DNA from: Dehalococcoidia bacterium
GTDB taxonomy: Bacteria; Chloroflexota; Dehalococcoidia; SZUA-161; SpSt-899
NCBI GenBank assembly: GCA_041300025.1
Contig: JBGLNL010000001.1
Location: 683,888-747,887 of the forward strand
Length of the DNA stretch: 64,000 nt
Direction of reading: 5' to 3'
Under the pieces are notes generated by a model. It was not told where the DNA came from. It did not search any database and worked only from the letters and a program-made list of their open reading frames with translations. A program made the position numbers and the translations under genes. Below, piece by piece: positions 1-64,000 of the stretch. Numbering within the stretch: position 1 is the first letter of the stretch; the number at the start of each line of letters is the position of its first letter.

Positions 1-1047
1 ACAATGTCCCATTTCCAAATCACCGTAGCGCTGCATGATGACTCCATCGGCCAGAAGGTTAGCCAGCTTGGCTATAGATCGGCCATATGTTATGGGATCT
101 TTGAATGGTTCTCCGAACATGGCGCTGCCCAGGAGAGCGAAATTGGTCCTACTGGTTTTGCTGTTGGCATAACTATGCCCGTTAACAGTTACTACCGGGT
201 CCTCCCCGCCTGTTGATTCCATGGTTACCTCACCCGAAGGGCACACACAAAAGGTTCTGATCTTGTCGTTGAATATGGTTGATCGGTACTCCAGTTTGGG
301 TTCGTAAAGGATATCGGTCAGGTCTTGTAAAACCTCCTGGGCAATTTCCACCCGGAGTCCCAGGTCAACCGGATTATTGTGCGTGGTAAGCTTCAGTGCT
401 TTGGCTTCCCTCATCAGCCAGTCAGAGCCCTCTCTTCCCGGTGATACGACTACATATTGTGTTTGTATTGATTCGCCTTTATTAGTTATGACACCGGTGG
501 CCTTCCCGTTTTCAGTCTGAATTAAGTCAACAGTAACATTAGTTCGCATCTCAACATGGTCTACCAGGAAATCGTGCATTTCACGCAGAACTTTATAACA
601 GCGTTCCGTGCCCATATGACGGACTGGCATGGGGATAAGCTTTAATCCGGCAACCTCAGCCTTTTCCCTGATAGCTTCTACTTCAGGGCCAACCCCGTAA
701 ATCTCGTCGGAGGCACCAAAATCGAGATAGCGCCGATCAACATAATTGATCAAGTCTTTTAGCTTGCCGTCTCCGACATAGCTTTGCAGTCGTCCGCCGA
801 TTTCAGGGGATAATGTTAGTTTCCCGTCGCTGTAGGCTCCGGCTCCACCCCAGCCGCTTACCATGGCGCATGTGGGACAGGCCAGACACCCGCTGTATCC
901 ATAAGCACCCGGACAGACGCGTTTTTCCAGGTTCTTACCTTTCTCAAGCAGGAGTATGCTGAGATTTGAGGATTGGGATAGTTCAAGGGCAGTGAATATT
1001 CCCGCCGGGCCGCTCCCAACGATCACCACATCATATGTTTCGCCCAT
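1..1047 (-). CDS. FAD-dependent oxidoreductase (COG2509-like); 3' end lies outside the window
   Basis: Absent from the ORF track because no stop codon falls in the window. Translating the minus strand from ATG at 1047-1045 gives MGETYDVVIVGSGPAGIFTALEL... (GxGxxG Rossmann motif). The frame stays open for 349 codons to base 1. Confidence 0.7.
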   Translation of the reverse strand, partial: MGETYDVVIVGSGPAGIFTALELSQSSNLSILLLEKGKNLEKRVCPGAYGYSGCLACPTCAMVSGWGGAGAYSDGKLTLSPEIGGRLQSYVGDGKLKDLINYVDRRYLDFGASDEIYGVGPEVEAIREKAEVAGLKLIPMPVRHMGTERCYKVLREMHDFLVDHVEMRTNVTVDLIQTENGKATGVITNKGESIQTQYVVVSPGREGSDWLMREAKALKLTTHNNPVDLGLRVEIAQEVLQDLTDILYEPKLEYRSTIFNDKIRTFCVCPSGEVTMESTGGEDPVVTVNGHSYANSKTSRTNFALLGSAMFGEPFKDPITYGRSIAKLANLLADGVIMQRYGDLEMGHC

Positions 1048-1109
1048 ACTCTACCCCGCGATGCTATAATGAGAATCCGCTGAATGTGCAATTAGGAGGG
1101 AAAGGGGGT

Positions 1110-1316
1110 TCAATCCTTAATTTTGTACCGTTTTTTGAAGCGTTCTACCTGTCCTGCTGTATCGACAATCCGCTGTTCGCCGGAGAAGTATGGGTGGCAT
1201 TTGCTGCATACCTCTACCTTTAGTTTTGGCTGGGTTGCTCCGATAGTGAAGGTATGCCCGCATGAGCAAGTTACATGGCATTCCTGATAATACTTGGGAT
1301 GGATATCTTTTTTCAT
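1110..1316 (-). CDS. rpmE: 50S ribosomal protein L31 (Zn-binding type)
   Basis: MKKDIHPKYY...CSCGHTF...CSKCHPYFSG is the classic L31 sequence with two Cys pairs. Confidence 0.95.
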   Translation of the reverse strand: MKKDIHPKYYQECHVTCSCGHTFTIGATQPKLKVEVCSKCHPYFSGEQRIVDTAGQVERFKKRYKIKD

Positions 1317-1323
1317 TTATGCC

Positions 1324-1590
1324 TCAGTTTGTTTCAGGGCCAGGGATAATGCTTACTTTTTTGCGGTATTTATTGGCCCGGCCGAATTTGACTTTACCAT
1401 CTATAAGCGCAAAGATAGTGTGATCCTTGCCCAACCCGACATTTTCGCCAAGATGGACCTTGGTTCCTCGCTGTCTGATTAAAATATTCCCCGCCCGTAC
1501 GAATTGTCCGTCGAATCTCTTCACTCCCAGTCTTTGGGACTGGCTGTCTCGCCCTAATTTACTGCTGCCGCCCGATTTTTTATGTGCCAT
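1324..1590 (-). CDS. rpmA: 50S ribosomal protein L27
   Basis: [10 protein letters not shown]...[14 protein letters not shown] matches the L27 signature. It sits directly downstream of L21. Confidence 0.95.
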
Positions 1591-1608
1591 TGTTTTCCTT
1601 GTTCTAGT

Positions 1609-1923
1609 CTAATTCAATTTGATTTCTTCAATTGCCAGTTTGGTGAATTGCTGACGATGGCCAGTTTTGCGCCGATAGCGAACCTTGTTTTTGTATTTGA
1701 AAACAATCACTTTGCGTTGCTTGCCCTGATTCAGAATGGTGGCCTTGACTTTGGCACCCTCGACATTAGGCCGACCCACGGAATAGCTATCACCATCGGC
1801 TATGAAAATAACATTATCGAGTTCTACTGAACTGCCTTCATCGCCAGGAATTTTTTCCACCTCTATTATTTGTCCTGGCGAGACTTTGTGCTGTTTACCT
1901 CCGGTTTCAACTATAGCGTAAAT
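1609..1923 (-). CDS. rplU: 50S ribosomal protein L21, start extended to an ATT codon
   Basis: The track ORF starts at GTG 1860. The conserved N-terminus YAIVETGGKQHKVSPGQIIEV lies in frame upstream. Between the upstream TAA and that motif the only candidate start is ATT at 1923-1921, 6 nt after a GGAGG. Confidence 0.85.
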   Translation of the reverse strand: MYAIVETGGKQHKVSPGQIIEVEKIPGDEGSSVELDNVIFIADGDSYSVGRPNVEGAKVKATILNQGKQRKVIVFKYKNKVRYRRKTGHRQQFTKLAIEEIKLN

Positions 1924-2048
1924 AATCTTCCTCCGTTATTAAGTGACACCCAACAGACTATTCTATCAATTGCACTAGATTTGTCAAGCTGTGAACCTGT
2001 ATTTTGCTTGAAGCCACATGCGAAAAGTAGTATCATTAGATTGTTTGA

Positions 2049-2123
2049 GCCCCTGTAGCTCAGTGGATAGAGCACCGGCCTCCGGAGCCGGTAGCGAGGG
2101 TTCGAGTCCCTCCGGGGGTACCA
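2049..2123 (+). tRNA. tRNA-Arg(CCG), CCA encoded
   Basis: Hand-folded cloverleaf: U8/A14, D arm tagctcagtggatagagc, anticodon loop CU-CCG-GA, T arm gaggg-ttcgagt-ccctc. The acceptor stem has a terminal G-U pair, then A-CCA. Confidence 0.9.
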
Positions 2124-2303
2124 GAATATTAGGGAATCATTACATAGAGCGCAAAGGACGCAGAGATTGATTGATAGCTAGCGGTTTGATAAGTTCACCT
2201 TTTCCAATTCTTCGGAAATCGAACTCAATTACCAAATGTTAAACATCCGAATTTCAGCATGTCCATTGTGTTCTGGAAGTGAACGAATAAAAGGAGGTTA
2301 GTC

Positions 2304-2861
2304 TTGCCAATAACAGAAGTACGCTGGCATGGCCGTGGTGGTCAGGGTGCAGTCACCTCTACAGAGCTTATTGCACTGGCCGCTATCGCTAAAGGGAAGT
2401 ACGCACAATCTTTCCCCAGTTTTGGGCCTGAAAGAAGAGGTGCGCCGGTTCAAGCCTTTCTCAGGGTCGGGGATGAACCGGTCAGGGTCAGATCGGAAAT
2501 CACCAAACCTGACGTGGTGGTAGTGCTCAATCCGGATTTATTTGAGTCCGTTGATGTGACTGCCGGGCTCAAAAAGAACGGGTTGCTGGTGATTAATACA
2601 AGGAAATCCCTCAAAGAGATGAAAGCTGCGCATGGTAACGGATACAGGATTGCTATTGTTAATGCCACGAAGATTGCCCGCGAATCGATAGGCATGCCGA
2701 TAACCAACACCACGATGATCGGGGCCTTGTTGAAAGTGGTCCCCCTGGTGGAAATGGATGATATGCTCGGGCCGCTGGAGCATCGTTTTGGAAAGGTCGC
2801 TGAAAAGAATATCACCGCCATGAAGAGAGCTTACGAAGAAGTTATAGCGGAGGGACAATAG
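2304..2861 (+). CDS. porG: 2-oxoacid (pyruvate-type):ferredoxin oxidoreductase, gamma subunit
   Basis: RWHGRGGQGAVT motif. TTG start 6 nt after AAGGAGG. First gene of a gamma-delta-alpha-beta operon. Confidence 0.85.
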   Translation: MPITEVRWHGRGGQGAVTSTELIALAAIAKGKYAQSFPSFGPERRGAPVQAFLRVGDEPVRVRSEITKPDVVVVLNPDLFESVDVTAGLKKNGLLVINTRKSLKEMKAAHGNGYRIAIVNATKIARESIGMPITNTTMIGALLKVVPLVEMDDMLGPLEHRFGKVAEKNITAMKRAYEEVIAEGQ

Positions 2862-2862
2862 A

Positions 2863-3144
2863 ATGGCTGATTTAACATGGAAGGAACTGGAACTGGGAGG
2901 CATAATCTCCAGTCCGGGGAATGCCAGCGCATATCGCACCGGGGACTGGAGGTCCGACCGGCCAACCAAGGATTATGAGAAGTGCATCAAATGTGGAATG
3001 TGCTGGCTCTATTGTCCTGAGGCTGCTATTAAGATCAGAGAAGATGGCATGTATGATTTTGACCTCTTCTATTGCAAGGGATGCGGGATTTGCGCTGCGG
3101 AATGTCCCAAAAAGTGCATAACGATGGTTGAGGAGGAAGAGTGA
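2863..3144 (+). CDS. porD: 2-oxoacid:ferredoxin oxidoreductase, delta subunit (2x[4Fe-4S])
   Basis: Two CxxCxxCxxxCP clusters (CIKCGMCWLYCP and CKGCGICAAECP). Confidence 0.85.
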   Translation: MADLTWKELELGGIISSPGNASAYRTGDWRSDRPTKDYEKCIKCGMCWLYCPEAAIKIREDGMYDFDLFYCKGCGICAAECPKKCITMVEEEE

Positions 3145-4337
3145 TGGCAAAGAAAGTAAAGAATGCAAAGAAAGTCGGGCTGGAAGGTTCTTTTGCCATT
3201 GCTGAAGCTGCTAAACTGGCAAATGTAGATGTAGTTGCTGCTTATCCTATCACTCCCCAGACACACATCGTGGAGCGCCTGGCCGAAATGGTGGCCGATG
3301 GCGAACTCAATGCTGCATATATTCCGGTTGAATCCGAACACTCGGCGATGAGCGCTTGCCTGGGAGCATCCGCTACCGGGGCGAGGACCCTCACCGCCAC
3401 TGCGGGTCAGGGACTGGAACTCATGCATGAAGTGCTATATGTGGCCTCTTCGATGCGTTTGCCCATCGTCCTGACCGTAGCCGATAGAGCCCTTTCCGCA
3501 CCTCTCAGCGTGTGGGGCGATCACTCCGATGCCATGGCTGTTCGGGATACCGGATGGATTCAGGTATTTGCCGAAAACGGGCAGGAAGTTCATGACCTTG
3601 TCCTTTGGGCTTTCCGGGTGGGAGAGGATCCGGATGTTCTGTTTCCCGTGATGGTTCATCTTGATGGCTTTAACCTTTCTCATGTGACGGAGCCGGTACT
3701 GCTGGCCGAGCAGGCAGACGTTGATAAATTCCTTCCTCCTTTCAAGTATCCGCTGCCATTACATCCCGATAAACCGGTAACTATGGGGGCTTTTGGTCCG
3801 CCGGCCATTTATACCGAGGCCAAGAAGGCACAGGAAGTGGCTTTCGAAAATACCAAAGGAACGATACTGAAAGGCTGGAAAGAGTTTGAGAAAATCTTCG
3901 GCCGCAGTTATAATCCGGTCGAAACCTATAAAGCTGATGATGCCGAAATCCTGCTTTTGACTATGGGAAGCCTTGGCGAGACGGCAAGCATGGCAATTGA
4001 CAGCATGCGGGAAGCAGGCAAAAATGTGGGGTTGGTAAAGCTGAGGCTCTGGCGACCTTTCCCGTTTGAGGAATTCCGGAAAATTGCGGGGAAGGCTAAG
4101 GTTCTAATCGTTCTCGATCGCTGCATTTCCTTTGGCGGCCCGGTAGGCCCGGTTTTCTCCGAGGTTAAATCGGCGCTTTATGCTGAAAAGAAACGGCCTA
4201 AGGTCGTAAGCTTTATTGGTGGTCTCGGAGGCCGTGATGTCACTCCGGAAAACTTCGAATATATTATAACCAGGGGAATCGAAATAGCCGAAAAGGGAAG
4301 CGAAACAGAATACGAGATGATAGGGGTGCGAGAATGA
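3141..4337 (+). CDS. porA: 2-oxoacid:ferredoxin oxidoreductase, alpha subunit
   Basis: 398 aa; AAYPITPQT... is the typical N-terminus. 4-nt overlaps with both neighbours suggest translational coupling. Confidence 0.85.
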   Translation: MMAKKVKNAKKVGLEGSFAIAEAAKLANVDVVAAYPITPQTHIVERLAEMVADGELNAAYIPVESEHSAMSACLGASATGARTLTATAGQGLELMHEVLYVASSMRLPIVLTVADRALSAPLSVWGDHSDAMAVRDTGWIQVFAENGQEVHDLVLWAFRVGEDPDVLFPVMVHLDGFNLSHVTEPVLLAEQADVDKFLPPFKYPLPLHPDKPVTMGAFGPPAIYTEAKKAQEVAFENTKGTILKGWKEFEKIFGRSYNPVETYKADDAEILLLTMGSLGETASMAIDSMREAGKNVGLVKLRLWRPFPFEEFRKIAGKAKVLIVLDRCISFGGPVGPVFSEVKSALYAEKKRPKVVSFIGGLGGRDVTPENFEYIITRGIEIAEKGSETEYEMIGVRE

Positions 4338-5257
4338 CTCAGGATTTTGTGAACTTCGGAAAACGCGATGTAACCACCGATGAGCTTTTTGCCCCGGGAC
4401 ACAGGGGTTGTATCGGTTGCGGGGAAGCCCTGGCGGTTCGGCTGGTTATGAAAGCGCTGGGCAAAGATGTGATAATTTCCAATGCCACCGGATGCATCGA
4501 AATAATTTCATCACCGCTTCCTACCACATCATGGAGGGTTCCCTGGATTCATACTCTGTTTGAAAATACGGCTGCTGTTGCTTCCGGAGTTGAGGCCGGG
4601 CTTAAGGTTTTAATGAAAAAGGGGAAAATCCCGGAAAAGAAAATCTATTCTGTTGCTTTTGCCGGTGATGGAGCTACCAGCGATATCGGCATTCAGGCAT
4701 TATCAGGTGCCATGGAAAGAGGCCATAATTTTGTCTATGTGTGTTTCGATAATGAAGCATACATGAACACAGGCATCCAGAGATCGAGCGCTACCCCTTA
4801 TGGGGCCTCGACCACCACTGCCCCGGCAGGGAAAATGAGTATCGGGCAGATGACCTGGAAAAAGGATATGCCTGCCATTGCAGTAGCTCATAACATACCC
4901 TACGTGGCCACTGCCAGTCCCAGCTATCCTTTCGACCTGATGGAAAAGGTTAAGAAAGCCGCTGAGGTAAACGGGCCGGCTTATGTCCACGTACTTTCTG
5001 TTTGCCCAACAGGCTGGAGAACGCCCACCGGGCAGAGCGTGGCTATGGGTAAGCTGGCGGTGCAGACAGGAATTTTCCCATTATATGAAGTCGAGAACGG
5101 AAAATACAAATTGAATGTGGATAAGGAACTCAAGCCGGTTGCCGAATATCTCAAAAAGCAGGGGCGGTTCCGCCACCTTTCCGATGAGGAGATTGAAAAG
5201 ATTCAGGCAAGGGTCACTGAGGATTATGCAAGGCTGAAAGCAAAAGCTGCAAGCTAG
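4334..5257 (+). CDS. porB: 2-oxoacid:ferredoxin oxidoreductase, beta subunit (TPP-binding)
   Basis: GHRGCIGCGE and GDGATSDIG TPP-binding motifs. Confidence 0.85.
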   Translation: MTQDFVNFGKRDVTTDELFAPGHRGCIGCGEALAVRLVMKALGKDVIISNATGCIEIISSPLPTTSWRVPWIHTLFENTAAVASGVEAGLKVLMKKGKIPEKKIYSVAFAGDGATSDIGIQALSGAMERGHNFVYVCFDNEAYMNTGIQRSSATPYGASTTTAPAGKMSIGQMTWKKDMPAIAVAHNIPYVATASPSYPFDLMEKVKKAAEVNGPAYVHVLSVCPTGWRTPTGQSVAMGKLAVQTGIFPLYEVENGKYKLNVDKELKPVAEYLKKQGRFRHLSDEEIEKIQARVTEDYARLKAKAAS

Positions 5258-5281
5258 TGAAGTATCTGGGAGATACGGGAA

Positions 5282-5416
5282 ATGAAAACTAAACAAGAAG
5301 AAAAAGACCTGATCGATATCCAGAAAATAGCTGTTGAAGAAGGTATTTCTTATCAAACTCTGATGTCAAGCGTACTGCACAAGTTCGTCAGTGGCCGTTT
5401 GAAGAATGTATCTTAA
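5282..5416 (+). CDS. Small 44-aa ORF resembling the C-terminal part of a BrnA/CopG-type antitoxin
   Basis: Below the track cutoff. My translation is MKTKQEEKDLIDIQKIAVEEGISYQTLMSSVLHKFVSGRLKNVS. The (I/P)YQTL..S.LHK(F/Y)V.G.L tail is typical of BrnA-like antitoxins. No toxin gene is adjacent. Confidence 0.35.
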   Translation: MKTKQEEKDLIDIQKIAVEEGISYQTLMSSVLHKFVSGRLKNVS

Positions 5417-5608
5417 TTCAAAATGAGGTGATCTCCTCCCATTTCAACTTGTTGCCACGATGGCAACAACAGGTTCCAGCGGTAATCCGAAATCTCTGCT
5501 ATAATCTCAGGCAATAAACAGGTTGCCGCCAAGAGCACGGTAAGCATATTCCCTTTAAGCCGCTGACGCGCAGCGTTCGCCGTGTTAGGGTGGCCTGAGC
5601 GATAGACT

Positions 5609-6895
5609 ATGAACGAAGGAATGAGAAGTTGTTATGATATGAATGGAAAGGGGAAGAGGAGAGGCCCCTATTCTCTCCTTTTGTTCATTGCGCTTTTTAC
5701 TCTCCTCCTCGGTTGTGGTGGAGAATTATCCACCTCACCCACTCCACAAGTGCTCACACAGCTTGTTGAAGATAGTCTGGAAAGTGTTGACGGCACTCCA
5801 AGGTTGGCACTCTGGTTAGCCAAGAAGGATGAACTAACCACATATGACGAGGCCAGGTATGATGTTGTAATGACAAGTTGGTTTGAACCGGCGGAAGCCA
5901 ACATCATAAAGTCGCACAATCCATCAACGAAATTCCTGGCAGGCCTTTCCCATACTTGGATACTGGATGACCCCGTATGGCTGGAATTTCTTCTCACTGT
6001 GGCCAATGGGGGAGACCCAGACGGCCCGTTGCAGATCACCGAAGATATGTACCTGATGCTTGATGAAAATCGCGATGGAACACTTGAGCGCAAATGTTCT
6101 CCGCCCGGCTGGGAAAAAATCTGTGCGATGGACCCTCGCCATCCTGGCTGGCGTAAATTGATCCTTGCGTTTTATCATAACGTTGCTGAACAACCGCAAC
6201 ACGAAGGGATCATCGTGGATATGGTGGACGCGTATCCCTTTTGTGAGGGGGCCTGGTCAGGCGGGGTACCGACCCCGATTGATGCAGAAACCTGGGTATC
6301 TGCGCAAGATGAGTTGTTGGGAATCATTAGGGAGGAGATGCCCTCAGATAAGTTAGTCTTTGCGAATGCAGGGCGTGATTTCGCTGTCGGGTCACCTTTC
6401 CCACGCCATCTGAATGGCTATTTGCTTGAGAATTTTCTTGGCAGTTGGGGGGCGGGACTGGAGGAAGGATTGGCTTCAGCTCAACGCGCACTGGAGACAA
6501 CTCAACCTCCACACATGGTTATCTTTGCAGTTGATACAGATGACACAGGAAAGATTGATTGGGCACGTTTCCGAGTCGGATTCGCTGCGAGTTTGCTGCT
6601 GGATAACACATACTTTGCGTTTGATTATGGTTCCAGGGACCATGGTGGGGTAATTGGCTGGTGGTTTCCTGCGTACTATGCGATAGACCTGGGAAGGCCC
6701 CTCGGTCCTTACTCAATAACTGATGGGGTATATCGCCGTGACTTTGAAAAAGGAGTAGTCATTGTGGCAGCAGAGAAAGATACACACATGTCGCTCGACA
6801 CTCTTCATATCGATACTGTGAGTGGCGAAACAGGAATGGAATTTGCTGTTCCTAAAGGAGATGCAAGGATATTTTTACGCGTAGATGAACCGTGA
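5609..6895 (+). CDS. Lipoprotein, putative TIM-barrel glycoside-hydrolase-like protein (GHL15/GH114-like)
   Basis: Signal peptide plus lipobox LLLGC. The central region resembles the uncharacterised glycosyl-hydrolase-like families. The function call is weak. Confidence 0.5.
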   Translation: MNEGMRSCYDMNGKGKRRGPYSLLLFIALFTLLLGCGGELSTSPTPQVLTQLVEDSLESVDGTPRLALWLAKKDELTTYDEARYDVVMTSWFEPAEANIIKSHNPSTKFLAGLSHTWILDDPVWLEFLLTVANGGDPDGPLQITEDMYLMLDENRDGTLERKCSPPGWEKICAMDPRHPGWRKLILAFYHNVAEQPQHEGIIVDMVDAYPFCEGAWSGGVPTPIDAETWVSAQDELLGIIREEMPSDKLVFANAGRDFAVGSPFPRHLNGYLLENFLGSWGAGLEEGLASAQRALETTQPPHMVIFAVDTDDTGKIDWARFRVGFAASLLLDNTYFAFDYGSRDHGGVIGWWFPAYYAIDLGRPLGPYSITDGVYRRDFEKGVVIVAAEKDTHMSLDTLHIDTVSGETGMEFAVPKGDARIFLRVDEP

Positions 6896-7113
6896 ATCCA
6901 AGCTACCCAAAACTCATGAGAACTCCCTTTGTCAAAAGCCCCCTTTAAATTACATCCGCGTCCAGAACAACTTCAAGCGACAGCTTCCTCTGGATTGGTT
7001 CATCTTCCCAAAACTTTTCCCCTTTTCAACTTGGCGGCAAGGTGATAATATACCCTTGAAGCTAATGCCCGGCAGCATCGGGCAACAAAATCAGCAAACC
7101 AAAGGAGGAACGT

Positions 7114-7854
7114 ATGAAAAGGTATGGCGCTGAATTCTTTGGGACCTTTTGGCTGGTTCTCGGTGGATGTGGCAGTGCAGTGTTGGCCGCTGCGTTCCCC
7201 AATTTGGGCATTGGCCTCCTTGGCGTTGCACTGGCCTTTGGCTTAACCGTACTGACAATGGCCTTCGCTATCGGGCACATATCCGGCTGTCATCTCAATC
7301 CGGCAGTTTCGATTGGTCTGTGGGCCAGCGGGCGTTTCCCAGCAAGGGACCTGTTGCCCTACATCGTTGCACAGGTCGCAGGCGCAATCGTAGCCGGTGG
7401 TGTCTTGTATCTCATTGCGAGCGGTAAGGATGGTTTCGACGTCTCAGCAGGCTTCGCTTCCAATGGCTATGGTGACCATTCGCCCGGCGAGTACTCCTTG
7501 CTGGCAGCATTAATCACGGAAATCGTCATGACCATGATGTTCCTCGTTGTCATTCTTGGTGCCACTGACAAACGGGCGCCACAGGGTCTTGCGCCGATTG
7601 CGATTGGATTGTGCCTTACTCTCATCCACCTGATTAGCATCCCCGTTACCAACACCTCAGTGAATCCCGCTCGCAGTACTGGCGTTGCAGTGTTTGTGGG
7701 TGATTGGGCAGTTACACAGCTCTGGCTTTTCTGGGTAGCTCCTATCATTGGCGGTATGCTGGGAGCTGCGATCTATCGCCTCATCGGTAGTGAAGGTACC
7801 AAAGCGAAAGTCAGGGGGCACGTGACCGCACACGGAACAAGTGATCAGAAGTAG
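7114..7854 (+). CDS. aqpZ: Aquaporin Z
   Basis: Two NPA boxes (HLNPAVS and VNPARS). The N-terminus [26 protein letters not shown] is AqpZ-like. Confidence 0.95.
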
Positions 7855-8146
7855 GGTAGTCAGAAACAGGCTGTGATAGCGCTTCTACCCCCACCCAATT
7901 GACATTTAATGAAGCGGCAAAACGGGATAGCTGTCGCTTCTGAAAAGACAGCAGATATTCCGATACGGGTAATCCGGCGAGAAATGAGCCATTAACAGGG
8001 GTAAATTACGGTGCGGATGGGCGAACGGGGCGCGAATTTTTGCTTGGCCAAAATTCAAAAGAATGAGGCGTATTTGACCCAGTGTATTTGCTTGAGGATT
8101 TAGGGATTTACCCTTATTGACTAATATAACCCATGAGGTTATAATA

Positions 8147-8503
8147 ATGCCTTGGAAGATTGAGAACTACGTCACAAGAGATGGTACTGAGCCAGTGCAA
8201 GAATGGCTCAATGAACTCAGCGATAAGAAACTGAAAGCAAAAATGTACACAGGGATATCTAAGCTAGGAACCCATGGGGTTGATATTCTGATTAAAACTG
8301 ACCTGTTGAAACGTATTAGCGGCGATGATGATGACCTTTATGAGCTAAGAGGTGGACAGGGCAGAATTACAGTTTATTTTGACAGGGAACTGATTGGGTT
8401 TGTCTTGTTGAATGCCTTTCTTAAGAAGCGCCAGAAGGAAAATAGGAGAATTGAGGAAGCTCGTCGCTTCTTACATGATTACTTGGATAGAAAAAGAAGG
8501 TAA
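8147..8503 (+). CDS. RelE/ParE-superfamily toxin, Gp49/HigB-like
   Basis: MPWKIENYVTRDGTEPVQEWLNEL... is a typical DUF891/Gp49 N-terminus. It is followed 4 nt later by an XRE antitoxin. Confidence 0.7.
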   Translation: MPWKIENYVTRDGTEPVQEWLNELSDKKLKAKMYTGISKLGTHGVDILIKTDLLKRISGDDDDLYELRGGQGRITVYFDRELIGFVLLNAFLKKRQKENRRIEEARRFLHDYLDRKRR

Positions 8504-8507
8504 GCTT

Positions 8508-8852
8508 ATGATGGAACGATGGCAAACAGAACTCGCTCGTGAATTGCAGGAACCAGAATTTGCTAAATTGTATGGCATCGAACAAGCAAAAAGCGAGATT
8601 GCTATCACATTAGCCAAAGCCCGTCTTAGGCAAGGCTTGACACAAAATGACATGGCAATCAAAGTGGGCACTAGTCAACCCTACATCGCGAAGTTGGAGC
8701 GGGGAGACGCCAATCCAACTATCGGCAACATAGGCAGTATGCTAGCAATACTTGGGTTACGTTTGGCAGTAGATACAGTGCCGTTGATTCCACAACCTGT
8801 TGAACCTGCCAATCTCGCTGGTCGTGAGCAGCCTCACTCAACTGTTCTTTAA
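8508..8852 (+). CDS. XRE-family HTH antitoxin (HigA-like)
   Basis: LRQGLTQNDMAIKVGTSQPYIAKLERGDANPTI is an HTH_XRE motif. Start taken at ATGATG 8508, just after the toxin stop. Confidence 0.7.
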   Translation: MMERWQTELARELQEPEFAKLYGIEQAKSEIAITLAKARLRQGLTQNDMAIKVGTSQPYIAKLERGDANPTIGNIGSMLAILGLRLAVDTVPLIPQPVEPANLAGREQPHSTVL

Positions 8853-9015
8853 ACTGCAGATGTGATAGCACAAAAAGCTTGGGGACGTCATGGGACTATC
8901 AGATTTAATGCTGTAGACTCTGAGTCCGAAATAAGCGCTGCAAGTGAGCGGATAATTCCACCCGTGGCATCTGGTTTTCATGCTGCATAATTTGCATGCT
9001 GGGAGGTATCGAATA

Positions 9016-9435
9016 ATGAAACTGTCAAAAAACATGAAAAAACTCTTTGTAGATGAGTTGCGCTTTGTTATTGAAAATATGAACAAATCGGAAAATGCGG
9101 TGTGGAAGATGTATTTCTTCAGTGCCTCATATGGCGTGGCCAATAGAATTATGAATATCGAGTGTGACAGTGAGTTAATTTTTGTTCATAATGTCTTGAG
9201 TGCAGCGCATTCCACTATAAATTCAAGAATAGGAGCCCTTACTTCTGGGGCTGAATTAGCCGTAGGTATACCTGAGAACATCTTCGGGAAGTTGGTAGAG
9301 GCATTGGAAGAAATCATTACGAGCGTACAGAACGATCAAAGTACCTATCCTGCGTTGGAAAAAATCTCTAACGTCGCTTATAGTACAACTGGTAACGGAT
9401 ACTATCTGTATGTGAGGGGTAAATTAATCCTGTGA
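9016..9435 (+). CDS. Hypothetical protein (139 aa, helical, no recognisable motif)
   Basis: ATG at 9016 preceded by GGGAGG. Its 3' end overlaps the convergent IS110 remnant. Confidence 0.4.
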   Translation: MKLSKNMKKLFVDELRFVIENMNKSENAVWKMYFFSASYGVANRIMNIECDSELIFVHNVLSAAHSTINSRIGALTSGAELAVGIPENIFGKLVEALEEIITSVQNDQSTYPALEKISNVAYSTTGNGYYLYVRGKLIL

Positions 9436-9597
9436 TCTTTCTGCCAGAAACCGGCTGAGGTACTGGTACAACCGGCTGTGCCCCTCAAACGTATCGTCCA
9501 ATTGAAAGCTTTCCTCCACCGGCTGTTTGAGCGAATCCAGCATGATGAAATCCGCGTACCCCTTGCTGACATCAATTCCCAGATAGTATGATGGCAT
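9424..9597 (-). pseudogene. IS110-family transposase, N-terminal 57-aa remnant
   Basis: Below the track cutoff. The minus-strand translation is MPSYYLGIDVSKGYADFIMLDSLKQPVEESFQLDDTFEGHSRLYQYLSRFLAERSQD*. GIDVSK carries the first D of the DEDD motif. Full proteins are over 300 aa. Confidence 0.6.
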
Positions 9598-9875
9598 ATA
9601 GGCCCCCTTCGATAATTAGATTTTCGGTTGCCAGGAATCATCAGCCTTGTCAATATGCGGTGTCTTAAGCACCAGGTTATTGTACCCGACTTTTACCTGG
9701 CGGAAGGAAGTCACTTTAAATCGGGCTCGAAGCCCATGGGCGGTTCCTTCTCTTCCGCCAGTTTCCCAGCTATCAGCTAAAAAGGCAAGATCTATCACTA
9801 ACTTTAAACATACATGGGGGGGGTTGTAAACGGACAGGAGCACATAGGCGGCTTCGGTGAGCACCAAACTAAGAG

Positions 9876-9919
9876 ACCGATGAACAGGGCATGCTTAGTC
9901 GCATGCCCTGTTCATCGGT
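9876..9919. other. Perfect 19-bp-stem hairpin
   Basis: accgatgaacagggcatgc-ttagtc-gcatgccctgttcatcggt. It lies 15 nt downstream of the minus-strand ice-binding-like gene and about 280 nt upstream of the IS110 remnant ATG. There is no clean U-tract. Confidence 0.6.
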
Positions 9920-9933
9920 GATATAGCAACGTA

Positions 9934-10749
9934 TTATCTTAGCTGTGAGCGATCTCTTTTCTTCCAAACCAACATGAACCCGCCAAGCGCAACCAGTCCC
10001 AATTCCATCAGAACAAAAGTGGAGACTTCCGGAACGGGAGGAATGGGCTCGCCGTCGTCGCACACGGAGACGGTGTTGGTATCCATCGTCACTGCACCAT
10101 TTCGCGCCAAGGCTCTACCGTACAGGCTTGCGCCAGTATTCAGGGTGATGCTCTCGCTCGCGAGAATATTTCCTACGAACGCTGTACCTGTACCGATAGT
10201 GGCGGAGCTGCCAACTTGCCAGAACACGTTGCAGTCTGCGTCGCCATTGATGATGACAACAGACGAGTTGCTGGCAGTCGTGAGAGTGCTCCCTATCTGA
10301 AAAATAAACACCGAATCGGGGTTGCTTTCAGCATTGAGCGTAAGTGTACCTGTCAATTGAGCCGAAGACGAAAAGAAATAGACGCCTGACACGAGTTTCA
10401 TGCCACCCAGATCCTGGCCAGTCAAGTCAACATCGTACGATTGACCAGCTAGAGAATTGTATGCGGTGGTGACATCACTCTGAGCCTGAAGCGCGACCGC
10501 ATCAGCTGCGTGTTTTGTTCCGGTGCAGGTCCCCGGGGGAAAACCAGTGATCGCAGTACCTGGCGAGACACCCAGATCTCCGTTGACAACGGTCGAGCCG
10601 GTATTGGTCACCGTCGAGCCACCCAGGACCCCGAAGCTCTGCGCCGTACCCAGTGATGGCGCTTGGCCCGCAACAGCGGGAAGAGCAAGGGTGAGGGATA
10701 GGATTGTCACCATTGCCAGGACCGCTGCTAGTGTTTTCATTTTCATCAT
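9934..10749 (-). CDS. DUF3494 ice-binding-like secreted protein with a PEP-CTERM-like C-terminal anchor
   Basis: Signal peptide MMKMKTLAAVLAMV..AVAG. SFGVLGGSTVTNTGSTVVNGDLGVSPGTAITGFPPG is the DUF3494 signature. The tail is PVPEVSTFVLMELGLVALGGFMLVWKKRDR. Start set at ATG 10749 after GGAGGAAC. Confidence 0.8.
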   Translation of the reverse strand: MMKMKTLAAVLAMVTILSLTLALPAVAGQAPSLGTAQSFGVLGGSTVTNTGSTVVNGDLGVSPGTAITGFPPGTCTGTKHAADAVALQAQSDVTTAYNSLAGQSYDVDLTGQDLGGMKLVSGVYFFSSSAQLTGTLTLNAESNPDSVFIFQIGSTLTTASNSSVVIINGDADCNVFWQVGSSATIGTGTAFVGNILASESITLNTGASLYGRALARNGAVTMDTNTVSVCDDGEPIPPVPEVSTFVLMELGLVALGGFMLVWKKRDRSQLR

Positions 10750-11112
10750 TCTCGTTCCTCCTTTTTGTTTATCCTGATTGCACCCGAAACCCAAAAGCCG
10801 TGTTTCCACTGCGGTCGTGGATACTAATTCCATTTAATCCTAGTATAATCCTTGCTAAATATAAGCATGCTCCTTTGTATCCGGTACCACAAACCTCGCA
10901 GGCGGGGATGGGACAGGCATAATAGTGTCGGTCGGCTAATCTAATGGGTGGTAACCAATAGTACTTGAAAAATTGATGGGGGGAATAGAATGGTAGTCAA
11001 AAGTCGCACCAAAGTGCAACTAATGGCACATGAAAGCGTACTAGTACTTACTTGCATTATTAACCGTAATATGATAGACCGTGGGTATGAGATATAAACC
11101 ACTGAAGTAAAT

Positions 11113-11358
11113 TTGGAAACCGATGATAAAAACATTTTGGAATCTTGGATTCGCTCGTCTACTACCGAGCAACGGATGAGTTTTCGCGCCAGGATTATTC
11201 TGATGGCCAGCGAAGGAATGGGAACAAACGATATTGCCAAAAATCTTGAAACACGTCCGGCCACAGTAACGAAGTGGCGGGTACGTTTTGCCAACGGGGG
11301 ATCGAGGGGGTTGATCATAGCCTCCCCTAAGCAACAAGCAGCACAGCAAGTGTTATGA
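11113..11358 (+). pseudogene. IS630-family transposase, N-terminal HTH remnant
   Basis: RARIILMASEGMGTNDIAKNLETRPATVTKWRVRFANGG matches the IS630/Tc1 HTH region. The ORF ends after about 80 aa, right against mntP. Confidence 0.6.
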
Positions 11359-11368
11359 TATAGCTTGA

Positions 11369-11911
11369 ATGAATGCTCTGGAAATAATATTCATAGCTAT
11401 CGGCTTGGCAATGGATGCATCAGCTGTATCACTTGTGGCAGCAGCATCGGGTTTTGTTAAGGATAAAAGGGCTGCCTTTCGGCTATCATTTCACTTCGGA
11501 TTGTTCCAGGGCTTAATGCCTGTTGTTGGATGGCTACTCGGGAAAAGCATCGTTGAGCACATCTCCTCTGTGGATCATTGGGTCGCTTTTGGGCTATTGA
11601 CGATAGTAGTCATCAGGATGATCCGATCCGGCATAAAGCCCTCAGCGCAAAACGTAAGGAAAGACCCTTCTCGTGGTCTGACTTTAGTTATTTTGAGTAT
11701 TGCCACAAGCATTGATGCCCTTGCAGTCGGAATAACTCTTGCTATGCTGGATGTAAATATCTGGTACCCCAGCACCATTATTGGTATTGTAACTGCCGCG
11801 CTTTGCTTATTGGCAATAAGGCTGGGAAACCAGTTAGGCATATTGTTCGGGCAGCGATTGCGGGCACTTTTCCCTTTTAAACCTTTCGGCAAAATGATAA
11901 CATACTTCTAA
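11369..11911 (+). CDS. mntP: Manganese efflux pump MntP
   Basis: IAIGLAMDASAVSL...FHFGLFQGLMPVVGWLLG (DUF204 repeats). The last ~20 aa look atypical, so the 3' end may be damaged. Confidence 0.8.
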   Translation: MNALEIIFIAIGLAMDASAVSLVAAASGFVKDKRAAFRLSFHFGLFQGLMPVVGWLLGKSIVEHISSVDHWVAFGLLTIVVIRMIRSGIKPSAQNVRKDPSRGLTLVILSIATSIDALAVGITLAMLDVNIWYPSTIIGIVTAALCLLAIRLGNQLGILFGQRLRALFPFKPFGKMITYF

Positions 11912-12047
11912 AGCCAATCATCAGCGGCACCGGGGATAATCCATCAAAATAGGTTTATGTCAAGTACGGAGTGCCGCTCCGGTGACTTCACCTCCCGCCA
12001 TTTCAATGTTAAAGTTATACCAGCAATTACTCGAAAGGGGGACAAAA

Positions 12048-12698
12048 ATGGAAGATTCTCTAAAAGGCTTTATTCAGCGCGATAAGGAAACATTTGCCAT
12101 CGTACCCAGAACACCTCTAGGTGTGGTGACACCGGATATTCTGGAAAATATAGCCAGAGTGGCTCGCAAGTATAAAATCCCGGTCATCAAAATCACCTCG
12201 GCTCAGCGCATGGCGCTGGTGGGCGTAAAACCGGAAATTCTCGATCAGGTGTGGGAAGACCTTGGGATGGATAAGGCACCGGCGGTCGGGCTGTGCGTCC
12301 ATTACGTCCAGGCCTGTCCGGGTAATGCCCTTTGCAAATATGGCATTCAGGATTCGCTGGGATTGGGAAAGAAACTGGAGGAACTCCTCGTCGGGCTGGA
12401 ACTTCCCGCTAAAGCTAAAATCGGTATCTCAGGCTGCCCGATCAGTTGTGGCGAAAGCCATGTTCGCGACTTCGGTGCCTTCGGGAAGAAGGGGGGATGG
12501 ACGGTAGTTTTCGGGGGCAACTCCGGGAGCAGACCGCGCATAGGCGATGTGATCGCCACCGACTTGACTGACTCCGAGGTAATTGAACTGGCTAAAAAAT
12601 GCTTTGCCTACTACAAAAGCAACGCTAAGGGAAAAGAGAGAACGGCCCGCTTCATTGAACGTATCGGTATCGATGAATTCAAGAAAGCCGTTTTATAA
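12048..12698 (+). CDS. Small nitrite/sulfite-reductase-like siroheme [4Fe-4S] protein
   Basis: Cluster-binding motifs CPGNALC (Cx5C) and CPISCGES (Cx3C). About 216 aa, single module. ATG 12048 follows GAAAGGGGG. Confidence 0.7.
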   Translation: MEDSLKGFIQRDKETFAIVPRTPLGVVTPDILENIARVARKYKIPVIKITSAQRMALVGVKPEILDQVWEDLGMDKAPAVGLCVHYVQACPGNALCKYGIQDSLGLGKKLEELLVGLELPAKAKIGISGCPISCGESHVRDFGAFGKKGGWTVVFGGNSGSRPRIGDVIATDLTDSEVIELAKKCFAYYKSNAKGKERTARFIERIGIDEFKKAVL

Positions 12699-12722
12699 AA
12701 GCGGTCTGAAAAAAGTTTGTTG

Positions 12723-12863
12723 GGGAACCTTAGGATCAACCCCCTGTAGAGGTTGTCCGAAAATATCAAAAAAAGTGTGATTCTGAGGAATTTATGACGA
12801 AGAATCTCCGAGGATCAGCTTCAAAAAAGATTCTTCACTGTGTTCATAAATGACATACCTGGG
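12723..12863. repeat. Chimeric MITE-like repeat, copy A
   Basis: ggaaccttagGATCAACCCCCTGTAgagg end box followed by a ~105-bp imperfect palindrome (gtgattctgagg...tgttcataaatgac). See copy B at 20289-20430. Confidence 0.7.
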
Positions 12864-12944
12864 AGTTCGGCGCTGTTTCTGGCCTCGGACGCTTCCGCTT
12901 ACATTACCGGGATGGTCATCCCTTCCGACGGGGGACCACAGTAA
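12864..12944 (+). pseudogene. Short-chain dehydrogenase/reductase, C-terminal ~26-aa remnant
   Basis: The frame reads SSALFLASDASAYITGMVIPSDGGPQ*, the canonical SDR C-terminus. It starts exactly at the end of repeat copy A. Confidence 0.5.
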
Positions 12945-13098
12945 GGGCAGGTTTCAAACTTGCCCACAGATAGACTCAACGTATCCTTGCCAGCTTGGCC
13001 CGCTTATCTGCGCGTCATCCAAAGCCACCGACGTTTACATTTTCTAAAACGCCTCTGGCGTGCGGGCAATCCCGGATTTACGATTTTGCGAAGTTCGT

Positions 13099-14322
13099 CT
13101 AATCTAAAAGCTTTCTCAGTTCATTGAGGGCATTCATCGCCGCATAACGTTTGATCAGTCGGCGATGCTGGGGGAAACCGGTGCGAATTGACTTCGTGGT
13201 CTGCCCATCGCTAACCCCAACGTAAACAGTGCCGACCGGCTTTCCTTCAAGTTCATCCGGGCCTGCCACGCCGGTAGTTCCCAACCCCACATCAGCGCCC
13301 AAACGGATTCTCGCGGCAGCAGCCATAGCTTCAGAAACCTCAGCGCTCACTGCTCCGTATTCAGCGATAAGAGCCGCATCCACTCCGAATTCGATCTTCA
13401 TCTCGTTGGAATAGGCTACCAGCCCGCCCTTAAAGTAATCGGAACTGCCCGGCACATCGGTGATGAGATCGGCCACCAGCCCGCCGGTGCACGATTCCAT
13501 CACAGCCAGCGTCATTCCTTTCTTGCGAAGCAAATCGCCGACCACCTTTTCCAGCACCTGCTCATCGATTCCCCATATTTTATCTCCGATGATGGAACGT
13601 ACCTGTGTTTCGAGAGGAGCGATCATCCCTTCCGCTTCCTGTTGAGTCGGGGCCTTGGCCGTCAGGCGAAGTTCGATACCGGTTTGTTTAGCATAAATCC
13701 CGATGGAAGGATTCCGGGAAGAAAGCAAATGGCTGAGGAGTTGATCCACATTAGCCTCTCCCATTCCCAGAATTTTAAGTGTTCGGGAGACAATTATCGC
13801 CGTGTCCAGCGTGCAGCGCAGTTCACCCCTGATCTCACCCTCCCACATCTGCATCATCTCCCACGGCGGGCCGGGCATGGCCAGCAGAGTTTTCCCTGCC
13901 TTTGAAACCCACCATCCGGGCGCGGTTCCCCTTGAGTTGTGGATCGCTTTGGCTGAAGGAACCAGCATGCATTGCTTGAGGTTGTTTTCCGGCATGTGAT
14001 ATCCGATGGTAGCGAATTTCCCCATCAGCCACTTTTCCAGATTTGGATCGATGGTCATCTCCTCGCCGAGCATTTCGGCAATGGATTCGCGGGTTATGTC
14101 ATCCTCTGTGGGGCCAAGACCCCCGGTGATGATTATCAGGTCAGAGCGGTTCCACGCTTGACGGAGAATTTCGGTTATTCTGCCCTGGTTATCACCCACC
14201 TGAGTGACCCAGTAAAGGTCAACTCCAAGCGATGGTAATTGCCCGGCAAGATAAGCGGCATTGGTATCGGTGATTTCCCCGAGAATGATCTCGGTGCCGA
14301 TGGAGATGATTTCAGCTTTCAC
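13099..14322 (-). CDS. cinA: CinA family protein (COG1058 domain plus PncC NMN-deamidase domain)
   Basis: MKAEIISIGTEIILGEITDTNAAYLA... N-terminus and a C-terminal ESCTGGL motif. Confidence 0.9.
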   Translation of the reverse strand: MKAEIISIGTEIILGEITDTNAAYLAGQLPSLGVDLYWVTQVGDNQGRITEILRQAWNRSDLIIITGGLGPTEDDITRESIAEMLGEEMTIDPNLEKWLMGKFATIGYHMPENNLKQCMLVPSAKAIHNSRGTAPGWWVSKAGKTLLAMPGPPWEMMQMWEGEIRGELRCTLDTAIIVSRTLKILGMGEANVDQLLSHLLSSRNPSIGIYAKQTGIELRLTAKAPTQQEAEGMIAPLETQVRSIIGDKIWGIDEQVLEKVVGDLLRKKGMTLAVMESCTGGLVADLITDVPGSSDYFKGGLVAYSNEMKIEFGVDAALIAEYGAVSAEVSEAMAAAARIRLGADVGLGTTGVAGPDELEGKPVGTVYVGVSDGQTTKSIRTGFPQHRRLIKRYAAMNALNELRKLLD

Positions 14323-14326
14323 TTCA

Positions 14327-15352
14327 CTATTCTTCGGATTCCTTTTCGATCAGATTGCCCCCATAGATATCCCAATTACCGTTGCGTTTATCCATCCAGA
14401 TGATAGTTTCCCCACTAATGGCCGGGGACATCTGCTCTGCAGGGTTACTGCAAATGCAAAACTCGTATTTGCAACCGATTTCATAAGCATAAATGTTCAG
14501 GCTGCTATCCCGACCGTCTCTCCAGACAACCAGATTCCCATCAACATCAGGGGTAATTTGCTCGGATTTGTGTGTACAAATGGGGAATTCTTCGCCGATT
14601 TCCAGATCGTATCCGTAAATATCGGCATTCTCTTCACGTTCATCAACCCATACCAGAGTGCTTCCGCACAGCGCCGGATCATACTGATCTTTCAAATCTT
14701 CGGTAACGCGGAACTCGCTATTAGAGAGTAAATTGTATCCATATATATCGAGATTACTCTTTCGCCCATCCACCCACACTATGTTGCTGCGGCTGACATC
14801 AGGTGAAGTCTGACCGGCCCGGTCGGTGCATACCGCGAACTCGATACGGGAATCAAGGTCAAAACCATAGATATCCGCATTCCCATTGCGCTCATCAACC
14901 CATACGACCGTATTAGCATCTATGGCAGGGGAAGTCTGGGTCCCGGGATCGGTGCAGATGGCAAATTCTTCCTGGCTTGCAAAGTTATAACCATAAATAT
15001 CCCAGTTGCCGTTGCGATTATCGGACCAAACAACTACATTGCCGCTGATAACCGGGTCATTCGCTCTCGCCAGTGCGAAACCGATATTAAAGGGGGCGCT
15101 GCTTTCAATATCATATCCATATACCACCCAATCCGCATTTCGATCATCCACCCAGACTGCAATGCCATTATCGAGCACCGGATGCCGCTGCCAGGCATTA
15201 TTGGTAATAACGCTGAATTCCTCTATTTCGTAATTCTCATCCGAATCACTGCCACAATAACGCACCGCAAAACAAATAGCCACAATAATTGCGGCCAGAA
15301 AAAGGAGAACGGCCACTCTCTTAGCTTTCATACCTCGCCCCTTTGAAGTCAT
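14327..15352 (-). CDS. Membrane-anchored beta-propeller repeat protein (7 x ~45-aa blades)
   Basis: N-terminal TM helix, then seven repeats of the form (V/I)VW.D.R.GN.DIYGY.L....F.(I/V)(C/T). This resembles the archaeal-surface-protein beta-propeller repeat class. Confidence 0.7.
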   Translation of the reverse strand: MTSKGRGMKAKRVAVLLFLAAIIVAICFAVRYCGSDSDENYEIEEFSVITNNAWQRHPVLDNGIAVWVDDRNADWVVYGYDIESSAPFNIGFALARANDPVISGNVVVWSDNRNGNWDIYGYNFASQEEFAICTDPGTQTSPAIDANTVVWVDERNGNADIYGFDLDSRIEFAVCTDRAGQTSPDVSRSNIVWVDGRKSNLDIYGYNLLSNSEFRVTEDLKDQYDPALCGSTLVWVDEREENADIYGYDLEIGEEFPICTHKSEQITPDVDGNLVVWRDGRDSSLNIYAYEIGCKYEFCICSNPAEQMSPAISGETIIWMDKRNGNWDIYGGNLIEKESEE

Positions 15353-16131
15353 TTCCCGAGCATCGAGAGGGCTATTTCCGCTGCCCGCTTACCGGAGAGG
15401 AACATGCCGCCAAAGGTCGGCCCCATGCGAGGCACCCCGTATACAGTGCCAACCGCCATGCCCATGACGATAAGCCCGGGATAGACTTCCTTTGTTTGCT
15501 CTACTATAGCATCTTCAGACTTTTCAATCCATAGTGCTCCCTCGCCGACCGTTTTAATCAATCCCCGCTGTTCCAGTTTTTTGGCTACCGAGGCATCATG
15601 TCCGGTGGCATCGATAACGATTTTACACTCCAGGGGAACCGGATCGAGAACAGCAATTTCTCTAGGAAGATGCACGATAGGACTCCAGTTTATCACGATC
15701 CCGGCAACGCGGTTTTCCTCACGCAGTACCACGTCCTCCAGAAGGGTCAGGTTCATAATTTTAACTCCGGCCTTGCAGGCGGCAGCAATCATAGCCGCGC
15801 AGGCATGAGGGGCATCAGCTACAAAAAGGCCTTCCTGAACTTCTTCGTAAGGGACCCCGATCTCATCCATGACTTCCTGGGCCGGGGCCCGGAAGGTGAA
15901 TTTATTCATGAAATATCCCCCTATCCAGAAACCACCTCCGAGGTAATTGTTACGTTCTACGATCACCACCTTCAGCCCGTTTTCGGCCAGCTTTTTGGCG
16001 GCCACCAGACCGCTGGGACCGCCCCCGACAATAATCACGTCGCTCTCCACATATTCATCGAACTCTCTGGTAAAGCTCCGGATTATGGCACGAGTAATAT
16101 CTTTTTCGCGTACCGGATGAAATATCGGCAT
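15349..16131 (-). CDS. thi4: Thi4-type thiazole synthase (ADP-thiazole synthase)
   Basis: VIIVGGGPSGLVAAKKLAENGLKVVIVERNNYLGGGFWIGG is the Thi4 family signature. ATGA overlap with the downstream gene. Confidence 0.9.
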   Translation of the reverse strand: MPIFHPVREKDITRAIIRSFTREFDEYVESDVIIVGGGPSGLVAAKKLAENGLKVVIVERNNYLGGGFWIGGYFMNKFTFRAPAQEVMDEIGVPYEEVQEGLFVADAPHACAAMIAAACKAGVKIMNLTLLEDVVLREENRVAGIVINWSPIVHLPREIAVLDPVPLECKIVIDATGHDASVAKKLEQRGLIKTVGEGALWIEKSEDAIVEQTKEVYPGLIVMGMAVGTVYGVPRMGPTFGGMFLSGKRAAEIALSMLGK

Positions 16132-16147
16132 GGCTAAATTCTCCTTA

Positions 16148-17443
16148 TCAGCATTCTTTCCGGCGAATGCCGAGGTATTCGCTCACGATTTCCATAGCAC
16201 AGAAATTGCCGCACATGGTACAACCAGTTCCCCTTGTCGGCTGGCGATTTCGAATTTCAGAAGCTTTCCTTGGGTCCAGCGCAAGTCTGAGCTGGCTATC
16301 CCAGTCCAGATTTTTTCTGGCCACAGACATTTGCAAATCCCACTTCCACGCGCTTTCAACTCCCTTAACAATATCACCTGCATGGGCAGCAATACGGGAG
16401 GCAATCACCCCCTCCCGTACCTCGTCGGGATTAGGAAGCCCAAGGTGTTCCGAGGGAGTAACATAACAAAGAAAATCAACCCCGGCTGCTGCCGCTACTG
16501 CGCCTCCGATGGCAGAGGTGATGTGATCATATCCGGCAGCTACATCCGTCACCAGCGGGCCCAATACATAGAAAGGGGCTCCCTTGCAGGTACGTTTCTG
16601 GATTTGCACGTTGGCGGCTATCTGATCCAGAGGCACATGTCCCGGCCCTTCCACCATCACCTGCACTCCGGCATTGCGGGCCCGATCCACCAGTTCGCCG
16701 AGGGTTAATAATTCCTCGAACTGAGCCCGATCCGAGGCATCGGCCAGACTGCCGGGACGAAGTCCGTCACCGAGACTCAGAGTTACATCGTATTTCAGAG
16801 CAATCTCCAGCAGACGGTCGTATTGCTCATACAACGGATTTTCACGTTCGTTATGAAGTATCCATCCGATGAGGAACGACCCGCCGCGTGATACCACGTC
16901 AGTCACCCGGGGACTGGCCTTCAATCTTTCGATAGCTCTCCGGGTCACTCCGCAATGAACGGTGAGGAAATCCACTCCATCGCGCGCATGATTTTCGATA
17001 GCGGCAAAAATGTCATCGGCAGTCATCTTTACGATGGCTCCGTACGATTCGATGGCGGCGATCCCTGCTTCATAGATGGGAACCGTTCCCAGTGGAACCG
17101 GGCATTTTTGCAGGATGGCCCGACGGATAGCCGGAATATCACCCCCGGTGCTAAGGTCCATAACCGTGTCGGCCCTGGCATCGAGAGCAGCCTGAAGCTT
17201 GGCCAGCTCCACTTCAACATTGCTCGCATCAGATGACGTGCCCATGTTGGCATTCACTTTGGTAAGAAGCCCTTTGCCGATGCCGCACGGCTTGAGTCCA
17301 TGGTGATTGATATTGGCCGGAATAACCACAAACCCATCTGCCACTCTTTGACGAACAATTTCGGGGTCGAGATTTTCTTTTTGGGCCACCGTTTTCATCT
17401 GTGGGGATATGGTTCCGCTTCTGGCCGTTTCAAGTTGAGTCAT
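16148..17443 (-). CDS. thiC: Phosphomethylpyrimidine synthase
   Basis: 431 aa; ...[11 protein letters not shown]... and the C-terminal CTMCGNFCA cluster motif. Confidence 0.95.
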
Positions 17444-17462
17444 TATTTATCTCCCAAACAAT

Positions 17463-17593
17463 AAAAAAGACCAGGCGCATAGGTTATGGCTTCCTGATCT
17501 TTTGTTCACCGCTTCCCTACGCTCGCGTTATCGAGGTCAGGTTCAAAGAGTTCTCCGATAAAACCGGAGTCTCAGCTTTGAGCACCTCCAGCG
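17463..17593 (-). promoter_or_regulatory. TPP (THI-box) riboswitch with an intrinsic-terminator expression platform
   Basis: The minus strand reads cgcuGGAGGUGCucaaagCUGAGAcuccgg...ACUCUUUGAACCUGACCUCGAUAACGCGAGCGUAGGGAagcg. It is followed by GAUCAGG-17nt-CCUGGUC UUUUUU, 20 nt before the thiC ATG. Confidence 0.85.
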
Positions 17594-17620
17594 GGTTTGG
17601 TCTAATTAAGTTGTGCTTCA

Positions 17621-17649
17621 ATTATAGAACAATGGGATGGGGGTTGCAA
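17621..17649 (-). promoter_or_regulatory. Sigma70-type promoter for the riboswitch-thiC operon
   Basis: Minus strand TTGCAA-17 nt-TATAAT, about 25 nt upstream of the riboswitch P1. Confidence 0.6.
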
Positions 17650-17651
17650 AC

Positions 17652-17690
17652 TAAAAAGCCTCGGCTGGTTGCACTGGCCGAGGCTTTCTT
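17652..17690 (-). terminator. Intrinsic (bidirectional) terminator after the acidic lipoprotein gene
   Basis: aaagcctcggc-11nt-gccgaggcttt, with a U-run on the minus strand and a weaker one on the plus strand. Confidence 0.6.
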
Positions 17691-17735
17691 CTGTGAAGGC
17701 ATTTCCCCTTTTACAAACTGTTTCTAAGGAAAATC

Positions 17736-18662
17736 CTAATCTCCCCAATCCATGTTTTCCAAATCTTCAAGGCCCTCTAGATCGCCAAACATGTCTTCAA
17801 GCTCGTCCATATCGAAATCACCTTCACCCCAATCACCCCAATCGCCCTCATCCATAACCTCATCTTCAGGCGGTGGTGAGATGGTGATTGATTGATTGAT
17901 TTTGGTAATATCTGTTGACATATCCGATACTACTTCAATCCCCCCGGTCTTCATGGTAGATGTTCCCACCATTTTAATTGCCACTTCCGGTAGCTTACCT
18001 TCATCGGCTACCCAGATATCCCCTTTGAAACTCGATTCAATTTCGTCCATCATCGCACCGGGATCATCACTATCCACCGTAACAGTGGAATCGACTTTGT
18101 AATGCTTGCAGTTGACCCCATTCACTTTCTCTTTGCCTACATAATCAAGATCATTTTCCATATCAAATTGATCGGTTAAATCATCGGGATCATCAATTTC
18201 CTCGAATTCCCCTTCATCATATTCTTCGTAAGTCGAATATGTCCACTTATCCTGCATAAACATCTTGGTCCACGTTTCGTTACCTATGGTGATTGTTTCC
18301 ATGGTGCCCATGCCCATATCCATGACCGTATGGGATGCCTCTGCTTTGTTGTTGACATCTTCATCCATTATCATTTCCGTTTCACCTACCCCCGGCGTCT
18401 CCGAGGTCATCACCATGTGCATATGATAGCTATCCAATTCGTCATATGAACTAAAACCCATCATCTGCTCCAAATCATCAGAGCCGGATGTCTCCTCAGA
18501 ATCTTCGGGAGTACCCTCATCATCATCTTCCCCTTTGGTTTCCTGCTCACCATTGGCAGCTTCTTCAGTCTCATCGTCATCCCCACCACCGCCGCAGGCA
18601 ATGATACTCACGCAGCTTACCGCCAGAATAAATATCAGCACGAGCGCTATCAGCTTTTTCAT
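17736..18662 (-). CDS. Highly acidic lipoprotein, function unknown
   Basis: MKKLIALVLIFILAVSCVSIIAC lipobox after AAGGAGG. Long D/E-rich linkers and a DWGDWGEGDFDMDELEDMF tail. The central part could be a LolA/LppX-like fold (guess). Confidence 0.6.
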   Translation of the reverse strand: MKKLIALVLIFILAVSCVSIIACGGGGDDDETEEAANGEQETKGEDDDEGTPEDSEETSGSDDLEQMMGFSSYDELDSYHMHMVMTSETPGVGETEMIMDEDVNNKAEASHTVMDMGMGTMETITIGNETWTKMFMQDKWTYSTYEEYDEGEFEEIDDPDDLTDQFDMENDLDYVGKEKVNGVNCKHYKVDSTVTVDSDDPGAMMDEIESSFKGDIWVADEGKLPEVAIKMVGTSTMKTGGIEVVSDMSTDITKINQSITISPPPEDEVMDEGDWGDWGEGDFDMDELEDMFGDLEGLEDLENMDWGD

Positions 18663-18868
18663 TTTCCCCGCCTCCTTATTTTCCAATATCATTTAACTTT
18701 CAGGCTGGTGATCAGATCCAGTTAAGACTGCCGCTTTAGCATGCAATCACTAAGCTTTTGTGTCCTGCACTTACGGCAAAACACACCCCACCCTTCCCAT
18801 ATCATATCCAATGGTACCTCTTTCGGGACGATAGGGAAGTTGAATTGCTGCTATCGCAAAATTATTGT

Positions 18869-19318
18869 TTATTTGCGAGATATAATTACAGACAATCCAA
18901 CCAGGACACCGGCAACCAAGATTCCCATTACCAGGCGATCGCAGAAATGACCAAACGCATATGAACCGTTATCAAAAATATCATCGGATCCTATCGCCAT
19001 CAGTAATCCTGACAATAAAGCGAAGAGAAGAGCAACAGCTGCGGCGATCAATAGGATAAGAGCTACTGGTAGTTTATCAAGCATTTCAGAAAATCCTCCT
19101 ACATTTATTGTTTTTTTTGATTCTTTCTTAGCATCTCCCTTAGTATCTACCTTAGTATTTACCTTAGTATCTACAGCAGGGGTTTTAGGTTTGGCCCTTG
19201 ATTTTGGCTTTGCTTCACTCTTGGACTTTGGTGCCGAACTTTTTGCTAGAGGAGCCCCGCATTTCTGGCAAAAAGCGCTGCCATCGGGATTTTCGGCACC
19301 ACATTTCTCACATAACAT
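18869..19318 (-). CDS. Zinc-ribbon membrane protein with a Lys-rich linker
   Basis: MLCEKCGAENPDGSAFCQKCGAPL zinc ribbon. The K/P-rich linker contains a 3 x 12-bp tandem repeat. Two C-terminal TM helices. Confidence 0.6.
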   Translation of the reverse strand: MLCEKCGAENPDGSAFCQKCGAPLAKSSAPKSKSEAKPKSRAKPKTPAVDTKVNTKVDTKGDAKKESKKTINVGGFSEMLDKLPVALILLIAAAVALLFALLSGLLMAIGSDDIFDNGSYAFGHFCDRLVMGILVAGVLVGLSVIISRK

Positions 19319-19456
19319 ATTCCCTCCTTAAAAAATCGATACACAACATAACAAATCTACATCACATTCCACAATATGCTATGGTAGAATATAAATCTGT
19401 GTATGTCAAGGTATGTTCAAGGTCAAATACTCGGAAAATATAATTTTAAAATAGAT

Positions 19457-19482
19457 GCAAATTAAAGAACCTCTGAACAAGT
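19457..19482. repeat. Solo end of the MITE family
   Basis: gcaaattaaagaacctctgaacaagt versus gcaaattaaggaacctctgaataagt at 51463-51488. Confidence 0.5.
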
Positions 19483-19563
19483 CCAAAATTTGTGATTTTT
19501 GTGAATTCCCGGCGAAAAGAACGGCTGGAATATTCTTTCTCCTGATTACCAGCTACGGATATC

Positions 19564-20301
19564 ATGTTTACAGTATCACCACTTGAAGCTATCGCAGTAT
19601 GCGCCATAGTTGCGCTCGGAGCCTGCATCCAGGGTTCGATCGGATTCGGCTGGGCAATGTTGTCCGCGCCCTTTATTGTGCTGATAGAACCCGACTTCGT
19701 TCCCGCCCCCATGATTCTAAGCGGACTTATACTCACTTTGCTGATGACCTGCCGGGAAAGAAAATTTATTGATATACGAGGGGTCAAATGGATGTCTCTC
19801 GGGTCGGTTCCCGGCATCGCCGGTGCCGCTTCGGTTATGAGCGTTATCTCTGCAATGGGATTCACCATTACGTTTTCGATACTGGTACTGCTGGCCGTCG
19901 CATTGAGCGCAATCGGGTTATCTGTGATGCTTTCAAACCGGAATCTCTTTCTGGCCGGTTTGCTCTGCGGATTCATGGGCACCATGTCCTCCATCGGCGG
20001 GCCACCGGTGGCGCTTATTTATCAGCATGCTAAAGGCAATCAATTAAGAGGTACGCTCTCGGCGTTTTTCGTTATTTGCGGAGTTCTGGCATTAATAGGA
20101 TTAACTATGGCAGGATGGATGGGAACCAATGAGTTGAAGCTGGCCCTGATTCTGATTCCCGGACTGGTGATAGGATATGTTGTCTCCCGTTTTACTGCCC
20201 GGATACTGGATAAATACTCCCTGCGCCCGGCAGTGCTGATTCTTTCCGCGCTGGCGGCAGTTACGGTATTGGCAAGGGCACTTCTTCAAGGAATCTTTTG
20301 A
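19564..20301 (+). CDS. TauE/SafE family sulfite/anion exporter
   Basis: 245 aa, about 8 TM helices, with the ...GACIQGSIGFGWAML... family pattern. Confidence 0.8.
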   Translation: MFTVSPLEAIAVCAIVALGACIQGSIGFGWAMLSAPFIVLIEPDFVPAPMILSGLILTLLMTCRERKFIDIRGVKWMSLGSVPGIAGAASVMSVISAMGFTITFSILVLLAVALSAIGLSVMLSNRNLFLAGLLCGFMGTMSSIGGPPVALIYQHAKGNQLRGTLSAFFVICGVLALIGLTMAGWMGTNELKLALILIPGLVIGYVVSRFTARILDKYSLRPAVLILSALAAVTVLARALLQGIF

Positions 20302-20430
20302 TCAACCCCCTGTACAGGCTGTCTGAAAAGTCCCATGTATGTCATTCTGAACACAGTGAAGAATCTTTTTTGAAGCTGATCCCCGGAGATTCTTCGTCAT
20401 AAATTCCTCAGAATGACACGTTTTTTGATC
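20289..20430. repeat. Chimeric MITE-like repeat, copy B
   Basis: Same GATCAACCCCCTGTAcagg end box as copy A, in the same orientation. The ~105-bp palindromic core is the reverse complement of copy A's core, with only a few mismatches by eye. It overlaps the TauE stop codon. Confidence 0.7.
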
Positions 20431-20794
20431 GGATATTGGGGTTATTTTCGATTTCTTCAGGAGTCAGGCCAAGTAAAAACGGTTGTATTTCGACTCCCCC
20501 GAATCCGGATTCTTTAAGAAGCGCCAGATCTGATTTCAATTGTTCTTCCTGCACATCCCCACCGGGCCACCACCAGCGAACATAAGGGCGATTCTCCATC
20601 GGCGGATGATTCCAGAGGGCCTCATCGAAAGCATCTTTCGAGTCTATTGAACCCGGCATTGGGGAAGGAGAATTTGTTTTGATAATATGATCTGGTTTGG
20701 TGGTTTCAGAAACTTCCCTGCTGCAACCGGGAACAAAAAGTATTGCCAGGCTTATCATCAGGAGTAACGATTTACAGAAATGTTTTCGGATCAT
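20408..20794 (-). pseudogene. N-terminal ~125-aa fragment of a large secreted glycosyl-hydrolase-like protein
   Basis: Lipoprotein signal ...LFVPGC, then RPYVRWWWPGGDV..LKESGFGGVEIQPF, typical of ~900-1100-aa glycosidases. The ORF ends ...NPNIRSKNVSF*, and its last codons are read from repeat copy B. Confidence 0.5.
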
Positions 20795-20946
20795 TGCAGT
20801 TCTTTTCCCTAATAATGTGCCATTCAATTGTGATAAATATACCAGATTCTCGATTTTTCGCAAAATGTATTCTGAAATCAAAGTGTTGACATTAGAGTGC
20901 AAAATGATTTATCCTTCATTCGAACACATTCGAAGGAGGTATCCTG

Positions 20947-21087
20947 ATGGAAGCCTATTGCATGAAGTGCCGGGCCAGGAGAGAAATAAAAGACCCTAAA
21001 AAGATCACCATGAAGAATGGCCGAGAGGCAACTCAGGGTGTGTGCCCGAAGTGCGGCACCAGGATTTTCCGAATCGGGAAGAGTTAA
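20947..21087 (+). CDS. DUF5679-type small zinc-ribbon protein (46 aa)
   Basis: Below the track cutoff. MEAYCMKCRARREIKDPKKITMKNGREATQGVCPKCGTRIFRIGKS after GAAGGAGG. It is followed by a terminator. Confidence 0.7.
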   Translation: MEAYCMKCRARREIKDPKKITMKNGREATQGVCPKCGTRIFRIGKS

Positions 21088-21123
21088 AGTAACATTATAA
21101 TTTCCAATCGTGCTGAAAGAGAC

Positions 21124-21162
21124 GGGTTGAGCTTTTGTCTGGCAGGGCTCAACCTTCTTTTT
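21124..21162 (+). terminator. Intrinsic terminator
   Basis: gggttgagc-14nt-gctcaacc followed by ttcttttt. Confidence 0.65.
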
Positions 21163-21419
21163 GAGGATTGAACGGGTTCTCGGCCAATCGATGGCTGCTG
21201 CGAGCTACGATCCCCGGTATGCCCGCATAGTTTCCCTGAAGTATGGATTTCAATTTTGACTAAGTTCCCAATGCCTGCTAAACTAGTTGATACTGTGACA
21301 CCAAATATGACAGGGAATATGAAACGTATCCATTGGTTAAGATCAGGCATCACGCCTGATCTATGCGTTTGCAATGTGAGAAATCTGGTTTCACTATTAA
21401 TTTCCCCCCAAATCAAAAT

Positions 21420-22754
21420 ATGACAGATGATCCAGTCCCACACCAAGGTGCTTCTGGCAAACTTACTGTGGCTCTTCAGACAGTAGGCTGCAAGCTCAAT
21501 CAGGCGGAGAGCGAAGCACTGGCCCGCAGATTTGTTGAAGCAGGATTTGATCTGGTTGCCCCTCAAGACAGCCCGGATGCCTATATCCTCAACACCTGCA
21601 CTGTAACGCACATCGCCGATCGCAAATGCCGGCAGTATCTGCGGGCGGCTCATCGTGAAAATCCACAGGCGCTAATCGTGGCGGCGGGTTGTTACGTTGA
21701 TAGAGACATCAACGATGTTAAAGTGGAAGGAGTTGAGCTCCCCGTGGGTAATTCGGAAAAGGTGCGGTTGGTTGAACTTGTCAAAAAACGGCTGGAGGCA
21801 AAAAAAGCTGCTAAAGGGAGCAACGGGCATCAAACTATTGAAAGCCAGTTTCGGACAAGGTCCATGATCAGTGTCCAGGAGGGATGCGCCCATTTCTGTT
21901 CCTATTGTATCGTTCCCCATGTCCGGGGTCGGGAAAAAAGTGTACCTGCCCGAACAATTCTTTCTGAAATAAAGGCGCGTGAAGAAGAGGGATATCGGGA
22001 AATAGTCCTTACCGGAACCAGAATCGGGATGTACTCAGGAGAAGTAAACCTCGAAGGACTCCTGAAGCACATTCTTGGAGAAACCGGGATTCCCCGGATT
22101 CGGCTCTCCTCGCTTCAACCTCGGGAACTATCTCCCTCGCTTGTGAATCTGTGGCAGGGAAACGATAGGGTATGCCGTCACATTCATCTGGCCCTTCAGA
22201 GCGGTTGCACAGCAACTCTGGAAAGGATGAGGCGGGACTATTCCATCGATGAGTACGAATCAGCGGTGAATATGATCCGTAATGCCATGCCCGATATGGC
22301 TGTCACCACCGATATCATCGTTGGCTTCCCCGGGGAAACTGAAGAGGAATTTGAGGAAAGCTTTAGCCTTTGTGAGAGGCTCGGTTTTGCCAATATGCAT
22401 ATATTCCCCTATTCTGTGCGTGCCGGGACCCCGGCGGCAAATATGTCCTGTAAAGTTCCCGATAAAATCAAAAAGGCCAGGAGCCAGCACATGCTTGATC
22501 TGGCAAAACGAAGTGCCTTTGCCTTCCGGCACAGTTTTCAAGGCAGGATTATGCCGGTGCTCTGGGAGGAACATAAAGGCAATAACATTTGGATAGGGCA
22601 TACGGGCAATTACATCAAGGTATTTGCGGCAAGCAGCGATTCCCTTAACAATCGCTTGCTGAATACGAAACTGGGCGGTGAATATCAGTCCGGTGTATAT
22701 GGTGATATTTGTGGCTCGTCGGAAATGGCCGGACTGGTAGCTAAAGGAGTGTAA
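21420..22754 (+). CDS. mtaB: MiaB-like radical SAM methylthiotransferase (MtaB type)
   Basis: N-terminal VALQTVGCKLNQAESEAL and a radical SAM CAHFCSYC motif. Start moved to ATG 21420. Confidence 0.8.
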   Translation: MTDDPVPHQGASGKLTVALQTVGCKLNQAESEALARRFVEAGFDLVAPQDSPDAYILNTCTVTHIADRKCRQYLRAAHRENPQALIVAAGCYVDRDINDVKVEGVELPVGNSEKVRLVELVKKRLEAKKAAKGSNGHQTIESQFRTRSMISVQEGCAHFCSYCIVPHVRGREKSVPARTILSEIKAREEEGYREIVLTGTRIGMYSGEVNLEGLLKHILGETGIPRIRLSSLQPRELSPSLVNLWQGNDRVCRHIHLALQSGCTATLERMRRDYSIDEYESAVNMIRNAMPDMAVTTDIIVGFPGETEEEFEESFSLCERLGFANMHIFPYSVRAGTPAANMSCKVPDKIKKARSQHMLDLAKRSAFAFRHSFQGRIMPVLWEEHKGNNIWIGHTGNYIKVFAASSDSLNNRLLNTKLGGEYQSGVYGDICGSSEMAGLVAKGV

Positions 22755-22759
22755 GCAAG

Positions 22760-24019
22760 ATGGATACAATTACAATAACATACATCATTCTCTTTATTCT
22801 GTGCCTGATTCTCTCGGCTTTCTTTTCCAGCTCGGAGACCGCTTTTCTCTCACTTCAACGGGTGCGGATAAGGCACATGGTCGATAAAGGTGTCTCAGGT
22901 GCGGAAGCCGTGGCCAAACTGACAGAGCACCCGGAAAAATTGCTGACTACGGTTCTTATAGGGAATAACTTCGTCAACACCGCCGCTGCCGCACTGGGAA
23001 CTTTGATTGTGTTAGAGCTTGTAACTAACGAAAACTGGGGCGCGCTTATAGCTACTATCGGTGTAACAATCCTGCTGTTAATCTTTGGCGAAATTGGGCC
23101 CAAGACACTGGCTACCCAGCTGGGCGAACGTATAGCTTTATCCTATATACGCCCTATCAGAATCATATCATGGGTATTTTTCCCTTTGACCTTCATCCTG
23201 TCCGGTATCGGTACAGGCGCAGCAAGGCTTCTTGGCGGAGTTCCACTTTCCCACACAGTGATAACAGAGGATGAAATCCGAACGATGATATCAATGGGGC
23301 TGGAACACGGAGCAGTGGAGGAAGGCGAGGCAGGCATGGCTAACAGGGTATTAGTTTTCGGGGATAGCCATGTTAGCGAGATCATGACCCCACGCACGGA
23401 TGTTGTCTGGCTGGAAAATAATATCACTTTAAGCGGTTTCTGGCCTATTTATATTGAGAACCCGCATGCCAGATTCCCCGTTTACGAAGAGAACGTGGAT
23501 CATGTGGTTGGAATCTTATGGATAAAAGATGTGTTGATGGCCCAGGCTAAAGGGGAGATCAAAGAGGACGATGTAGTGACTTCTCTCGCGCGCTCGACCG
23601 GATTTGTGCCGGAGACAAAAGTTGTTGGAGAGCTTTTCCGTGAGATGCAGGAACAAAGAGCTCAGTTTATGGTTGTAGTTGATGAATATGGAGGGACGGC
23701 AGGTATTATAACTATGGAACAACTGGTGGAAGAGATAGTGGGCCAGCTTGGCGACGAACTGGCTACCGGAGATAAACCGGTTGAGGTTATCGGACACAAC
23801 ACGTATCAGGTTGATGGAGGAAAAAGGCTGGATCATGCTAATGAGGAAATGGGCCTGGATTTCCCCGAGGGCGATTACGAAACCATAGCCGGTTTCATAC
23901 TTGCTGCCCTGGGCCGTATTCCTGAAGAGGGGGAGCAATTAAAGTATCATGACATAACCATCACGGTCACCGAGATGAAGGGAGTCAAAATTGAAAAAGT
24001 CCTTATTATCAAAGAGTGA
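22760..24019 (+). CDS. CNNM/HlyC-CorC family transporter (DUF21-CBS-CorC)
   Basis: N-terminal TM DUF21 domain, a CBS pair, and a C-terminal CorC_HlyC-like tail. Confidence 0.85.
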   Translation: MDTITITYIILFILCLILSAFFSSSETAFLSLQRVRIRHMVDKGVSGAEAVAKLTEHPEKLLTTVLIGNNFVNTAAAALGTLIVLELVTNENWGALIATIGVTILLLIFGEIGPKTLATQLGERIALSYIRPIRIISWVFFPLTFILSGIGTGAARLLGGVPLSHTVITEDEIRTMISMGLEHGAVEEGEAGMANRVLVFGDSHVSEIMTPRTDVVWLENNITLSGFWPIYIENPHARFPVYEENVDHVVGILWIKDVLMAQAKGEIKEDDVVTSLARSTGFVPETKVVGELFREMQEQRAQFMVVVDEYGGTAGIITMEQLVEEIVGQLGDELATGDKPVEVIGHNTYQVDGGKRLDHANEEMGLDFPEGDYETIAGFILAALGRIPEEGEQLKYHDITITVTEMKGVKIEKVLIIKE

Positions 24020-24671
24020 ACCTCAGCAGCGGATCGTTGTCACCTTTACCCGTGGTGAGGAACTGAAATACATTTCTCATCTTGATATGATGCGCCTCTG
24101 GCACCGGGCACTGCGCCGCGCAGGAATGCCGCTGGCGTACTCACAGGGATTCAATCCCCAGCCCAGAATATCACTTGCCTCCCCGCTTGCGGTTGGTGTC
24201 ACCAGCGAGGGGGAATTGATGGATGTGTTTCTACAACAGAAGGTTTCGCTGGATTTCTTTGCAAAGGCGCTCGGGGAACAACTGCCCCGCGGTTTGGGAT
24301 TAATTGATACCAGGGATATCTGGCTCAGGCTGCCTTCACTCCAGTCACAATTACGCTTTGCTGAATACATGGTTGAAGTCGGCCCGGAGATTGGTTCGAA
24401 AGAGGTAACTCTGGCTATTCGATCACTCATGGAAAAAGAAGAGCTTCTCTGGGAACACCTCAGAGACAAGAGGATTCATAAATATGATCTCCGGGGATTG
24501 ATTGATGATCTCTGGATTGTCCGGGAGGAAGAATCCGGCTGCACCATCGGTATGAGATTGTGCAATAGCCCCAGCGGATCCGGCAGGCCGGATCAGGTTC
24601 TGCTGGCGATCGGGTTCGTAAAACCGGCGAAATCAATTCACCGTACCAGGTTAATTGCAGGCACGAACTGA
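23991..24671 (+). CDS. DUF2344 (TIGR03936) radical-SAM-associated protein
   Basis: RIVVTFTRGEELKYISHLDMMRLWHRALRRAGMPLAYSQGFNPQPRISLASPL. The TTG start is uncertain. Confidence 0.7.
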   Translation: MKKSLLSKSEPQQRIVVTFTRGEELKYISHLDMMRLWHRALRRAGMPLAYSQGFNPQPRISLASPLAVGVTSEGELMDVFLQQKVSLDFFAKALGEQLPRGLGLIDTRDIWLRLPSLQSQLRFAEYMVEVGPEIGSKEVTLAIRSLMEKEELLWEHLRDKRIHKYDLRGLIDDLWIVREEESGCTIGMRLCNSPSGSGRPDQVLLAIGFVKPAKSIHRTRLIAGTN

Positions 24672-25273
24672 TGCGACTTATTTTGGTAAGGCACGGTCAG
24701 ACTGACTGGAACATGGAATATCGGGCTCAGGGACAAAGCGATGTTCCCCTCAATCCGGCTGGCGAAGCGCAGGCTGAAGCAATTGCGCGGGCGCTGAAGG
24801 AAGAGCCGGTTGAAGCCATCTATTCCAGTCCTCTGAGCAGGGCTTACCAGACAGCTCAGGCAATAGGACGGTTCCATCAAGCTAAGATAATAACCGATGA
24901 CAGGTTGAAAGAACTTGATGTGGGAAAGATGGATGGCATGTATTATCCGAACCTTAAAACCAATGCCCCCGACTTTTTCAATATCTGGACCACTGACCCT
25001 GCTTCCGCAAGATGGCCCGGTGGCGAGACTTTGCCGGAACTCCAGCAGCGCATGTGGGATGCTGCCCGAAGCGTCATTTCCGGGGATTACAGCAAATCTG
25101 TGGTTATTGCCAGCCATTTCTTTTCCCTGCTTACTCTGCTTTGCCAGATTCTCGAACTAAGCCTTTCCGAGTTTCGGCGACTCAACCTCAGCGTTGCCAG
25201 CATCAGTGCGGTCGAGTTTGCCGGAGAAAAGGGCAAGCTGGTTTATCTTAACGATACATGCCATCTGGGTTAG
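24671..25273 (+). CDS. Histidine phosphatase family protein (phosphoglycerate-mutase-like)
   Basis: MRLILVRHGQTDWN RHG motif. TGATG overlap with the upstream gene. Confidence 0.8.
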   Translation: MRLILVRHGQTDWNMEYRAQGQSDVPLNPAGEAQAEAIARALKEEPVEAIYSSPLSRAYQTAQAIGRFHQAKIITDDRLKELDVGKMDGMYYPNLKTNAPDFFNIWTTDPASARWPGGETLPELQQRMWDAARSVISGDYSKSVVIASHFFSLLTLLCQILELSLSEFRRLNLSVASISAVEFAGEKGKLVYLNDTCHLG

Positions 25274-25377
25274 CCGGGTTCTGGAACTTGCAAAATCCAG
25301 CTGTTTAAGTTACGCTGTATCCACAAAGAGTAAGTAAAGGATAATGCGAGCTTATCTGTAGCTTTTTGGAAGAACGA

Positions 25378-26544
25378 ATGGCAAAGAGATTAACGCTTTT
25401 CATAATCTGTCTTCTAGTGATGACTGCTTCTCTCTGGGTTGCGGGTTGCGAATTGTTAGGAGGAGAAGATACTGAAGAATCTAATCCTAATAATCAGGAT
25501 TATCAGAGTTTCGATACCTCCACCCCGGAAGGGACGGTAAAAGGGTTTTTGCATGTACTTCCCTCTGGAGATTTGTATGAATGGGATAAATATCTGGTTC
25601 CGAAAGGAAGCTCCAGCGGAGCTTCCGGAGTAGCTAAGGAATTCGCTAAGGAATTTGTGGGAGTTCAAACGGCAGATATCTCAATAGAAATATCAAACAT
25701 AATGTTAGAGGAACTCTGGTCAACCGGTTCAGAAGTGGCAATACGAACTACCTATATTTTGAATAAGAAGGTGAACGGGGAGAAAACCTCTCTACCGCAT
25801 GATTACACTTTCCTGCTGGAAAAATTTGGCGAAGACTGGCTTATAACTGATTGCAGCGATGTTCCTCTGGCACCTCCTGATACTCCTGCTCCCACACCAT
25901 CACCGACTCCGGAATTCGTCGTTCCCGGAACACCTGTTTCTACTGGAACTATCACGCCGGTGGAAGCGGGAGAAATCCTTTTGTACGATGATTTCAGCAG
26001 CCGATCCAATGTATGGCCTATCTATTCAGGTAAATACGGGATTGCCTACTATAATAATGGAACTCTTCGTGTAAAGCATAGGGGAATTTTGCAAAGTCCG
26101 GAAATCTGTGTTGCCCGTCAGTCGTTCGATAATTTTGTGCTCCGGTTGGATACCGCACTGGTTGAAGGCAACGAGGATAGCTGGATAATCGTGGCATTCC
26201 GGACCGACTACTGGGGGAACGGCTACCGCTTTATGATAAGCGCCGATGGTCGCTATGCCATAGATGCATACAATAAAAAAAGTGGGAGTAATTTTTTGCA
26301 GGAGCCCGTCTTTTCCGAACATATCAATGCTGGTTATGATGCGCTGAACCAGCTTCGTATCGAATGTGTAGACGACGCCATCCGTTTCTCCGTCAACGAA
26401 CATCTTTTGAATGCAATGCGCGATAGCACCTTCGTCAGCGGGGCCATCGCGCTGGGGGTCTCAACTACCCCCGAAACTGGCGGCGCGGAAGCCATGTTCG
26501 ATAATTTGATGGTTAATGCACCACTTGGAGAAGTGACCCCGTAA
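25378..26544 (+). CDS. Lipoprotein with a C-terminal concanavalin/DUF1080-like domain, function unknown
   Basis: MAKRLTLFIICLLVMTASLWVAGC lipobox, a P/T linker, and a beta-rich C-terminal half. Confidence 0.5.
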   Translation: MAKRLTLFIICLLVMTASLWVAGCELLGGEDTEESNPNNQDYQSFDTSTPEGTVKGFLHVLPSGDLYEWDKYLVPKGSSSGASGVAKEFAKEFVGVQTADISIEISNIMLEELWSTGSEVAIRTTYILNKKVNGEKTSLPHDYTFLLEKFGEDWLITDCSDVPLAPPDTPAPTPSPTPEFVVPGTPVSTGTITPVEAGEILLYDDFSSRSNVWPIYSGKYGIAYYNNGTLRVKHRGILQSPEICVARQSFDNFVLRLDTALVEGNEDSWIIVAFRTDYWGNGYRFMISADGRYAIDAYNKKSGSNFLQEPVFSEHINAGYDALNQLRIECVDDAIRFSVNEHLLNAMRDSTFVSGAIALGVSTTPETGGAEAMFDNLMVNAPLGEVTP

Positions 26545-26583
26545 AAATAGCCTGATGTTGCTGGTTTGGGGTGTAAAGTAATT

Positions 26584-28107
26584 ATGAAAATCGGACCTGA
26601 CCTCCCCCGGCGAGTTGAGCGCTTCATTACAGAAAACAACCTTTTTAATTCTTCCGGAACTGTGCTGGCGGGTGTTTCCGGTGGCCCCGATTCCGTTTGC
26701 CTGCTGCATATTCTTAATTCCCTGCGCAGTTCACTTGGATTGGATTTGCATGTTGCGCATTTGAATCACCAGTTGCGCGGCGCGGAATCGGATGCCGACG
26801 CGGCCTATGTGGCGGATCTGGCTGAAAAAATGAGCCTTCCCTTTACAATAGAGTCCCGCGATGTAACAGGATATCAGTCAGAACGGGGCTGCTCGCTGGA
26901 AGAAGCCGCCCGCGAGGTTCGTTATGGCTTCTTTGCCGAGATGGCGGAAACGCTTGGCGCCAGCATGGTAGCAGTCGGGCATACCGCCGATGATCAGGCC
27001 GAAACCATCATCATGCATCTGATTCGCGGCACAGGGCTTTCCGGCCTGCAGGGGATGCGCCCGCTTTTCGAGTGGGGATTACCCGGTGGAGGATCACTAA
27101 CCGTGGTTCGGCCTTTGCTGGAGGTAACACGGCAGGAAACCGAACTTTATTGCCATGAACTGGAACTTCACCCGCGTATCGACTTATCTAATCATTCCCC
27201 TGAATACCTGCGCAACCGCATTCGCGCCGAAATCATGCCGCAGCTTGCTGAATATAATCCCAATATCGTCGAGAGCCTTAACCGCATGGCCCGTCTGATC
27301 GGAGAGGACATCGAATATCTGAATAAACAGGTAAGCCGGGTTTTCGATTCCGTGGTCGAAGAAATCCCCGAAGGTGTGTCGCTGGATAGAAAGGCTTTTG
27401 CGGAGCTTCCACCTGCTTTGAAACGGCATCTTTTGCGTACCATGCTTGGGCAGATCATCGGGAGTTTGCGGGATATCGAGATGGTTCACATCGAGACTAT
27501 TATGGAGGCAATGGCGCAACCAGCCGGAAAAGAAATATCCCTGCCCTACGGATTTAACCTGTATGGAGATTACGAAAGGAGCTTTATCACCCGCGGGGAA
27601 AACCCGCTTTTGATCCTGCCTGCTTTTGAAGGCGAAGCGTTTGTTCGGATTCCCGGCGAAACATCGGTTTCCGGATGGAAGGTCAGCGCCGAAGTTTTCC
27701 CCGGCAGGCCAAAAGCGATCAAACAAGGGGATTTCGTGGCCTTCTTCGATATGGACCTTACCGGCGGCGAACTGATCGTTCGATCGCGAAAAGATGGTGA
27801 CCGTTTCCAGCCGCTCGGGATGGACGACTCCAAAAAACTGCAGGATTTCATGGTTGATGCCAAAATCCCTCGCATGTGGAGGGACAACGTGCCTCTGGTT
27901 TGTTCCGGTGATCGCATCATCTGGGTGGTGGGCTGGCGGATCGACCATCTCACCAGAGTGACCCAGGCCTCTCTCGATCCTGCCGATCGTCAAAAGGGAT
28001 ACCCCTGCTTTCCTAGCCAACTCGGATTTGCTGATGAGAAGGCTTTCTCGGACCTGTTTCAACTGGTTGGTTTTCAAAGCCGTTCCTCACGCACTCTAGT
28101 GGAATGA
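26584..28107 (+). CDS. tilS: tRNA(Ile)-lysidine synthase, with a non-native 3' tail
   Basis: PP-loop VSGGPDSVCLL and a TilS_C region ...GDRFQPLGMDDSKKLQDFMVDAKIP...IIWVVGWRI. The last ~45 codons are antisense to an XRE fragment. Confidence 0.85.
   Translation: MKIGPDLPRRVERFITENNLFNSSGTVLAGVSGGPDSVCLLHILNSLRSSLGLDLHVAHLNHQLRGAESDADAAYVADLAEKMSLPFTIESRDVTGYQSERGCSLEEAAREVRYGFFAEMAETLGASMVAVGHTADDQAETIIMHLIRGTGLSGLQGMRPLFEWGLPGGGSLTVVRPLLEVTRQETELYCHELELHPRIDLSNHSPEYLRNRIRAEIMPQLAEYNPNIVESLNRMARLIGEDIEYLNKQVSRVFDSVVEEIPEGVSLDRKAFAELPPALKRHLLRTMLGQIIGSLRDIEMVHIETIMEAMAQPAGKEISLPYGFNLYGDYERSFITRGENPLLILPAFEGEAFVRIPGETSVSGWKVSAEVFPGRPKAIKQGDFVAFFDMDLTGGELIVRSRKDGDRFQPLGMDDSKKLQDFMVDAKIPRMWRDNVPLVCSGDRIIWVVGWRIDHLTRVTQASLDPADRQKGYPCFPSQLGFADEKAFSDLFQLVGFQSRSSRTLVE
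27964..28077 (-). pseudogene. XRE-family HTH repressor, N-terminal ~38-aa fragment
   Basis: MKTNQLKQVRESLLISKSELARKAGVSLLTIGRIERG heads the 297-aa antisense ORF. HTH-like sequence stops where conserved tilS sequence begins. A very AT-rich putative promoter region lies at 28110-28200. Confidence 0.45.
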
Positions 28108-28286
28108 CTGCTTAAAAATAGCATATAATTTTACATATTTTACTATATATGTCAATAAATAAACTTAACTATCGTATTTTATTATAACTACACTATGTTG
28201 AGGTTACGGAAGGCACGTATCCATAAATGTTGTGTGGTGTGGGTGGTGGACTGAAGTGGCAATCAGATGGTCGAAGCTATGAAATG

Positions 28287-28320
28287 AAAAAGGGCTCGCC
28301 GTTTTGGAAGCCCTTTTTTT
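28287..28320. terminator. Bidirectional hairpin terminator abutting the tRNA-Ala 3' fragment
   Basis: aaaaAAGGGCT-12nt-AGCCCTTttttt, with A-runs and T-runs on both sides. Confidence 0.5.
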
Positions 28321-28366
28321 GGTGGAGCTGGACGGGATCGAACCGACGGCCTCATGAATGCCATTC
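28316..28366. repeat. att-type direct repeat, left copy (orphan 3' half of tRNA-Ala)
   Basis: tttttggtggagctggacgggatcgaaccgacggcctcatgaatgccattc is identical to 36395-36445. It covers tRNA positions ~30-76 only. Confidence 0.9.
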
Positions 28367-28484
28367 GGAACTGGCGGTTCTTCTATCTTGTTGGTGTCCC
28401 ATAACTATTTGAAATCAAACGAGGCAGGTGTAGAAAGAAAGTAAACAATAGTACGGGTACCGATACTACCCATTAATATATGTG

Positions 28485-28596
28485 GTAGGAGGGCGATATA
28501 CTTCGATGAGCAACGCTTGATGAAGTAGTAGGGCCAGTAGGAAGGAGTAGTAGGACGGGTATACTATGATACTCGGAGGTAGGAGATCGAAGTAGG
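28485..28596 (+). repeat. Cluster of six same-strand GTAGG(A/G) motifs in a C-poor tract
   Basis: gtaggag, gtagggc, gtaggaa, gtaggac, gtaggag and gtagggt within ~110 bp, flanked by acgggtaccgatact / acgggtatactatgatact. About 120-230 bp inside the left att repeat. Confidence 0.45.
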
Positions 28597-29170
28597 GTAC
28601 TAACACGCAAACTCAGAAAATCGACATTCAAATAGCTGCTAATCACTGAAACGCTGATCCAGACACGACCCCAATCCCAGGGGGCACTAAAACGGGCTTT
28701 TTCCCTATGCATTCAGAGAGTGCACAGAAGTTTCCTGACCTTTATACCTTTAGTCGGAGTTCTTCACTTGTACCGAAAAAAACTCATTCGCGCCGTTCCG
28801 CTGGCCTGGACTCTTGATATAATCGGATCAGGTCATCAAAATTCGGCTTGATCGATTGGAATAAGTTGTTCGGTGGATATAACCCTGAATGGACATTTGT
28901 TATAAATTTGAATGCGTTAGCATATCTGTATCCGACTATTTGTTGACATACAAGAGGCTTTTTCCTATTCTTGACCTGCCAAAAATCGAGCTATTATCAA
29001 ATTCCCCTCTACCTGGCTTGTCAAAAAGCAAGTTCTTGGTGCTCCAATCGAGGCTAGCGAGATCCAGTTGGTTGAAAAGTCAAGCTGGAAAGTTATCCGA
29101 CCGTCAGCAACGGGTTTTGCATCTATGCGGGTAATTGTATGGGTGAAGCGTAAACAGTGAGGCAGCTAGT

Positions 29171-31477
29171 ATGACGTCTATTATTAAGTATTATGAGGGG
29201 ATCGACTCGGTTGCCGTAATCGGCAACTACTTACCCCGCCAGTGCGGTATTGCAACATTCACTACCGATCTTGTTGAGGCCTTATCGGAAGAAGCGCCCG
29301 ACATAAACTGCTGGGCGGTTGCCATCAATGACAAACCCGAGGGATATGCATATCCTGAAAAAGTGCGGTTTGAGATCAACCAGAACAACCTCGCAGATTA
29401 CAGTGTCGCATCGGAGTTTCTCAATATCAGCCAAGTTGATATTGTCTGCGTGCAGCATGAATTCGGTCTTTTCGGCGGCCCTGCCGGCAGCCATCTGCTG
29501 AAACTTCTTGGAGAGATTCGCATGCCGGTCGTGACAACGCTGCATACGGTTCTGAGAGATCCCGCCCCGGAATATCGTGAAGTCATGTGCAAGCTGTCTG
29601 ATCTGTCCGACAAACTGATCGTGATGAGCCGGAAGGCCTTTGATTTCCTCAAAGATATCTATTCCGTTCCGGAGGAGAAAATTGCCTTTATCCATCACGG
29701 CATTCCGGATACGCCTTTTATTGATTCCAGCTTCAACAAAGATAAGTTCGGTGTTGAAGGCAAAAAGGTGCTGCTCACATTCGGACTGCTTTCCCCCAAT
29801 AAGGGCATTGAAAATGTGCTGCGGGCGCTTCCGTCCGTCACCAGAAAACACCCTGATGTTACCTATATTATCCTGGGAGCAACACATCCGCATATTTTGA
29901 AAGCGCATGGCGAGCAATACCGTATCAGCCTACAGCAGCTCGTGCGCAAACTCAATATCAGCGGTCATGTCATTTTTCAAAACCGATTTGTCGAACTGAA
30001 AGAATTATGTGAGTTTCTCGGCATCGCTGATATTTATGTAACCCCCTATCTTGAAGAAGCCCAGATTACTTCCGGGACGCTCGCCTATGCCATGGGAACT
30101 GGCAAAGCCGTCATTTCAACCCCATACTGGTATGCGACCGAGATGCTTGCCGAAGGGCGGGGAAGAATTGTTCCATTCAACAACCCTGATGCCATGGCGG
30201 AACAAATCATCGACCTTTTGGACAACGATGTCACCCGGCATGCGATACGCAAAAAAGCCTATACATTTTGTCGGGAGGCGATCTGGAAGGAGGTATCCCG
30301 AAGATATCTCGAGGTTTTCAGCGAGGTTCAGCATCATCGTTCCCTGCACCCCCGACCCCGACATTTATATGTTGAAAACATCAAATCCATCACAAATTTC
30401 GATCTCCCGGAAATGAAGCTTGATCACATGAAGACCCTTACCGATGATACGGGCATTTTGCAGCATGCCGCCCATATCGTCCCCGATCGCATCCATGGCT
30501 ACTGCACCGATGATAATGCGAGAGCTCTGCTGGTTGCTGCCATGGGCCGGAAATACCTGTCTACGGGCGACAGGTCCCTTGATTCCCTTAGCAGTCATTA
30601 TCTCAGCTTTCTACTGTATGCCTTCAATGTCGAAACCGGGCGATTTCGTAATTTTATGACCTATGCCCGGCAATGGACTGAGGAGGTGGGATCGGAGGAT
30701 GCTCATGGTAGAGCGCTCTGGGGCCTTGGCAAGTCTGTGATGTTTTTTGACAATCCCGGAGAGGTGGCAACGAGCGCGACGCTCTTCAACAAGGCGCTGA
30801 AGGCTGTCGAGCACTTTCATTCGCCCCGAGCCATCGCTTTTGCCCTGGTGGGCATTCATGCCTACCTGGATAAATTTTCAGGCGACAGTGAAGTGCGAAG
30901 GATTCGAGAAATCCTCGCAGATAGGCTTTTCAATCAGTTCAAGAACAATGCATCAAACAGCTGGCCCTGGCTTGAAAGCACTTTAAACTATGCCAACGGC
31001 AAGCTTCCCCATGCCCTGCTCCTATCCGGCCAATCGATGCAGCGCAGCGATATGATCGATATGGGACTCAGATCGCTTGAGTGGCTGCTCACCATCCAGA
31101 CCGAAAAAGGCCACTTTGTGCCGATCGGTAATAAGGGATGGTATGAAAAAGGCGGCCCCAAAGCCCGTTTCGACCAGCAGCCCGTCGATGCTAATGCTAT
31201 GATCGAAGCCTGTATCGAAGCCTTTAACATCATCCGAGACAAAACATGGATAGACAACGCGGTCATGTGCTTTAACTGGTTTCTCGGAGACAACGACCTG
31301 AATATGCCGCTCTATGATCCCAAGACCGGCGGCTGCCGCGACGGGCTGATGGCTGATGGCATCAACCAGAATGAAGGCGCCGAGTCGTGCCTTGCATGGC
31401 TACTTTCGCTTATGACATTGCAAAAGCTTTATGCTGATGAGATTTTGAAACAGCCATCGTCCCAATCAGCCGATTAA
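29171..31477 (+). CDS. Two-domain protein: N-terminal GT4 glycosyltransferase plus a C-terminal ~370-aa six-hairpin-glycosidase-like domain
   Basis: 768 aa with no signal peptide. GT4 pattern in residues ~1-390 (..VTPYLEEAQITSGTLAYAMGTGKAVISTP..). The C-terminal half (HGYCTDDNARALL..HGRALWGLG) looks like an alpha/alpha toroid (weak call). Confidence 0.75.
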   Translation: MTSIIKYYEGIDSVAVIGNYLPRQCGIATFTTDLVEALSEEAPDINCWAVAINDKPEGYAYPEKVRFEINQNNLADYSVASEFLNISQVDIVCVQHEFGLFGGPAGSHLLKLLGEIRMPVVTTLHTVLRDPAPEYREVMCKLSDLSDKLIVMSRKAFDFLKDIYSVPEEKIAFIHHGIPDTPFIDSSFNKDKFGVEGKKVLLTFGLLSPNKGIENVLRALPSVTRKHPDVTYIILGATHPHILKAHGEQYRISLQQLVRKLNISGHVIFQNRFVELKELCEFLGIADIYVTPYLEEAQITSGTLAYAMGTGKAVISTPYWYATEMLAEGRGRIVPFNNPDAMAEQIIDLLDNDVTRHAIRKKAYTFCREAIWKEVSRRYLEVFSEVQHHRSLHPRPRHLYVENIKSITNFDLPEMKLDHMKTLTDDTGILQHAAHIVPDRIHGYCTDDNARALLVAAMGRKYLSTGDRSLDSLSSHYLSFLLYAFNVETGRFRNFMTYARQWTEEVGSEDAHGRALWGLGKSVMFFDNPGEVATSATLFNKALKAVEHFHSPRAIAFALVGIHAYLDKFSGDSEVRRIREILADRLFNQFKNNASNSWPWLESTLNYANGKLPHALLLSGQSMQRSDMIDMGLRSLEWLLTIQTEKGHFVPIGNKGWYEKGGPKARFDQQPVDANAMIEACIEAFNIIRDKTWIDNAVMCFNWFLGDNDLNMPLYDPKTGGCRDGLMADGINQNEGAESCLAWLLSLMTLQKLYADEILKQPSSQSAD

Positions 31478-31491
31478 GTAAAGGATTAGCT

Positions 31492-32541
31492 ATGCGCATT
31501 GCGATGCTCTCGCCGATTGCCTGGCGCACGCCGCCGCGACACTATGGCCCGTGGGAAAGCGTGGTCTCCCTTTTGACCGAGGGGTTGGTATCGCGAGGCT
31601 ATAATGTTACCCTTTTTGCAACCGGTGATTCGGAAACAAGCGGCAAGCTGCATACCATTTGTGCGCGGGGCTATGAAGAAGACCGCTCCATTATTCCAAA
31701 AGTATGGGAGTGCCTGCACATTTCGGAACTCTTTGAGCATGCTCAAGATTTTGATATTATACATAACAATTTTGATTATTTGCCCTTGACCTATACCGGC
31801 CTTATCACCACCCCGGTCGTTACAACCATTCACGGCTTTTCATCGCCGGGCATTTTGCCGGTTTACAAAAAATATAACCGCAAAGTGTTCTATGTTTCCA
31901 TTAGCGATGCCGACCGGTCCCCGGATCTTGACTATATCAAAACCATCCATCACGGCATAGATATAAAGCAGTTTGATTTTCAGCCTGAACCGGAGGATTA
32001 TCTGCTTTTTTTCGGGCGCATCCACCATGACAAGGGTGCCAGAGAGGCCCTTGAAATTGCCAGGGCCTGCAATAAGAAGCTGATATTGGCGGGAATCATC
32101 CAGGATGAAGTCTACTATCACCAGTACGTCGAACCGCACCTGGACAACCATAATGCGGTCTATGTCGGCAGCGTCGGGCCGGTTCAGCGCAACCAGTTGC
32201 TAGGCAAGGCATACGCGCTTTTGCATCCCATAAATTTTAATGAGCCTTTCGGACTGTCTATTATAGAGTCCATGGCTTGCGGTACCCCGGCGATCGCGTT
32301 TAACAAGGGGAGTATGCCAGAGTTGATCGAGCATGGCAAAAACGGCTTCCTGGTTTCGGGTTGCGAAGAGGCTGTTGAACATGTGGCAAGGATAAAAAAT
32401 ATAAATAGATTAGACTGTCGTCAGACGGTCGAAGCCCGCTTCACCGTAGACAGTATGGTCGAAAAATATGTAGACGTTTACACAGAGGTGCATGAAAAAG
32501 GACATAAGGATTTTGCTGACAGCCAAGCCAACAAAAATTGA
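31492..32541 (+). CDS. GT4 family glycosyltransferase
   Basis: MRIAMLSPIAWRTPP...PFGLSIIESMACGTPAIAFNKGSMPELIEHGKNGFLV is the canonical GT4 E-x7-E region. Confidence 0.85.
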   Translation: MRIAMLSPIAWRTPPRHYGPWESVVSLLTEGLVSRGYNVTLFATGDSETSGKLHTICARGYEEDRSIIPKVWECLHISELFEHAQDFDIIHNNFDYLPLTYTGLITTPVVTTIHGFSSPGILPVYKKYNRKVFYVSISDADRSPDLDYIKTIHHGIDIKQFDFQPEPEDYLLFFGRIHHDKGAREALEIARACNKKLILAGIIQDEVYYHQYVEPHLDNHNAVYVGSVGPVQRNQLLGKAYALLHPINFNEPFGLSIIESMACGTPAIAFNKGSMPELIEHGKNGFLVSGCEEAVEHVARIKNINRLDCRQTVEARFTVDSMVEKYVDVYTEVHEKGHKDFADSQANKN

Positions 32542-32550
32542 ACATCGATA

Positions 32551-33510
32551 ATGACAGGGTTGCATGGTATGAATAGAAAAACCCCTTTTATAAAGCGATA
32601 TGACGGGAACCCCATCCTTACCCGGGATGACGTGCCCTATCCGGTAGCCACTGTCCACAATGCCGGGGTTATTAAACACAATGACCGGTATATAATGCTT
32701 TTCAGGTCGCACAGACACAACGGTCGCTGTGTAATCGGCCGGGCTGAAAGCGCAGACGGTTTTTCCTTCACGGTCCATCCCGAACCCTTCCTTGAACCGG
32801 CGACAGACAACGTTTTTGGGGAATATGAGGAGTTCGGAGTCGAGGACCTCCGCATAAACCCCGTGGAGGGCGAATATCTTCTTACCTACAGCGCATACTC
32901 GCGGCATGGAGTGCGCATCGCACTTGCCCGGACAAAGGACCTCAAAAGCATTGAGCGCGTCGCGCTGATCACCCAGTCCGACCTTCGCAATGTGGTTATT
33001 TTCCCTGTGAAATTCCAGGGCAGATACGCGCGCCTGGACCGGCCGCATTCCGAAATGTCACCCTGGTCTATCTGGATTTCCTATTCCCCCGACCTTGTTC
33101 ACTGGGGCGATTCACGGGTGATTATGAAGCCGGTTCCCTATCACTGGGATGAAATGAAAATCGGGCCCGGCGCACCGCCCTTCAAAACCGACAAGGGCTG
33201 GCTTCATATTTACCATGGAGTCTTTAAAACGATGGCTGGGGCGGTGTATCGCCTTGGCGCGGCCCTGCACAACCTTAATGATCCGGCAAAAATCATCGGC
33301 GTTTCTGATCAGTGGATACTGCAGCCCGAGGATGCCTGGGAAGTGAGCGGCTACGTGCCCAATGTTGTTTTTACATGCGGCGCTGTTCCTGAAGACGACG
33401 GTACGGTAAAAATATACTGGGGCGGCGCTGATACCGTCATGTGCGCCGGCACGGCGGTAATTGATGATCTGGTACAGCTTTGTCTGTCGGCTTCCCGGCC
33501 GCCACTGTAG
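32551..33510 (+). CDS. GH130 family protein (beta-mannoside phosphorylase/hydrolase-like, DUF377)
   Basis: ...NPILTRDDVPYPVATVHNAGVIKHNDRYIMLFR...PNVVFTCGAV..DGTVKIYWGGADTVMC matches the GH130 five-bladed propeller pattern. No signal peptide. Confidence 0.85.
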   Translation: MTGLHGMNRKTPFIKRYDGNPILTRDDVPYPVATVHNAGVIKHNDRYIMLFRSHRHNGRCVIGRAESADGFSFTVHPEPFLEPATDNVFGEYEEFGVEDLRINPVEGEYLLTYSAYSRHGVRIALARTKDLKSIERVALITQSDLRNVVIFPVKFQGRYARLDRPHSEMSPWSIWISYSPDLVHWGDSRVIMKPVPYHWDEMKIGPGAPPFKTDKGWLHIYHGVFKTMAGAVYRLGAALHNLNDPAKIIGVSDQWILQPEDAWEVSGYVPNVVFTCGAVPEDDGTVKIYWGGADTVMCAGTAVIDDLVQLCLSASRPPL

Positions 33511-33677
33511 CTTATTATCAAATATCACAACGGGCTTATTGCAAATCAGGAAATCAATAATTTCATAAACTGATCGAAATGACTTTTAGAGGATATGCTG
33601 GGATTGAAAGTCCCCCTGCTAAACAGACTTTCGATGCAGAGCACACAATATCAAACTACCTTTAAGGATACAGTGAT

Positions 33678-35156
33678 ATGGACGCAAAAAAGTATCTAAA
33701 CCCGAAAGTTAAAAGGATAAAGACAACCATTCTGGGGGACACCTCACGCGTTATAACACGCCTTCATATTCCCAACGGGGCGCATCGCATACTTAAAATC
33801 ATTCAACGCATAATAGATTTGCCTGAGGAGACAGCCGAAAAGCTTCTTTCACAAATAATGTTTGATTTTTCAAAGCGGCACAAAGACATCAGACGCATTT
33901 TTGAGCGTCACCTAAATGAGGTAAAAGATTATGTTCCTCGGGACGCCGTGCTAAGTGAGACCAAAATGGCTCTCATCGGGGCCTATTTTACCATGGAGTA
34001 CTCCGTTGAATCGGCTGCCCTTTTTAACCCTTCAATTGTCCTCCACCCTGATCAAAGCCATCTGGACAAAGGCAGCTTGCGTTTTATCATGAGCCTGCGG
34101 GCAATCGGCGAAGGCCATGTTTCCTCCCTTGTATTTCGAAGTGGCGTCCTTGACGAGCACAATACGTTTATCTTCGACCCGGTCAGCGATTATATCGAAA
34201 GGCCGGACGTCCGCCCAAATCCGATTTACGACCGGCATTTGTTCCAGCTGAAGCTCAACGAAATGGGGGCCTGCAATGAGGTAACAGCTCATCTTCTTGG
34301 CCAGTTACCAGATGATTTCAGCTATAATGAATTAAAAGAAAAAATTGGAGCGCTTCGTGCAAAAACCGTTTTCTCTGAGGAGCGCCAAAACGGAACTTTC
34401 GAGATCATTTACTGGCTTGCCAACTCCAATTATGAGATGAATTTCCGACCCGATCACCGAATATCCGAACGGGTTATCTTTCCCGTTTCGAAAAACGAAA
34501 GCAGAGGCATTGAAGACGCCCGGTTCGTGCAATTTTTTGATGACACCGGCGAAGTGACCTATTATGCGACCTATACGGCTTATAACGGCCTTAGAATCCT
34601 GCCGCAGCTGATAGAAACAAAAGATTTTACCAGATTTAAAATTATAACCCTCAACGGCAAAGCAGTAAAAAACAAGGGCATGGCTCTTTTTCCCCGCAAA
34701 ATTGACGGCAGCTACGTTATGCTTTCCCGACAGGACGGTGAAAATAATCATATCATGTTCTCAGACAATATCCATTTCTGGCAGGAGTCCAAAATCATCC
34801 AGGAGCCCACACGTCCCTGGGAATTTATTCAGATCGGCAACTGCGGCTCACCCCTGGAAACCGATCAAGGCTGGATCGTACTCACCCACGGTGTCGGGCC
34901 GATGCGTCAGTATTGCATCGGCGCCATGCTACTTGATCTTGAAAATCCGGGAAAAATCATTGCCCGCCTGGAAGAGCCGTTACTTACCCCGCATGAGGAA
35001 GAGCGCGACGGGTATGTTCCCAATGTCGTTTATACCTGCGGCGCAATTTTTCATAATACCGACCTCGTCATTCCCTATGGCATATCTGATATTAAATCCG
35101 GCATTGCAACCGTTGGAGTGAGGGAATTAATTAACTGCATGCACGCGGTAGGTTAA
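33678..35156 (+). CDS. Long GH130-like protein with a ~250-aa N-terminal extension of unknown function
   Basis: The C-terminal half (EDARFVQF...YATYTAYNG...GYVPNVVYTCGAI..LVIPYGISD) is GH130-like. I do not recognise the N-terminal half. Confidence 0.75.
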   Translation: MDAKKYLNPKVKRIKTTILGDTSRVITRLHIPNGAHRILKIIQRIIDLPEETAEKLLSQIMFDFSKRHKDIRRIFERHLNEVKDYVPRDAVLSETKMALIGAYFTMEYSVESAALFNPSIVLHPDQSHLDKGSLRFIMSLRAIGEGHVSSLVFRSGVLDEHNTFIFDPVSDYIERPDVRPNPIYDRHLFQLKLNEMGACNEVTAHLLGQLPDDFSYNELKEKIGALRAKTVFSEERQNGTFEIIYWLANSNYEMNFRPDHRISERVIFPVSKNESRGIEDARFVQFFDDTGEVTYYATYTAYNGLRILPQLIETKDFTRFKIITLNGKAVKNKGMALFPRKIDGSYVMLSRQDGENNHIMFSDNIHFWQESKIIQEPTRPWEFIQIGNCGSPLETDQGWIVLTHGVGPMRQYCIGAMLLDLENPGKIIARLEEPLLTPHEEERDGYVPNVVYTCGAIFHNTDLVIPYGISDIKSGIATVGVRELINCMHAVG

Positions 35157-35339
35157 TGGTTCCAGGATCGGCGTTTATGAAGCCCATCTGATAGCTTTTT
35201 TTATATTACTTTATAGAAACCATTTTTCACCGAGAGATGTGAATTTGGAATTTTCCATCTCATTCAATACTGTGATACCTGCTATTGATGTGAGCTCTAG
35301 TGGGAGTTCAGATATAGACAGGGTCTGTGAAGAGGAAGC

Positions 35340-35500
35340 TGGTCTTCAGAGCGATAAACCCTGAAATCTGCGCCCACAACATCCGGCACACGGGTTTTTC
35401 ATGGACTTTCGACCGAGGGCTTCCCAGTACTTCAATCTATGGAGGTCCCAAACTTTCAAGCTTGCAGTTGCTAATCGATCGTTTGCAACACCACAGAACA
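35340..35500 (+). pseudogene. Tyrosine recombinase C-terminal fragment (box II region)
   Basis: ICAHNIRHTGFSWTFDRGLP....GGPKLSSLQLLIDRLQHH resembles H-x-L-R-H-T...LGHSSLQTTxRYxH. There is no upstream catalytic core. Confidence 0.4.
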
Positions 35501-35529
35501 AGGGCTGAGGGGAGAAGTCGTGCCCAAGA

Positions 35530-36364
35530 ATGCCCAAATGCGCCAAAAGGGGTATCCGTAAGGACGCCCAAGGCCCAGCTAGTCTTCATCGCGGTCGCTC
35601 CTAAAATCATCCCCCTCAGGATATGTCCCCACGGACTCCTCGTACTTTCTTGCCTTCCTCGTCTCGTCTATGGAATGAGGCGTGTCTATTTGCGTCGGGA
35701 TAGATGCCCCTTGCGCTATTGTGACAGGCTACGCCTGCTGGAAAGGGAGTTCGGAGACAGGCACCTCTGTGAGATCTCTCAAAAGGAGATCCTTGAACAC
35801 CGAAACAGGGTCGCCTCGGAGACTTCAAATCTCACCTCCAACAGAATTTTCATTCTCAAGCAAATTTTCAAGCAGGGAATGGAAATGAACGCGATCAAGA
35901 ACGATCCGGTTGCTGCCATGTCATACCTCAGTGAGAAGAAGCATGTCAGGAACGAGTTCCTCATGCCTCCGGAATCGGATCACCTACTTGAGGCGTGCCA
36001 GAAACTGCGATCAAGAGATTTGTTACCGGCGGCGATCTGTCTGGGAGCTGAACATGGAGCTTCGAAGCAGGAAATCCTGGATCTGAAATGGACCGACATC
36101 GATTTCGAGTTCGAGGGGAGCGCCCGCATCAAAGCCTCGGATATCTTACCCCGGCTGAGGTCCACTATGCTCACTGAGAATCCATATTCAAGGCAATGGG
36201 CATCCACCTTATTTTTCCAATTTTGTGGTCTTGACAATGGGGTCAACCTCAAGGATCTCGCCAGGTTCTATGCGAACTCGAAAGAAACGAAAGAATCTAG
36301 TAAGCTATACAGAAGCCACACAGAGGTCAAAAAGGGGTCTCTGAACAGAAAAAGAGCCGATTAG
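35530..36364 (+). pseudogene. Tyrosine integrase, frameshifted and internally degraded
   Basis: ATG 35530 gives MPKCAKRGIRKDAQG (typical integrase N-terminus), then a stop at 35602. A second frame continues with SAM-like-domain sequence and LDLKWTDIDFE (box I region, Arg lost). The C-terminus is degenerate. It ends 35 nt from the tRNA-Ala 3' end. Confidence 0.6.
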
Positions 36365-36394
36365 GGGTTGCCTAACCCGCTCTTTTTCTTGATC

Positions 36395-36445
36395 TTTTTG
36401 GTGGAGCTGGACGGGATCGAACCGACGGCCTCATGAATGCCATTC
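36395..36445. repeat. att-type direct repeat, right copy (inside intact tRNA-Ala)
   Basis: Identical to 28316-28366. Confidence 0.9.
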
Positions 36446-36474
36446 ATGCGCTCTCCCAACTGAGCTACAGCCCC
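36399..36474 (-). tRNA. tRNA-Ala(GGC), CCA encoded
   Basis: The reverse complement is GGGGCTGTAGCTCAGTTGGGAGAGCGCATGAATGGCATTCATGAGGCCGTCGGTTCGATCCCGTCCAGCTCCACCA. It has the G3:U70 identity pair and anticodon loop AU-GGC-AU. Confidence 0.95.
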
Positions 36475-36475
36475 C

Positions 36476-36581
36476 CGCAGAGCGCCATCTGCTGTATGTA
36501 GCTTGCACTCGTGCGCGGGATCATCTTCTCGTAACCGGCGTTGAGCCAGCATCAGAGTTCCTGGACGATCTGGATAGATAG
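36476..36581 (+). pseudogene. UvrD/PcrA-like superfamily-1 helicase, C-terminal ~33-aa remnant
   Basis: The frame reads ..ERHLLYVACTRARDHLLVTGVEPASEFLDDLDR*, the helicase motif VI/terminal region. The 5' side is cut off at the tRNA. Confidence 0.5.
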
Positions 36582-36596
36582 GTGCTAAGGGGAAAT

Positions 36597-37370
36597 ATGT
36601 ACAAACTCGCAATTGATAAACTGACGTTTGTGAATAATTTACTGGAATGGTATAATAAGTCTCTTTCTAATCCCAATTCGAAAGTGCTGCCGCATCCCGA
36701 GTATGGTCGCTGGAAGAAGTGGAGCGATGACCGTATTTGGTGTTCTGTATTTTTCAGCATCGGAGTCAAAGGAGGGTCAAGAGCGGCACGGGATTATTTG
36801 GAGTCAATCGAAAAAGGATTGGAAGAATTTGAATTACCGATTGCCAGTCTTACCCCGCTTGAGTTTGGTGATAGAATGCGGAAAATATGGCGATTTGGAC
36901 GTGGATACAATCGTTCAGGAAAGGCGCTGGGGAGATTCTTTAGCAAAGATGAGAATTTCGGAAGAAAAAATAGCTTTGAAAAAAGCATAGCTGAATCTTT
37001 TGGAGTATTAGAAAAACACGGTTTTGCGAAATGGTTTCGGGAAATTTCCGAGTATAATGACGATCGTAAAAAAGCTCATTTCATGGAAGAATTGCCGGGT
37101 GTAGGTCTTAAAGTTTCCCGTGATTTCTTGAATGATATTGGGATGACGAATTCACTAATTGCCCTGGATATTCATGTTCTCGCCGAAATGAGAGACACTT
37201 GGAAATGGGCCGTACCGCCGACTACGCCCAATGATAGAACGATCTATGAAGCGATTGAAGATGGCGTCAGGGCAGTTGCAGAGTCAATTGGAGTGACAGT
37301 TCTTGAAATTGATAAGGCAATATACTTTTCGCGCATGACTGCTGAATTCAGACTAAATAGAAATGACTAA
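36597..37370 (+). CDS. HhH DNA-glycosylase-like protein (archaeal OGG / OGG-fold family)
   Basis: ELPGVGLKVSRDFLNDIGMTNSLIALDIHV resembles the Ogg2-type helix-hairpin-helix block (GIGxKxASxFLRxxG...AIxDxHI). The rest is unrecognised. Confidence 0.55.
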   Translation: MYKLAIDKLTFVNNLLEWYNKSLSNPNSKVLPHPEYGRWKKWSDDRIWCSVFFSIGVKGGSRAARDYLESIEKGLEEFELPIASLTPLEFGDRMRKIWRFGRGYNRSGKALGRFFSKDENFGRKNSFEKSIAESFGVLEKHGFAKWFREISEYNDDRKKAHFMEELPGVGLKVSRDFLNDIGMTNSLIALDIHVLAEMRDTWKWAVPPTTPNDRTIYEAIEDGVRAVAESIGVTVLEIDKAIYFSRMTAEFRLNRND

Positions 37371-37694
37371 ATCAGTATGGGTGTTTCATATTTGTGACCA
37401 TCCTGTGTCCACACCCCGCCAAAAGAGGCGGAAACAGATACAACCAGACAAAAGAATACAAAAACAAAATTTTATCCTTAATTCTTGAGTGTCAACGTAA
37501 TACGCTGGTATGCAATGGCTTGAGGGTAATGTGGTCGGAGAATCCCAGCGCCTCCGCTTTATTGCGCACCGAACTTTATTATCATTTCATTATCGACAAT
37601 TATTCATTTTCTTCTCAAAGTCTAATTTCAAACTGACTCGCAGCCATTCAATATAAGTCATTGCAAAAAACTGAAATTCAACATATTTTTTAAT

Positions 37695-39125
37695 ATGGGC
37701 AGAACGATATTAGACGTTGACCCGCTGATACTTAGAGACCGCCTGCATGCGCTCTTCTTGTGCAGCCAATCGGTTATGAATGTAGCGGTCGAAATGCTTC
37801 TGAAAAGTCACCGGTTCAAAATCAAATTGGAAATAGCTGGCGCAACCAATCCGGGCTATTCACTCTTTATAAAAATAGCCAATAAGTTGAAAGTTGATTA
37901 CATTACTCCGGAAATTCCAGAAGAATTAAGGCCTTTTCCATTGAAATGGATATCAGATAAAAGTACCGCAAATTTAAGAACCTGGATACCGGAGATGAAA
38001 GATAGAGAGGGAGATTATCATATTCTCCTCCCTTTCTATTTACGATATCATCTCGATAAACTGCGGGAACGAGAACCCAATTTCCCCATGCCACAAATCG
38101 ATAACTTGTATTTATTATCCCGCTGGGAAGAATGTTTTGTATACCAGGTTCCATTATCAATAACGGCATTAAAGGATCTTCTTTCCTATGAAAGATTCCC
38201 ATATCTTTCAATCCCATCACCCCTTTTCAGTTTTATCGGGACAGGTTTTGTGGAGCAGCGACTTTTTCGATTGGACGATCTTTCGCAATTATATCTTGGT
38301 TTTTGCAGCGGGCCAGAAAAATGGAACCTTGTCAACGGGGTTGAAATAGAGAAGCACCCCTACAACATGGCATTGAGAAATAAACTCAGTGCGATGACCT
38401 TGCGATCAGGAAATCGCAGGACACCCTCATATCCGGTATTGGTGCGGCATTTTACTTGGGATTTGGAGCAGCTGGGCTTGATTATTGAAAATGCTTCCGT
38501 TCTAAACATGATAAATAAGCATTTGCCGAAGGAAAGAGCGGACAGAATCAGAAACTGCCTTTTATTTAGATTACGTGGCTTATCAGAAGATGAAATCAAA
38601 GGTGAATTGGGTTTTGGGAATCAGGAAGAATACTATGAATGGCAAGTCGCTAACAGGATCAATATCATCTCTAAAGATTACCGTGATCCGTATGATGCCT
38701 GGCAGAATGCCTGTGAGTTTTTTGAAATTGAACCAAATATCGAAATACTGGACAATGTTCAAATCTCGGCAGCTACAAAAGATGAACCGAACGCAAGTGA
38801 TTCCGGGCCGACCGGGATTCAACTCCCTCCGATTACAATCGCCAGGCACTCAGACGGTTTTGCTTCAATCGTAACATCTAATGGCAAATCTATATCATTA
38901 ACCGGGAAACAAGCTCATTTAATATCCAAACTTCACGAAGCATATGTTAACGGCACACCCGAGCTATTACAGGCTCGTTTTATAAACGAAATTTATGGTG
39001 AGGTAAAAGAAAACCGGCTCCAGAAGCTTTTCGGGAACAACGACGCTTGGAACGAGCTTATTGAAAAAGGAAGAAGAAAGGGTCTTATACGTTTGAAAGC
39101 CATAAAACCCGATAATTCGGATTAA
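37695..39125 (+). CDS. Hypothetical 476-aa protein with a possible sigma-70 region-4/LuxR-like HTH
   Basis: The long ORF looks coding by eye. ADRIRNCLLFRLRGLSEDEIKGELGF is HTH-like. No catalytic motif recognised. Confidence 0.5.
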   Translation: MGRTILDVDPLILRDRLHALFLCSQSVMNVAVEMLLKSHRFKIKLEIAGATNPGYSLFIKIANKLKVDYITPEIPEELRPFPLKWISDKSTANLRTWIPEMKDREGDYHILLPFYLRYHLDKLREREPNFPMPQIDNLYLLSRWEECFVYQVPLSITALKDLLSYERFPYLSIPSPLFSFIGTGFVEQRLFRLDDLSQLYLGFCSGPEKWNLVNGVEIEKHPYNMALRNKLSAMTLRSGNRRTPSYPVLVRHFTWDLEQLGLIIENASVLNMINKHLPKERADRIRNCLLFRLRGLSEDEIKGELGFGNQEEYYEWQVANRINIISKDYRDPYDAWQNACEFFEIEPNIEILDNVQISAATKDEPNASDSGPTGIQLPPITIARHSDGFASIVTSNGKSISLTGKQAHLISKLHEAYVNGTPELLQARFINEIYGEVKENRLQKLFGNNDAWNELIEKGRRKGLIRLKAIKPDNSD

Positions 39126-39248
39126 TCTTAAAATTTCTGTGGGTGACAGCAATTCACCCAGAAAACTCCCCCAAAAAAACGTCGATTTCGCCTAACCACC
39201 CAGGTATACACCCACGTAGCTCCCCACTTGGTGTATTAGTCTCCTTGC

Positions 39249-39506
39249 ATGAAAAAGGGACGATTATTAGATGATCGTTTAAGGCGCAGTAATAATGGCG
39301 AGCAAGCTATTTCATCCCCTAATTGCGCCGGATTGGAACATCAAGCTGTGAAGGAGCCCTCATCGCCGGGGGATAATTTCACATTTAAAACCATTGAACT
39401 CGCCCCGCTGGACGACCAAACACTCGATCTTGAGAACTGGTTAGCCGGTCTTTTTGTCGAATATTGGCTGTCAAAAGGGCGAGCAAGTCAAAAGGAGATA
39501 GAATAA
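39249..39506 (+). CDS. Hypothetical 85-aa protein
   Basis: The ORF abuts the next gene (stop TAA 39504-39506, ATG 39507). No motif recognised. Confidence 0.35.
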   Translation: MKKGRLLDDRLRRSNNGEQAISSPNCAGLEHQAVKEPSSPGDNFTFKTIELAPLDDQTLDLENWLAGLFVEYWLSKGRASQKEIE

Positions 39507-39740
39507 ATGAACGCAGAAGTCTATAAAACATCTGACATCGCGTTGGCGGCTTATTTGTCGATGCAGGGATTTTCTATACGGGGGGTGGCATTTAATGGCG
39601 ACCGAAGATCTGTCTTTCAGTTCGAAGATGAACCGGGTTGCCAGGAACATGTCCTGAGATTTTTCAACCGCAATACAATGGTTGAACCAATCGCTTTTCT
39701 TGACCATGTCAAGAGCCTGAAGGCGATGATTAAGCAGTAA
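39507..39740 (+). CDS. DUF5659 domain protein
   Basis: YKTSDIALAAYLSMQGFSI...DRRSVFQFED......F....MVEP..F...VKSLKAMI matches the DUF5659 pattern common in phages and mobile elements. Confidence 0.6.
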   Translation: MNAEVYKTSDIALAAYLSMQGFSIRGVAFNGDRRSVFQFEDEPGCQEHVLRFFNRNTMVEPIAFLDHVKSLKAMIKQ

Positions 39741-39779
39741 ATAATAATCTGATGAGATGTGATGATATGAAAATTCGGT

Positions 39780-40526
39780 ATGAAAACAAGTGATAAAATT
39801 GTCGGGGGACTGGGAGCATCTTCGGAGCTGTCCAAAAAGCTACATCACCCGGGACCGGATATCAGGCCATGTGTGGCACAGATGCTTGAATCCTCATATA
39901 CAAAGGGGGATTATCCCAATCGGAATGCCGCGGCTCATATAATCGCTTGTGAACTTAGGCGAATCGGGTGTTCTCATGATGAGGTCCTGCAGCGAATAAT
40001 AGCATGGAATGATGGAAATACCGCGCCATTAAGTATATCTGAATATTCCAAGGCGGTTCGCAGTGCATTTGCCAAAGACTATAATTATTCCTGTTATCAT
40101 CATTTCTTAGAACCGACTTGCATTGGACCCGACGCATGTCCGTTTTCATCAAGAGTTAAATCGAATCAGAAATATTATAACAATAGAAAATTCATTCGAT
40201 ACCGCTGGCCAGAATTACTTCCTAATGTAGCCATATTGATATACTACATAGCATTAATTGAGCTCGAAAGAATACGGCAGGTCGGGGCAGGGGGAATGAT
40301 ATACGCCAGTTATCGGGAGATCGCCAAATTATGCGGGGTAAATCCCGGATCAATTATGAGAAATCTGGCTATACTGCAAAGCCATGGCCTGATTGAATTG
40401 AAAATTGGAACCCCGCGAAAGTGGGAGAGAAGCGCAACCGAGATAAGGCGCGTTATTCCCATTCCGAGACCATCACAGAATTTATTGAGGAAACTATATG
40501 ATGAAAAACCATACACAGAAAAGTAA
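39780..40526 (+). CDS. PriCT-like domain plus winged-HTH protein (putative replication/regulatory protein)
   Basis: NRNAAAHIIACELRRIGCSHDEVLQRIIAWNDGNTAPLSISEYSKAVRSAFAKDYNYSC resembles primase C-terminal (PriCT) domains. C-terminal YREIAKLCGVNPGSIMRNLAILQSHGLIE is wHTH-like. Confidence 0.45.
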   Translation: MKTSDKIVGGLGASSELSKKLHHPGPDIRPCVAQMLESSYTKGDYPNRNAAAHIIACELRRIGCSHDEVLQRIIAWNDGNTAPLSISEYSKAVRSAFAKDYNYSCYHHFLEPTCIGPDACPFSSRVKSNQKYYNNRKFIRYRWPELLPNVAILIYYIALIELERIRQVGAGGMIYASYREIAKLCGVNPGSIMRNLAILQSHGLIELKIGTPRKWERSATEIRRVIPIPRPSQNLLRKLYDEKPYTEK

Positions 40527-40582
40527 GTTTTCCACACACATTAAGACAGTATCCAATATTTATATAAAGGGGATTATTTCTT

Positions 40583-41098
40583 ATGTCTGTTAATCATTCA
40601 AAAGTAATGCCTTTGAATTTAAAAGAGCTGTTCGGAAGAGAATATAAAATTGAAATAGACGAATCTGCGAATTGCCCTGGTGAGAGTAAAAGCGATCCGT
40701 GGTATTATCGGGTCGCCTGTAAATACGGCCATATATATCCCTATTCCGACAAAAGGCTCGGATTTTATTGCGAAAGCGGAAATATCCGAAACCGTCTTCG
40801 TCAGGAGCATCCTGAGATTGATGTCTTTAATTGGAGTGATGACGGCGGGGCAGTCTTCCTGTTTCCCGTTGGACTTTTTAAACTAATATCCGGCTACGCC
40901 AAACCGAGGCAAAAACGGAGACTATCCCAGGAGCATCGCCGAAGACTGGAATTAGCGGGACAGCGATACAAATTTAAACCTTTAAAACATGGGTCTGAGA
41001 GCGTGAAATCGACTCAAATTTCAACGAAAGGAGTCGGGGTAGTAATAGGGGGGAGATGGTCAGGCCAGAGAAACGCGCTTGGAGATTCAAAAAGCTAA
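40583..41098 (+). CDS. Hypothetical 171-aa protein (mobile-element associated)
   Basis: DPWYYRVACKYGHIYPYSD...PRQKRRLSQEHRRRLE pattern. No function known to me. Confidence 0.4.
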   Translation: MSVNHSKVMPLNLKELFGREYKIEIDESANCPGESKSDPWYYRVACKYGHIYPYSDKRLGFYCESGNIRNRLRQEHPEIDVFNWSDDGGAVFLFPVGLFKLISGYAKPRQKRRLSQEHRRRLELAGQRYKFKPLKHGSESVKSTQISTKGVGVVIGGRWSGQRNALGDSKS

Positions 41099-41288
41099 TT
41101 TGAGGGATTAAAATGATGTTGAAATTCATTAGGCATATTCACCTGGTAAATTATCCGCCAGCGAGTGACAACAATTGCCATTTAGGATTCGCTCGTAAGG
41201 CACCATCCGATAGAATGTTATCGAATAAACGTATCACCAGGGAATTGGTGATAACCCTATTGATTTCGAATTGTATAGCAGGGGGTAT

Positions 41289-41870
41289 ATGGGCATGCCA
41301 GTAGGCAAAGGGGTCTGGTATCCCAAGACAAGAACGAGCGAGTGCCTCCAGATTGATATGGCATATCTGAACAAGCATTTTGACCTCGAAAAAGAACATT
41401 CGGCTACTATGTCGTGGACAGGCAGTTTTGGCAAAAGGGACCGCGTTTGTATTCGTATTGAACCGCCCGGGTTTATCAGGCTTATCTACACTATCACCAA
41501 GAAGTCAGGCGAAAAAATTGATATGAATTACCGAGTTTATATGGATATGACTGAGTGTAATTTAGGTGGAATACGATACTGGTTTGTCTGCCCAATATGT
41601 CAAAGAAGATGTCGCGTAATATATCTCCCTCCCGGCGGCCATCGCTTTACGTGTCGTATCTGTAACAACCTGACTTATGCCAGCACTCAGGAAGGCTATC
41701 CGAGATGGAAGGCGATACAAGAAGCGACCTTCATGTTGCCAAAATGGGAAAGACAGTATTTCAGGGCCAGGTCAGATAAGAAACGCCAGCGATTGCTAAA
41801 AAAGATGAGACGGGTTGAATCAGGTTTGAAAGCTTTTATTGCCTGGAGCAAACGAGTTCTTAGAGAATGA
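41289..41870 (+). CDS. Hypothetical zinc-ribbon protein
   Basis: GGIRYWFVCPICQRRCRVIYLPPGGHRFTCRICNNLTYAS (CPxC...CRxC). Family members are often found beside recombinases. Start choice (41289 versus TTG 41271) is uncertain. Confidence 0.45.
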   Translation: MGMPVGKGVWYPKTRTSECLQIDMAYLNKHFDLEKEHSATMSWTGSFGKRDRVCIRIEPPGFIRLIYTITKKSGEKIDMNYRVYMDMTECNLGGIRYWFVCPICQRRCRVIYLPPGGHRFTCRICNNLTYASTQEGYPRWKAIQEATFMLPKWERQYFRARSDKKRQRLLKKMRRVESGLKAFIAWSKRVLRE

Positions 41871-42139
41871 TAGAACATATGTTCCTATCGATACATTGAC
41901 AGAAATTAGGCATAATGAATTATGAATATTTTATATGTATGTATGCAGGTATTTAATGTTTTTGGTTGACAAAAGAGATAAAAATGGCGATATTAATAAT
42001 GCTAAAGTAATCAAATGTCTGGCTATTTTTGTGTACGAAAGTTTAGCCCGAGCCGGTTTTCTTGTAGCTGGACTGATTACTTTAGCAATAATCTCCGGTG
42101 AAACTGGCTTGGGCTTTATATTTAAGAGGCGGTGATGAG

Positions 42140-43837
42140 ATGAAAGAAAATGTAGCCGTTTATTTCCGATGTAGCACTGATAAACAGGACAATTCGATTG
42201 CTGATCAGCGGAGAATAATCGCTGAGCATGCCATCAAAAATGCTATGCAAATCACGACGTGGTTTGACAAAGACGAAGGGAAATCAGGAACCAGCTTCGA
42301 AAAACGTCCTGATTTTATGAAAATGGTGAAAATTGTGGAATCTGGCAAAAATGATTTCACACGTATCCTCGTTTATGATGTCGATCGATGGGGGAGACCG
42401 ATTGACCCTGACGAATCGACATATTGGGAATACCATTTCAAACGGTACGGAGTTCAGGTAACATATATTTCCGATGAGTCAATTAATGATAATTCTCTGG
42501 CCGGAAGATTAACGAAAAAGATCAAACAGGAACTTGCCACCGAGGAAAGCCGAAAACAATCTCTAAGAGTCCGTGAACGGTCAAAGCTGAGGGCTGCTGA
42601 GGGATTCCGTGTCGGGGGATATGCACCATATGGATATAAACGACTTTTGGTTGAGGCGAATGGAACGCCGATCAAGGTATTGGAACATGGCGAGCGGAAA
42701 TACGAAAAGCATCAACGAGTGATATTGACCCCGGGGAATCCGGAAGAAATAAAAGTGATTAAGAGAATATTCATGCTCAGAACAAAGGGGTATGGTTATA
42801 AATCTATCGCAAATATGCTTAATGAGCGGAATACCCCGTCCCCAGGTAAATTAAGAGGCAATATAAAAAGGGAGACGAAATGGTCAGCCGGTTCAATTCG
42901 GAGCATAATCAGAAATCCAGTATATAAAGGCGACTGGACCTATAACCGGCAAGTTCGTGGCAATTGGGTTAAAGATGAGACGCCAGATATATATTTCCAT
43001 CCCGTAAGCGAGCATATTAATCACAAGAACTCTCATAGCGGCCTTATTTCGACTGAGCAATTCGACCAAGCCAATTCGATTAGGAACTACCAGCCCGGAC
43101 GCCAGACTGTATATAGAAATGGAAGATCGGCATATCTTTTGTCCGGTTTGATTAAATGCAAATCCTGTGGTTATTGTTTCCAGGGCCATATACATAGGAA
43201 TAAATATGGCGAATGGAGATACTATGAAGACGGGGGTTTCTATAGTCGCGGATCATCGGTTTGTTCGTCCTTTCATATTCCCAAAGAATTGATTGAAAGC
43301 TTTGTAATAAAGGAAATAAAAAGGAAGGTTTTTTCGGCAGTGAATATTTCGAGATTGGAATCTCTGATTGAGCAACGACTGATAGCCTATAAATCACTGA
43401 CTCCAGATAATTCCAGGATTGCCAAACTTGAGGGCGAGCTTGCAGATGTAATTGGTCGGCTTGAGAATATCAAAGATGGCATTGAGAAGGGACTGCCGAT
43501 GGACTTTATAGGCGACCGGATTACCATGCTTGAACGTCGGAAACAAGAATTGGAGGCGGAGAAAACCTCGCTACAGAAGAAGGTTGGTAATGGTATAGAT
43601 GCAAATGAGTTTCGACGATCAACATACAATTATCTTGATGAATTTGACAGCGCATTCCAAAATGCGTCGAATATTAAGAAAAAAGAGCTCTTACATGCGT
43701 TTGTTAATCGAATTGAAATAGACAAAAGTCAAGGTGTAGCAACCTGTTACATTCACAAAATACCATCAGAAGTTAAAGTCTATCAATGCCGGAGGTCGGA
43801 CTTGAACCGACATGATGTTGCCATCGGGGGATTTTGA
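42140..43837 (+). CDS. Large serine recombinase
   Basis: VAVYFRCSTDKQ (catalytic Ser), DVDRWGR, a recombinase domain, a zinc ribbon CKSCGYCFQG, and a C-terminal coiled coil (LEGELADVIGRLENIKDG..). The last 17 codons are antisense to tRNA-Leu. Confidence 0.85.
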   Translation: MKENVAVYFRCSTDKQDNSIADQRRIIAEHAIKNAMQITTWFDKDEGKSGTSFEKRPDFMKMVKIVESGKNDFTRILVYDVDRWGRPIDPDESTYWEYHFKRYGVQVTYISDESINDNSLAGRLTKKIKQELATEESRKQSLRVRERSKLRAAEGFRVGGYAPYGYKRLLVEANGTPIKVLEHGERKYEKHQRVILTPGNPEEIKVIKRIFMLRTKGYGYKSIANMLNERNTPSPGKLRGNIKRETKWSAGSIRSIIRNPVYKGDWTYNRQVRGNWVKDETPDIYFHPVSEHINHKNSHSGLISTEQFDQANSIRNYQPGRQTVYRNGRSAYLLSGLIKCKSCGYCFQGHIHRNKYGEWRYYEDGGFYSRGSSVCSSFHIPKELIESFVIKEIKRKVFSAVNISRLESLIEQRLIAYKSLTPDNSRIAKLEGELADVIGRLENIKDGIEKGLPMDFIGDRITMLERRKQELEAEKTSLQKKVGNGIDANEFRRSTYNYLDEFDSAFQNASNIKKKELLHAFVNRIEIDKSQGVATCYIHKIPSEVKVYQCRRSDLNRHDVAIGGF

Positions 43838-43870
43838 GTCCCCTGCGTCTACCAGTTTCACCACTCCGGC
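43787..43870 (-). tRNA. tRNA-Leu(CAA), class II long variable arm, CCA not encoded
   Basis: The reverse complement is GCCGGAGTGGTGAAACTGGTAGACGCAGGGGACTCAAAATCCCCCGATGGCAACATCATGTCGGTTCAAGTCCGACCTCCGGCA. Perfect 7-bp acceptor stem and anticodon loop CU-CAA-AA. Confidence 0.9.
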
Positions 43871-43875
43871 ATTAA

Positions 43876-44532
43876 GGCCTAAACCATTTTACATTCCGCA
43901 TATTAAACATACCGAAGGCAAAATCCAAAGAACTGATTCCAAATATCCGTCGGGCCGCTCAAGGCGAAATGCCTCTCCCGTTGGAAGAACTGTACCTCAC
44001 ATGGCAACCTTTGGGGATTAAGGGGAACAGGCAGGATGTCTTTGTGGTGGGCATTCCCAAAGAGCCCATCGACCTTCTCATTGCAGCTTTAGAGAAAGCC
44101 AGAATCAAGCCATATATTCTGGATCTTAAAGCGCTGGCATTGGCCAGGGCAATTAATTGTCGCAATGGCTTGATACTGGATCTCGAACCTGATAATTTTG
44201 GGATTACTGTCGTGGCCGAGGGCCTTCCTTCCATTATGCGAACCTTCATCCCTAAGAAGGGCGAGATGATTCTGGAAGATAATGTGCGACGCTTGGGTGG
44301 AGAGATCGTCCGAACTATGGAATTCTACAACCGCGAGCATGCCGAGAATCCAATAAGCGCGGATACGCCAATCTATCTGACCGGGGAAACAGCTGAGTTA
44401 CCTGATGCAACGGTGATCATCCAGGAGGAAATTGAATATCCCCTCAAAAAACTGGTATTCCCATTTGCACACGATCCGGCTTTCCCGATCGCTTCGTATG
44501 CAGTTAATTTAGGGCTTTCCCTGCGCGGTTAA
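43876..44532 (+). pseudogene. pilM: Type IV pilus assembly ATPase-like protein PilM, missing its N-terminal ~90-130 aa
   Basis: The frame opens 5 nt after the tRNA-Leu 5' end. ..FRILNIPKAKSKELIPNIRRAAQGEMPLPLEELYLTW... is the middle of PilM. No start codon or RBS precedes the conserved sequence. The track ORF starts at an internal ATG (43969). Confidence 0.65.
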
Positions 44533-44571
44533 CATGGAAGTTGTCATATCTTTGAATAGGAGAGCAGAATT

Positions 44572-46518
44572 ATGAAACTTCGAGGTGGCGACAAACCGAT
44601 AGTTACTTCTACCGGATTTCGGGACATCCGAATCAATCTATGGGGAGAAAAATATGGCCCTAATCCCAAGCCAGTGGGACTGGTATTGCTAATAATTATA
44701 GCGATAATAGCCGTAGGTGGTTTATACCCAGCATATCTATGGGAAACCGATGTCGCTGATAAAACCTCCAGTATGCAAAATGATCTGGACGAACTTGAGA
44801 AAAATATTGAGAGATTAATGCGACCTCCTGAGGAAGAAAGTGAGTTAGCAAAGCTCGAAGCCGAGATTGATGTTCTGCGATCTGCTCGTGAAGCTATAGA
44901 AGGTGACTATGGGCATTTCGTGGGGACGATAAAGGCGGTAAACGATACGATGCCCCCGACAGCTTGCTGGACGTCTATCACATTGGACTCTGACACTATT
45001 AGTTTGAAGGGCGATGCCGATACTCCCTCAGGATTGTTTGCCATTGCCAGGGCTTTTGAAGAACGCAGTGAATTTGAGGCAGCTAATATCAGAAATATAG
45101 GGACAACTGAGCAAACAGGGAGAGCAATGAGCGTTGAGGTAAAAGACGCCGGGAGCGTGGAGGTTACTCAAATGCTGCTGGCGACTGGAGAAAATATACT
45201 CTCCCCAGTGGGGCCGGGATCATTTTCATCCGAACTCATTAGCGATCCAATCGAAAGTGAGAGCGGTCATGAAGCTTCCACAAGTGGAGGGGCAACAATT
45301 GAACCCTATCATCAAATATCTACCATAAGTGCTCAAATAGTCAGCGGGAACCTCTGGGAACCGCCGGTTACTATTAAATTCAGCGGGACGGCCAGCTTTT
45401 ATTATCCTATAGACAAATACAAATGGGAATTCTCGGATGGGGCAGTAAAAGAGGTGGATTTGGGGGACCCGGGCCCCAAACAATTACCCATTTCAACAAT
45501 GCATACCTTTACTGCGGAAGGTGATGCTTCAGCGAATCTAACGGTAATCGATGATCATGGATGGAAGGTATCAGCTACCAAAGGAGGAATATTTGCCACA
45601 GCCGATACCGATTTCATCGCCGAACTGGTCTCCTGCGATAATCCGCTGAAGTTAAGATTCAAACCACAAATCATTTCGGCAGAGAAAATTACTTCCTATA
45701 AGTGGTACTTTGGAGAAGATGAGGAGGAGGAGGAGGAGGAAGGGGAAGCAGTTAGTAATGAACCGGATAGCACCGATATGATGCCAATTCATACTTTCGA
45801 TAAGGTGGGTGAATATACTGTGACTCTGACTGTATCAGGCCAACTGGATAAGCCCATATCCATAAGCCATATCGTGACAGCCAGCGGGACACCAACAGCC
45901 GATTTTTACCCCGAACGGTTAACGGGGGAAGAAAAGTTTACGGTCCGTTTCGCAGATGCCTCTGTTCCCGATGGAGATACGGATTCTAAAGGGAACGCAC
46001 ATCAAATAGTTCAGTGGGAATGGGATTTTGGGGATGGAACTACACTTAGCGGGTCACCAAATCCTGTTCATGCCTATGTTGATAATGGGCCTTATGCCGT
46101 GACACTCAAAGTCTGGGAATCGGATGCTAACTGTGCCCTTATTACTAAAACCATTCAGGCATGCGATTCGAAATATAGCCAGTTCTTTGTTGAACCCGGA
46201 AACGGTGAGATGAAAATTGATTTCTCGGCCCCTCTGTCGCAATCAACAGGTATAGATTTCCTCTGGGATTTTGGAGTGATTGATAAAGATGGCAATCCTG
46301 TCACTTCCACACAAGCCAATCCTTCATATAAATACGATTACAGCGGAACCTATCATGTAAGCTTAAGAATCACCGAAGAAAAGAAATCTACCGATCTAGA
46401 GGTGAAGAGGCTGGTAAGCTTTATAAGTGCGGATATTAATATTATAAGTTCAACTTCAACATCTTTCAGCTTAGATGTAATACCCGCAGTCCCCGCAGAA
46501 GAAAACGGGAAAAGCTGA
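44572..46518 (+). CDS. PilN/PilO-like membrane protein fused to several PKD-like domains
   Basis: N-terminal single TM plus coiled coil (as in PilN). At least 3 PKD-like modules (e.g. WEWDFGDGTTLSGSPNPVHAYVDNGPYAVTLKV). Poly-Glu tract from (GAG)6 at 45721-45738. Confidence 0.6.
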   Translation: MKLRGGDKPIVTSTGFRDIRINLWGEKYGPNPKPVGLVLLIIIAIIAVGGLYPAYLWETDVADKTSSMQNDLDELEKNIERLMRPPEEESELAKLEAEIDVLRSAREAIEGDYGHFVGTIKAVNDTMPPTACWTSITLDSDTISLKGDADTPSGLFAIARAFEERSEFEAANIRNIGTTEQTGRAMSVEVKDAGSVEVTQMLLATGENILSPVGPGSFSSELISDPIESESGHEASTSGGATIEPYHQISTISAQIVSGNLWEPPVTIKFSGTASFYYPIDKYKWEFSDGAVKEVDLGDPGPKQLPISTMHTFTAEGDASANLTVIDDHGWKVSATKGGIFATADTDFIAELVSCDNPLKLRFKPQIISAEKITSYKWYFGEDEEEEEEEGEAVSNEPDSTDMMPIHTFDKVGEYTVTLTVSGQLDKPISISHIVTASGTPTADFYPERLTGEEKFTVRFADASVPDGDTDSKGNAHQIVQWEWDFGDGTTLSGSPNPVHAYVDNGPYAVTLKVWESDANCALITKTIQACDSKYSQFFVEPGNGEMKIDFSAPLSQSTGIDFLWDFGVIDKDGNPVTSTQANPSYKYDYSGTYHVSLRITEEKKSTDLEVKRLVSFISADINIISSTSTSFSLDVIPAVPAEENGKS

Positions 46519-46528
46519 GGGATCTTTA

Positions 46529-46652
46529 AAAAATAAGTGGTGACTTCAAGAGGCTGGGGGAGTCGTTCCTCCAGCCTCAAAAAAACCCAGGATAGAATAT
46601 CCGCCTTTGGGAGGATTGGGGGGTATAAAGGAATTAATAAGAGGTTCCCTGA
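46529..46652. repeat. Degenerate MITE-family copy
   Basis: aataagtggtgacttc..ctggggg..tccagcctc....attggggggtata...aagaggttccctga is colinear with the 51468-51575 copy. It ends 3 nt before the pilT ATG. Confidence 0.55.
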
Positions 46653-46655
46653 ATA

Positions 46656-47732
46656 ATGAGAATAGATGATATGCTGCGCCTGACGGTGGAGAGTAATGCT
46701 TCTGACCTCCATCTGAGAGTAGGAATACCGCCGGTTTTGCGTATCGACGGCAAGCTTGTTTCCCAATATCAGATACCGGAGATGACGCCGGAGGGAATGA
46801 AGGAAATACTGGAGAGCATAACCAGCAAGGAGGAAGCAGCAAATTTTTACCGGGATTGGGAACTGGACTTTGCTTATGCCCTTGAAGGCGTCAGCCGGTT
46901 CCGGGTAAATGCACATTACCAGATGGGAACAATTGCCATGGTGTTCCGCACAATCCGAAACGAAGTACCTTCCATAGAGGATTTGGACCTGCCTGAAATT
47001 TGCAAGGACATGGTTCTCGAGAGCAACGGAATGGTTATCGTGACCGGGCCTACCGGTTCCGGTAAATCTACTACCCTTGCTGCTATGCTGAGATATCTGA
47101 ACGAAAGAGTGAGTGCTAAGGTAGTTACCATTGAAGACCCCATAGAGTATGTTCATACAGATAATCAATGTCTTTTCATCCAGCGAGAGGTTGGAAACGA
47201 TACGCATGACTTCGCGGCTGCCCTCAAGCACTCGCTGCGCCAGGACCCTGACGTTATCATGGTCGGAGAGATGCGTGATCTGGAAACAATTTCTACAGCG
47301 CTAACTGCGGCGGAAACAGGACATCTGGTCCTGACTACGTTGCATACCCCCGGTGTGGCTCAAGCGATGGATCGAATGATCGATGTCTTTCCGCCACACC
47401 AACAGCAACAAATTAGACTCCAAATTGCTCAGACAATTAAAGGAGCCCTTTATCAGTGTCTGGTACCATCTATTCAGGGGGAGGGCCGCGTAGCTGCCGT
47501 AGAAGTGTTAATAGCCAACACCGCCGTTAGAAGCATTATCCGGGAAGGAAAAACCCACCAGTTACTAAATTGTATTGAGACGGGAATGGAATATGGCATG
47601 CAGACAATCGACCAGGCCCTTGTAGACCGCTACAAAAGAGGGAAAATCAGCAGAGATATGGTACTAGAATGGTGTAGAGACCCAATGGAAACCAAGCGAT
47701 CACTCGATGCCATTTTGTTAAAACAGAAATAG
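46656..47732 (+). CDS. pilT: Twitching-motility ATPase PilT
   Basis: ASDLHLRVGIPPVLRIDG and Walker A GPTGSGKSTT. 358 aa. Confidence 0.9.
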   Translation: MRIDDMLRLTVESNASDLHLRVGIPPVLRIDGKLVSQYQIPEMTPEGMKEILESITSKEEAANFYRDWELDFAYALEGVSRFRVNAHYQMGTIAMVFRTIRNEVPSIEDLDLPEICKDMVLESNGMVIVTGPTGSGKSTTLAAMLRYLNERVSAKVVTIEDPIEYVHTDNQCLFIQREVGNDTHDFAAALKHSLRQDPDVIMVGEMRDLETISTALTAAETGHLVLTTLHTPGVAQAMDRMIDVFPPHQQQQIRLQIAQTIKGALYQCLVPSIQGEGRVAAVEVLIANTAVRSIIREGKTHQLLNCIETGMEYGMQTIDQALVDRYKRGKISRDMVLEWCRDPMETKRSLDAILLKQK

Positions 47733-47765
47733 CAAATTTATCCCAGCTTGACTCAAGGAATATTC

Positions 47766-47805
47766 AACTTGCCATGTGGAAAAATCTGCATGGCAAGTTT
47801 CTTTA
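47766..47805 (+). terminator. Intrinsic terminator after pilT
   Basis: aacttgccatg-12nt-catggcaagtt followed by tcttt. Confidence 0.65.
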
Positions 47806-47942
47806 AGTCCCCTCTTTGTATTAACAAAGTTAACTTCTTTGCTTTGCATGTACAGGGCTTGCCAAAGACTTGCCGTTTCATGGATAATCTGGAAGGATAG
47901 CAAAGCGAATGAACCGAATAACGGATTCAAGGATAACTGAGC

Positions 47943-49013
47943 TTGACAGATTTATCAATAATTATTCCTACATACAACGAAGTTGAGAGTTTGCCTTTCC
48001 TTGTCGACCGGATACATAACTGTCTGGCTGGTTTCGATTACGAACTGGTAGTGGTTGATGATAACAGCCCTGATGGCACCGGTGCTCTGGCAGAAGAACT
48101 CGCCCGGCAGAAACCGATAAAGGTAATTCATCGCAAGGGGAAACTGGGGCTTGCCTCCGCGGTTATTGAAGGTTTTCAGCAGGCTTCAGGCGATATCATT
48201 GGCGTAATAGATGCAGACCTTCAGCATCCCCCTGAACATATCCCGGAAATGTTCAAGGCAATGGGAAAAGCTGATATCGTTATCGCCAGCAGATACGTGA
48301 AAGGGGGCGGCACCGAAGGATGGACCTTTATGCGGGAATTCATCTCCCGGGGCGCCAGGCTTATCCCGCATTTCCTTTTTGCCAAGATCAGATATATCAA
48401 AGACCCTCTTTCCGGTTTTTTCCTCTTCCGTAAAAAAGTGATCGCAGGCGCTACTCTGAATCCGGTTGGATACAAAATCCTGCTGGAAATCCTGATCAAA
48501 GGCAACCATGCCGACGTAGTCGAGGTGCCTTATGTCTTTAAGGGCAGGGAGATGGGAGTAAGCAACTTCAACACCACTGAACAGATCAATTATCTCAAGC
48601 ATATTTATCGCCTGATACGAAGTGAAAGAGAGACCGAGAGGTTCATCAAGTTCTGCATGGTAGGCCTTAGCGGTGTCGTGGTCAATTTAGGAATTCTGGC
48701 ACTTCTGACAGAGGTGGCCGGGTTGTTCTATGCCTTCTCGAACGCTATTGCTGTTGAATTGTCCATCATCAATAATTTCGCGTGGAACGAGGTGTGGACA
48801 TTCCGTGACAGGCGAACTTCAGCGCATCGATCAGTTGCAGGCCGCATGATGAAGTTCAACCTGGTATGCCTGATGGGGTTTGGCATAAATGAAGGCATCC
48901 TGATTCTCTTCACTGAGATCGCTGGTTTGTACTATATATTGTCTGCAATACTGGGCATAATTGCAGCTACACTTTTCAACTTCATATTGAACAAGTGGTG
49001 GACGTGGAAATAG
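47943..49013 (+). CDS. GT2 polyprenol-phosphate mannosyltransferase-like enzyme fused to a GtrA-like membrane domain
   Basis: IIIPTYNEVESL, VDDNSPDGT and DADLQHPPE. C-terminal 4-TM GtrA-like RFIKFCMVGLSGVVVN. TTG start. Confidence 0.85.
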   Translation: MTDLSIIIPTYNEVESLPFLVDRIHNCLAGFDYELVVVDDNSPDGTGALAEELARQKPIKVIHRKGKLGLASAVIEGFQQASGDIIGVIDADLQHPPEHIPEMFKAMGKADIVIASRYVKGGGTEGWTFMREFISRGARLIPHFLFAKIRYIKDPLSGFFLFRKKVIAGATLNPVGYKILLEILIKGNHADVVEVPYVFKGREMGVSNFNTTEQINYLKHIYRLIRSERETERFIKFCMVGLSGVVVNLGILALLTEVAGLFYAFSNAIAVELSIINNFAWNEVWTFRDRRTSAHRSVAGRMMKFNLVCLMGFGINEGILILFTEIAGLYYILSAILGIIAATLFNFILNKWWTWK

Positions 49014-49023
49014 GAGACATAAC

Positions 49024-49608
49024 ATGAGCGATGATTTCATGAAAAGTGCACTTGACAGAGCCATGGAGCGGGCTGACCGGATACAGGTGCCGGAAGAAAA
49101 GCTCCGGTTAATGGAATCCCGTTCAGAGGGGGAGCGGCTGGCAGCCAGTTTTCTCAGGAATCCGGAGTATGATCTTGGTGCTGCGTTAAATAGCTGCGAT
49201 CCCGGAACAAAACAATATATATCAAAGGCACTGGAATCCGTTCTATTACAGAACCTGGTACTTCCGAAAAGGGAATCGGATATAGCCGGTAATGCAAAAG
49301 CATTCGAAGGACTCTCCGCTATCAAAAAAAATAAAAATGCAATTCAGCAAGCCGTGGAACAACTGGAAAACCTTTCGAACTATTATTCTCAGGCAAGGAA
49401 GCAGCACTATGAGCAGTTAAAAGCTCATTTAGAGCGGGCGCTGGCCCAGCAAATACGGCAACAAACGGGGTTGGCTTCCACCGGCAATATTAACGTGGAG
49501 CAACGCCCCGAGTTCCAGGAAAACTGGCGAAAGATTTCAGCGCAACTTGATGGGGAATATGATAAAGCGCTCGCTCAATTGAAGGAACAAATAGCTTCAG
49601 TGGATTGA
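49024..49608 (+). CDS. Hypothetical coiled-coil protein
   Basis: 194 aa, helical, with no motif recognised. Confidence 0.4.
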   Translation: MSDDFMKSALDRAMERADRIQVPEEKLRLMESRSEGERLAASFLRNPEYDLGAALNSCDPGTKQYISKALESVLLQNLVLPKRESDIAGNAKAFEGLSAIKKNKNAIQQAVEQLENLSNYYSQARKQHYEQLKAHLERALAQQIRQQTGLASTGNINVEQRPEFQENWRKISAQLDGEYDKALAQLKEQIASVD

Positions 49609-49639
49609 GAGGAAAGCGGTAAGCCGGTATCGCTTACTG

Positions 49640-51142
49640 CTATTTATGAAAGCGAACCTTGGCAGCAGCTTCCGTCACTTTCCGGAAATGAAGCCCATAG
49701 ATGGCCAGAGTCACAGCTTCGGGGAATGCCTTGCGGTGCTTAAAGAAGGCTTTGCTCATGAGTTTCCAGTAATATCGTTTGGAATTCGATTTGCCCACTA
49801 TCCCAAGGTGCCATATTGACCTCAGAAAACTCATTAATTCCCAGAATCCAACCCGCTGCCTTCTTGTCCGGATAGGCTTGTACTCATCCAGAAATGTCCC
49901 TATCCTCTCGTAATATTTCTTTGGTGAATAAATCGTCTGAATTATCCGCTGATATCCGTTGATAACCTTCTCAGGGTCCATTTTAGGGATAAAATTAAGC
50001 GTGCCATCGGTATTGTTGCCGGAACTGCTTTGCAATAGCCGGTTTTCCGACTTAAGACGATTGTAGAGTCTGGTCTTGGGGAGGGCGGTAAGAATGCCCA
50101 CCATGGCGGTGACTACACCGATTTTCTGGATGAAATTGATCTGGGCATCGAATATCGATTCCGGGTCACTATCGAATCCTACAATGAAACCACCGAGAAC
50201 CTGCATCCCGTGGTTCTGGATGTTCTTTACCGATGCAGACATATCGCGATTCTCATTCTGGAACTTGTTGCATTCGGCAAGGCTGCCTTCGTCCGGTGTT
50301 TCCAGCCCTATAAAGACCTTATCAAACCCGGCTTCGACCATCATTTCCATCAGTTTGTCATCATCGGCAAGGTTAAGGGAGGCTTCCGTAAACAGAAGGA
50401 AGGGATGTTTCCTTTTTTTCTGCCATTTGATTACCTCCGGGAGCATTTCCCTTACTTTGACCTTGTTGCCAATGAAATTATCGTCAACGATGAAGGTGGA
50501 ACCGCGCCAGCCGCGCTCGTAAAGGGCATCGAATTCCCGCAGGAGCTGATCAGGGGTTTTGGTCCTTGGGACATGACCATACATTATGATGATATCGCAG
50601 AATTCACAGTCATAGGGACAGCCGCGCGAGTACTGGACAGGCATGGAAAAGTAATGCTTGGAATTTATAAGGTTCCAGTCTGGAACTGGCGTTTGGGAAA
50701 TATCGGGGTGTTCTTCTGATGAGTATAATGGCTTAGCACAACCGTCCTGCAAATCCTGAAGGAATTGAGGGAAGGTGGCCTCAGCTTCACCCAGCACGAA
50801 ATGATCCACTCCTTTGAACTCATCGTATCCGGTGGTGAAAACCGGCCCTCCGGCAACCACTTTGGTGCCAAGCCGGTTGCATCGCTCGATAACCTCAATG
50901 GCCGATTCTTTCTGCGTTATCATGGAACTGATGAATGCGTAATCGGCCCACTCGATATCCTTATCCTTCAGGGTGGAAACGTTCATATCCACCAGTTTTT
51001 TTTCCCACTCACGGGGCAGCATGGCGGCGACCGTTAACAATCCAAGGGGCGGAAAGGCAGCCTTCTTAGAGGCGAACTTCAAAATATGTTTGAAGCTCCA
51101 AAAAGTATCCGGGTATTGCGGATATATTAGCAGTATATTAAT
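49640..51142 (-). CDS. B12-binding-domain radical SAM protein (DUF4070 C-terminus), start extended to ATT
   Basis: YSRGCPYDCEFCDI radical SAM motif. The conserved N-terminus (I)NILLIYPQYPDTFWSFKHIL lies in frame upstream of the track's TTG start. ATT at 51142-51140 sits 8 nt after AGAGAGG. Confidence 0.8.
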   Translation of the reverse strand: MNILLIYPQYPDTFWSFKHILKFASKKAAFPPLGLLTVAAMLPREWEKKLVDMNVSTLKDKDIEWADYAFISSMITQKESAIEVIERCNRLGTKVVAGGPVFTTGYDEFKGVDHFVLGEAEATFPQFLQDLQDGCAKPLYSSEEHPDISQTPVPDWNLINSKHYFSMPVQYSRGCPYDCEFCDIIIMYGHVPRTKTPDQLLREFDALYERGWRGSTFIVDDNFIGNKVKVREMLPEVIKWQKKRKHPFLLFTEASLNLADDDKLMEMMVEAGFDKVFIGLETPDEGSLAECNKFQNENRDMSASVKNIQNHGMQVLGGFIVGFDSDPESIFDAQINFIQKIGVVTAMVGILTALPKTRLYNRLKSENRLLQSSSGNNTDGTLNFIPKMDPEKVINGYQRIIQTIYSPKKYYERIGTFLDEYKPIRTRRQRVGFWELMSFLRSIWHLGIVGKSNSKRYYWKLMSKAFFKHRKAFPEAVTLAIYGLHFRKVTEAAAKVRFHK

Positions 51143-51209
51143 TTTATATGCCTCTCTGCTGGAACTGATAACGCCCCAGTTTGCTTCTTATTGTAACGGC
51201 ATTGGGCCT

Positions 51210-51467
<258 letters not shown>

Positions 51468-51575
51468 TTAAGGAACCTCTGAATAAGTGGTGACTTCGGG
51501 GGTCTGGGGGTGTCCCCCCAGCTTCGATCTTCCCCCAAGATTGGGGGATAGAGGGGGTTGATCAGAGGTTCTTAA
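51468..51575. mobile_element. MITE-like element, best-preserved copy (108 bp)
   Basis: Terminal inverted repeats TTAAGGAACCTCTGA / TCAGAGGTTCTTAA. Internal G/C hairpins (ctgggggtgtccccccag; tcccccaagattggggga). TA dinucleotides at both tips. Confidence 0.7.
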
Positions 51576-51599
51576 CAAAGTACGGACTTACATACTCAA

Positions 51600-52499
51600 T
51601 CATCCGAACACCCTTTTCGGATGCCAGAGGCCGCTTTCCCGTTTGAAGCAAACCAGTGCCAGAAACCTCCCATCAACGGAATAGGCTCGCCGCAGTTCGC
51701 CGTCATTTGCCTCCAACCCCTCCCGTAAAGCCACGGGCCTGCCATGCACTATGTTCTCTTCCTCCGAACTGTCAACCATGATGGCAATGAGGTTTGATAG
51801 CGCCACATCCGGGGAATGAACGAGGTTTCGCCAGGAACCATCATCAAAGGCATTTGCCAGTTCGTCAGGTGTGGTCGACTGATCTATGTTAAATGGCCCG
51901 GCCTGAACTCTGATCAACCCATGCAGGTGAGCGCCGCAGCCAAGCACCTGTCCGAGGTCGTGAGCTAATGAGCGAATATAGGTTCCTTTACTGCATTCCA
52001 CTTCCACACTTAAAATCGGGTTCTGCCAATCCTGTATTTCAAATCGGAATATGTGAACTTTCCGAGGTTTGCGCGCAACTTCCAATCCGGCGCGGGCCAG
52101 TTTGTAAAGGGGTTTCCCCTGATGCTTGATGGCGCTATACATCGGAGGCACCTGCTCGATAGCGCCGCGAAACCGGTCCAGAGACGCTTCGATTATGTCA
52201 AGTGTCAGTGAAGAAACGTCCCCTTCAGCAATGGTATCACCGCTCGAATCGTAAGTGGTGGTGGAGCGTCCGAATTCAATCTTGGCCCGGTACACTTTTG
52301 GGGAATCGGTCAGAAATGAAGCCAGCCTTGTAGCTCGACCGATAAGAATTGGCAAGACCCCGGTAGCATCGGGGTCAAGCGTGCCGGAGTGACCAACTTT
52401 ACGTACCCCGGTCAATTTTCTCACCAGAGCCACCATTTGAAAGGAGGTTTTATTCCGGGGCTTGTTGAGGTTTACGATACCGTCAATCGAATGTTCCAC
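51600..52499 (-). CDS. truB: tRNA pseudouridine(55) synthase
   Basis: GIVNLNKPRNKTSFQMV..KVGHSGTLDPDATGVLPI TruB motif. Confidence 0.9.
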   Translation of the reverse strand: MEHSIDGIVNLNKPRNKTSFQMVALVRKLTGVRKVGHSGTLDPDATGVLPILIGRATRLASFLTDSPKVYRAKIEFGRSTTTYDSSGDTIAEGDVSSLTLDIIEASLDRFRGAIEQVPPMYSAIKHQGKPLYKLARAGLEVARKPRKVHIFRFEIQDWQNPILSVEVECSKGTYIRSLAHDLGQVLGCGAHLHGLIRVQAGPFNIDQSTTPDELANAFDDGSWRNLVHSPDVALSNLIAIMVDSSEEENIVHGRPVALREGLEANDGELRRAYSVDGRFLALVCFKRESGLWHPKRVFG

Positions 52500-52508
52500 T
52501 TGAATCCC

Positions 52509-52868
52509 CTAATTATCAGGGGTATCCGAGGCAGCCTGATCTATCAAATGGAGTATATGCTCGGCTTTTTCAAGGGAATCATCTTTTTTGAATATAAGAG
52601 CGGGGACATAGCGCATCCTGATACGATGTCCCAATTCACGGCGGAGATAATCGGAAGCTGAGGCAATCCCATCAAAGACACCTTCCTTTTCATCCTCACT
52701 GCCCATAACGCTGATATAAACTTTGGCTTGTTTCAGGTCTGGTGAGATATCAACTTCTGTAATGGAAATGATTCCACTAATACGGGGATCACTCACCTGC
52801 CGAGCCAGCAAATCGCTGAGTTCACGGCGAATTGCCTGATTGATCTGTTTCTGCCGCCTGCTGCTCAT
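52509..52868 (-). CDS. rbfA: Ribosome-binding factor A
   Basis: RQKQINQAIRRELSDLL...DPRI..ISITEVDISPDLKQAKVYIS. Confidence 0.9.
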   Translation of the reverse strand: MSSRRQKQINQAIRRELSDLLARQVSDPRISGIISITEVDISPDLKQAKVYISVMGSEDEKEGVFDGIASASDYLRRELGHRIRMRYVPALIFKKDDSLEKAEHILHLIDQAASDTPDN

Positions 52869-54676
52869 TGTTTCTCTCTGTGATAGAGTTCAACAATATC
52901 GCCCACCGCAAAGTCGGAGAAGCCCTCTACACCTATACCACACTCATTGCCCGCAGCCAGTTCGGAAACATCATCCTTGAAGTGTTTCAAACTGGAGACC
53001 TTTGATTCATGTATTATTTCATTGTTGCGCACAACTCTTGCCGAGCAGTTTCTGGCAGCTTTCCCATCGATAACATAGCAACCGGCGATCTTGCCTCCGC
53101 GAACTTTGAAGAGAGCACGAACCTCCACATGTCCATCAATAACATCAGCGTAAGTTGGCTCCAGCATCCCTTTCATGGTTTTTTCTACATCTTCAATGAG
53201 TTTATAGATTACATCGTAGGTGCGTATTTCCACGCCCTCTGATTCGGCAAGCCGCGTGATCCTGGCATCCGGGCGTATATTAAATACAATAATGACCGCT
53301 CCCGAAGCAACGCCCAGCATGATATCGCTTTCCGTGATACCCCCGCTACCGGAATGAATAACCCTGACTTTCAGCTTCTCATTCTCAAGTTGCTCAAGAG
53401 ATCTGGTAATTGGCCCGATGCTTCCCTGAACATCAGTTTTGATGATTAGATTCAACCCCTTCGCTTCTCCGCTACGAATTTGAGATGAAACATCATCAAG
53501 AGTGGGGGATTTGGCTTTTTGCGTATGCTGCTGGGCCTTTTGTTCCTCGACTATGCTCCGGGCTTTGCGCTCATCTGCTACTACCTTGAAATGTTCTCCA
53601 GCCTGAGCCACCTCATTCAATCCCATGACCTCAACCGGCGTTGAAGGCCCGGCAGACATGATTCGATTGCCATCATAGTCAAACATGGCTTTAATCTTTC
53701 CCCAACGGGAATCTGCCATTACCAGAATACTCCCAATATTAAGAGTTCCTTTCTGAACTAACAGGGTAGCCAGGGTACCTTTGTTACTATCCAGCTTGCT
53801 CTCGATCACCACGCCATGAGCAGGCACTCTGGGATTTGCCTTGAGTTCCGCCACCTCGGCCACAACAAGTATATTCTCAAGTAATTCCTGAATACCCTGT
53901 CCAATCTTTGCCGAAACGGGCACGGCAATCACATTCCCACCCCACTCCTCGATGATCAGATCATATTCGGCGAGCTGCTGTTTAACACGCTCAACATTCG
54001 CCTCTGGTTTATCTATTTTGTTGATAGCCACGATAACCGGAACATTGGCTGCTTTGATATGGTTGATAGCTTCGACGGTTTGAGGCATTATTCCATCATC
54101 AGCAGCAATAACCAGAACAGCTATATCGGTAATACTGGCCCCTCTTGCGCGCATGGCAGTGAAAGCCTCGTGCCCCGGAGTATCAACGAAGGTAATTATC
54201 TGATTATTGAACGTAACCTGATACGCCCCGATATGCTGCGTAATATCGCCTGCTTCATTGGCGATAATATTGCTCAGCCTGATAGCATCAAGGAGACTGG
54301 TCTTACCGTGATCAACATGTCCCAGAATTGTCACAACAGGCGGCCGCGGCTTTAGCCCCTTGGCCTCCTTTTTGGTGACTTTAGCGTCTCTGGCAGTAAA
54401 CACAGTTCCAATTTCCTGCTCCAGCTTGCACTCAAAACCCATTTCGGTAGCGACAGAAGCCGCAGTATCGTAATCGACGGTCTGATTGACAGCGGCCATT
54501 ACCCCCCTTTTCATGAGGCGTTTGATGGCTTCTATTGAACTAATCCCCACCAGATTGGCCAGTTGCTTCACCGTAATCGACTTCGGAAGAGTCAGGATGC
54601 GATTTTCCTCGACACTCCCAAAATTCGCCTTCTTTGGGGTTGGGGCAGTTTTATTGGTCGCCGGTTGTTGTTTCAT
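52865..54676 (-). CDS. infB: Translation initiation factor IF-2
   Basis: GTPase block [22 protein letters not shown] and NKID. 603 aa. Confidence 0.95.
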
Positions 54677-54697
54677 CCAGTTCCTTTCGCCATATCA

Positions 54698-54994
54698 TCA
54701 AACAGCGGGGAAGTTCTTCCCATATTCAAAAAGAGCCTCTCGATTTTCAGGAGCAATGTTTGTTCGCAGGGCGCGCGCCAGCCGATCTTTGCGATCCCCC
54801 TTGAGCGCCAATTCCCAACATGCTCTATTTCTGCATAGATATGCGCCACGTCCCGGCTCTTTACCTTCATAATCAGGCCTGATTTTCCCATCAGTGAAAG
54901 CGGCGAGCCTGATCAATTCCATCTTCGGTTTGACTTGAAAACAGGCAACGCACGTTCTTTGCGGAACACGACATTTAATGGGACTCATCATCAT
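54698..54994 (-). CDS. ylxR: YlxR/DUF448 RNA-binding protein
   Basis: PQRTCVACFQVKPKMELIRL...GRGAYLC motif. Start set at ATGATGATG 54994, overlapping the nusA 3' end by 20 nt. Confidence 0.8.
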   Translation of the reverse strand: MMMSPIKCRVPQRTCVACFQVKPKMELIRLAAFTDGKIRPDYEGKEPGRGAYLCRNRACWELALKGDRKDRLARALRTNIAPENREALFEYGKNFPAV

Positions 54995-56384
54995 CTTGTC
55001 CAAGATCAAAATCATCCTCTTCATCCTCTTCATCCTCATCCTCATCCCCTTCAAACATCTTCATGGCTCTTGCCTTTCTCTTGGCTTTACCTTTTTCTGC
55101 CGCTTGCTTCTTCTTTTTCTTCCCTTTATCCGGTTCTTCGTCAACAGATTGAGAGGGCAACAAATCCTCAGCAAAACGGATACCGGCTTCCGCGGTTGCG
55201 GGCGCTTCTTCCGCGATTACCGGTGCACCACGGACAAATTCCTCTTCTTCCGGTTCCTCTTCCGGTTCGTCAATTATTTCCTCAACTTCTTCAATCGGTT
55301 CGAGGAATTCCTTGACTTCCTCAACCTCTGCTATTGCCGGCTCTTCTTTAATAAAGAGCCCTGCCTCTGCAGCGGCACTTGCACTCTTGATGTCTATTCT
55401 CCAATCCGTCAATTTTGCCGTGAGCCGGGCATTCTGGCCTTCTTTACCGATGGCCAGTGACAACTCATTATCAGGCACTATTACTATGGCCGTGTTCTCC
55501 GCCGGGTCCATCCTTACTTCCAATGCCCGGGCCGGGCCTATTGCATTGGCAATGAATTGCCTTTGGTCAGGAGCCCATTCAACGATATCAATTTTTTCAC
55601 CCTGTATCTCGTTGCTAACGTTTTTAATCCTGATACCCCGCAATCCGATGCATGATCCCACAGGATCAATCCCTGCCTGATGTGAAATAACGGCTAACTT
55701 GGTACGAAATCCAGCCTCACGAGCTACACCTTTTATCTCTACAATGCCGTTCTTGATCTCCGGTACCTCAAGCTCAAACAACCTCTGAACCAGCTTGGGA
55801 TGGGACCTTGAGAGTAACAGCCGTGGCCCTCTATTGGTTTGAGTCACTTCTACCAGATACACCTGAAGGTGCTGACCCGCCCGATACTGTTCCGCTCGTA
55901 CCTGTTCAGAGAAAGGCATTATCCCTTCCGCCTGGCCCAATTCTACCAGAATTTGACGGGGGTCTATCCGCTTTACAACCCCACTCAACACCTCGCCTGC
56001 CTTGTGGGCAAACGTGCCAAAAATAAATTGGTGTTCAGCCTCACGCAGGCGCTGCATAACTACCTGCTTGGCTGTCTGGACACCAATCCGCCCCGCATCC
56101 AGTGGATCAATTTCGATATCAACTGTTTCCCCTAACTTGATACCTTTTTGCAGCTTCCGGGCATCGGCAAGGGAAATTTCAAGACCGGGATCTTCCGGCG
56201 ATTTTACAACGGTTTTATGAGCATGTGCTTTGATATCTCCGGTAGCAGCAACTATCTCCACCGAGAGATCATAATTCTTATACATGGAGAGTAAAGCTGC
56301 CTTTACTGCGTCGAGCACCATATCCTTCGGCAAATTACGCTCCGCTGCCAGCTGGGTTATAGCCAATAAAAACTCGTTTTTCAT
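54975..56384 (-). CDS. nusA: Transcription termination/antitermination factor NusA with an acidic C-terminal tail
   Basis: MKNEFLLAITQLAAERNLPKDMVL N-terminus and S1/KH regions. The D/E-rich tail is encoded by catcctc-type repeats at 55000-55050. Confidence 0.9.
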   Translation of the reverse strand: MKNEFLLAITQLAAERNLPKDMVLDAVKAALLSMYKNYDLSVEIVAATGDIKAHAHKTVVKSPEDPGLEISLADARKLQKGIKLGETVDIEIDPLDAGRIGVQTAKQVVMQRLREAEHQFIFGTFAHKAGEVLSGVVKRIDPRQILVELGQAEGIMPFSEQVRAEQYRAGQHLQVYLVEVTQTNRGPRLLLSRSHPKLVQRLFELEVPEIKNGIVEIKGVAREAGFRTKLAVISHQAGIDPVGSCIGLRGIRIKNVSNEIQGEKIDIVEWAPDQRQFIANAIGPARALEVRMDPAENTAIVIVPDNELSLAIGKEGQNARLTAKLTDWRIDIKSASAAAEAGLFIKEEPAIAEVEEVKEFLEPIEEVEEIIDEPEEEPEEEEFVRGAPVIAEEAPATAEAGIRFAEDLLPSQSVDEEPDKGKKKKKQAAEKGKAKRKARAMKMFEGDEDEDEEDEEDDFDLGQDDDESH

Positions 56385-56524
56385 TTCGCTGAAGACCCTC
56401 ACTTTTCTCAGCAGAAACTAAAGAAGTGGGTACGATACCCACTTCCATGTCACGGGCAACATATTAGCACGTTTCACCCTCTTTTGCAAACGTCATCATC
56501 AATTATTTTATTTTGTGTTGGCAT

Positions 56525-57358
56525 TTACTTCTTTAGTTGGCTGATCACCTCTTCGATGACCCATTCCGGCGTCGAAGCACCGGCGGTAATACCAACACGA
56601 GATTGATTATCCCACTCCAGAGAATCGAGTTCACGGGCGGTTTCAATATGCAAAGTCTTTACCCCCGTTGAAAGACAAATCTCGGCAAGATGTCTGGTGT
56701 TGGCACTATCGTGCCCGCCGATTACCAGCATCCAGTCAACCTCTGAAGCCAGTTTCAGGGCCGCTGCCTGACGTTTACCGGTAGCATCGCATATGGTATT
56801 GAATATTCGCATTTCAGAAAGTGAGGCCAGTTCGGAATCGATGAGTTTTGCCAGAAAGGCAGCAAACTCCTTCCTGCTTTGGGTGGTCTGGGAAAGAATC
56901 CCAATCCTGCGAGGTGGGTTTTTAAAACGGGGAACAGCGGTGGTAGCGATGGCATCATCTCCAGCCCTGGAAAGCAACCCCTCAACTTCCGTATGATAAG
57001 CATCGCCAAAAACCAGAACCTTAAAACCTTCCTCATACAGGTTATGAGCCACCTGCTGGGCATTGCGCACAATAGGACAGGTGGCATCGATTACGTTCAG
57101 TCCTCGCTCTTCAGCCTGCATCAGTATCTCGGCTCTTATACCATGCGAGGGAATCAGCAGGGTATCCCCTTCCATTTCGTCCAGATTCCTGATTATGCGC
57201 ATTCCCCTCGCGCTCAGGGCGTCAACCACCTGACGATTATGCACTATGGCACCAAGGCTTTCCAGCGATCCTCGCTCCGCAACCGCCCGCTCAGCCAGTT
57301 CGACCGCACGCCGCACACCAAAGCAAAACCCCATCTCATCTGCCAGCCTGATTTCCAT
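56525..57358 (-). CDS. ispH: 4-hydroxy-3-methylbut-2-enyl diphosphate reductase
   Basis: MEIRLADEMGFCFGVRRAV...ATCPIV...HDSANT. Confidence 0.9.
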   Translation of the reverse strand: MEIRLADEMGFCFGVRRAVELAERAVAERGSLESLGAIVHNRQVVDALSARGMRIIRNLDEMEGDTLLIPSHGIRAEILMQAEERGLNVIDATCPIVRNAQQVAHNLYEEGFKVLVFGDAYHTEVEGLLSRAGDDAIATTAVPRFKNPPRRIGILSQTTQSRKEFAAFLAKLIDSELASLSEMRIFNTICDATGKRQAAALKLASEVDWMLVIGGHDSANTRHLAEICLSTGVKTLHIETARELDSLEWDNQSRVGITAGASTPEWVIEEVISQLKK

Positions 57359-57375
57359 TTACAGCTCCTTTTGCA

Positions 57376-58155
57376 CTATCCATCATATATGCCTCGATAG
57401 TCCTGAGGCAACACCCGGGCAATCCGTTGCATGATAACATCGGCCGTTTCCCTCAATTGTTCTCTGTTCAATTTGCCCGTACTTTTTGCAAATGAAAAAG
57501 ACTGCCCGATAGTAACTTTTGCCACAGGGCGTCTGAAGATCAGCTTTTTGCTTTGCAGATACTCACTCCCGCTTATACCCACAGGAACTATCGGAACGCC
57601 CGAACGAAGCGCGATGAACGCAACTCCGATTTCGCCTTTAGCCATGTGATGATCAAGGCTTCTTTTACCTTCGGGAAATACTCCCAGCACTGTCCCTCTC
57701 TCAAGCATTCTCAGCGCCTGACGAAGCGCCATACCGCTTTTCCCGAACTTCCTTGCTGAGAAAGCCCCCAGAGCTCTAATGAGAATGATTGACGGAAAAG
57801 TAAAAAGCTCATCCTTGGCCATGAACGTAATCTCCCGCGGGAAAACAGCCCCAAGCAACGGAGGGTCGGCCGTACTAAGGTGGTTCGCCACAACAATCAA
57901 AGGCCCGCTTCGAGGAACATTTTCCGTTCCTTCAACCTGCAAACGGGTAATCAAGTGAAAAAACATATCTCCGGCAGGTAGCAAAGCCCTGTACAGTAAC
58001 GACAAATTACATTCCCCCGCAGTTTTCGACTTGATTATACCCCACCCTGTTAATCGAGACAAAATGGAAAGCTGAAATCGTCCCACATAACCCATTACGT
58101 ATGATAAAATAAACACTAGTCTATAGGTAATTAAGATACTTACCAGTTTGATCAC
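57376..58155 (-). CDS. plsC: 1-acyl-sn-glycerol-3-phosphate acyltransferase family protein
   Basis: VANHLSTADPPLL (HX4D variant) and FPEGKRS blocks. The start is uncertain. Confidence 0.75.
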   Translation of the reverse strand: MIKLVSILITYRLVFILSYVMGYVGRFQLSILSRLTGWGIIKSKTAGECNLSLLYRALLPAGDMFFHLITRLQVEGTENVPRSGPLIVVANHLSTADPPLLGAVFPREITFMAKDELFTFPSIILIRALGAFSARKFGKSGMALRQALRMLERGTVLGVFPEGKRSLDHHMAKGEIGVAFIALRSGVPIVPVGISGSEYLQSKKLIFRRPVAKVTIGQSFSFAKSTGKLNREQLRETADVIMQRIARVLPQDYRGIYDG

Positions 58156-58245
58156 GAACTGAACTAAAGGAGCGCTCGGGCGGGTGATGACCGGTTATCA
58201 CGGATACTTCAGGAAAACCTTGAAGCTAACCACGGGGAGGCAATT

Positions 58246-58734
58246 TTGATTTTGAGAATGCTGACGGTGGGACCCTACATGTCAAATTGTTATATCGTGG
58301 GTTCCGAGCTCACGAAAGAGGGCCTCGTCATTGATCCCGGCGCAGAACCTGATGCTATCCTCAAAGTAATAAACAATCTGGGGATTAAGATCAAACTCAT
58401 AGTTGCCACTCACGGGCATATCGACCACGTCAGCGCCGTCAATCGGATTAAAGAAGCAACCGGCGCCCCTTTTGCCATGCACGAAGCTGAGACCGTCAAG
58501 GGGGGAGTATTCGAGAAATCGCCTCCGGTGGACAAACCGCTTAAACATGGCGACAGGATCGAAGTTGGAGACCTGCAATTTGAAGTCCGCCACACGCCGG
58601 GCCATTCACCGGGCGGGATCGTACTGGCAGGTGAAGGGATAGTCTTCAGTGGAGATACTCTGTTTCAGTTCAGCATCGGGCGGACCGACTTCCCCGGCGG
58701 GAGTTATGAGCAGGAGGAGTTAAATCTTCAGTAA
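58246..58734 (+). CDS. MBL-fold metallo-hydrolase (glyoxalase II-like), apparently lacking its native C-terminal ~45 aa
   Basis: ATHGHIDH, HTPGHSPG and GRTDFPGGSYEQ. The sequence then switches to ..EELNLQ*, which is antisense to the convergent gene. Confidence 0.7.
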   Translation: MILRMLTVGPYMSNCYIVGSELTKEGLVIDPGAEPDAILKVINNLGIKIKLIVATHGHIDHVSAVNRIKEATGAPFAMHEAETVKGGVFEKSPPVDKPLKHGDRIEVGDLQFEVRHTPGHSPGGIVLAGEGIVFSGDTLFQFSIGRTDFPGGSYEQEELNLQ

Positions 58735-59194
58735 ACTCTTTTCCCTTCAGTTCCCTGCCTGCAGGTTCCACCTTCTTCTTTGCTGCGCCCATATCTTCCG
58801 TAAGCTCATCGGGGACTTTCCTGTCGGAAATATCAGGTTCGGGGGTTTTCTTCGGATGACGGACTTCCGGCATTTCATCTGAAAGTTCCTCGCTAGCCAC
58901 TATTCCCCGGAATGAACCGGCATCGAAGCCTTCTTTCTGCTTAGGGGGTTGCTTTTGTATCGGGGGAGTCTTTACAGGGGGGCGTTCGTTCAGATCGAAT
59001 GCATCTTTGCTGCCAGAGGCTTTTGCCCCGGGTTTGGGAATTTCAAGATCATCCGATAATTCCGCCAGGTTTCGTTCCGGTTTTGCGGGGCTATCCAGCT
59101 CAGATTCGGAATCACGTTGATGGGACGGCTTCTTTTTACCTAAGTCATCTGATAGTTCCGAAAAATCGAAATCCCTTCTTTCTTTCTTAGCCAT
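58670..59194 (-). CDS. Disordered K/E/P-rich protein with five (E/D)(L/F)(S/T)(D/E)D(L/M) motifs
   Basis: FSELSDDL, LAELSDDL, EELSDEM, DELTEDM and KEFTEDL, spaced ~25-40 aa apart. The last ~17 codons are antisense to the MBL gene. Confidence 0.5.
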   Translation of the reverse strand: MAKKERRDFDFSELSDDLGKKKPSHQRDSESELDSPAKPERNLAELSDDLEIPKPGAKASGSKDAFDLNERPPVKTPPIQKQPPKQKEGFDAGSFRGIVASEELSDEMPEVRHPKKTPEPDISDRKVPDELTEDMGAAKKKVEPAGRELKGKEFTEDLTPPAHNSRRGSRSARC

Positions 59195-59521
59195 AACACT
59201 CTCATCTATGCGCCGGACCCCGCTGGCCCAGCAGCATTTGCCTTGCTATTCTCAATATCTTATTGTATCATTTGTTCACTTTGCCTTGAACGCTGACAAA
59301 AGTAAGCAAATCTAATCTGCATAAACGTTTGCTAAATCCACTCCTTCTCACTGTAATTTCAGAGTTCTACAGAATAGCACTAGTTGAGGAAAATGTCAAC
59401 CCCTCTCTTTATTTTATTTTAATCTATTACCTGCCCGGCTGGAGCAACCGAATACTTGTGACGATAGACTTTCCGGGTCGATTGATGTAATATGGCAAGT
59501 TGGGCAGGGCTACTGGAGGGA

Positions 59522-60664
59522 ATGATGGATTTTGAATTAAATGATGAACAGTTAATGTTTCAGCAAACTGTTCGTGATTTTGTAGCCAACGAAGTCGAAC
59601 CGTACGCAGCGAAGTGGGATGAGACAGAAGAGTTCCCTCATGAAACCATCAGGAAAATGGCAGAGATAGAGCTTTTTGGAGTGCCATTTCCGGAAGAATA
59701 TGGTGGAAATGGAGATGAACTATCGTTTATTTTGGCTACTGAGGAGATTTCCAGAGGTTCAGCGGGGCTGGGAATAATATACCTGGTCAGTTCCGGTCTG
59801 TCGATGACCCCGATCTTACTTTGCGGGAATGAAGCCCAGAAGCGCCGGTATACGTCAAAGGTAATTCAGGGCAAGATTTGCGCTTTCGGGCTTACGGAAG
59901 AAGCAGCCGGAAGTGATGTGGCTGCGCTGGAAACCGGTTACGTTCAGGAAGGCGATCATTATATCCTCAACGGAACTAAGATTTTTATCACCAACGGTGG
60001 CGAAGCGGATTTTATCACCACATTCGCCACAAAGGACAGAGCACTCGGCCATCGTGGTATCAGTGCGTTTATCGTGGAAAGCGGGACCCCGGGATTTTCA
60101 GTGGGTAAACGTGAAAACAAGATGGGATTGCATCCGGCTTCCGCGACCGAACTGATTTTCGATAATTGCCGGATACCGGCGGGTAACCTGATAGGCGAGG
60201 AAGGCAAGGGTTTCAAGATAGCTCTGGAAGCTATTAATGCCAGCCGGGTGAGTATTGCGGCTCAAGCGCTGGGAATAGCTCAGGCAGCTTACGAAGTTGC
60301 GATTGACTATGCAAAAAAGCGCAGGCAATTTGGCACTGAATTGGCTAGACTTCAGGCTATTCAATGGATGATTGCAGATATGGCCACCGATATTGACGCT
60401 GCCCGTCTCCTTACTTACCGCGCTGCCTGGTTAGCTCAAGCAAAGAAAGATTTTCTCAAAGAAGCTGCCATGGCGAAACTCTTCGCTTCCGAGGCGGCGA
60501 ACAGGGTTTGCCACAAGTCACTACAGATTTTTGGAGGGTATGGCTATATTAAGGATTTCTCCATAGAGCGCTATACCCGTGATCAGCGGATCACTGAAAT
60601 CTATGAGGGCACCTCGGAGATGCAACGCTGGACAATCGCCCGGAAAGTGCTGGGCATGAAATAG
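59522..60664 (+). CDS. Acyl-CoA dehydrogenase (short/medium-chain type)
   Basis: MMDFELNDEQLMFQQTVRDFV...FGGYGYIKDFSIERYTRDQRITEIYEGTSEMQ. Confidence 0.9.
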   Translation: MMDFELNDEQLMFQQTVRDFVANEVEPYAAKWDETEEFPHETIRKMAEIELFGVPFPEEYGGNGDELSFILATEEISRGSAGLGIIYLVSSGLSMTPILLCGNEAQKRRYTSKVIQGKICAFGLTEEAAGSDVAALETGYVQEGDHYILNGTKIFITNGGEADFITTFATKDRALGHRGISAFIVESGTPGFSVGKRENKMGLHPASATELIFDNCRIPAGNLIGEEGKGFKIALEAINASRVSIAAQALGIAQAAYEVAIDYAKKRRQFGTELARLQAIQWMIADMATDIDAARLLTYRAAWLAQAKKDFLKEAAMAKLFASEAANRVCHKSLQIFGGYGYIKDFSIERYTRDQRITEIYEGTSEMQRWTIARKVLGMK

Positions 60665-60706
60665 AATCTGATTAACCCCATAACCCCAAAAGTCACAACT
60701 TATTCC
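60664..60706. repeat. Miniature MITE-family copy
   Basis: gaatctgattaaccccataaccccaaaagtcacaacttattc combines both family end boxes (..ctgatcaacccc.. and ..gaagtcaccacttatt..). It starts at the last base of the stop codon. Confidence 0.45.
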
Positions 60707-60757
60707 TCATGTTTCTATAAAAATTGTAACCCTCGCAATTTTCCTCCCAAACACCAA

Positions 60758-62542
60758 TTAACTGCCACTTCCAATCGCGTAGAGGGGACCAAAACCAGAA
60801 CCAAAGTAGATAGTGCCGTCCGCCCCGATCACTGGTGAAGACTCAGCATCCCCTCCGACTTCGTATTTCCAATTGAGGGAACCACCCGCGCTCAAAGCGT
60901 AGATGTAACCGTCATCCGAGCCGAAGTAGACGATCCCGTTCGCTCCGATTGTCGGCGATGATTTAATAGAGTTCCCCGTCTCGTAATACCACTTCGGCGT
61001 CCCATTCGGGTTCAAAGCGTAGAAATAGCCATCATTCGAGCCAAAGTATATTGTGCCATCCGCTCCAATCGCTGGTGAGGTGGTAACCCAGTCCCCTGTC
61101 CTTTTGGGCCATCTCAGGGAACCATCCGGGTTCAGGGCATAGAGGCAGCCATCATTCGAGCCAAAATAAATAGTGCCGTCTGTCCCTATTGCCGGGGAAG
61201 ATTTAATTGAGTTACCTGTTTCATATTTCCATTTCAGCGATCCGTCTGAATTAATGGCATAGAAGTGCTTATCATCAGAGCCGAAATAAATGGTGCCATC
61301 CAGACCTATTGCCGGAGAGGATTTGATTAAATTACCTGTTTCATATTTCCATTTCAGCGTTCCATCTGGATCAAGAGCGTAGAGGCAATTATCGTATGAA
61401 CCGAAATAGATAATGCCGCCCTCACCTATAACAGGAGAAGAAGCAACCGAGTTCCCCGTTGCATACCGCCATTTCCGGGAGCCATCCGTATCCAAGGCAT
61501 ATAAATAGTTGTCACGCGAGCCAAAATAGATGGTGCCGTCTGCCCTGATTGCTGGTGAGGAGTCAACACCACCTCCCGTCTCATAATTCCATTTTAAAGA
61601 GCCATCCGGGTTGACGGCATAGAGGTATTTATCGTATGAGCCAAAGTAGATAGTTCCGTCCGAGCCGATTGCAGGAGAAGAAGCGATGGGAGCGCCCGTT
61701 CCATAAGACCACTTCAGTGTGGACTCGGCAGAGCCGCTATACGGGCTCTTTCCGGTGTGTTGAGATCCATAGCGGAACATTGGCCACGGGGTATTTGCCA
61801 AAGAAAATCTGGAGAAGTTGGCAACTATGGATATGTCATTATCAATAGTCAAGGTGATCGATTTAGACGTGCCTTCAATATCCCCGCTCCAGTTATTGAA
61901 GGCATATTTTTCAGACGGATTGGCAGTTATGGTTATCTCAGTTCCCTTCTCATAAGCACCACTTGCCGGGCTAACTTTGCCCCCTTCTTTGGGAATTATA
62001 TCTATATTAAGAGCGCATTTCCTCTGGAAATATGCCACTACTCTTTTTGCCCCATCCATAGTAATGGTAGTTTCCTTTGAATTACCGGTAACATCTCCAG
62101 TCCAATGGTCGAAGACGTACCCTTCTGCAGGAATGGCTGTTAACTTTACTTCGGTTCCATTTGCAAATTCACCACCATTCGGGCTGACCGAGCCGCTTCT
62201 ATCAGGGGTTACATGTATGTTAAGTGTGAGAGTATTTTTCTTGATAAAGTGGGCGATAACTGACTTATCCTGAGACATCGTTACGGTTACTTTATCTGAG
62301 GTACCAGTGGAATCTCCGCTCCAGTGGCCGAATATGTATCCCTCCGCTGGGGTAGCAGTCAGGATTACCTCGGCGCCCTTATCGTAATTACCGCTGGCAG
62401 GAACAACAGAGCCACCATCTGTCGGGGAAACTGAGACTGCAAGCGAATATTCGGTTCCGCCGCCACCACAACTTCCCGGCACTAAAGATGCTAACATCAC
62501 TATGGCTATAACCAAAGCATGTAAACAAATCTCTCTATTCAT
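60758..62542 (-). CDS. Secreted protein: 3 InlB-B-repeat-like Ig modules plus a PQQ-like beta-propeller
   Basis: Three ~75-aa modules (..GGSVSP..G.Y..GTEV.LTA.PAEGY.F.HW(S/T)GD..G.S...T.TM...). These are followed by 8 repeats of the form GTIYFGS.D..LYAL.PDGSLKW.YETG. ATG 62542 follows GGAGGAGGG. Confidence 0.8.
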   Translation of the reverse strand: MNREICLHALVIAIVMLASLVPGSCGGGGTEYSLAVSVSPTDGGSVVPASGNYDKGAEVILTATPAEGYIFGHWSGDSTGTSDKVTVTMSQDKSVIAHFIKKNTLTLNIHVTPDRSGSVSPNGGEFANGTEVKLTAIPAEGYVFDHWTGDVTGNSKETTITMDGAKRVVAYFQRKCALNIDIIPKEGGKVSPASGAYEKGTEITITANPSEKYAFNNWSGDIEGTSKSITLTIDNDISIVANFSRFSLANTPWPMFRYGSQHTGKSPYSGSAESTLKWSYGTGAPIASSPAIGSDGTIYFGSYDKYLYAVNPDGSLKWNYETGGGVDSSPAIRADGTIYFGSRDNYLYALDTDGSRKWRYATGNSVASSPVIGEGGIIYFGSYDNCLYALDPDGTLKWKYETGNLIKSSPAIGLDGTIYFGSDDKHFYAINSDGSLKWKYETGNSIKSSPAIGTDGTIYFGSNDGCLYALNPDGSLRWPKRTGDWVTTSPAIGADGTIYFGSNDGYFYALNPNGTPKWYYETGNSIKSSPTIGANGIVYFGSDDGYIYALSAGGSLNWKYEVGGDAESSPVIGADGTIYFGSGFGPLYAIGSGS

Positions 62543-62794
62543 CCTGCCCTCCTCCCCAACTATTTTTTGTATTCCGTGCAAATCAAGAGCAGCAATCCAC
62601 TTGTTCCGGGAATAATGGATTCCACAGTGTTTTGTCTACCCTTGTTTTTCTATTGCAATCCGATATATGGTGACTTTACATCGAAATCCATGGCCTTGTC
62701 AATCTCTATACATTATATTACCAATATGTATTTCCCTGTAAAAAGCTTCAATCAATATTTTCTTATCCCCATCAGCGATTTCAAAATTAAATCG

Positions 62795-63169
62795 TTATCT
62801 CTTCAACCTCAGAATCCGTTCCGCTGTTGCGACTATGGTTTCCATACTGCATGGTTTCTTCAGATAATCCACTGCTCCCCGCTGTTTAAACTCAGCTTCA
62901 GAGCCACGGTCTGCTACCGCTGTCAGCATAACCACCGGCAGTTCGGGCCTCTCGACTTTTAATCTATCCATCACCTGCTGGCCGTTCATTCCCGGCATCA
63001 TGATATCCAGAAACATCATGTCGAAGCTTGCCCCTGTAAGGATTTCAAGTGCTTCCCATCCGCTTGAGGCAACATCCACAAAATAACCCGCATCCTCCAG
63101 AGCCTCGGAAACAACTTCACGTACTGATTCCTCATCATCAACTACTAATATGAAGCCTTTTCCACTCAT
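62795..63169 (-). CDS. Single-domain response regulator (CheY-like receiver)
   Basis: ILVVDDEESVREVV...MFLDIMMPGMNG...LTAV...K. Confidence 0.85.
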   Translation of the reverse strand: MSGKGFILVVDDEESVREVVSEALEDAGYFVDVASSGWEALEILTGASFDMMFLDIMMPGMNGQQVMDRLKVERPELPVVMLTAVADRGSEAEFKQRGAVDYLKKPCSMETIVATAERILRLKR

Positions 63170-63240
63170 CTGATTTCTCCCTTTAACTCTATTGTGATGC
63201 TAACCTGTTCGTAAGTCCTGCATATTATTAATCAGGCAAC

Positions 63241-63337
63241 CAAATATGCTATGTCATTCCGGCCACCGAGCCGGAATCCACTTCCCCATTCCCCTATGGA
63301 TTCCCGCTCCCCGATCAGGTCGAGGACAAGCTTCGCG
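63241..63337. repeat. GTCATTCC-type palindromic repeat element (~97 bp)
   Basis: Terminal inverted repeat atgtcattcc / ggaatgacat. Internal hairpins ttccggc-caccgag-ccggaa and ggattcccgc...gcgggaat. Confidence 0.6.
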
Positions 63338-63395
63338 GGAATGACATAAACGGTCATTGTGTCCTCTTTTAATTGCCGGTTTAATAATTCCCAAA

Positions 63396-64000
63396 TCAAG
63401 ATAATTTCGCCACCGTCTGGGGGGCTACAGGCAGCTCAATAAGGAAGGTTGTACCTTCACCTTCATGGCTGCTGACTGTTATCTTTCCCTTGTGGTCTTT
63501 AATTATTCCGTAGCAGATACTCAATCCCAGGCCCGTTCCTTCCCCAACCCCTTTGGTAGTAAAGAACGGCTCAAAAATTCTATCCTGTATTTCTTCAGGT
63601 ATCCCCGGGCCATCATCCCCAAATATTATCCGAATTTTCTCTCCGGCCTGCTCTGTGCTAATAGATACTTTTCCGCTGTCACCAGCTTCCTTTATAGCCT
63701 GTTCAGCGTTGATCAGCATATTCAAAATTACCTGCTGCAACTGCTGGAAATCAGCCTTAATATAAGGAAGCCCGGGAGCAAGATTTGTCTCAATCTCAAT
63801 ATTATCCAGAGACATTTCATAGGCACGCAGTCTGATGGTGCTTTCGATAATTTCATTGACCGATACAGGCAACTTATTTGAGTCCTGTTTACGGGCAAAA
63901 GAAAGAAGATTACGCACAATGGCAATAGCCCGATTGGTTTCGTCATACACTCTCTGCAAGCGTTTCTTTAAAGACTCGTCATCTGTTTTTTTCAGCATAA
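63396..64000 (-). CDS. Sensor histidine kinase, HATPase_c end; 5' part outside the window
   Basis: N-box [11 protein letters not shown]1 DDGPGI and G2 GTGLGLSI. No H-box is present, so the gene must start beyond base 64000. Confidence 0.8.

Follow-up and report, generated by a model that had tools for sequence, protein, structure and literature searches.

Two identical stretches of 51 nt lie about 8 kb apart in a Dehalococcoidia contig, one of them within a tRNA-Ala(GGC) gene, and raise the question of whether they are the ends of a mobile element and, if so, in which genome that element was inserted. The coordinates below refer to the window, i.e. the whole 64,000-nt stretch that was analysed, and its features are listed in Table 1.

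Table 1. Features of the tRNA-Ala island and adjoining sequence in the window
Feature	Position	Strand	Basis
tilS with replaced 3' end	26584..28107	+	Pfam ATP_bind_3, TilS, TilS_C
XRE-type HTH gene, 5' fragment of 38 codons, cut at the tilS junction	27964..28077	-	
Promoter-like site of the XRE gene (TTGACA, 16 nt, TAAAAT)	28128..28155	-	11/12 matches
Native bidirectional terminator hairpin downstream of tRNA-Ala, donor chromosome side	28287..28320		
Displaced tRNA-Ala fragment (positions 30-76 plus 4 nt), distal att junction	28316..28366	-	
Island-specific arm	28367..28600		
Four-gene glycan cassette	28601..35284	+	blastn vs L109-L114
768-aa GT4 glycosyltransferase with C-terminal extension	29171..31477	+	Pfam Glyco_transf_4, Glycos_transf_1
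349-aa GT4 glycosyltransferase	31492..32541	+	
319-aa GH130 enzyme, closest to beta-1,2-mannoside phosphorylases	32551..33510	+	Pfam (E 6e-55), NCBIfam
492-aa protein, C-terminal GH130 domain and N-terminal 250 aa without family assignment	33678..35156	+	
Stretch between cassette and integrase remnant, in place of xis and integrase residues 1-99	35285..35714		
Tyrosine integrase remnant	35715..36364	+	tblastn/blastn vs intact P0002, PHROG
Element-borne bidirectional terminator hairpin between integrase and tRNA	36347..36389		
Identity block in regenerated tRNA, proximal att junction	36395..36445	-	
tRNA-Ala(GGC), complete	36399-36474	-	ARAGORN

The repeat pair and the tRNA-Ala(GGC) gene

A direct-repeat search bore out the identity of the two copies reported in the first-pass annotation, with one direct repeat of 51 nt at 100% identity and a spacing of 8079 nt. 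This pair is the sole long repeat within 27-38 kb and likewise within 26-48 kb, and the probability that a perfect 51-mer arose by chance in about 11 kb is effectively zero. The right copy lies, as that annotation had read it, inside an intact minus-strand tRNA-Ala, on which ARAGORN, a full-length match to the Rfam tRNA model (61.5 bits, E 1e-11), and direct reading of the G3:U70 pair and the encoded CCA all agree; the repeat spans positions 30-76 of this tRNA and then 4 nt past the CCA. The left copy had been taken to hold positions 30-76 only, the alternative being a second complete tRNA gene. No second tRNA was detected there by ARAGORN or by an E-value-based Rfam search over 27500-37500, and the fold of the left copy plus its upstream sequence is no better than those of shuffled sequences (z +0.67). 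The window tRNA is identical to the gene of L001, L003, L004, and L086 and to that of the empty sites described below.

The same junctions occur in independent metagenome assemblies, namely L087 (the same left repeat junction and island, 99.56% over 7.5 kb) and L086 (the same integrase remnant and tRNA, 98.6%), and the repeat structure is thus not an artefact of this assembly. Perfect repeats beside a dead integrase had been ascribed to either a recent insertion or protection by tRNA function. No such protection is needed, and the left copy has no tRNA function: the integrase was lost by two deletions rather than by slow decay, and the island copies diverge by only 0.4-1.4% overall, which for 51 bp amounts to an expectation of less than one change.

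The hairpin at the left copy (-16.1 kcal/mol, z -3.8) is followed by UUUUU on the tRNA strand. Its proposed identity as the original tRNA terminator is confirmed by the empty sites, in which the same hairpin directly joins one complete tRNA-Ala. The adjacent arm contains purine-rich GTAGTAGG repeats, and for its first ~90 nt it is similar to the arm of another occupant of this site, the island in L085. The hairpin at the other end (-26.4 kcal/mol, z -5.4) is conserved in L001-L004, L086, and L108.

The integrase remnant

The ORF near the tRNA (35327-36364) stops 34 nt short of the tRNA 3' end, close to where the first-pass annotation had placed an integrase remnant, and by sequence comparison it is a gutted tyrosine integrase of a 400-aa family that lacks the catalytic core. 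Nucleotides 35717-36133 correspond to integrase residues 100-239 and 36251-36361 to residues 364-400, followed by a stop codon, whereas residues 240-363, with the HxxR motif and the tyrosine among them, are replaced by 117 nt of unrelated filler (36134-36250). The remnant aligned with the intact 400-aa protein P0002 at 93% and 81% identity (tblastn), and with its gene at 96.2% and 91.7% (blastn), and it matched a PHROG integrase family with an E value of 3e-13. In total, 85 integrase homologues were collected, the best intact ones being 375-401 aa long with a Pfam Phage_integrase domain. The stretch that precedes the remnant is 125 nt shorter than in L087 and L086, with the gap at 35492. A tblastn search with P0002 detected no second integrase of this family in the window.

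Site specificity, empty sites, and other occupants

In five other loci, intact family members are separated from a minus-strand tRNA-Ala(GGC) by 34-35 nt; in L001-L004, L086, and L108, the homologue ends at this distance with the same hairpin in between. L108 additionally encodes an HTH_17 excisionase-like gene, and its contig ends at exactly ...GCCATTC, which is the end of the identity block. The empty site with a single tRNA-Ala that the first-pass annotation had proposed to look for was found in full in L115, L116, and L118, and to the extent of the contigs in L117 and L123, in the order XRE gene, hairpin, one complete tRNA-Ala, and tRNA-Leu. Five different occupants were identified at this site (window/L087, L085, L119 = L122, L120, and L124), with identity blocks that stop at tRNA position 32, 30, or 29. 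Because all of these islands are joined at positions 29-32, the crossover would lie in the anticodon loop; we infer both its position and its direction from the ends of the identity blocks. Crossover in the anticodon loop is reportedly among the sublocation classes described by Williams in 2002.

The family remnant and the empty and otherwise occupied alleles agree with the initial reading of the repeats as attL and attR of a tyrosine-integrase element in the 3' half of a tRNA gene, and support the conclusion that they mark the ends of a mobile element, now immobile, that was inserted in a tRNA-Ala gene. The same island was found in L087, L088-L092, and L086 at 98.6-99.7% identity.

It is doubtful that the island is still alive, i.e. 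cis-mobilizable by a related intact integrase and excisionase (L108-like) in the same cell. The two identity blocks match perfectly, the element retains its distal arm and integrase-proximal 140 nt, intact integrases with 93% identity in the retained part occur in the same kinds of sample, the site has been used by at least five islands, and such behaviour of cis-mobilizable elements (CIMEs) is documented in streptococci (PMC5704250). Against this, all copies of the island found lie in the same junction, with no circular junction or second insertion context among them, and the window has no other integrase of the family to act on it.

The glycan cassette

The cargo is a four-gene cassette that accounts for 6.3-6.7 kb of the 8.0-kb island and includes a promoter-like site (28943-28971) and a structured leader (29076-29192). 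In PDB sequence searches, the 768-aa GT4 protein matched PimA-like mannosyltransferases, and the 319-aa GH130 protein matched TM1225, 1,2-beta-oligomannan phosphorylase, and Lin0857. Family membership suggests that the cargo probably serves beta-1,2-mannoside synthesis and phosphorolysis.

By blastn, the cassette is 95-97% identical at the nucleotide level in unrelated contexts (L109-L114), where the matches share a sharp right end at ...GATACCTGCT and homology begins only at 28601 or 28994. The flanks in L113 have a GC content of 0.52-0.56, compared with 0.49 for the cassette, and proteins 83-97% identical to the 768-aa one are encoded in MAGs named Desulfobacterales, Zixibacteria, KSB1, Latescibacterota, and Caldithrix. 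The distribution of these matches indicates that the cassette moves between genomes on its own. Cargo polymorphisms comprise 18 synonymous and 23 non-synonymous changes over 5.8 kb, with no frameshifts in seven assemblies, a pattern indicating that the module is intact and under mild purifying selection. The first-pass annotation had held that copies of the 8-kb segment without repeats in other genomes would speak against an island. Such copies exist for the four-gene cassette, which makes up most of the segment, but the arm and the integrase end lie outside it, and the island is not refuted.

Origin of the 8.5-kb segment

The contig backbone is Dehalococcoidia, and synteny with Dehalococcoidia MAGs extends up to tilS and ends there. 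The tilS gene is native to nt 27963 (...RIDHLTRVT) and then continues with 33 foreign codons, giving a fused TilS of 507 aa, whereas the TilS of sister strains, almost identical over the shared part, has 474 aa and an intact 3' end (...RVTDFTQRTLRLEFEME). The imported segment begins at 27964, where the XRE fragment meets tilS. An intact 63-aa XRE gene is present in L085 and L115-L124, the window match of all of them beginning exactly at 27964, and its promoter-like site is conserved in L085 and L115. On the right, the segment breaks at 36478, 3 nt upstream of the tRNA, so that the native TTGACA-17-TATTAT promoter of tRNA-Ala is missing. Donor-type loci match the window solely at 27964-28366 and 36389-36477; the matching flanks are thus only 352 nt left of the displaced fragment and 3 nt right of the tRNA. 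NCBI names the XRE protein and its neighbours Deltaproteobacteria or Desulfobacteraceae, labels that are names on MAG proteins, which can be mis-binned. L086 has this integrase remnant too, there next to the native tRNA-Ala/tRNA-Leu pair.

The tRNA, its terminator, and the island therefore appear, as far as these matches go, to lie on an 8.5-kb segment foreign to the Dehalococcoidia backbone and of other-phylum origin, and the island was probably inserted in a different organism. Neither breakpoint is marked by a repeat or a recognisable recombinase site, and we infer a cross-phylum transfer and its vehicle.

Taken together, we consider it likely that this is a decayed integrative tRNA-Ala island with a glycan module that formed in a Desulfobacterota-type lineage and later moved into Dehalococcoidia. 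A tyrosine integrase would have recombined the attachment site of the element with the anticodon loop of tRNA-Ala(GGC). The element brought along a duplicate of tRNA positions ~30-76, so insertion would have restored the gene beside the integrase and moved the former 3' part, together with the tRNA terminator to which it remains joined, 8 kb away. Decay would have removed the excisionase gene and integrase residues 1-99 and exchanged the core for filler, with the loss of autonomy; since both att junctions are intact, the element formally fits the CIME definition (PMC5704250). Integration and decay would both have taken place where tRNA-Ala lies between the XRE gene and a divergent tRNA-Leu(CAA). 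In a later event, the stretch 27964-36477, which begins midway through the XRE gene and ends 3 nt upstream of the tRNA, would have been placed beside a serine-recombinase element, replacing the 3' end of tilS.

A misassembly, in which the segment or the whole 27964-43.9 kb block is co-occurring Desulfobacterota-type DNA joined to a Dehalococcoidia contig, seems improbable. The tRNA-Ala gene, identical in many organisms, could bridge assemblies at 36399-36477, metagenomes contain a donor-type organism whose island is 99.5% identical, and the independent contig L087 begins 12 nt within the left junction, at 27976, as is compatible with a graph branch. However, the two sides of the left junction have at most 1-2 nt of microhomology, which gives an assembler no shared sequence to join on, there are no Ns, the core genes flanking the block are tilS neighbours in the more distant Dehalococcoidia L007, L009, and L018, and a single NCBI contig of 1.77 Mb carries every window gene tested, among them the fused tilS and the cargo.

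We also give little credence to an in-place integration into the genome's own tRNA-Ala(GGC), with the differences due to ordinary local plasticity, even though tRNA-Ala is documented in Dehalococcoides as a hot spot for islands, with repeated 3' fragments as well as truncated recombinases and inversions (PMC2764846), and the GC content of the island (0.485) equals that of the backbone (0.49). Of 80 related tilS loci fetched, 56 were scanned for tRNAs and none of these has a tRNA-Ala(GGC) there, sister strains retain the native tilS 3' end, and the promoter missing here is present at every other locus. Beyond the short att-linked flanks lie the truncated tilS and the serine-recombinase element, and the same island with the same integrase deletions occurs elsewhere in the XRE/tRNA-Leu context. 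Local duplication or chance without site-specific recombination, for which nothing but the bare existence of the repeat speaks, was rejected as having a negligible probability, given the exact register with the tRNA 3' part, the remnant at the family-typical distance, and the empty and alternatively occupied alleles.

Comparison with known systems

As a tRNA-Ala island with a sugar-polymer gene set, this is an ordinary kind of island in a second-hand, unusual setting. It follows the principle of tDNA islands (PMC4383910) and resembles Islander-type examples in having a complete tRNA at one end, a direct 3' fragment at the opposite end, and the integrase gene adjacent to the regenerated tRNA, in an identity block that extends from the anticodon stem-loop beyond the 3' end, and in the existence of empty and alternatively occupied alleles. 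It differs in that the integrase is a remnant without catalytic residues, the excisionase is absent, and the tRNA and both junctions lie outside the original chromosome; Islander requires an integrase gene and would probably discard this island. Like streptococcal CIMEs from decayed ICEs or IMEs (PMC5704250), it has lost integration functions and kept attL/attR, but it belongs to another phylum, has shown no mobilization by accretion to an incoming element, and carries no conjugation or mobilization genes or other sign of an ICE/IME ancestor. The host class is shared with the tRNA-Ala islands in the high-plasticity regions of Dehalococcoides mccartyi (McMurdie et al. 2009, PMC2764846); those carry reductive dehalogenase genes, whereas the window has a glycan module, and its tRNA-Ala locus has Desulfobacterota-type flanks and is absent from related Dehalococcoidia tilS loci.

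Known GH130 beta-1,2-mannoside phosphorylases include Lin0857, the Teth514 enzymes, TM1225, and 1,2-beta-oligomannan phosphorylase (PDB 5b0p, 7fip, 1vkd, and 9fj8). The 319-aa protein matches these over its full length (E 1e-47 to 1e-57), and the C-terminal half of the 492-aa protein also matches them. Unlike in those systems, the two GH130 genes of the window share an operon with two GT4 transferases, the larger of which has an uncharacterized C-terminal half.

The tRNA-Ala(GGC) gene and its displaced 3' fragment

The sequences at 28316-28366 and 36395-36445, described as identical in the first-pass annotation, match at 51 of 51 nt in direct orientation, and a repeat search detected no further long repeat in the 26-48 kb region. 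The repeat spans tRNA positions 30-76 and four bases past the encoded CCA. The right copy lies, as had been proposed, inside an intact minus-strand tRNA-Ala gene, which was identified by both ARAGORN and Rfam (see the table), and the left copy is only a 3' fragment of a tRNA: a search of both copies with these programs found one tRNA, and the possibility that the left copy belongs to a second tRNA gene was ruled out by ARAGORN, Rfam, and folding. Both att arms have been conserved in comparison with the metagenomic loci L085 and L108. One stretch of the island-specific arm (28480-28600) is purine-rich and contains repeated GTAGG / AGTAGTAGG motifs, including two exact 9-mers located 22 nt apart (0.12 expected); it may contain candidate arm-type integrase binding sites.

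Features of the island and of the adjacent serine-recombinase element (window positions)
Feature	Position	Strand	Details
Hairpin abutting the left repeat copy	28287-28320		-16.1 kcal/mol, z -3.8; U run after the stem on the tRNA strand
Integrase remnant, residues 100-239	35717-36133		93% identity to P0002
Integrase remnant, residues 364-400	36251-36361		81% identity to P0002
Stronger hairpin, between the tRNA and ORF 35327-36364	36347-36389		-26.4 kcal/mol
tRNA-Ala(GGC), complete	36399-36474	minus	ARAGORN; Rfam 61.5 bits
Low-GC (0.42) second mobile element	36478-43871		Ogg-like HhH, 476-aa unknown, PriCT_1/HTH, large serine recombinase
Large serine recombinase, 565-579 aa	42098/42140-43837		Two possible starts

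Empty and occupied alleles of the target site

A search of the metagenome collection with an exact junction pattern yielded a single match, L085, which contains the left flank of the window and an intact 63-aa XRE gene (an HTH gene flanking the tRNA) but a different island beyond the tRNA fragment. Homologues of the L085 XRE protein led to ten loci. Three of them (L115, L116, and L118) are empty sites consisting of the XRE gene, the hairpin, one complete tRNA-Ala(GGC) gene, a 97-nt spacer carrying two consensus promoters, and a divergent tRNA-Leu(CAA) gene, and in two others (L117 and L123), the hairpin and a single complete tRNA-Ala gene are likewise seen as far as the contigs extend. The hairpin is thus joined to a single tRNA-Ala gene in all five loci, in agreement with the view that the hairpin now abutting the left copy is the original terminator of the tRNA.

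At four other loci, the site is occupied by three more islands (L119, which equals L122; L120; and L124), giving, with L085 and the window, five distinct elements. Their identity blocks end at tRNA position 32, 30, or 29, which would place the crossover in the anticodon loop. The empty and alternative alleles, together with the integrase family described below, bear out the interpretation of the repeats as the attL/attR footprint of a tyrosine-integrase element in the 3' half of a tRNA gene. In a further locus, L003, the tRNA-Leu(CAA) gene located beside tRNA-Ala is followed by its own 447-aa integrase gene and a type I restriction-modification system (4240-13747 of that locus), indicating that both tRNAs of the divergent pair serve as island targets.

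The integrase remnant and its family

Pfam searches with the integrase ORF alone gave weak, sub-threshold, collinear integrase matches, and a database search with its C-terminal part identified 85 homologues, the best intact ones of which are 375-401 aa long and contain a Phage_integrase domain. As judged from these matches, the origin of the ORF from the tyrosine integrase family is clear. The remnant was mapped on P0002, the closest intact protein (400 aa). Residues 240-363, which include HxxR and the catalytic tyrosine, have been replaced by 117 nt of unrelated sequence, and no counterpart of residues 1-99 or of the HTH_17 excisionase-like gene located upstream of the integrase gene in L108 was found in the window. 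The two retained parts share 96.2 and 91.7% nucleotide identity, respectively, with the L108 gene and contain no frameshifts, indicating that the gene was killed by deletions rather than by long decay.

The position of the remnant next to the intact tRNA, pointed out in the first-pass annotation, is a property of the family: in six loci (L001-L004, L086, and L108), the homologues end 34-35 nt from tRNA-Ala(GGC), with the same hairpin between the homologue and the minus-strand tRNA gene, the latter being identical to that of the window or one base different. No distal att copy was found within the 10 kb available at L001-L003. The intact members P0002-P0009 have GAEHGASKQEIL at the usual site of the first catalytic arginine (TGxRxxEL; window 36050-36075) and retain HDLRHTF and the C-terminal RYxH. 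Taken together, both junctions, the empty site, the five occupants, and the intact relative delineate an integrase family of uncultured anaerobes that is new and specific for tRNA-Ala(GGC).

A viral origin of the island was rejected, since IMG/VR contains no exact att match and its closest integrases are only 23-30% identical. A prophage was likewise dismissed: PHROGs matched only the integrase and a glycosyltransferase, and the integrase family has no close IMG/VR relative (29% identity at most).

The island lies on a probably imported segment

TilS of the window is 78 and 76% identical to the proteins of two Dehalococcoidia metagenome-assembled genomes (MAGs), and the window genes at 21363-27963 are syntenic with both; by these comparisons, the backbone of the window is Dehalococcoidia. 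Of 80 related tilS loci fetched from GTDB genomes, 56 were scanned for tRNAs, and all 56 lacked a tRNA-Ala(GGC) gene, indicating that the tRNA locus is not native. At the left junction, the TilS sequence of the window departs from those of all relatives after ...RIDHLTRVT (nt 27963). The TilS proteins of sister strains, with one or a few amino-acid differences, are intact, with 474 aa ending in ...RVTDFTQRTLRLEFEME, and the sequence from 27964 onward corresponds to the antisense strand of the XRE gene, which is truncated after codon 38. At 27940-28110, the last 13 codons of the fused tilS gene have been exchanged for 33 codons from the XRE antisense strand. No repeat was found at this junction, and a search of the rest of the window revealed no remnant of the native 3' end of tilS. 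At the right junction, the match to all XRE-type loci ends at 36477, i.e. 3 nt upstream of the tRNA, and the TTGACA-17-TATTAT promoter of these loci is therefore missing in the window. No sigma-70-like promoter site was found within ~500 nt upstream of tRNA-Ala on its own strand (region 36475-36600), and the imported tRNA-Ala(GGC) gene may be silent.

NCBI names for the XRE protein and for four neighbouring proteins in L115 are Deltaproteobacteria or Desulfobacteraceae, and XRE homologues that are more distantly related carry the names Desulfobacterota, Desulfatiglandales, and Geobacter. Furthermore, L086 carries this island, dead integrase included, in the native Ala-Leu setting. In the simplest reading, integration and decay would have occurred in a Desulfobacterota-type lineage, and the segment 27964-36477 would have moved later into the present Dehalococcoidia genome. 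The encoded CCA was also considered as a marker of origin and proved uninformative, being present in 9 of 21 tRNAs in Dehalococcoidia loci vs 14 of 15 in donor-type loci. That the segment was instead joined to the backbone by an assembly error is unlikely: the fused tilS (in its ATG-start version), the cargo, and all window genes tested are found on one 1,771,430-bp NCBI contig, the core genes to the right of the segment (47943-49608) are found beside tilS in more distant relatives, and the left junction offers no repeat usable by an assembler.

All copies of the island that were found sit in the same junction. L087 covers 27976-36060 of the window at 99.56% identity, L088-L092 cover parts of the island at 99.5-99.7%, and L086 covers 35492-36477 at 98.6%, with identical integrase deletions; L086 and L087 are 99.67% identical where they overlap. 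The left flank has diverged by 0.3%, the island by ~0.45%, and the pseudogene by 1.4%, and a perfect 51-bp pair is therefore expected. Polymorphisms in the cargo comprise 18 synonymous and 23 non-synonymous changes and no frameshift (dN/dS roughly 0.4). In comparison with L087 and L086, 125 nt are missing from the window at 35492 (an indel), as is one codon (GCC) at 35847 in the remnant; the non-cargo part of the island is still decaying. The L108 contig stops exactly at ...GCCATTC (L108 1462-1514), the inner end of the identity block, and position 1 of L087, an independent metagenome contig, lies 12 nt inside the tilS/XRE junction. These contig ends would fit assembly-graph branches, i.e. alternative configurations co-existing in those samples. 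The end of L108, which carries the intact relative, is also the sole hint of excision to a circle or of integration.

Comparison with known integrative elements

The island resembles a classical tDNA island in having a complete tRNA at one end, a displaced direct fragment at the other, and an empty target, and the principle of a regenerated tRNA and a displaced fragment is the basis of Islander (PMC4383910); it differs in that it contains only a remnant and no intact tyrosine integrase gene. In formal terms, it qualifies as a CIME (PMC5704250), since perfect attL/attR sites are retained and the functions for integration and transfer have been lost (xis is missing and only a gutted integrase is left). 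Pfam, NCBIfam, and PHROGs detected neither transfer nor phage genes in the island, and the window contains no tandem partner element. In Dehalococcoides, tRNA-Ala is known as a hot spot for islands (PMC2764846); a plasticity-region island of that kind would target the host lineage's own tRNA-Ala in conserved synteny, whereas here the tRNA locus itself is not native.

The decayed integrative island is thus real and well delimited; its second-hand location is unusual, and its cargo is notably promiscuous. On its own, it would be one more tRNA-borne island, documented precisely by both junctions, an empty site, and alternative occupants. Because the tRNA and the island lie on DNA that apparently stems from another phylum, the event behind an att footprint may have taken place in a genome other than the present carrier, which matters for island-calling methods and for inferring the host range of integrases from MAGs.

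The serine-recombinase element to the right of the segment

The imported segment is directly followed by the second mobile element, whose recombinase gene shares its last 52 nt with the 3' end of a tRNA-Leu(CAA) gene (43786-43871). A simple inversion placing tRNA-Leu 7.3 kb away on the other strand was rejected, because the window tRNA-Leu is a different gene, ~80% identical to the donor-type tRNA-Leu with compensated stem changes and no encoded CCA. According to the Islander paper (PMC4383910), only tyrosine recombinases were known to target tRNA genes, and a serine-recombinase element ending in a tRNA therefore deserves a look; a literature search for tRNA-targeting serine recombinases returned nothing decisive. 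Neither the recombinase nor the tRNA-Leu segment had a viral match. Pfam coordinates had suggested that the PilM-like gene at 43969 is truncated; this idea was discarded, as the L018 homologue aligns from residue 1.

We tentatively consider it possible that this element (36478-43.8 kb) took the adjacent 8.5 kb, with the tRNA gene, the decayed island resident there, and the glycan cassette, by aberrant excision from a Desulfobacterota-type chromosome and delivered it to a Dehalococcoidia genome, replacing the end of tilS. Such an event would amount to a cross-phylum transfer resembling specialized transduction, with one mobile element carrying the target gene and the remains of another, and the passenger island, with its intact att sites, could be reactivated in trans.

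The glycan cassette

Four genes make up the cargo: two encode GT4 glycosyltransferases of 768 and 349 aa, and two encode GH130 proteins of 319 and 492 aa. The N-terminal half of the 768-aa protein resembles PimA-type mannosyltransferases, and the 319-aa protein and the C-terminal half of the 492-aa protein match TM1225, 1,2-beta-oligomannan phosphorylase, and Lin0857, which are the closest relatives of the former. Family membership suggests that the cassette makes and phosphorolyses a beta-mannoside.

Thousands of homologues exist for the 768-aa protein; the best 120 are 83-99% identical and derive from MAGs named Desulfobacterales, Zixibacteria, KSB1, Latescibacterota, and Caldithrix. At the nucleotide level, 28994-35283 is 96.4% identical to L109 and 28601-35285 is ~95% identical to L113, where one gene has been replaced; both loci have unrelated contexts, and the right end of the cassette (...GATACCTGCT) is common to all loci compared. 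The cassette is therefore a module that has a horizontal history of its own and is enclosed in the shell of the tRNA-Ala element. In L113, GC content is 0.49 in the cassette and 0.52-0.56 in the flanks. Beyond the cassette (16473-17800), this locus contains another, different gene of the tyrosine-recombinase-like type (274 aa) and a fragment similar to the 3' half of a different tRNA (TGGTGCGGGAGGTCGGAATCGAACC...), so that the cassette has apparently travelled more than once in islands associated with tRNA genes. The GT4-GT4-GH130-GH130 arrangement, the largest protein of which is 83-97% identical between phyla, is a very successful horizontally spreading module that deserves biochemical study.

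Within the cassette, the leader of the 768-aa gene (29076-29192) matched positions 1-92 of the Rfam model group-II-D1D4-6 at 43.4 bits (gathering score 49; E 8e-10) and could represent part of a group II intron or a structured leader of unrelated origin.

Follow-up and report, generated by a model that had tools for sequence, protein, structure and literature searches.

Beside a tRNA-Ala gene on the chromosome of a Dehalococcoidia bacterium lie four genes for two GT4 glycosyltransferases and two GH130 proteins. What does such a cassette make, and how did it come to be there? The window, meaning the whole stretch of DNA that was analysed, is 64,000 nt long, and its host was assigned to Dehalococcoidia from TilS relatives. 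On the sequences, the best reading is a cycle in which an alpha-glycoside/beta-mannoside oligomer would be built and phosphorolysed; the likely product is a sugar containing mannose that is made and recycled inside the cell. We see about an even chance that the four genes form one mobile operon serving a glycoside cycle in the cytoplasm, delivered by a tRNA-Ala tyrosine-integrase element that has since decayed. The features are as follows.

28316..28366, minus strand: distal copy of the att-like direct repeat, in which the 3' 47 nt of tRNA-Ala plus 4 T recur away from the gene
28943..28971, plus strand: candidate sigma-70-like promoter, TTGACA and TATTCT with 17 nt between them, upstream of the leader
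28984..29170, plus strand: conserved 5' leader, common to the closest cassette lineage only
29171..31477, plus strand: GT4L, 768 aa, GT4 with an extra C-terminal domain
31492..32541, plus strand: GT4S, 349 aa, GT4
32551..33510, plus strand: GH130S, 319 aa, GH130 of canonical length
33678..35156, plus strand: GH130L, 492 aa, long GH130
35157..35289, plus strand: conserved 3' trailer, travelling with the cassette
35327..36364, plus strand: remnant of a tyrosine integrase, truncated to the core-binding part and the beginning of the catalytic domain
36399-36474, minus strand: tRNA-Ala(ggc) gene (ARAGORN; Rfam tRNA, 61.5 bits), holding the proximal att-like repeat 36395-36445

A relic island at tRNA-Ala

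The initial annotation had described four intact, co-oriented genes as the cargo of a tRNA-Ala island. The genes are separated by gaps of 14, 9 and 167 nt, and Pfam identifies their products as GT4, GT4, GH130 and GH130. They are bracketed by a direct repeat of the tRNA 3' end (28316-28366 and 36395-36445) that is identical at 51/51 nt; a terminator-like hairpin was read in the sequence on the outer side of the distal copy. Apart from the cassette genes, the sole ORF of more than 300 aa between the repeats is that at 35327-36364. Its match to PHROG_1 (E 2.7e-13) is limited to profile positions 190-324 of 611, which identifies it as a truncated remnant and not a functional integrase. A match to NCBIfam XerA was also obtained (E 0.009); Pfam gave no match, nor did tblastn against plasmids. 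The repeats and the integrase remnant bear out the island, which is a relic integrative element, now decayed, in a Dehalococcoidia genome. As in tRNA-targeting integrative islands, 3'-half tRNA repeats surround the cargo, with a tyrosine integrase at the end next to the tRNA. Unlike those islands, this one spans only ~8.1 kb and retains a truncated integrase but no excisionase or mobility gene.

An empty site was sought in three ways. Relatives reached through TilS break away from the window at 27963/27964 and not at the repeat; among them, the conspecific contig L090 departs there, 350 nt left of the repeat, and ends 900 nt further on, so no clean empty site was recovered from it. An exact-pattern metagenome scan returned 0 matches, and exact look-ups of four window proteins returned none. 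A chimeric assembly was considered and rejected, all tested window proteins lying on one NCBI contig of 1,771,430 nt.

Conservation and horizontal spread

A neighbourhood survey showed that the four genes are co-conserved: of 55 informative loci (numbered with the prefix L), 46 have them in the same order, and these loci come from Desulfobacterota, Zixibacteria, Chloroflexota, Ignavibacteria and KSB1. Across these phyla the cassette proteins share 70-99% amino-acid identity, whereas identity of the host TilS drops to 53-78% inside a single class; this comparison points to strong selection and frequent transfer. The closest relatives of the cassette are found in Desulfobacterota-type MAGs, whereas the host belongs to Dehalococcoidia. 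The block 28994-35285 recurs at 95-97% nucleotide identity in L085 and L087 between unrelated flanks, and the L085 cassette adjoins a different, unrelated integrase. The suspicion that the cassette had moved as a unit was thus well founded, and the near-identical block in unrelated genomic contexts marks a horizontally spreading operon. In the Anaerolineae loci L074 and L077, GT4L and GH130L form a minimal pair. Desulfocarbo indianensis is one carrier of the cassette. Relatives of GH130L occur in at least 589 species-level genomes, and searches with GH130L and GT4L each returned more than 8000 protein clusters (90% identity).

Conserved non-coding DNA adjoins the genes on both sides. The leader (28984-29170) is 92-99% identical in nucleotide sequence in L005, L085, L087 and L004 despite their differing upstream DNA, and is absent outside one sublineage. 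The promoter candidate at 28943-28971 is a pattern match only, agreeing with the consensus at 10/12 positions. A structured RNA in the leader was considered and rejected: no Rfam family reached threshold (group-II-D1D4-6 matched 29076-29192 below it), the fold z-score was 0.46 and no compensatory changes were seen among 6 sequences. Downstream, homology of the trailer with L085, L087, L004 and L006 stops at 35283-35289.

The four encoded proteins

None of the four proteins has a hydrophobic N-terminus or a 19-residue window with a Kyte-Doolittle value above 1.5. All four, as predicted from their sequences and as anticipated by the initial annotation, are cytoplasmic, with no signal peptide or transmembrane segment. 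Among the recurrent flanking genes of 80 loci there is no transporter, flippase or secreted glycosidase, nor was any other export partner found in these loci.

GH130S matches Pfam PF04041 (Glyco_hydro_130) over residues 27-311 with 186.9 bits against a cut-off of 26, and in the PDB it matches TM1225 (E 1e-56) and Teth514_1788 (E 2e-49). GH130 phosphorylases have a catalytic Asp and three basic phosphate-binding residues, which are replaced by Glu in hydrolases (PMC4599007). GH130S has the phosphorylase-type residues E98-D99, R146, R164 and H222; in 17 orthologues D99, R146, R164 and H222 do not vary, and they line up with the corresponding positions of TM1225 and Teth514_1788. The markers of beta-1,2 GH130 enzymes are a Glu before the catalytic Asp and a Lys at the position of BT3780 K199 (PMC12814180, PMC4599007). 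In GH130S these are mixed: E98 is present, but R146 occupies the K199 position, as in beta-1,4 enzymes. Its linkage is ambiguous because Arg, and not Lys, stands at the beta-1,2 specificity position. Its scores lie far below the equivalog cut-offs of NF052550 and NF050092, the NCBIfam beta-1,2-mannobiose phosphorylase models (230.7 vs 550; 204 vs 450).

GH130L matches Pfam Glyco_hydro_130 (118 bits) over residues 263-489 only, and hhalign likewise aligned it with GH130S over residues 268-484 only. The N-terminal ~250 aa had been read as an extension that forms a separate domain. This part of the annotation did not stand: in the AF2 model (pLDDT 94) and in Foldseek alignments the region consists of propeller strands with helical insertions at about aa 35-103 and 186-249. 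The whole model is a five-bladed propeller, and its top Foldseek matches are Teth514_1788 and Teth514_1789 (Teth514_1788: E 1.6e-21, TMt 0.78, ~390 alignment columns). The residue pattern comprises N117, R141, E279-D280, K333, R351 and H404; the model and the motifs N117 and R141 together suggest that the first propeller blade is present. Among 62 family members, conservation of E279-D280, K333, R351 and H404 reaches at least 90%. GH130L thus carries both beta-1,2 markers, the Glu-Asp pair (E279-D280) and the Lys (K333), and with them the residues of a beta-1,2 phosphorylase; it has C413 where the 'YR' Arg of Teth514_1788 aligns. Its scores against the two NCBIfam models also fall far below the equivalog cut-offs (148.7 vs 450; 146.4 vs 550). 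Apparent ~2.2-kb matches that could have indicated an intein or intron in GH130L were traced by tblastn to joined cross-hits to the upstream GH130S. With the catalytic Asp and the basic phosphate-binding residues retained, the features that the initial annotation had singled out for checking, GH130S and GH130L look like phosphorylases and not hydrolases. Thus none of the three outcomes that would have spoken against the initial annotation, namely loss of the catalytic residue, export partners or a lack of co-conservation, was observed.

GT4L is composed of a GT-B domain (aa 1-~390) and a ~355-aa all-helical C-terminal domain (aa ~415-768). Pfam Glycos_transf_1 and Glyco_transf_4 match above gathering scores at aa 26-364 only, and the top PDB matches of this domain are PimA/PimB'; GT4L is therefore predicted to be a retaining GT-B glycosyltransferase. 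Source annotations label GT4L as 'glycosyltransferase involved in cell wall biosynthesis'. Residues ~390-768 have no Pfam match, even at E up to 10. The C-terminal domain contains an invariant GYCTDDNARAL motif, and its sole significant match is the uncharacterised YPO2471 (PDB 7tem, E 4e-13). It had been described as alpha/alpha-toroid-like, or six-hairpin-like. The AF2 model is indeed all helical; the fold label fared less well, as the model is of low confidence (pLDDT 51) and its (alpha/alpha)6 likeness is weak, with a best Foldseek E of 0.04 (AGE, GH76, mannose isomerase), which is not significant. Some related loci carry a GH100/invertase-like gene; hhalign detected no relation between the C-terminal domain and a co-occurring GH100-like neighbour protein.

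GT4S matches Pfam Glyco_transf_4 and Glycos_transf_1 above gathering scores. Against PDB 7fg9 (tll1591) it gives E 2.3e-79, with 44% identity over 332 aligned positions. This structure is TeGSS, a cyanobacterial UDP-glucose:sucrose alpha-1,2-glucosyltransferase (PMC9909042), whose product is a cytoplasmic stress oligosaccharide (PMC9909042). GT4S aligns end to end with TeGSS/Alr1000 (E 2e-79) and keeps the UDP- and acceptor-contacting residues Y18, R179 and K184 of TeGSS and the catalytic-site Glu, its own conserved residues being Y18, R176, K181 and E251/E259. GT4S differs from TeGSS in that W10 is shifted by one position, in that its neighbours are GT4L and GH130 genes and not sucrose-phosphate synthase, and in that its homologue in L085 is fused to a PMI cupin. 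GT4S is most likely a TeGSS-type GT4, although 44% identity does not fix the acceptor. With an alpha-1,2-glucosyltransferase as its closest relative, a pure beta-mannan product is unlikely.

A proposed cycle and its alternatives

Related loci point to mannose-1-phosphate (Man-1-P) as the currency of the pathway. A PMM gene is inserted in L001, L004 and L007, and L004 has a ManC fragment, in addition to the PMI fusion in L085. No PMM, PMI or ManC gene lies inside the island of the window. A link to mannosylglucosylglycerate (MGG) was also considered and rejected; published MggA is a GT4 and not GH130-like, and no paper was found tying GH130 to MGG.

The initial annotation had suggested a loop in which an intracellular beta-mannoside is made and recycled. 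In the scheme that we infer, from sugar donors and acceptors to linkages, flux direction and the role in the cell, the retaining GT-B enzymes GT4L and GT4S would use nucleotide sugars to make an alpha-linked core. GT4S would most likely add alpha-1,2-glucose, like its homologue TeGSS, and the PimA-like domain of GT4L would add an alpha-hexose, with the helical C-terminal domain binding or processing the product. GH130S and GH130L would then add beta-mannose from alpha-mannose-1-phosphate and, in reverse, remove it with phosphate; GH130L would be the beta-1,2-type enzyme and GH130S would differ in acceptor or linkage preference. Freed Man-1-P would enter central metabolism via PMM and PMI. The net result would be a small intracellular oligosaccharide, a reserve or osmolyte, that can be re-mobilised without ATP cost.

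This scheme is alike in concept to the Leishmania mannogen cycle (GT108), in which five-bladed propeller enzymes assemble a beta-1,2-mannoside in the cytoplasm and break it down again by phosphorolysis (PMC8950772, PMC12814180). In contrast to that cycle, the cassette has Leloir GT4 enzymes, and GH130L matches the Leishmania structure 2b4w only weakly (E 4e-7, TM 0.38). We put forward tentatively, and consider doubtful in its full detail, a previously undescribed cycle that would be the bacterial equivalent of one like that of mannogen. Its product would be an oligosaccharide, soluble in the cytoplasm, in which beta-1,2-mannose extends an alpha-glucoside/alpha-hexoside primer. GH130 enzymes of a new subfamily, marked by helical inserts, would make it mainly from Man-1-P, a new GT4-fused helical domain would shape it, and the trait would spread horizontally among anaerobes of sediments that belong to at least five phyla.

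The GH130 pair could instead serve salvage or catabolism, as has been put forward for Thermoanaerobacter, phosphorolysing imported beta-mannosides to Man-1-P and hence GDP-mannose, which the GT4s would spend on unrelated glycans. The model for this would be Teth514_1786-1789 of Thermoanaerobacter sp. X-514, which joins a GT4, ManC and two GH130 beta-1,2-mannoside phosphorylases (PMC4264767). That cluster resembles the cassette in combining two GH130s, a GT4 and mannose-1-phosphate metabolism, in the cytoplasmic location of its components and in supplying, with Teth514_1788/1789, the best sequence and structural matches of GH130L; the PMM, ManC and PMI genes linked in some loci also fit. However, the Teth514 cluster has an ABC importer and a GH5 enzyme, whereas neither the window nor the recurrent flank families of the 80 loci contain ABC importers or transporters, binding proteins, or secreted or GH5 glycosidases. 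Both its GH130s are of ~300 aa, whereas one here has 492 aa with helical inserts, and the cassette adds a GT4 fused to a helical domain and a TeGSS-like GT4. A fixed four-gene order with two glycosyltransferases is also hard to square with unrelated targets, and we consider salvage improbable.

Just as improbable is synthesis of an envelope component or glycoconjugate, in which the GT4s, with the GH130s as weak GDP-Man-dependent beta-mannosyltransferases, would assemble a glycolipid, a glycan on protein or a unit of an exopolysaccharide. The source annotation of GT4L agrees with such a role, PimA/PimB' act on lipids, and beta-1,2 GH130 enzymes do have weak glycosyltransferase activity with GDP-Man (PMC12814180). 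Yet the conserved neighbours do not include a flippase, polymerase, priming phosphoglycosyltransferase or membrane protein, GH130L has C413 in place of the 'YR' Arg, and the closest relative of GT4S makes a soluble cytoplasmic oligosaccharide. A glucosylsucrose-like alpha-1,2-gluco-oligosaccharide solute, with GH130s not directed at mannosides, would suit the identity and catalytic residues that GT4S shares with TeGSS and the GH100/invertase-like gene of some loci, but is less probable still, given that all characterised GH130s act on beta-mannosides (PMC8950772), both GH130s keep the -1 subsite and phosphate residues, the recurring accessory genes encode mannose-phosphate enzymes and no sucrose-phosphate synthase is linked.

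The cassette is a carbohydrate operon that is very common in anaerobic bacteria of sediments and the subsurface, yet so far unstudied. If the build-and-phosphorolyse cycle is true, Desulfobacterota, Zixibacteria and Chloroflexota would be credited with a reserve or osmolyte of the cytoplasm that is new to their physiology, the YPO2471-like helical domain would have a function, and a new GH130 subfamily would be defined, which could be of use for making beta-mannosides.

Composition of the cassette and its predicted enzymes

ORF calls confirmed the four co-oriented genes of the cassette where the initial annotation had placed them, with intergenic gaps of 14, 9 and 167 nt in gene order.

Genes of the cassette
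29171-31477, + strand: GT4L, GT4 with a helical C-terminal domain, 768 aa
31492-32541, + strand: GT4S, GT4, 349 aa
32551-33510, + strand: GH130S, short GH130, 319 aa
33678-35156, + strand: GH130L, long GH130, 492 aa

None of the four proteins has a hydrophobic N-terminus or a 19-residue window with a Kyte-Doolittle value >1.5, and they are therefore taken to be cytoplasmic. The GT4 domain pair detected by Pfam is confined to residues 26-364 of GT4L, and the same pair is present in GT4S. GT4S matched the cyanobacterial alpha-1,2-glucosyltransferase TeGSS (tll1591; PDB 7fg9) with an E-value of 2.3e-79 and 44% identity over 332 aligned positions, and it retains the key TeGSS residues Y18, R176, K181 and E251/E259. 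With UDP-Glc as the donor, TeGSS adds glucose to sucrose or glucosylsucrose through an alpha-1,2 linkage, and its product is a cytoplasmic stress oligosaccharide (PMC9909042). The GT domain of GT4L weakly resembles the GDP-Man-dependent enzymes PimA and PimB'.

The last ~380 residues of GT4L, its C-domain, had no Pfam match, and their only significant relative was an uncharacterised Yersinia structure, 7tem (E 4e-13). This domain had been described as alpha/alpha-toroid-like. The AF2 model is all helical but poor (pLDDT 51), and the Foldseek matches, to (alpha/alpha)6 proteins including AGE, GH76 and a mannose isomerase, are weak (E at best 0.04), so that a six-hairpin-like fold is no more than possible. 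An invariant motif in the domain, GYCTDDNARAL, contains adjacent D447-D448, reminiscent of the adjacent Asp pair of GH76.

Pfam GH130 matched residues 27-311 of GH130S (186.9 bits) and only residues 263-489 of GH130L (118 bits). The remainder of GH130L had been regarded as an extra N-terminal extension of ~250 aa, a view that the predicted structure does not bear out. A GH130L model built from a diverse alignment (pLDDT 94) best matched the Thermoanaerobacter beta-1,2-mannoside phosphorylases Teth514_1788 and Teth514_1789 (E about 1e-21, TMt 0.78), with ~390 aligned columns against targets of ~300 residues. Strands were found at residues 12-29 and 105-180 and helices at 35-103 and 186-249, with N117 and R141 conserved. 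Because hhalign aligned only residues 268-484 of GH130L with GH130S, we infer from the span of the structural alignment, the secondary structure and these two residues that the "extension" is probably the first part of the propeller, split by two helical insertions. This architecture represents a large family, with 4651 representative matches, many full-length at 35-56% identity.

GH130 enzymes have three basic phosphate-binding residues, with Glu in hydrolases, and a Lys is a marker of beta-1,2 specificity (PMC4599007). A Glu before the catalytic Asp also marks beta-1,2 enzymes, a Tyr being found there in beta-1,4 enzymes (PMC12814180).

Active-site residues of the two GH130 proteins
Residue before catalytic Asp: GH130L E279; GH130S E98
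Catalytic Asp: GH130L D280; GH130S D99
BT3780 K199 position: GH130L K333 (Lys); GH130S R146 (Arg)
Other basic phosphate-binding residues: GH130L R351, H404; GH130S R164, H222

The catalytic Asp and the basic phosphate-binding residues are thus present in both proteins. By its residues, GH130L appears to have the full beta-1,2-phosphorylase pattern, and GH130S appears to be of the phosphorylase type with Arg, not Lys, at the beta-1,2 position. Both fall far under the NCBIfam equivalog cut-offs; they are GH130 members, probably outside the characterised subfamilies.

The tRNA-Ala island and its surroundings

Features of the island
36399-36474, - strand: tRNA-Ala(ggc) gene at the island edge
28316-28366 and 36395-36445: perfect 51-nt direct repeat
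35327-36364: ORF between cassette and tRNA-Ala

The repeat comprises the 3'-terminal 47 nt of tRNA-Ala and four T, a pattern classically left behind by insertion into a tRNA gene. Between its copies lie ~8.1 kb, comprising ~800 nt without credible ORFs, the four genes and the ORF at 35327-36364. The match of this ORF to PHROG_1, an integrase profile, covers only positions 190-324 of the 611 in the profile (E 2.7e-13), and Pfam gave no match; the ORF is therefore a truncated integrase. The initial annotation was thus right that no genes of the island other than the four of the cassette are intact.

The host was judged to belong to Dehalococcoidia by the relatives of its TilS, encoded left of the island. 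Proteins from the left side of the window, the cassette and the right side are all encoded on a single 1,771,430-nt NCBI contig, so an assembly chimera is unlikely. There is no G+C shift across the island. Over 7.2 kb, the window is 99.4% identical to L090, a contig of the same species. The homology breaks at 27963/27964, a point 350 nt left of the repeat and 45 nt short of the ancestral TilS stop, and homology with a further relative, L092, likewise ends at that distance from the stop. Compared with both relatives, the window TilS ORF (26584-28107) has other sequence in place of the last 14 codons and is extended by 33 codons. The genes 3' of TilS in both (SnoaL, DNA_alkylation and others) are missing from the window. 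The tRNA-Ala locus therefore sits inside a larger strain-variable region. No clean empty tRNA-Ala site was recovered from L090 or from an exact-pattern metagenome scan.

Other elements in the window
17497-17599, - strand: TPP riboswitch, 70.4 bits, over the Rfam gathering score
~36500-43900: second mobile element directly after tRNA-Ala, G+C down to 0.41-0.43
39780-40526: PriCT_1 primase/HTH protein, in the second mobile element
42098-43837: large serine recombinase of the second mobile element, its 3' end overlapping tRNA-Leu(caa) at 43786-43871
49640-51082, - strand: B12-binding radical-SAM protein with DUF4070, 14 kb from the cassette
51468-51576: ~110-nt intergenic sequence

The intergenic sequence recurs with 85% identity at L090 7678-7786, an unrelated place in a conspecific genome, and may be a small repeat element. 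The radical-SAM/DUF4070 protein is also encoded 5' of GT4L in 15 other loci (e.g. L014 810-2291); as the family is rich in paralogues, this recurrence may be due to chance.

Distribution and mobility of the cassette

At least 8000 candidate clusters were found for each of GH130L and GT4L, the best 120 of each being 80-99% identical. With one genome per GTDB species, GH130L relatives are encoded in at least 589 stretches, and the best 80 of these are 70-99% identical. These 80 belong to Desulfobacterales, Desulfatiglandales and further Thermodesulfobacteriota (among them the isolate Desulfocarbo indianensis and the ORM2a chromosome), Zixibacteria (a 3.7-Mb chromosome among them), Anaerolineae, Ignavibacteria and KSB1. 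The order GT4L-GT4S-GH130S-GH130L was found in 46 of the 55 loci with enough upstream DNA, so the four genes are co-conserved elsewhere. In the other nine, mostly from Anaerolineae, GH130S is missing, either alone or together with GT4S; GT4L and GH130L therefore form the minimal pair. Host TilS identity falls to 53-78% inside its own class, and the cassette is thus conserved across phyla far beyond expectation from vertical descent.

The initial annotation had proposed that the cassette moved as a unit. This is supported by the block at ~28994-35285, which is 95-97% identical at the nucleotide level in two related loci, L085 and L087, with unrelated flanks. In L085 an unrelated Phage_integrase gene lies 3' of the block, and in L087 the block is downstream of tRNA-Phe. 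GH130S of L085 is only 85% identical, compared to 95% for its neighbour genes, which suggests recombination between cassettes.

Several related loci show further arrangements. The 7199-nt contig L005 (JBFZFB010000019.1), binned in a "Lentisphaerota" MAG, is 99% identical to window 28559-35629, with a 125-nt insertion at ~35494; it may be a mis-binned contig or the island in a second host. In L087, the GH130S-GH130L intergenic region and the GH130L start are duplicated (94%; 14340-14630 and 21187-21477) beside a second long GH130 paralogue, and in L069 GH130L and a divergent (47%) long GH130 at 11503-12984 are arranged tail to tail. In nine loci (e.g. L001 1723-3489 and 11537-13441), several of them from Desulfatiglandales-type genomes, FtsH paralogues are found on either side of the cassette or behind it.

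The ~190-nt leader 5' of GT4L (28984-29170) is 92-99% identical in L005, L085, L087 and L004, and the DNA further upstream differs. The Rfam model group-II-D1D4-6 matched 29076-29192 at 43.4 bits (E 9e-11), below its gathering score of 49, and over model positions 1-92 only. The leader had neither excess fold stability nor covariation and is missing from most other cassette lineages. In another lineage its place 5' of GT4L is taken by a conserved small ORF (~39 aa, beginning MGDKGK), seen at L001 3818-3937 and in about 17 further loci.

A putative build-and-phosphorolyse cycle

Related loci carry mannose-phosphate enzymes linked to the cassette (L001 6360-7841, L004 5844-7632, L085 12321-13673). 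PMM is inserted 3' of GT4L in L001, L004 and L007, L004 also carries a ManC fragment (beta-helix), and in L085 GT4S is fused to a mannose-6-phosphate-isomerase (PMI) cupin in a protein of 450 aa. This linkage points to Man-1-P or GDP-Man as the likely currency of the pathway. Six loci contain an additional module, inside the cassette or directly behind it, with genes for a SIS-domain protein, a PIG-L deacetylase, another GT4 (the third) and a GH100/GDE_C-like protein. It lies between GH130S and GH130L in L025, L028, L050, L058 and L061, and also occurs at L087 17476-20746, where the SIS gene was not seen. The module may mark a variant of the pathway that is aminosugar-decorated or linked to invertase.

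The best-supported reading of the cassette is a putative cytoplasmic build-and-phosphorolyse cycle. The retaining GT4 enzymes would use nucleotide sugars to make an alpha-linked core, to which the GH130 enzymes would add beta-mannose from Man-1-P, or from which they would remove it with phosphate; PMM and PMI would be the connection to glycolysis. Of the systems described so far, the Teth514_1786-1789 cluster (PMC4264767) is the nearest, and in concept the Leishmania mannogen cycle also comes close. Four features set the cassette apart from both: its long GH130 architecture, the fusion of a GT4 with a helical domain, a TeGSS-like GT4 and the lack of uptake genes. Salvage of imported mannosides, in the style of Thermoanaerobacter, is disfavoured. 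So is envelope glycan synthesis. Neither a transporter nor a flippase nor a secreted glycosidase recurs in the flanks of 80 related loci. A pure alpha-glucoside solute is likewise disfavoured. A full-text literature search of incomplete coverage found no prior description of the cassette. The cassette is notable mainly for its abundance, its conservation across phyla and its mobility.

Follow-up and report, generated by a model that had tools for sequence, protein, structure and literature searches.

Genes and features of the locus

The window analysed here, a stretch of 64,000 nt of Dehalococcoidia DNA, contains nine co-oriented ORFs within positions 36478-43883, all on the + strand (Table 1). 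Eight of them lie where an earlier sequence-only reading of this DNA had placed them, and the ninth is a small conserved ORF of 59-66 aa. All are intact and closely packed. The AT-rich character that had been noticed by eye is borne out by a GC content of 0.420 for the element (36478-43785), against 0.490 for positions 1-28100, 0.487 for the tRNA-Ala island, 0.468 for 43885-51246 and 0.483 from 51.6 kb onward, a dip that is modest, yet unbroken from about 36.8 kb to 43.85 kb.

Table 1. Coordinates of the element and its borders in the window (LSR, large serine recombinase)
Feature	Position	Strand	Basis or remark
tRNA-Ala(GGC)	36399-36474	-	tRNA call
Left end of element (P' side)	36478..36581	.	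Breakpoint against L007/L008
Ogg2/AGOG-like HhH DNA glycosylase, 257-262 aa	36597..37370	+	Only C-terminal 100 aa match
476-aa protein, no assigned function	37695..39125	+	C-terminal ~95-aa domain
85-aa ORF and 77-aa DUF5659 ORF	39249..39740	+	One frame, single TAA stop between
248-aa protein, PriCT_1, Cys motif and wHTH	39780..40526	+	Pfam
171-aa protein, no assigned function	40583..41098	+	Conserved block beside LSR
CPxC...CRxC zinc-ribbon protein, 193/199 aa, basic helical tail	41289..41870	+	Cys motif
Small ORF, 59-66 aa	41935/41956-42135	+	AT-rich LSR leader, GC 0.34
LSR, 565 aa	42140..43837	+	Resolvase, Recombinase, Zn_ribbon_recom
tRNA-Leu(CAA)	43786/7-43870/1	-	ARAGORN and Rfam (51.2 bits)
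13-nt tRNA-Leu leader, common to L009/L010	43871..43883	.	Identity stops at 43883, inside -10 box
pilM without codons 1-75	43884..44532	+	Flank, outside the element

The domain calls made previously (Ogg-like HhH, DUF5659, PriCT with wHTH, serine recombinase) were all reproduced. The Ogg-like protein matches Pfam Ogg-HhH (E 1.2e-4, under the curated cut-off), NCBIfam PRK01229 (E 1.6e-7, also under cut-off) and phrog_11575 (E 3.6e-7), and it aligns with MjOgg in the PDB (3fhf/3knt; E 2e-4), including the HhH lysine and the catalytic aspartate. Its gene falls within the block common to loci L007 and L008, and this Ogg2-like glycosylase is probably cargo.

No family in Pfam, PHROGs or NCBIfam was found for the 476-, 85- and 171-aa proteins, and the last of these had no family match in any library searched. 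The 476-aa protein forms only four clusters among 5.8 billion proteins and has 26 representatives at E<1e-30 among 1.84 billion, with its C-terminal domain present in 1828. This domain of about 95 aa, widespread and unannotated (it has no Pfam family), is probably DNA-binding; the AF2 model of the whole protein is unusable (pLDDT 44). Homologues occur in other recombinase-bearing loci (L001-L006, L026 and L029). The 77-aa ORF is a DUF5659 protein (E 1.5e-14), and in L007 a TTA codon replaces the TAA stop that precedes it, giving a single ORF of 163 aa. L030 has homologues of both ORFs; the 85-aa ORF has a homologue in L026, and DUF5659 has one in L028.

The 248-aa protein matches PriCT_1 (E 9.6e-7) and HTH_36 (E 1.8e-6) in Pfam and belongs to one of five clusters of 241-252 aa among the 5.8 billion proteins. 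Its slot in L030 is filled by a PrimPol+PriCT_1 protein of 787 aa, with residues 228-340 of which it aligns. It is a non-catalytic relative of that replicase: no catalytic primase, primase-polymerase or helicase domain was found in it. The zinc-ribbon protein forms six clusters in the same collection, with C101, C104, C122 and C125 invariant. Its sole Pfam match is a sub-threshold one to the RING finger zf-C3HC4_3 (E 0.0014), there is nothing in PHROGs or NCBIfam and no PDB relative, and its AF2 model is poor (pLDDT 51); we put it forward as a candidate DNA-binding or excision cofactor. The small ORF, called as a gene in L012, L013 and L015 and conserved in L023 and L030, lies in the leader of the recombinase gene, which bears a 17-nt inverted repeat (I1, 41997-42013 / 42074-42090, 94% complementary).

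No capsid, terminase, conjugation, relaxase, T4SS or defence genes were detected in the element, which had no structural-gene matches in PHROGs and no relatives in phage, plasmid and IMG/VR collections. A satellite-like nature had also been suggested, and neither a helper nor a packaging signal was found for it. It is thus neither an obvious prophage nor an ICE, as had been said of it, and its gene set is essentially undescribed, with families of four, five and six clusters in 5.8 billion proteins. The idea of a minimal integrative replicon fares poorly, because the sole replication-like protein is the PriCT_1 and wHTH protein with no catalytic domain, and no iterons were found in the element. 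Its autonomy is doubtful, since we found neither a catalytic replication protein nor a transfer function.

The recombinase and its junction with tRNA-Leu

The LSR matches all three expected Pfam domains (Resolvase 1.9e-21, Recombinase 3e-21, Zn_ribbon_recom 8.9e-9) and the PHROG 95 integrase (E 2e-84), and it carries the catalytic-serine motif VYFRCSTDKQ; its best NCBIfam matches, XisF (1.2e-30) and CcrB (1.7e-26), fall far under the equivalog cut-offs. A 565-aa serine recombinase at tRNA-Leu had been proposed, and the protein is as described. Its ORF does not stop before the tRNA: it enters the antisense tRNA-Leu(CAA) by 51 nt, so that its final 17 codons are antisense to the tRNA 3' half and terminate at a TGA within the anticodon loop.

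We take tRNA-Leu(CAA) to be the integration target, a tRNA carried by the element being the less likely alternative. The LSR would act on an attP, predicted to consist of 43760-43785 joined to 36478-36505 and overlapping the LSR gene at its 3' end, and on an attB at the tRNA-Leu 3' end. Once integrated, the ORF would therefore run into the tRNA, antisense to it, as far as the anticodon loop; domains and linkage are seen here, and the chemistry is deduced from that of known LSRs. Crossover would take place at the dinucleotide CA present at both junctions, on the left at 36478-36479 (...CCCCCCG[CA]GAGCGCC) and on the right at 43784-43785, just beyond the tRNA-Leu 3' end (...GTCTAT[CA]ATGCCGG). 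These att sites are candidates only, because neither an empty site nor a circular junction was recovered. Dyad symmetry in the reconstructed attP is not above chance. In the circular form, the LSR ORF is predicted to end in ...KVYQSAICCM and a stop. The block of the 171-aa, zinc-ribbon and 59-66-aa ORFs travels with the LSR and would be the likeliest seat of excision or directionality control. The PriCT_1 and wHTH protein could at most attract a primase, from the host or a helper, to the circle once excised.

Copies in other assemblies

More than 10 independent assemblies, drawn from JGI, Logan and NCBI (L007-L017, L046-L049), contain the element, with 99.8-100% identity. In two JGI assemblies (L007 and L008), the match to the window runs at 99.9% rightward from 36478, and to the left of this position they read AGTATATAACA and not the tRNA-Ala sequence. 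This left breakpoint, between 36477 and 36478, is 3 nt from the tRNA-Ala 5' end and no more than 2 nt from the boundary proposed earlier at 36476. The right flank differs in L009 and L010, where PBP1A and tyrS are found; the window and these two loci are identical across the entire tRNA-Leu and 13 nt more, and diverge after 43883. Because of this identity across many samples together with two sets of flanks, the data indicate recent movement of the element, whose copy in the window has three SNPs of its own. In L009 the tRNA-Leu is directly preceded by a promoter, TTGACA-16-TATATT (sigma-70, 11/12), and the locus looks native.

Related elements

LSR relatives at 46-83% identity retain portions of the gene order of the element. 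L023 (LSR 77% identical) shares the succession of 171-aa protein (56% identical, same position), zinc-ribbon protein (41% identical) and small ORF, and L030 that of 85-aa protein, DUF5659, PriCT and small ORF. All three relatives whose contig extends past the LSR (L023, L026 and L027, the last two with LSRs about 52% identical) have an antisense tRNA-Leu there, in their case tRNA-Leu(TAA). The LSR ORF of L023 stops within the anticodon loop, and that of L026 continues through the tRNA.

In L026, the LSR and complete tRNA-Leu are followed by genes for a 273-aa protein, ParB_N and a Dam methylase, then by a lone tRNA-Leu 5' half, which starts in the anticodon arm and has a different acceptor sequence, and by a host MatE gene. 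The same host site is occupied in L027 by a decayed copy, its recombinase frameshifted. Because this host 5'-half remnant lies 3.1 kb past the complete tRNA, the latter looks element-borne in the L026/L027 lineage, and the same could hold in the window.

The right flank

An accretion zone between tilS and pilM had been proposed for this region, a picture that comparison with other genomes does not support. The pilM of the window is truncated: its frame is open back to a stop at 43873, the PilM_2 match in Pfam begins at profile position 103, and tblastn with an intact PilM covers residues 76-290 only. In six same-species contigs (L031, L032, L034-L037), pilM is intact (290 aa) and follows pilB-pilC-214aa, with neither tilS nor tRNAs before it, and the 7.4-kb segment 43884-51246 lies between pilB-pilC-214aa and rpoC in same-species MAGs. 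The gene is cut exactly 13 nt past the tRNA-Leu 5' end, at a breakpoint between 43883 and 43884 that severs the -10 box of the promoter known from L009 and joins it to pilM codon 76. With the 5' end of tRNA-Ala and a further 3 nt on one side and this codon on the other, the flanks form no simple insertion site. As pilM is truncated here and intact elsewhere with other neighbours, and the tRNA-Leu promoter is cut, the right flank is a secondary rearrangement or misjoin, not the native integration context.

Nature of the element and alternative explanations

This block of very rare genes (7.3-7.4 kb) is a real mobile element. The earlier interpretation stands insofar as it saw a discrete, horizontally moving integrative element, and falls in its replicon reading and its tilS-pilM context. 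We consider it likely that positions 36478 to about 43785 (7.3 kb) are an integrative mobile element of an uncultured Dehalococcoidia bacterium, of a small, undescribed family, integrated by its LSR at tRNA-Leu and separated from its native right flank.

A less probable course, which still deserves weight, is that the element carries its own complete tRNA-Leu, in full form with promoter, interrupts a tRNA-Leu of the host (or some other site) and brings the replacement with it; its true right end would then lie past the tRNA, with the window copy truncated at 43883. The arrangement in L026, with three mobile-type genes between the complete tRNA and the host half, the decayed L027 copy at that host site, and the identity of the window with L009/L010 over the tRNA and 13 nt despite different flanks beyond all speak for it. 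However, the stretch with ParB and Dam in L026 could have been inserted separately and earlier, the gap between tRNA-Leu and the PBP1A stop in L009 is just 69 nt, with a near-consensus promoter and no tRNA remnant, and the window has no tRNA-Leu remnant at either end of the element. Comparably unlikely is a real element whose surroundings here are an assembly chimera: tRNA-Ala to its left and, to its right, the truncated pilM, the pil segment of 7.4 kb and a 206-nt fragment of rpoC. The window has four breakpoints (36477, 43883, 51246 and 51452) in the space of 15 kb, and its own two junctions are in no independent assembly on record; pilM is intact in six same-species contigs, and three continue from the segment into an intact rpoC. 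Yet the junctions have no long repeat in common over which a graph assembler might have passed. Moreover, L038 corresponds exactly to 43918-51246 and L033 begins at 43918, the segment ends therefore being branch points in independent assemblies too. Likewise, identical element proteins on a 1,771,430-bp NCBI contig suggest a long, possibly closed, source assembly, and the three SNPs are private to the window copy.

We find it improbable that a prophage or larger island has decayed to this block by losing structural or transfer genes, so that it no longer functions as a unit. The missing replication catalytic domain and transfer genes, the much bigger replicase in the same slot of L030 and the frameshift in L027, which shows that such elements decay, would fit this, but they are set against tightly packed intact ORFs, a 248-aa PriCT form kept at 50-68% identity in four other same-length clusters, near-identical copies with two flank sets that mark recent movement, and the absence of PHROG structural matches. 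The view that the lineage simply has ordinary chromosomal genes between two tRNAs here has only co-orientation and a modest GC difference in its favour and is, as far as the data go, already refuted: a recombinase is present, the families are near-absent from 5.8 billion proteins, their homologues adjoin recombinases wherever the context suffices, and other assemblies show different flanks. With three related Dehalococcoidia whose pilM is 80-82% identical (L018-L020), the window shares nucleotide homology only from 43885 onward; the more distant L021 and L022 gave no usable nucleotide match at pilM.

Comparison with known systems

Integrative islands at RNA genes are already known as a general type, and the gene set of this one is undescribed. 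Its closest counterparts are the ssrA genomic islands of Dehalococcoides, whose LSR gene dsiB contains the ssrA repeat at attL (McMurdie et al. 2011; PMC3146451). Both have the same host class, an LSR of ~540-565 aa at the island end abutting a small RNA gene, the 3' end of that target gene (att repeat) embedded in the recombinase gene 3' end, tandem stacking (accretion) and no conjugation or capsid genes; the DsiB module also includes a primase-domain protein, and the relative L026 has ParB and a methylase. The likeness drawn here between the LSR and DsiB is one of architecture. Unlike those islands, the element targets tRNA-Leu and not ssrA, has no 20-bp direct repeat, lacks the small serine recombinase DsiA, a RecF-like gene, ParB and Mom, and carries an Ogg-like glycosylase instead of rdhA.

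With the serine-recombinase IMEs of Firmicutes (Tn4451 family; Guedon et al. 2017, PMC5704250), the element shares a small size, a single LSR, very short attL/attR repeats, an optional replication-initiator-like gene and a presumed reliance on other elements for transfer. It differs in having no recognisable relaxase, oriT or mobilisation protein, and in its tRNA site, whereas the published IMEs mostly disrupt dispensable protein genes (PMC5704250). The 248-aa protein lacks the PrimPol catalytic domain and the helicase domain of PrimPol-PriCT replicases of integrated plasmids and satellites, but follows them in placing PriCT_1 before a DNA-binding domain, and the L030 slot holds the full PrimPol+PriCT_1 form. 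Finally, the element has no phage or SCC gene content, although its LSR resembles phage-type large serine integrases and SCCmec CcrB / XisF in its Resolvase, Recombinase, zinc-ribbon and coiled-coil regions.

A mobile element between two tRNA genes

The stretch from window position 36478 to about 43785 has a GC content of 0.42 against 0.47-0.49 in its surroundings, and nine ORFs, all on the plus strand, fill the interval between tRNA-Ala(GGC) and tRNA-Leu(CAA). The sequence-only reading had described here a set of mostly unfamiliar co-oriented genes that ends in a serine recombinase, and its description was borne out for every item that could be tested (ORFs, tRNAs, domains and GC). On sequence comparison, this DNA appears to be a real and recently mobile serine-recombinase integrative element, with near-orphan genes, belonging to a new small family.

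Genes of the element and the two flanking tRNA genes, in window coordinates
Feature	Position	Strand	Remarks
tRNA-Ala(GGC)	36399-36474	-	
Ogg2-like HhH glycosylase	36597-37370	+	family scores sub-threshold; HhH Lys and Asp align with MjOgg
476-aa protein	37695-39125	+	matches no family
85-aa protein	39249-39506	+	matches no family
DUF5659 protein	39507-39740	+	E 1.5e-14
PriCT_1 + wHTH protein, 248 aa	39780-40526	+	Pfam
171-aa protein	40583-41098	+	matches no family
Four-Cys zinc ribbon, 193 aa	41289-41870	+	
59-66-aa ORF	41935/41956-42135	+	within AT-rich leader bearing 17-nt inverted repeat
Large serine recombinase, 565 aa	42140-43837	+	Resolvase + Recombinase + Zn_ribbon_recom; PHROG 95 (integrase) E 2e-84
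tRNA-Leu(CAA)	43787-43870	-	

The element has its own integration/excision module, as seen in the intact recombinase and in the occurrence of the same DNA with differing flanks. The resolvase catalytic domain (PF00239, E 1.9e-21, residues 19-169 of a 579-aa ORF) contains the motif VYFRCSTDKQ with the nucleophilic serine, and is followed C-terminally by a Recombinase domain (PF07508, E 3e-21) and a zinc ribbon (PF13408, E 8.9e-9). The recombinase ORF overlaps tRNA-Leu by 51 nt, its last 17 codons being antisense to the 3' half of the tRNA, and its TGA stop lies within the anticodon loop.

Ends of the element and candidate att sites

By exact-protein look-up and BLAST, DNA 99.8-100% identical to this element was found in assemblies from JGI, Logan and NCBI (L007-L017 and L046-L049), from all of which the window copy departs at three positions (38969, 38981 and 42202). 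The left boundary, for which a comparison of related genomes had been proposed, could be set in this way at 36477|36478: two JGI assemblies (L007 and L008) match the window from 36478 rightwards, and leftwards the 11-nt sequence AGTATATAACA replaces tRNA-Ala. At the other end, two NCBI MAG contigs (L009 and L010) are identical through tRNA-Leu plus 13 nt, to 43883; beyond this point come PBP1A, on the minus strand, then tyrS and further housekeeping genes in place of pilM.

Two readings of the right end were weighed. In L009, the tRNA-Leu is preceded by the promoter TTGACA-16-TATATT (11/12), the PBP1A stop is only 69 nt away and there is no tRNA remnant; because the near-consensus promoter and the lack of a remnant look like a native tRNA locus, we prefer the reading in which the element would end just beyond the 3' end of a host tRNA-Leu. 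The less preferred reading, where tRNA-Leu is borne by the element, draws on a locus with a related recombinase (L026), in which a lone tRNA-Leu 5' half lies 3.1 kb past the complete tRNA, behind ParB_N and Dam methylase genes and abutting the host MatE gene. This half begins in the anticodon arm and has a different acceptor sequence, and a decayed copy (L027) occupies the same host site.

With serine integrases, recombination between the short attP and attB sites proceeds through a 2-bp crossover, and excision needs a separate directionality factor. A CA dinucleotide at both candidate junctions (36478-79 and 43784-85) fits the crossover dinucleotide that a serine recombinase requires. With the element ending beyond a host tRNA-Leu, attP would overlap the recombinase gene at its 3' end, and attB would likewise overlap the 3' end of tRNA-Leu; in the circular form, the recombinase ORF would close seven codons further on, and TGTTATATACT would be expected downstream of an intact tRNA-Leu at the empty site, with L007/L008 as the matching attL. 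The directionality factor may be one of the 171-aa, zinc-ribbon and 59-aa proteins. Dyad symmetry of the reconstructed attP reaches at most 13/24, a chance value, over all right-end positions from 43650 to 43900. No direct repeat of tRNA-Leu with three or fewer mismatches was found at the left end, where local alignment gave only chance matches of 10-11 nt. The alternative left flank AGTATATAACA has no further occurrence in the window or the fetched loci, and there is therefore no sign of a circle junction; neither an empty site nor such a junction was recovered among the loci examined.

Related recombinases and the link to tRNA-Leu

A metagenome scan returned eight relatives of the recombinase (46-83% identity). 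In the three whose contigs extend far enough past the recombinase gene, namely L023 (77%) and L026 and L027 (both about 52%), an antisense tRNA-Leu(TAA) follows it directly. A further contig (L025) equals L026 over the shared stretch and stops 28 nt into that tRNA, where ARAGORN calls none. The recombinase ORF of L023 also stops in the anticodon loop, and that of L026 crosses the entire tRNA. The CAA and TAA tRNA-Leu seen here differ at only 2/22 positions of the 3' acceptor and T-arm, which would account for the use of both isoacceptors.

Parts of the gene order, for which a search had also been suggested at the outset, recur among these relatives: the 171-aa, zinc-ribbon and small-ORF genes keep their order in L023, and the 85-aa, DUF5659, PriCT and small-ORF genes in L030, another locus with a related recombinase. 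A gene like that of the 476-aa protein occurs in L026 and L029, and DUF5659 in L028. From the gene order common to the relatives, the conserved core is therefore 171-aa protein, zinc ribbon, small ORF, recombinase and tRNA-Leu.

In the related element at the host MatE locus of L026 (6058-9297), the complete tRNA-Leu(TAA) beside the recombinase is followed by a 273-aa gene, ParB_N, Dam methylase and the lone tRNA-Leu 5' half. Its decayed derivative (L027 4644-4860) has a frameshifted recombinase, a 3.1-kb deletion and a tRNA-Asp on the left.

Near-orphan accessory proteins

The accessory gene families are extremely rare, near-orphan ones, with cluster counts among 5.8 billion proteins of 4 for the 476-aa protein, 5 for PriCT and 6 for the zinc ribbon. 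The full HMMER scan gave 26 full-length relatives of the 476-aa protein, together with 1828 proteins, varied in architecture, that have only its C-terminal ~95 aa (residues ~375-470) in common with it (E<=0.001, 1.84 billion representatives searched). No Pfam model exists for this region, a widespread, unannotated and probably DNA-binding domain. Homologues of the 476-aa protein are also found in otherwise dissimilar recombinase-rich loci (L001-L006), beside tyrosine and serine recombinases. Those of L001 (580-11521), L005 and L006 are 42-46% identical and lie in other mobile loci; in L001, the 476-aa homologue comes after genes for a 914-aa N6/N4 methyltransferase and a 1038-aa ResIII helicase and before those for an HTH protein, a tyrosine integrase, an HTH_3 protein and, last, a serine recombinase. 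Loci of this type form a distinct recombinase-rich element family with one gene in common with the window element. AF2 pLDDT was too low for a fold search in the 476-aa (44) and zinc-ribbon (51) proteins, and PDB sequence and profile searches with the 171-aa, zinc-ribbon, 476-aa and PriCT proteins returned nothing significant.

In the Ogg2/AGOG-like protein, the MjOgg motifs that hold the HhH catalytic Lys and the downstream Asp have aligned counterparts in the stretches GVGLKVSRDFL and ALDIHVL; the structure 3knt is a Lys-to-Gln mutant at the aligned HhH Lys position. A full-length match above cut-off was not reached with either Pfam (22.1 bits against 27) or NCBIfam (31 bits against 183), and the N-terminal 150 aa are without a match.

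The element had also been called a replicon, a term that finds no support: Pfam detects only PriCT_1 and an HTH in the 248-aa protein, without a PrimPol (primase-polymerase) catalytic domain, and no iterons or tandem repeats were found around its gene. The length of this PriCT and wHTH form is conserved. In L030, its slot is occupied by a 787-aa PrimPol and PriCT_1 protein, whose catalytic region gives weak DNA_primase_S and LigD_Prim-Pol matches and lies outside the alignment to the window protein. The PriCT and wHTH protein may act as a recruiter of a primase, not as a primase itself.

A broader scheme, to which we would give only a slim chance, starts from a family of serine-recombinase replicons that would be specific to Dehalococcoidia and linked to tRNA-Leu, with the element as a "mini" member dependent on a helper. 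Having retained no more than the PriCT and wHTH adaptor, it would exploit a host primase or the PrimPol replicase of larger relatives such as L030; new excision, replication or transfer factors would be found in the 476-aa, 171-aa and zinc-ribbon proteins; and the recombinase would also drive chromosomal rearrangements, such as the junction by which the element and tRNA-Leu, along with a duplicated 7.6-kb pil-rpoC segment, came to this locus.

The 85-aa and DUF5659 ORFs share a frame with zero spacer, separated by the TAA stop at 39504-39506. This triplet is TTA in L007 (3037-3039), where a single 163-aa ORF results. A JGI contig (L013 1-141, compared with window 40346-40486) has a different sequence upstream of 40487, encoding another protein in which nothing but the final 13 codons is common to the PriCT gene; L013 is a mosaic variant with the replication-like gene swapped.

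A rearranged or misjoined context

The apparent rearrangement at the right end of the element is the most unexpected part of this region. The sequence-only reading had taken the tract between tilS and pilM for an accretion zone, a view that needs correcting: the surroundings in the window are no native integration site, with pilM truncated and the tRNA promoter cut. To the right of the element, pilM is missing codons 1-75; the frame stays open as far as a stop at 43873, and the Pfam PilM_2 match begins at profile position 103. In six same-species contigs, which encode an identical 648-aa downstream protein in DNA 98.7-99.7% identical, pilM is intact (290 aa) and follows pilB, pilC and a 214-aa gene, and homology to the window starts at 43884. 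The breakpoint 43883|43884 splits the -10 box of the L009-type tRNA-Leu promoter, and no promoter is left upstream of the window tRNA-Leu. On the far side, homology stops at 51246 in the three contigs reaching that far (L031-L033); window 51247-51452 is a 206-nt internal piece of rpoC, 251 nt being missing at 51246|51247 relative to these contigs, and beyond 51452 come a MITE-like palindromic repeat and then unrelated DNA on the rbfA-infB side. Four breakpoints thus fall within 15 kb of the window.

A simple insertion of 36478-43883 into a single target was rejected, because its two flanks, the tRNA-Ala 5' end and pilM codon 76, are contiguous in no reference, and pilM codons 1-75, pilC and pilB are absent from the entire 64-kb window. 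Either a duplicated 7.6-kb pil-rpoC segment was joined to the element in the genome, or the contig is misjoined. For a real structure speak two same-species contigs, of which L038 spans exactly 43918-51246 and L033 begins at 43918, the absence of a long repeat common to the junctions, and the identical element proteins (PriCT and zinc ribbon) on a 1.77-Mb NCBI contig. For an artefact speaks the fact that the window junctions are present in no other assembly on record: exact-protein look-ups gave no independent copy of them, and the truncated pilM is not on record. Contigs of the tRNA-Ala island stop before 36190.

The segment 43884-51452 holds pilM from codon 76, pilN/O-like and pilT-like genes, a glycosyltransferase, DUF6657 and a radical SAM gene (7.4 kb), then the rpoC fragment; in same-species MAGs, 43884-51246 sits between pilB-pilC-214-aa gene and a complete rpoC. 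When window 43864-43890 is set against L031 6995-7015, the intact pilM reads ...AACCGGCATCCATTTTACA and the window ...CTCCGGCATTAAGGCCTAAACCATTTTACA. The 7-mer CCGGCAT lies beside the breakpoint in both parents, perhaps as microhomology that arose by chance, perhaps as a pseudo-att site. At the right breakpoint of the segment, the MITE-like palindrome (51468-51577, ~110 nt, fold z = -3.6) has 15-nt terminal inverted repeats (TTAAGGAACCTCTGA), with an inverted copy in L031 (14446-14568) and a further match to the terminal repeat at window 19462-19476.

Comparison with known mobile elements

No relaxase, Rep_trans, MOB or T4SS-related family was found for any ORF with Pfam, PHROGs and NCBIfam, though a cryptic oriT may still be present, and the same libraries detected no type IV secretion or coupling-protein genes of an ICE in the 7.4 kb. 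There are no PHROG matches to phage structural genes and no relatives in INPHARED or IMG/VR; in the phage, plasmid and IMG/VR searches the tRNA alone matched. PADLOC models gave no credible defence system. By any test available, this gene content points to neither a prophage, a satellite, an ICE nor a plasmid, and the label "satellite-like", also proposed earlier, seems unsupported as well.

The genomes of Dehalococcoidia are small and streamlined, with gene flux passing mostly through a few hot spots, and to our knowledge the only characterised vehicle of this flux is the ssrA island family. These Dehalococcoides genomic islands are the closest described system. They carry at attL a ~540-aa CcrB-like serine recombinase, DsiB, with the ssrA repeat embedded in dsiB, together with a module that includes a primase-domain protein as well as ParB and a Mom-like methylase, and they accrete in tandem without conjugation genes (PMC3146451). 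The element seems to work as these islands do: its recombinase gene abuts the predicted att site, and the target RNA gene has its 3' part within the recombinase ORF. Their defining features, the ssrA target, the 20-bp repeat and DsiA, are absent, however: the apparent target is tRNA-Leu, no repeat of the tRNA was found, and DsiA, RecF-like, ParB and Mom proteins are lacking, ParB_N and a Dam methylase being present only in the relative L026. It also resembles serine-recombinase IMEs (PMC5704250), but without a recognisable relaxase or oriT. The kind of element is known, and the new variants are its gene set and the tRNA-Leu linkage in which the recombinase ORF stops inside the anticodon loop.

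A second family driven by a recombinase, one directed at tRNA-Leu, would broaden the view of DNA exchange in uncultured Dehalococcoidia. The element brings accessory genes with almost no homologues anywhere, and its serine integrase is compact and has a tRNA target that can be predicted. The cut tRNA promoter, the truncated pilM and the rpoC fragment seen here also caution that, in sequence derived from MAGs, an "accretion zone" next to a tRNA can conceal secondary rearrangements or misjoins.

The neighbouring island and the tilS end

At either end of the tRNA-Ala island (28316-36445) lies one copy of an exact 51-nt direct repeat (28316-28366 = 36395-36445), which spans the tRNA-Ala 3' end into the anticodon stem; the island carries two GT4 glycosyltransferases and two GH130 phosphorylases. 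Beside tRNA-Ala, a 345-aa ORF (35327-36364) was considered as a second serine recombinase and rejected, since it has no similarity to the large serine recombinase and the one signal that it gives, to a tyrosine recombinase (XerA, E 0.009), is faint. Within the island, upstream of this ORF, a JGI contig (L040 7518-7644) has about 125 nt that are absent from the window at 35492-35494. The Pfam domains of TilS stop near residue 463 and the ORF extends some 50 codons further (27960-28107); on the opposite strand, this extension encodes an XRE-type HTH N-terminus (MKTNQLKQVRESLLISKSELARKAG...), and the same JGI contig begins at 27976. The XRE stretch is probably the remnant of an older insertion at the tilS 3' end.
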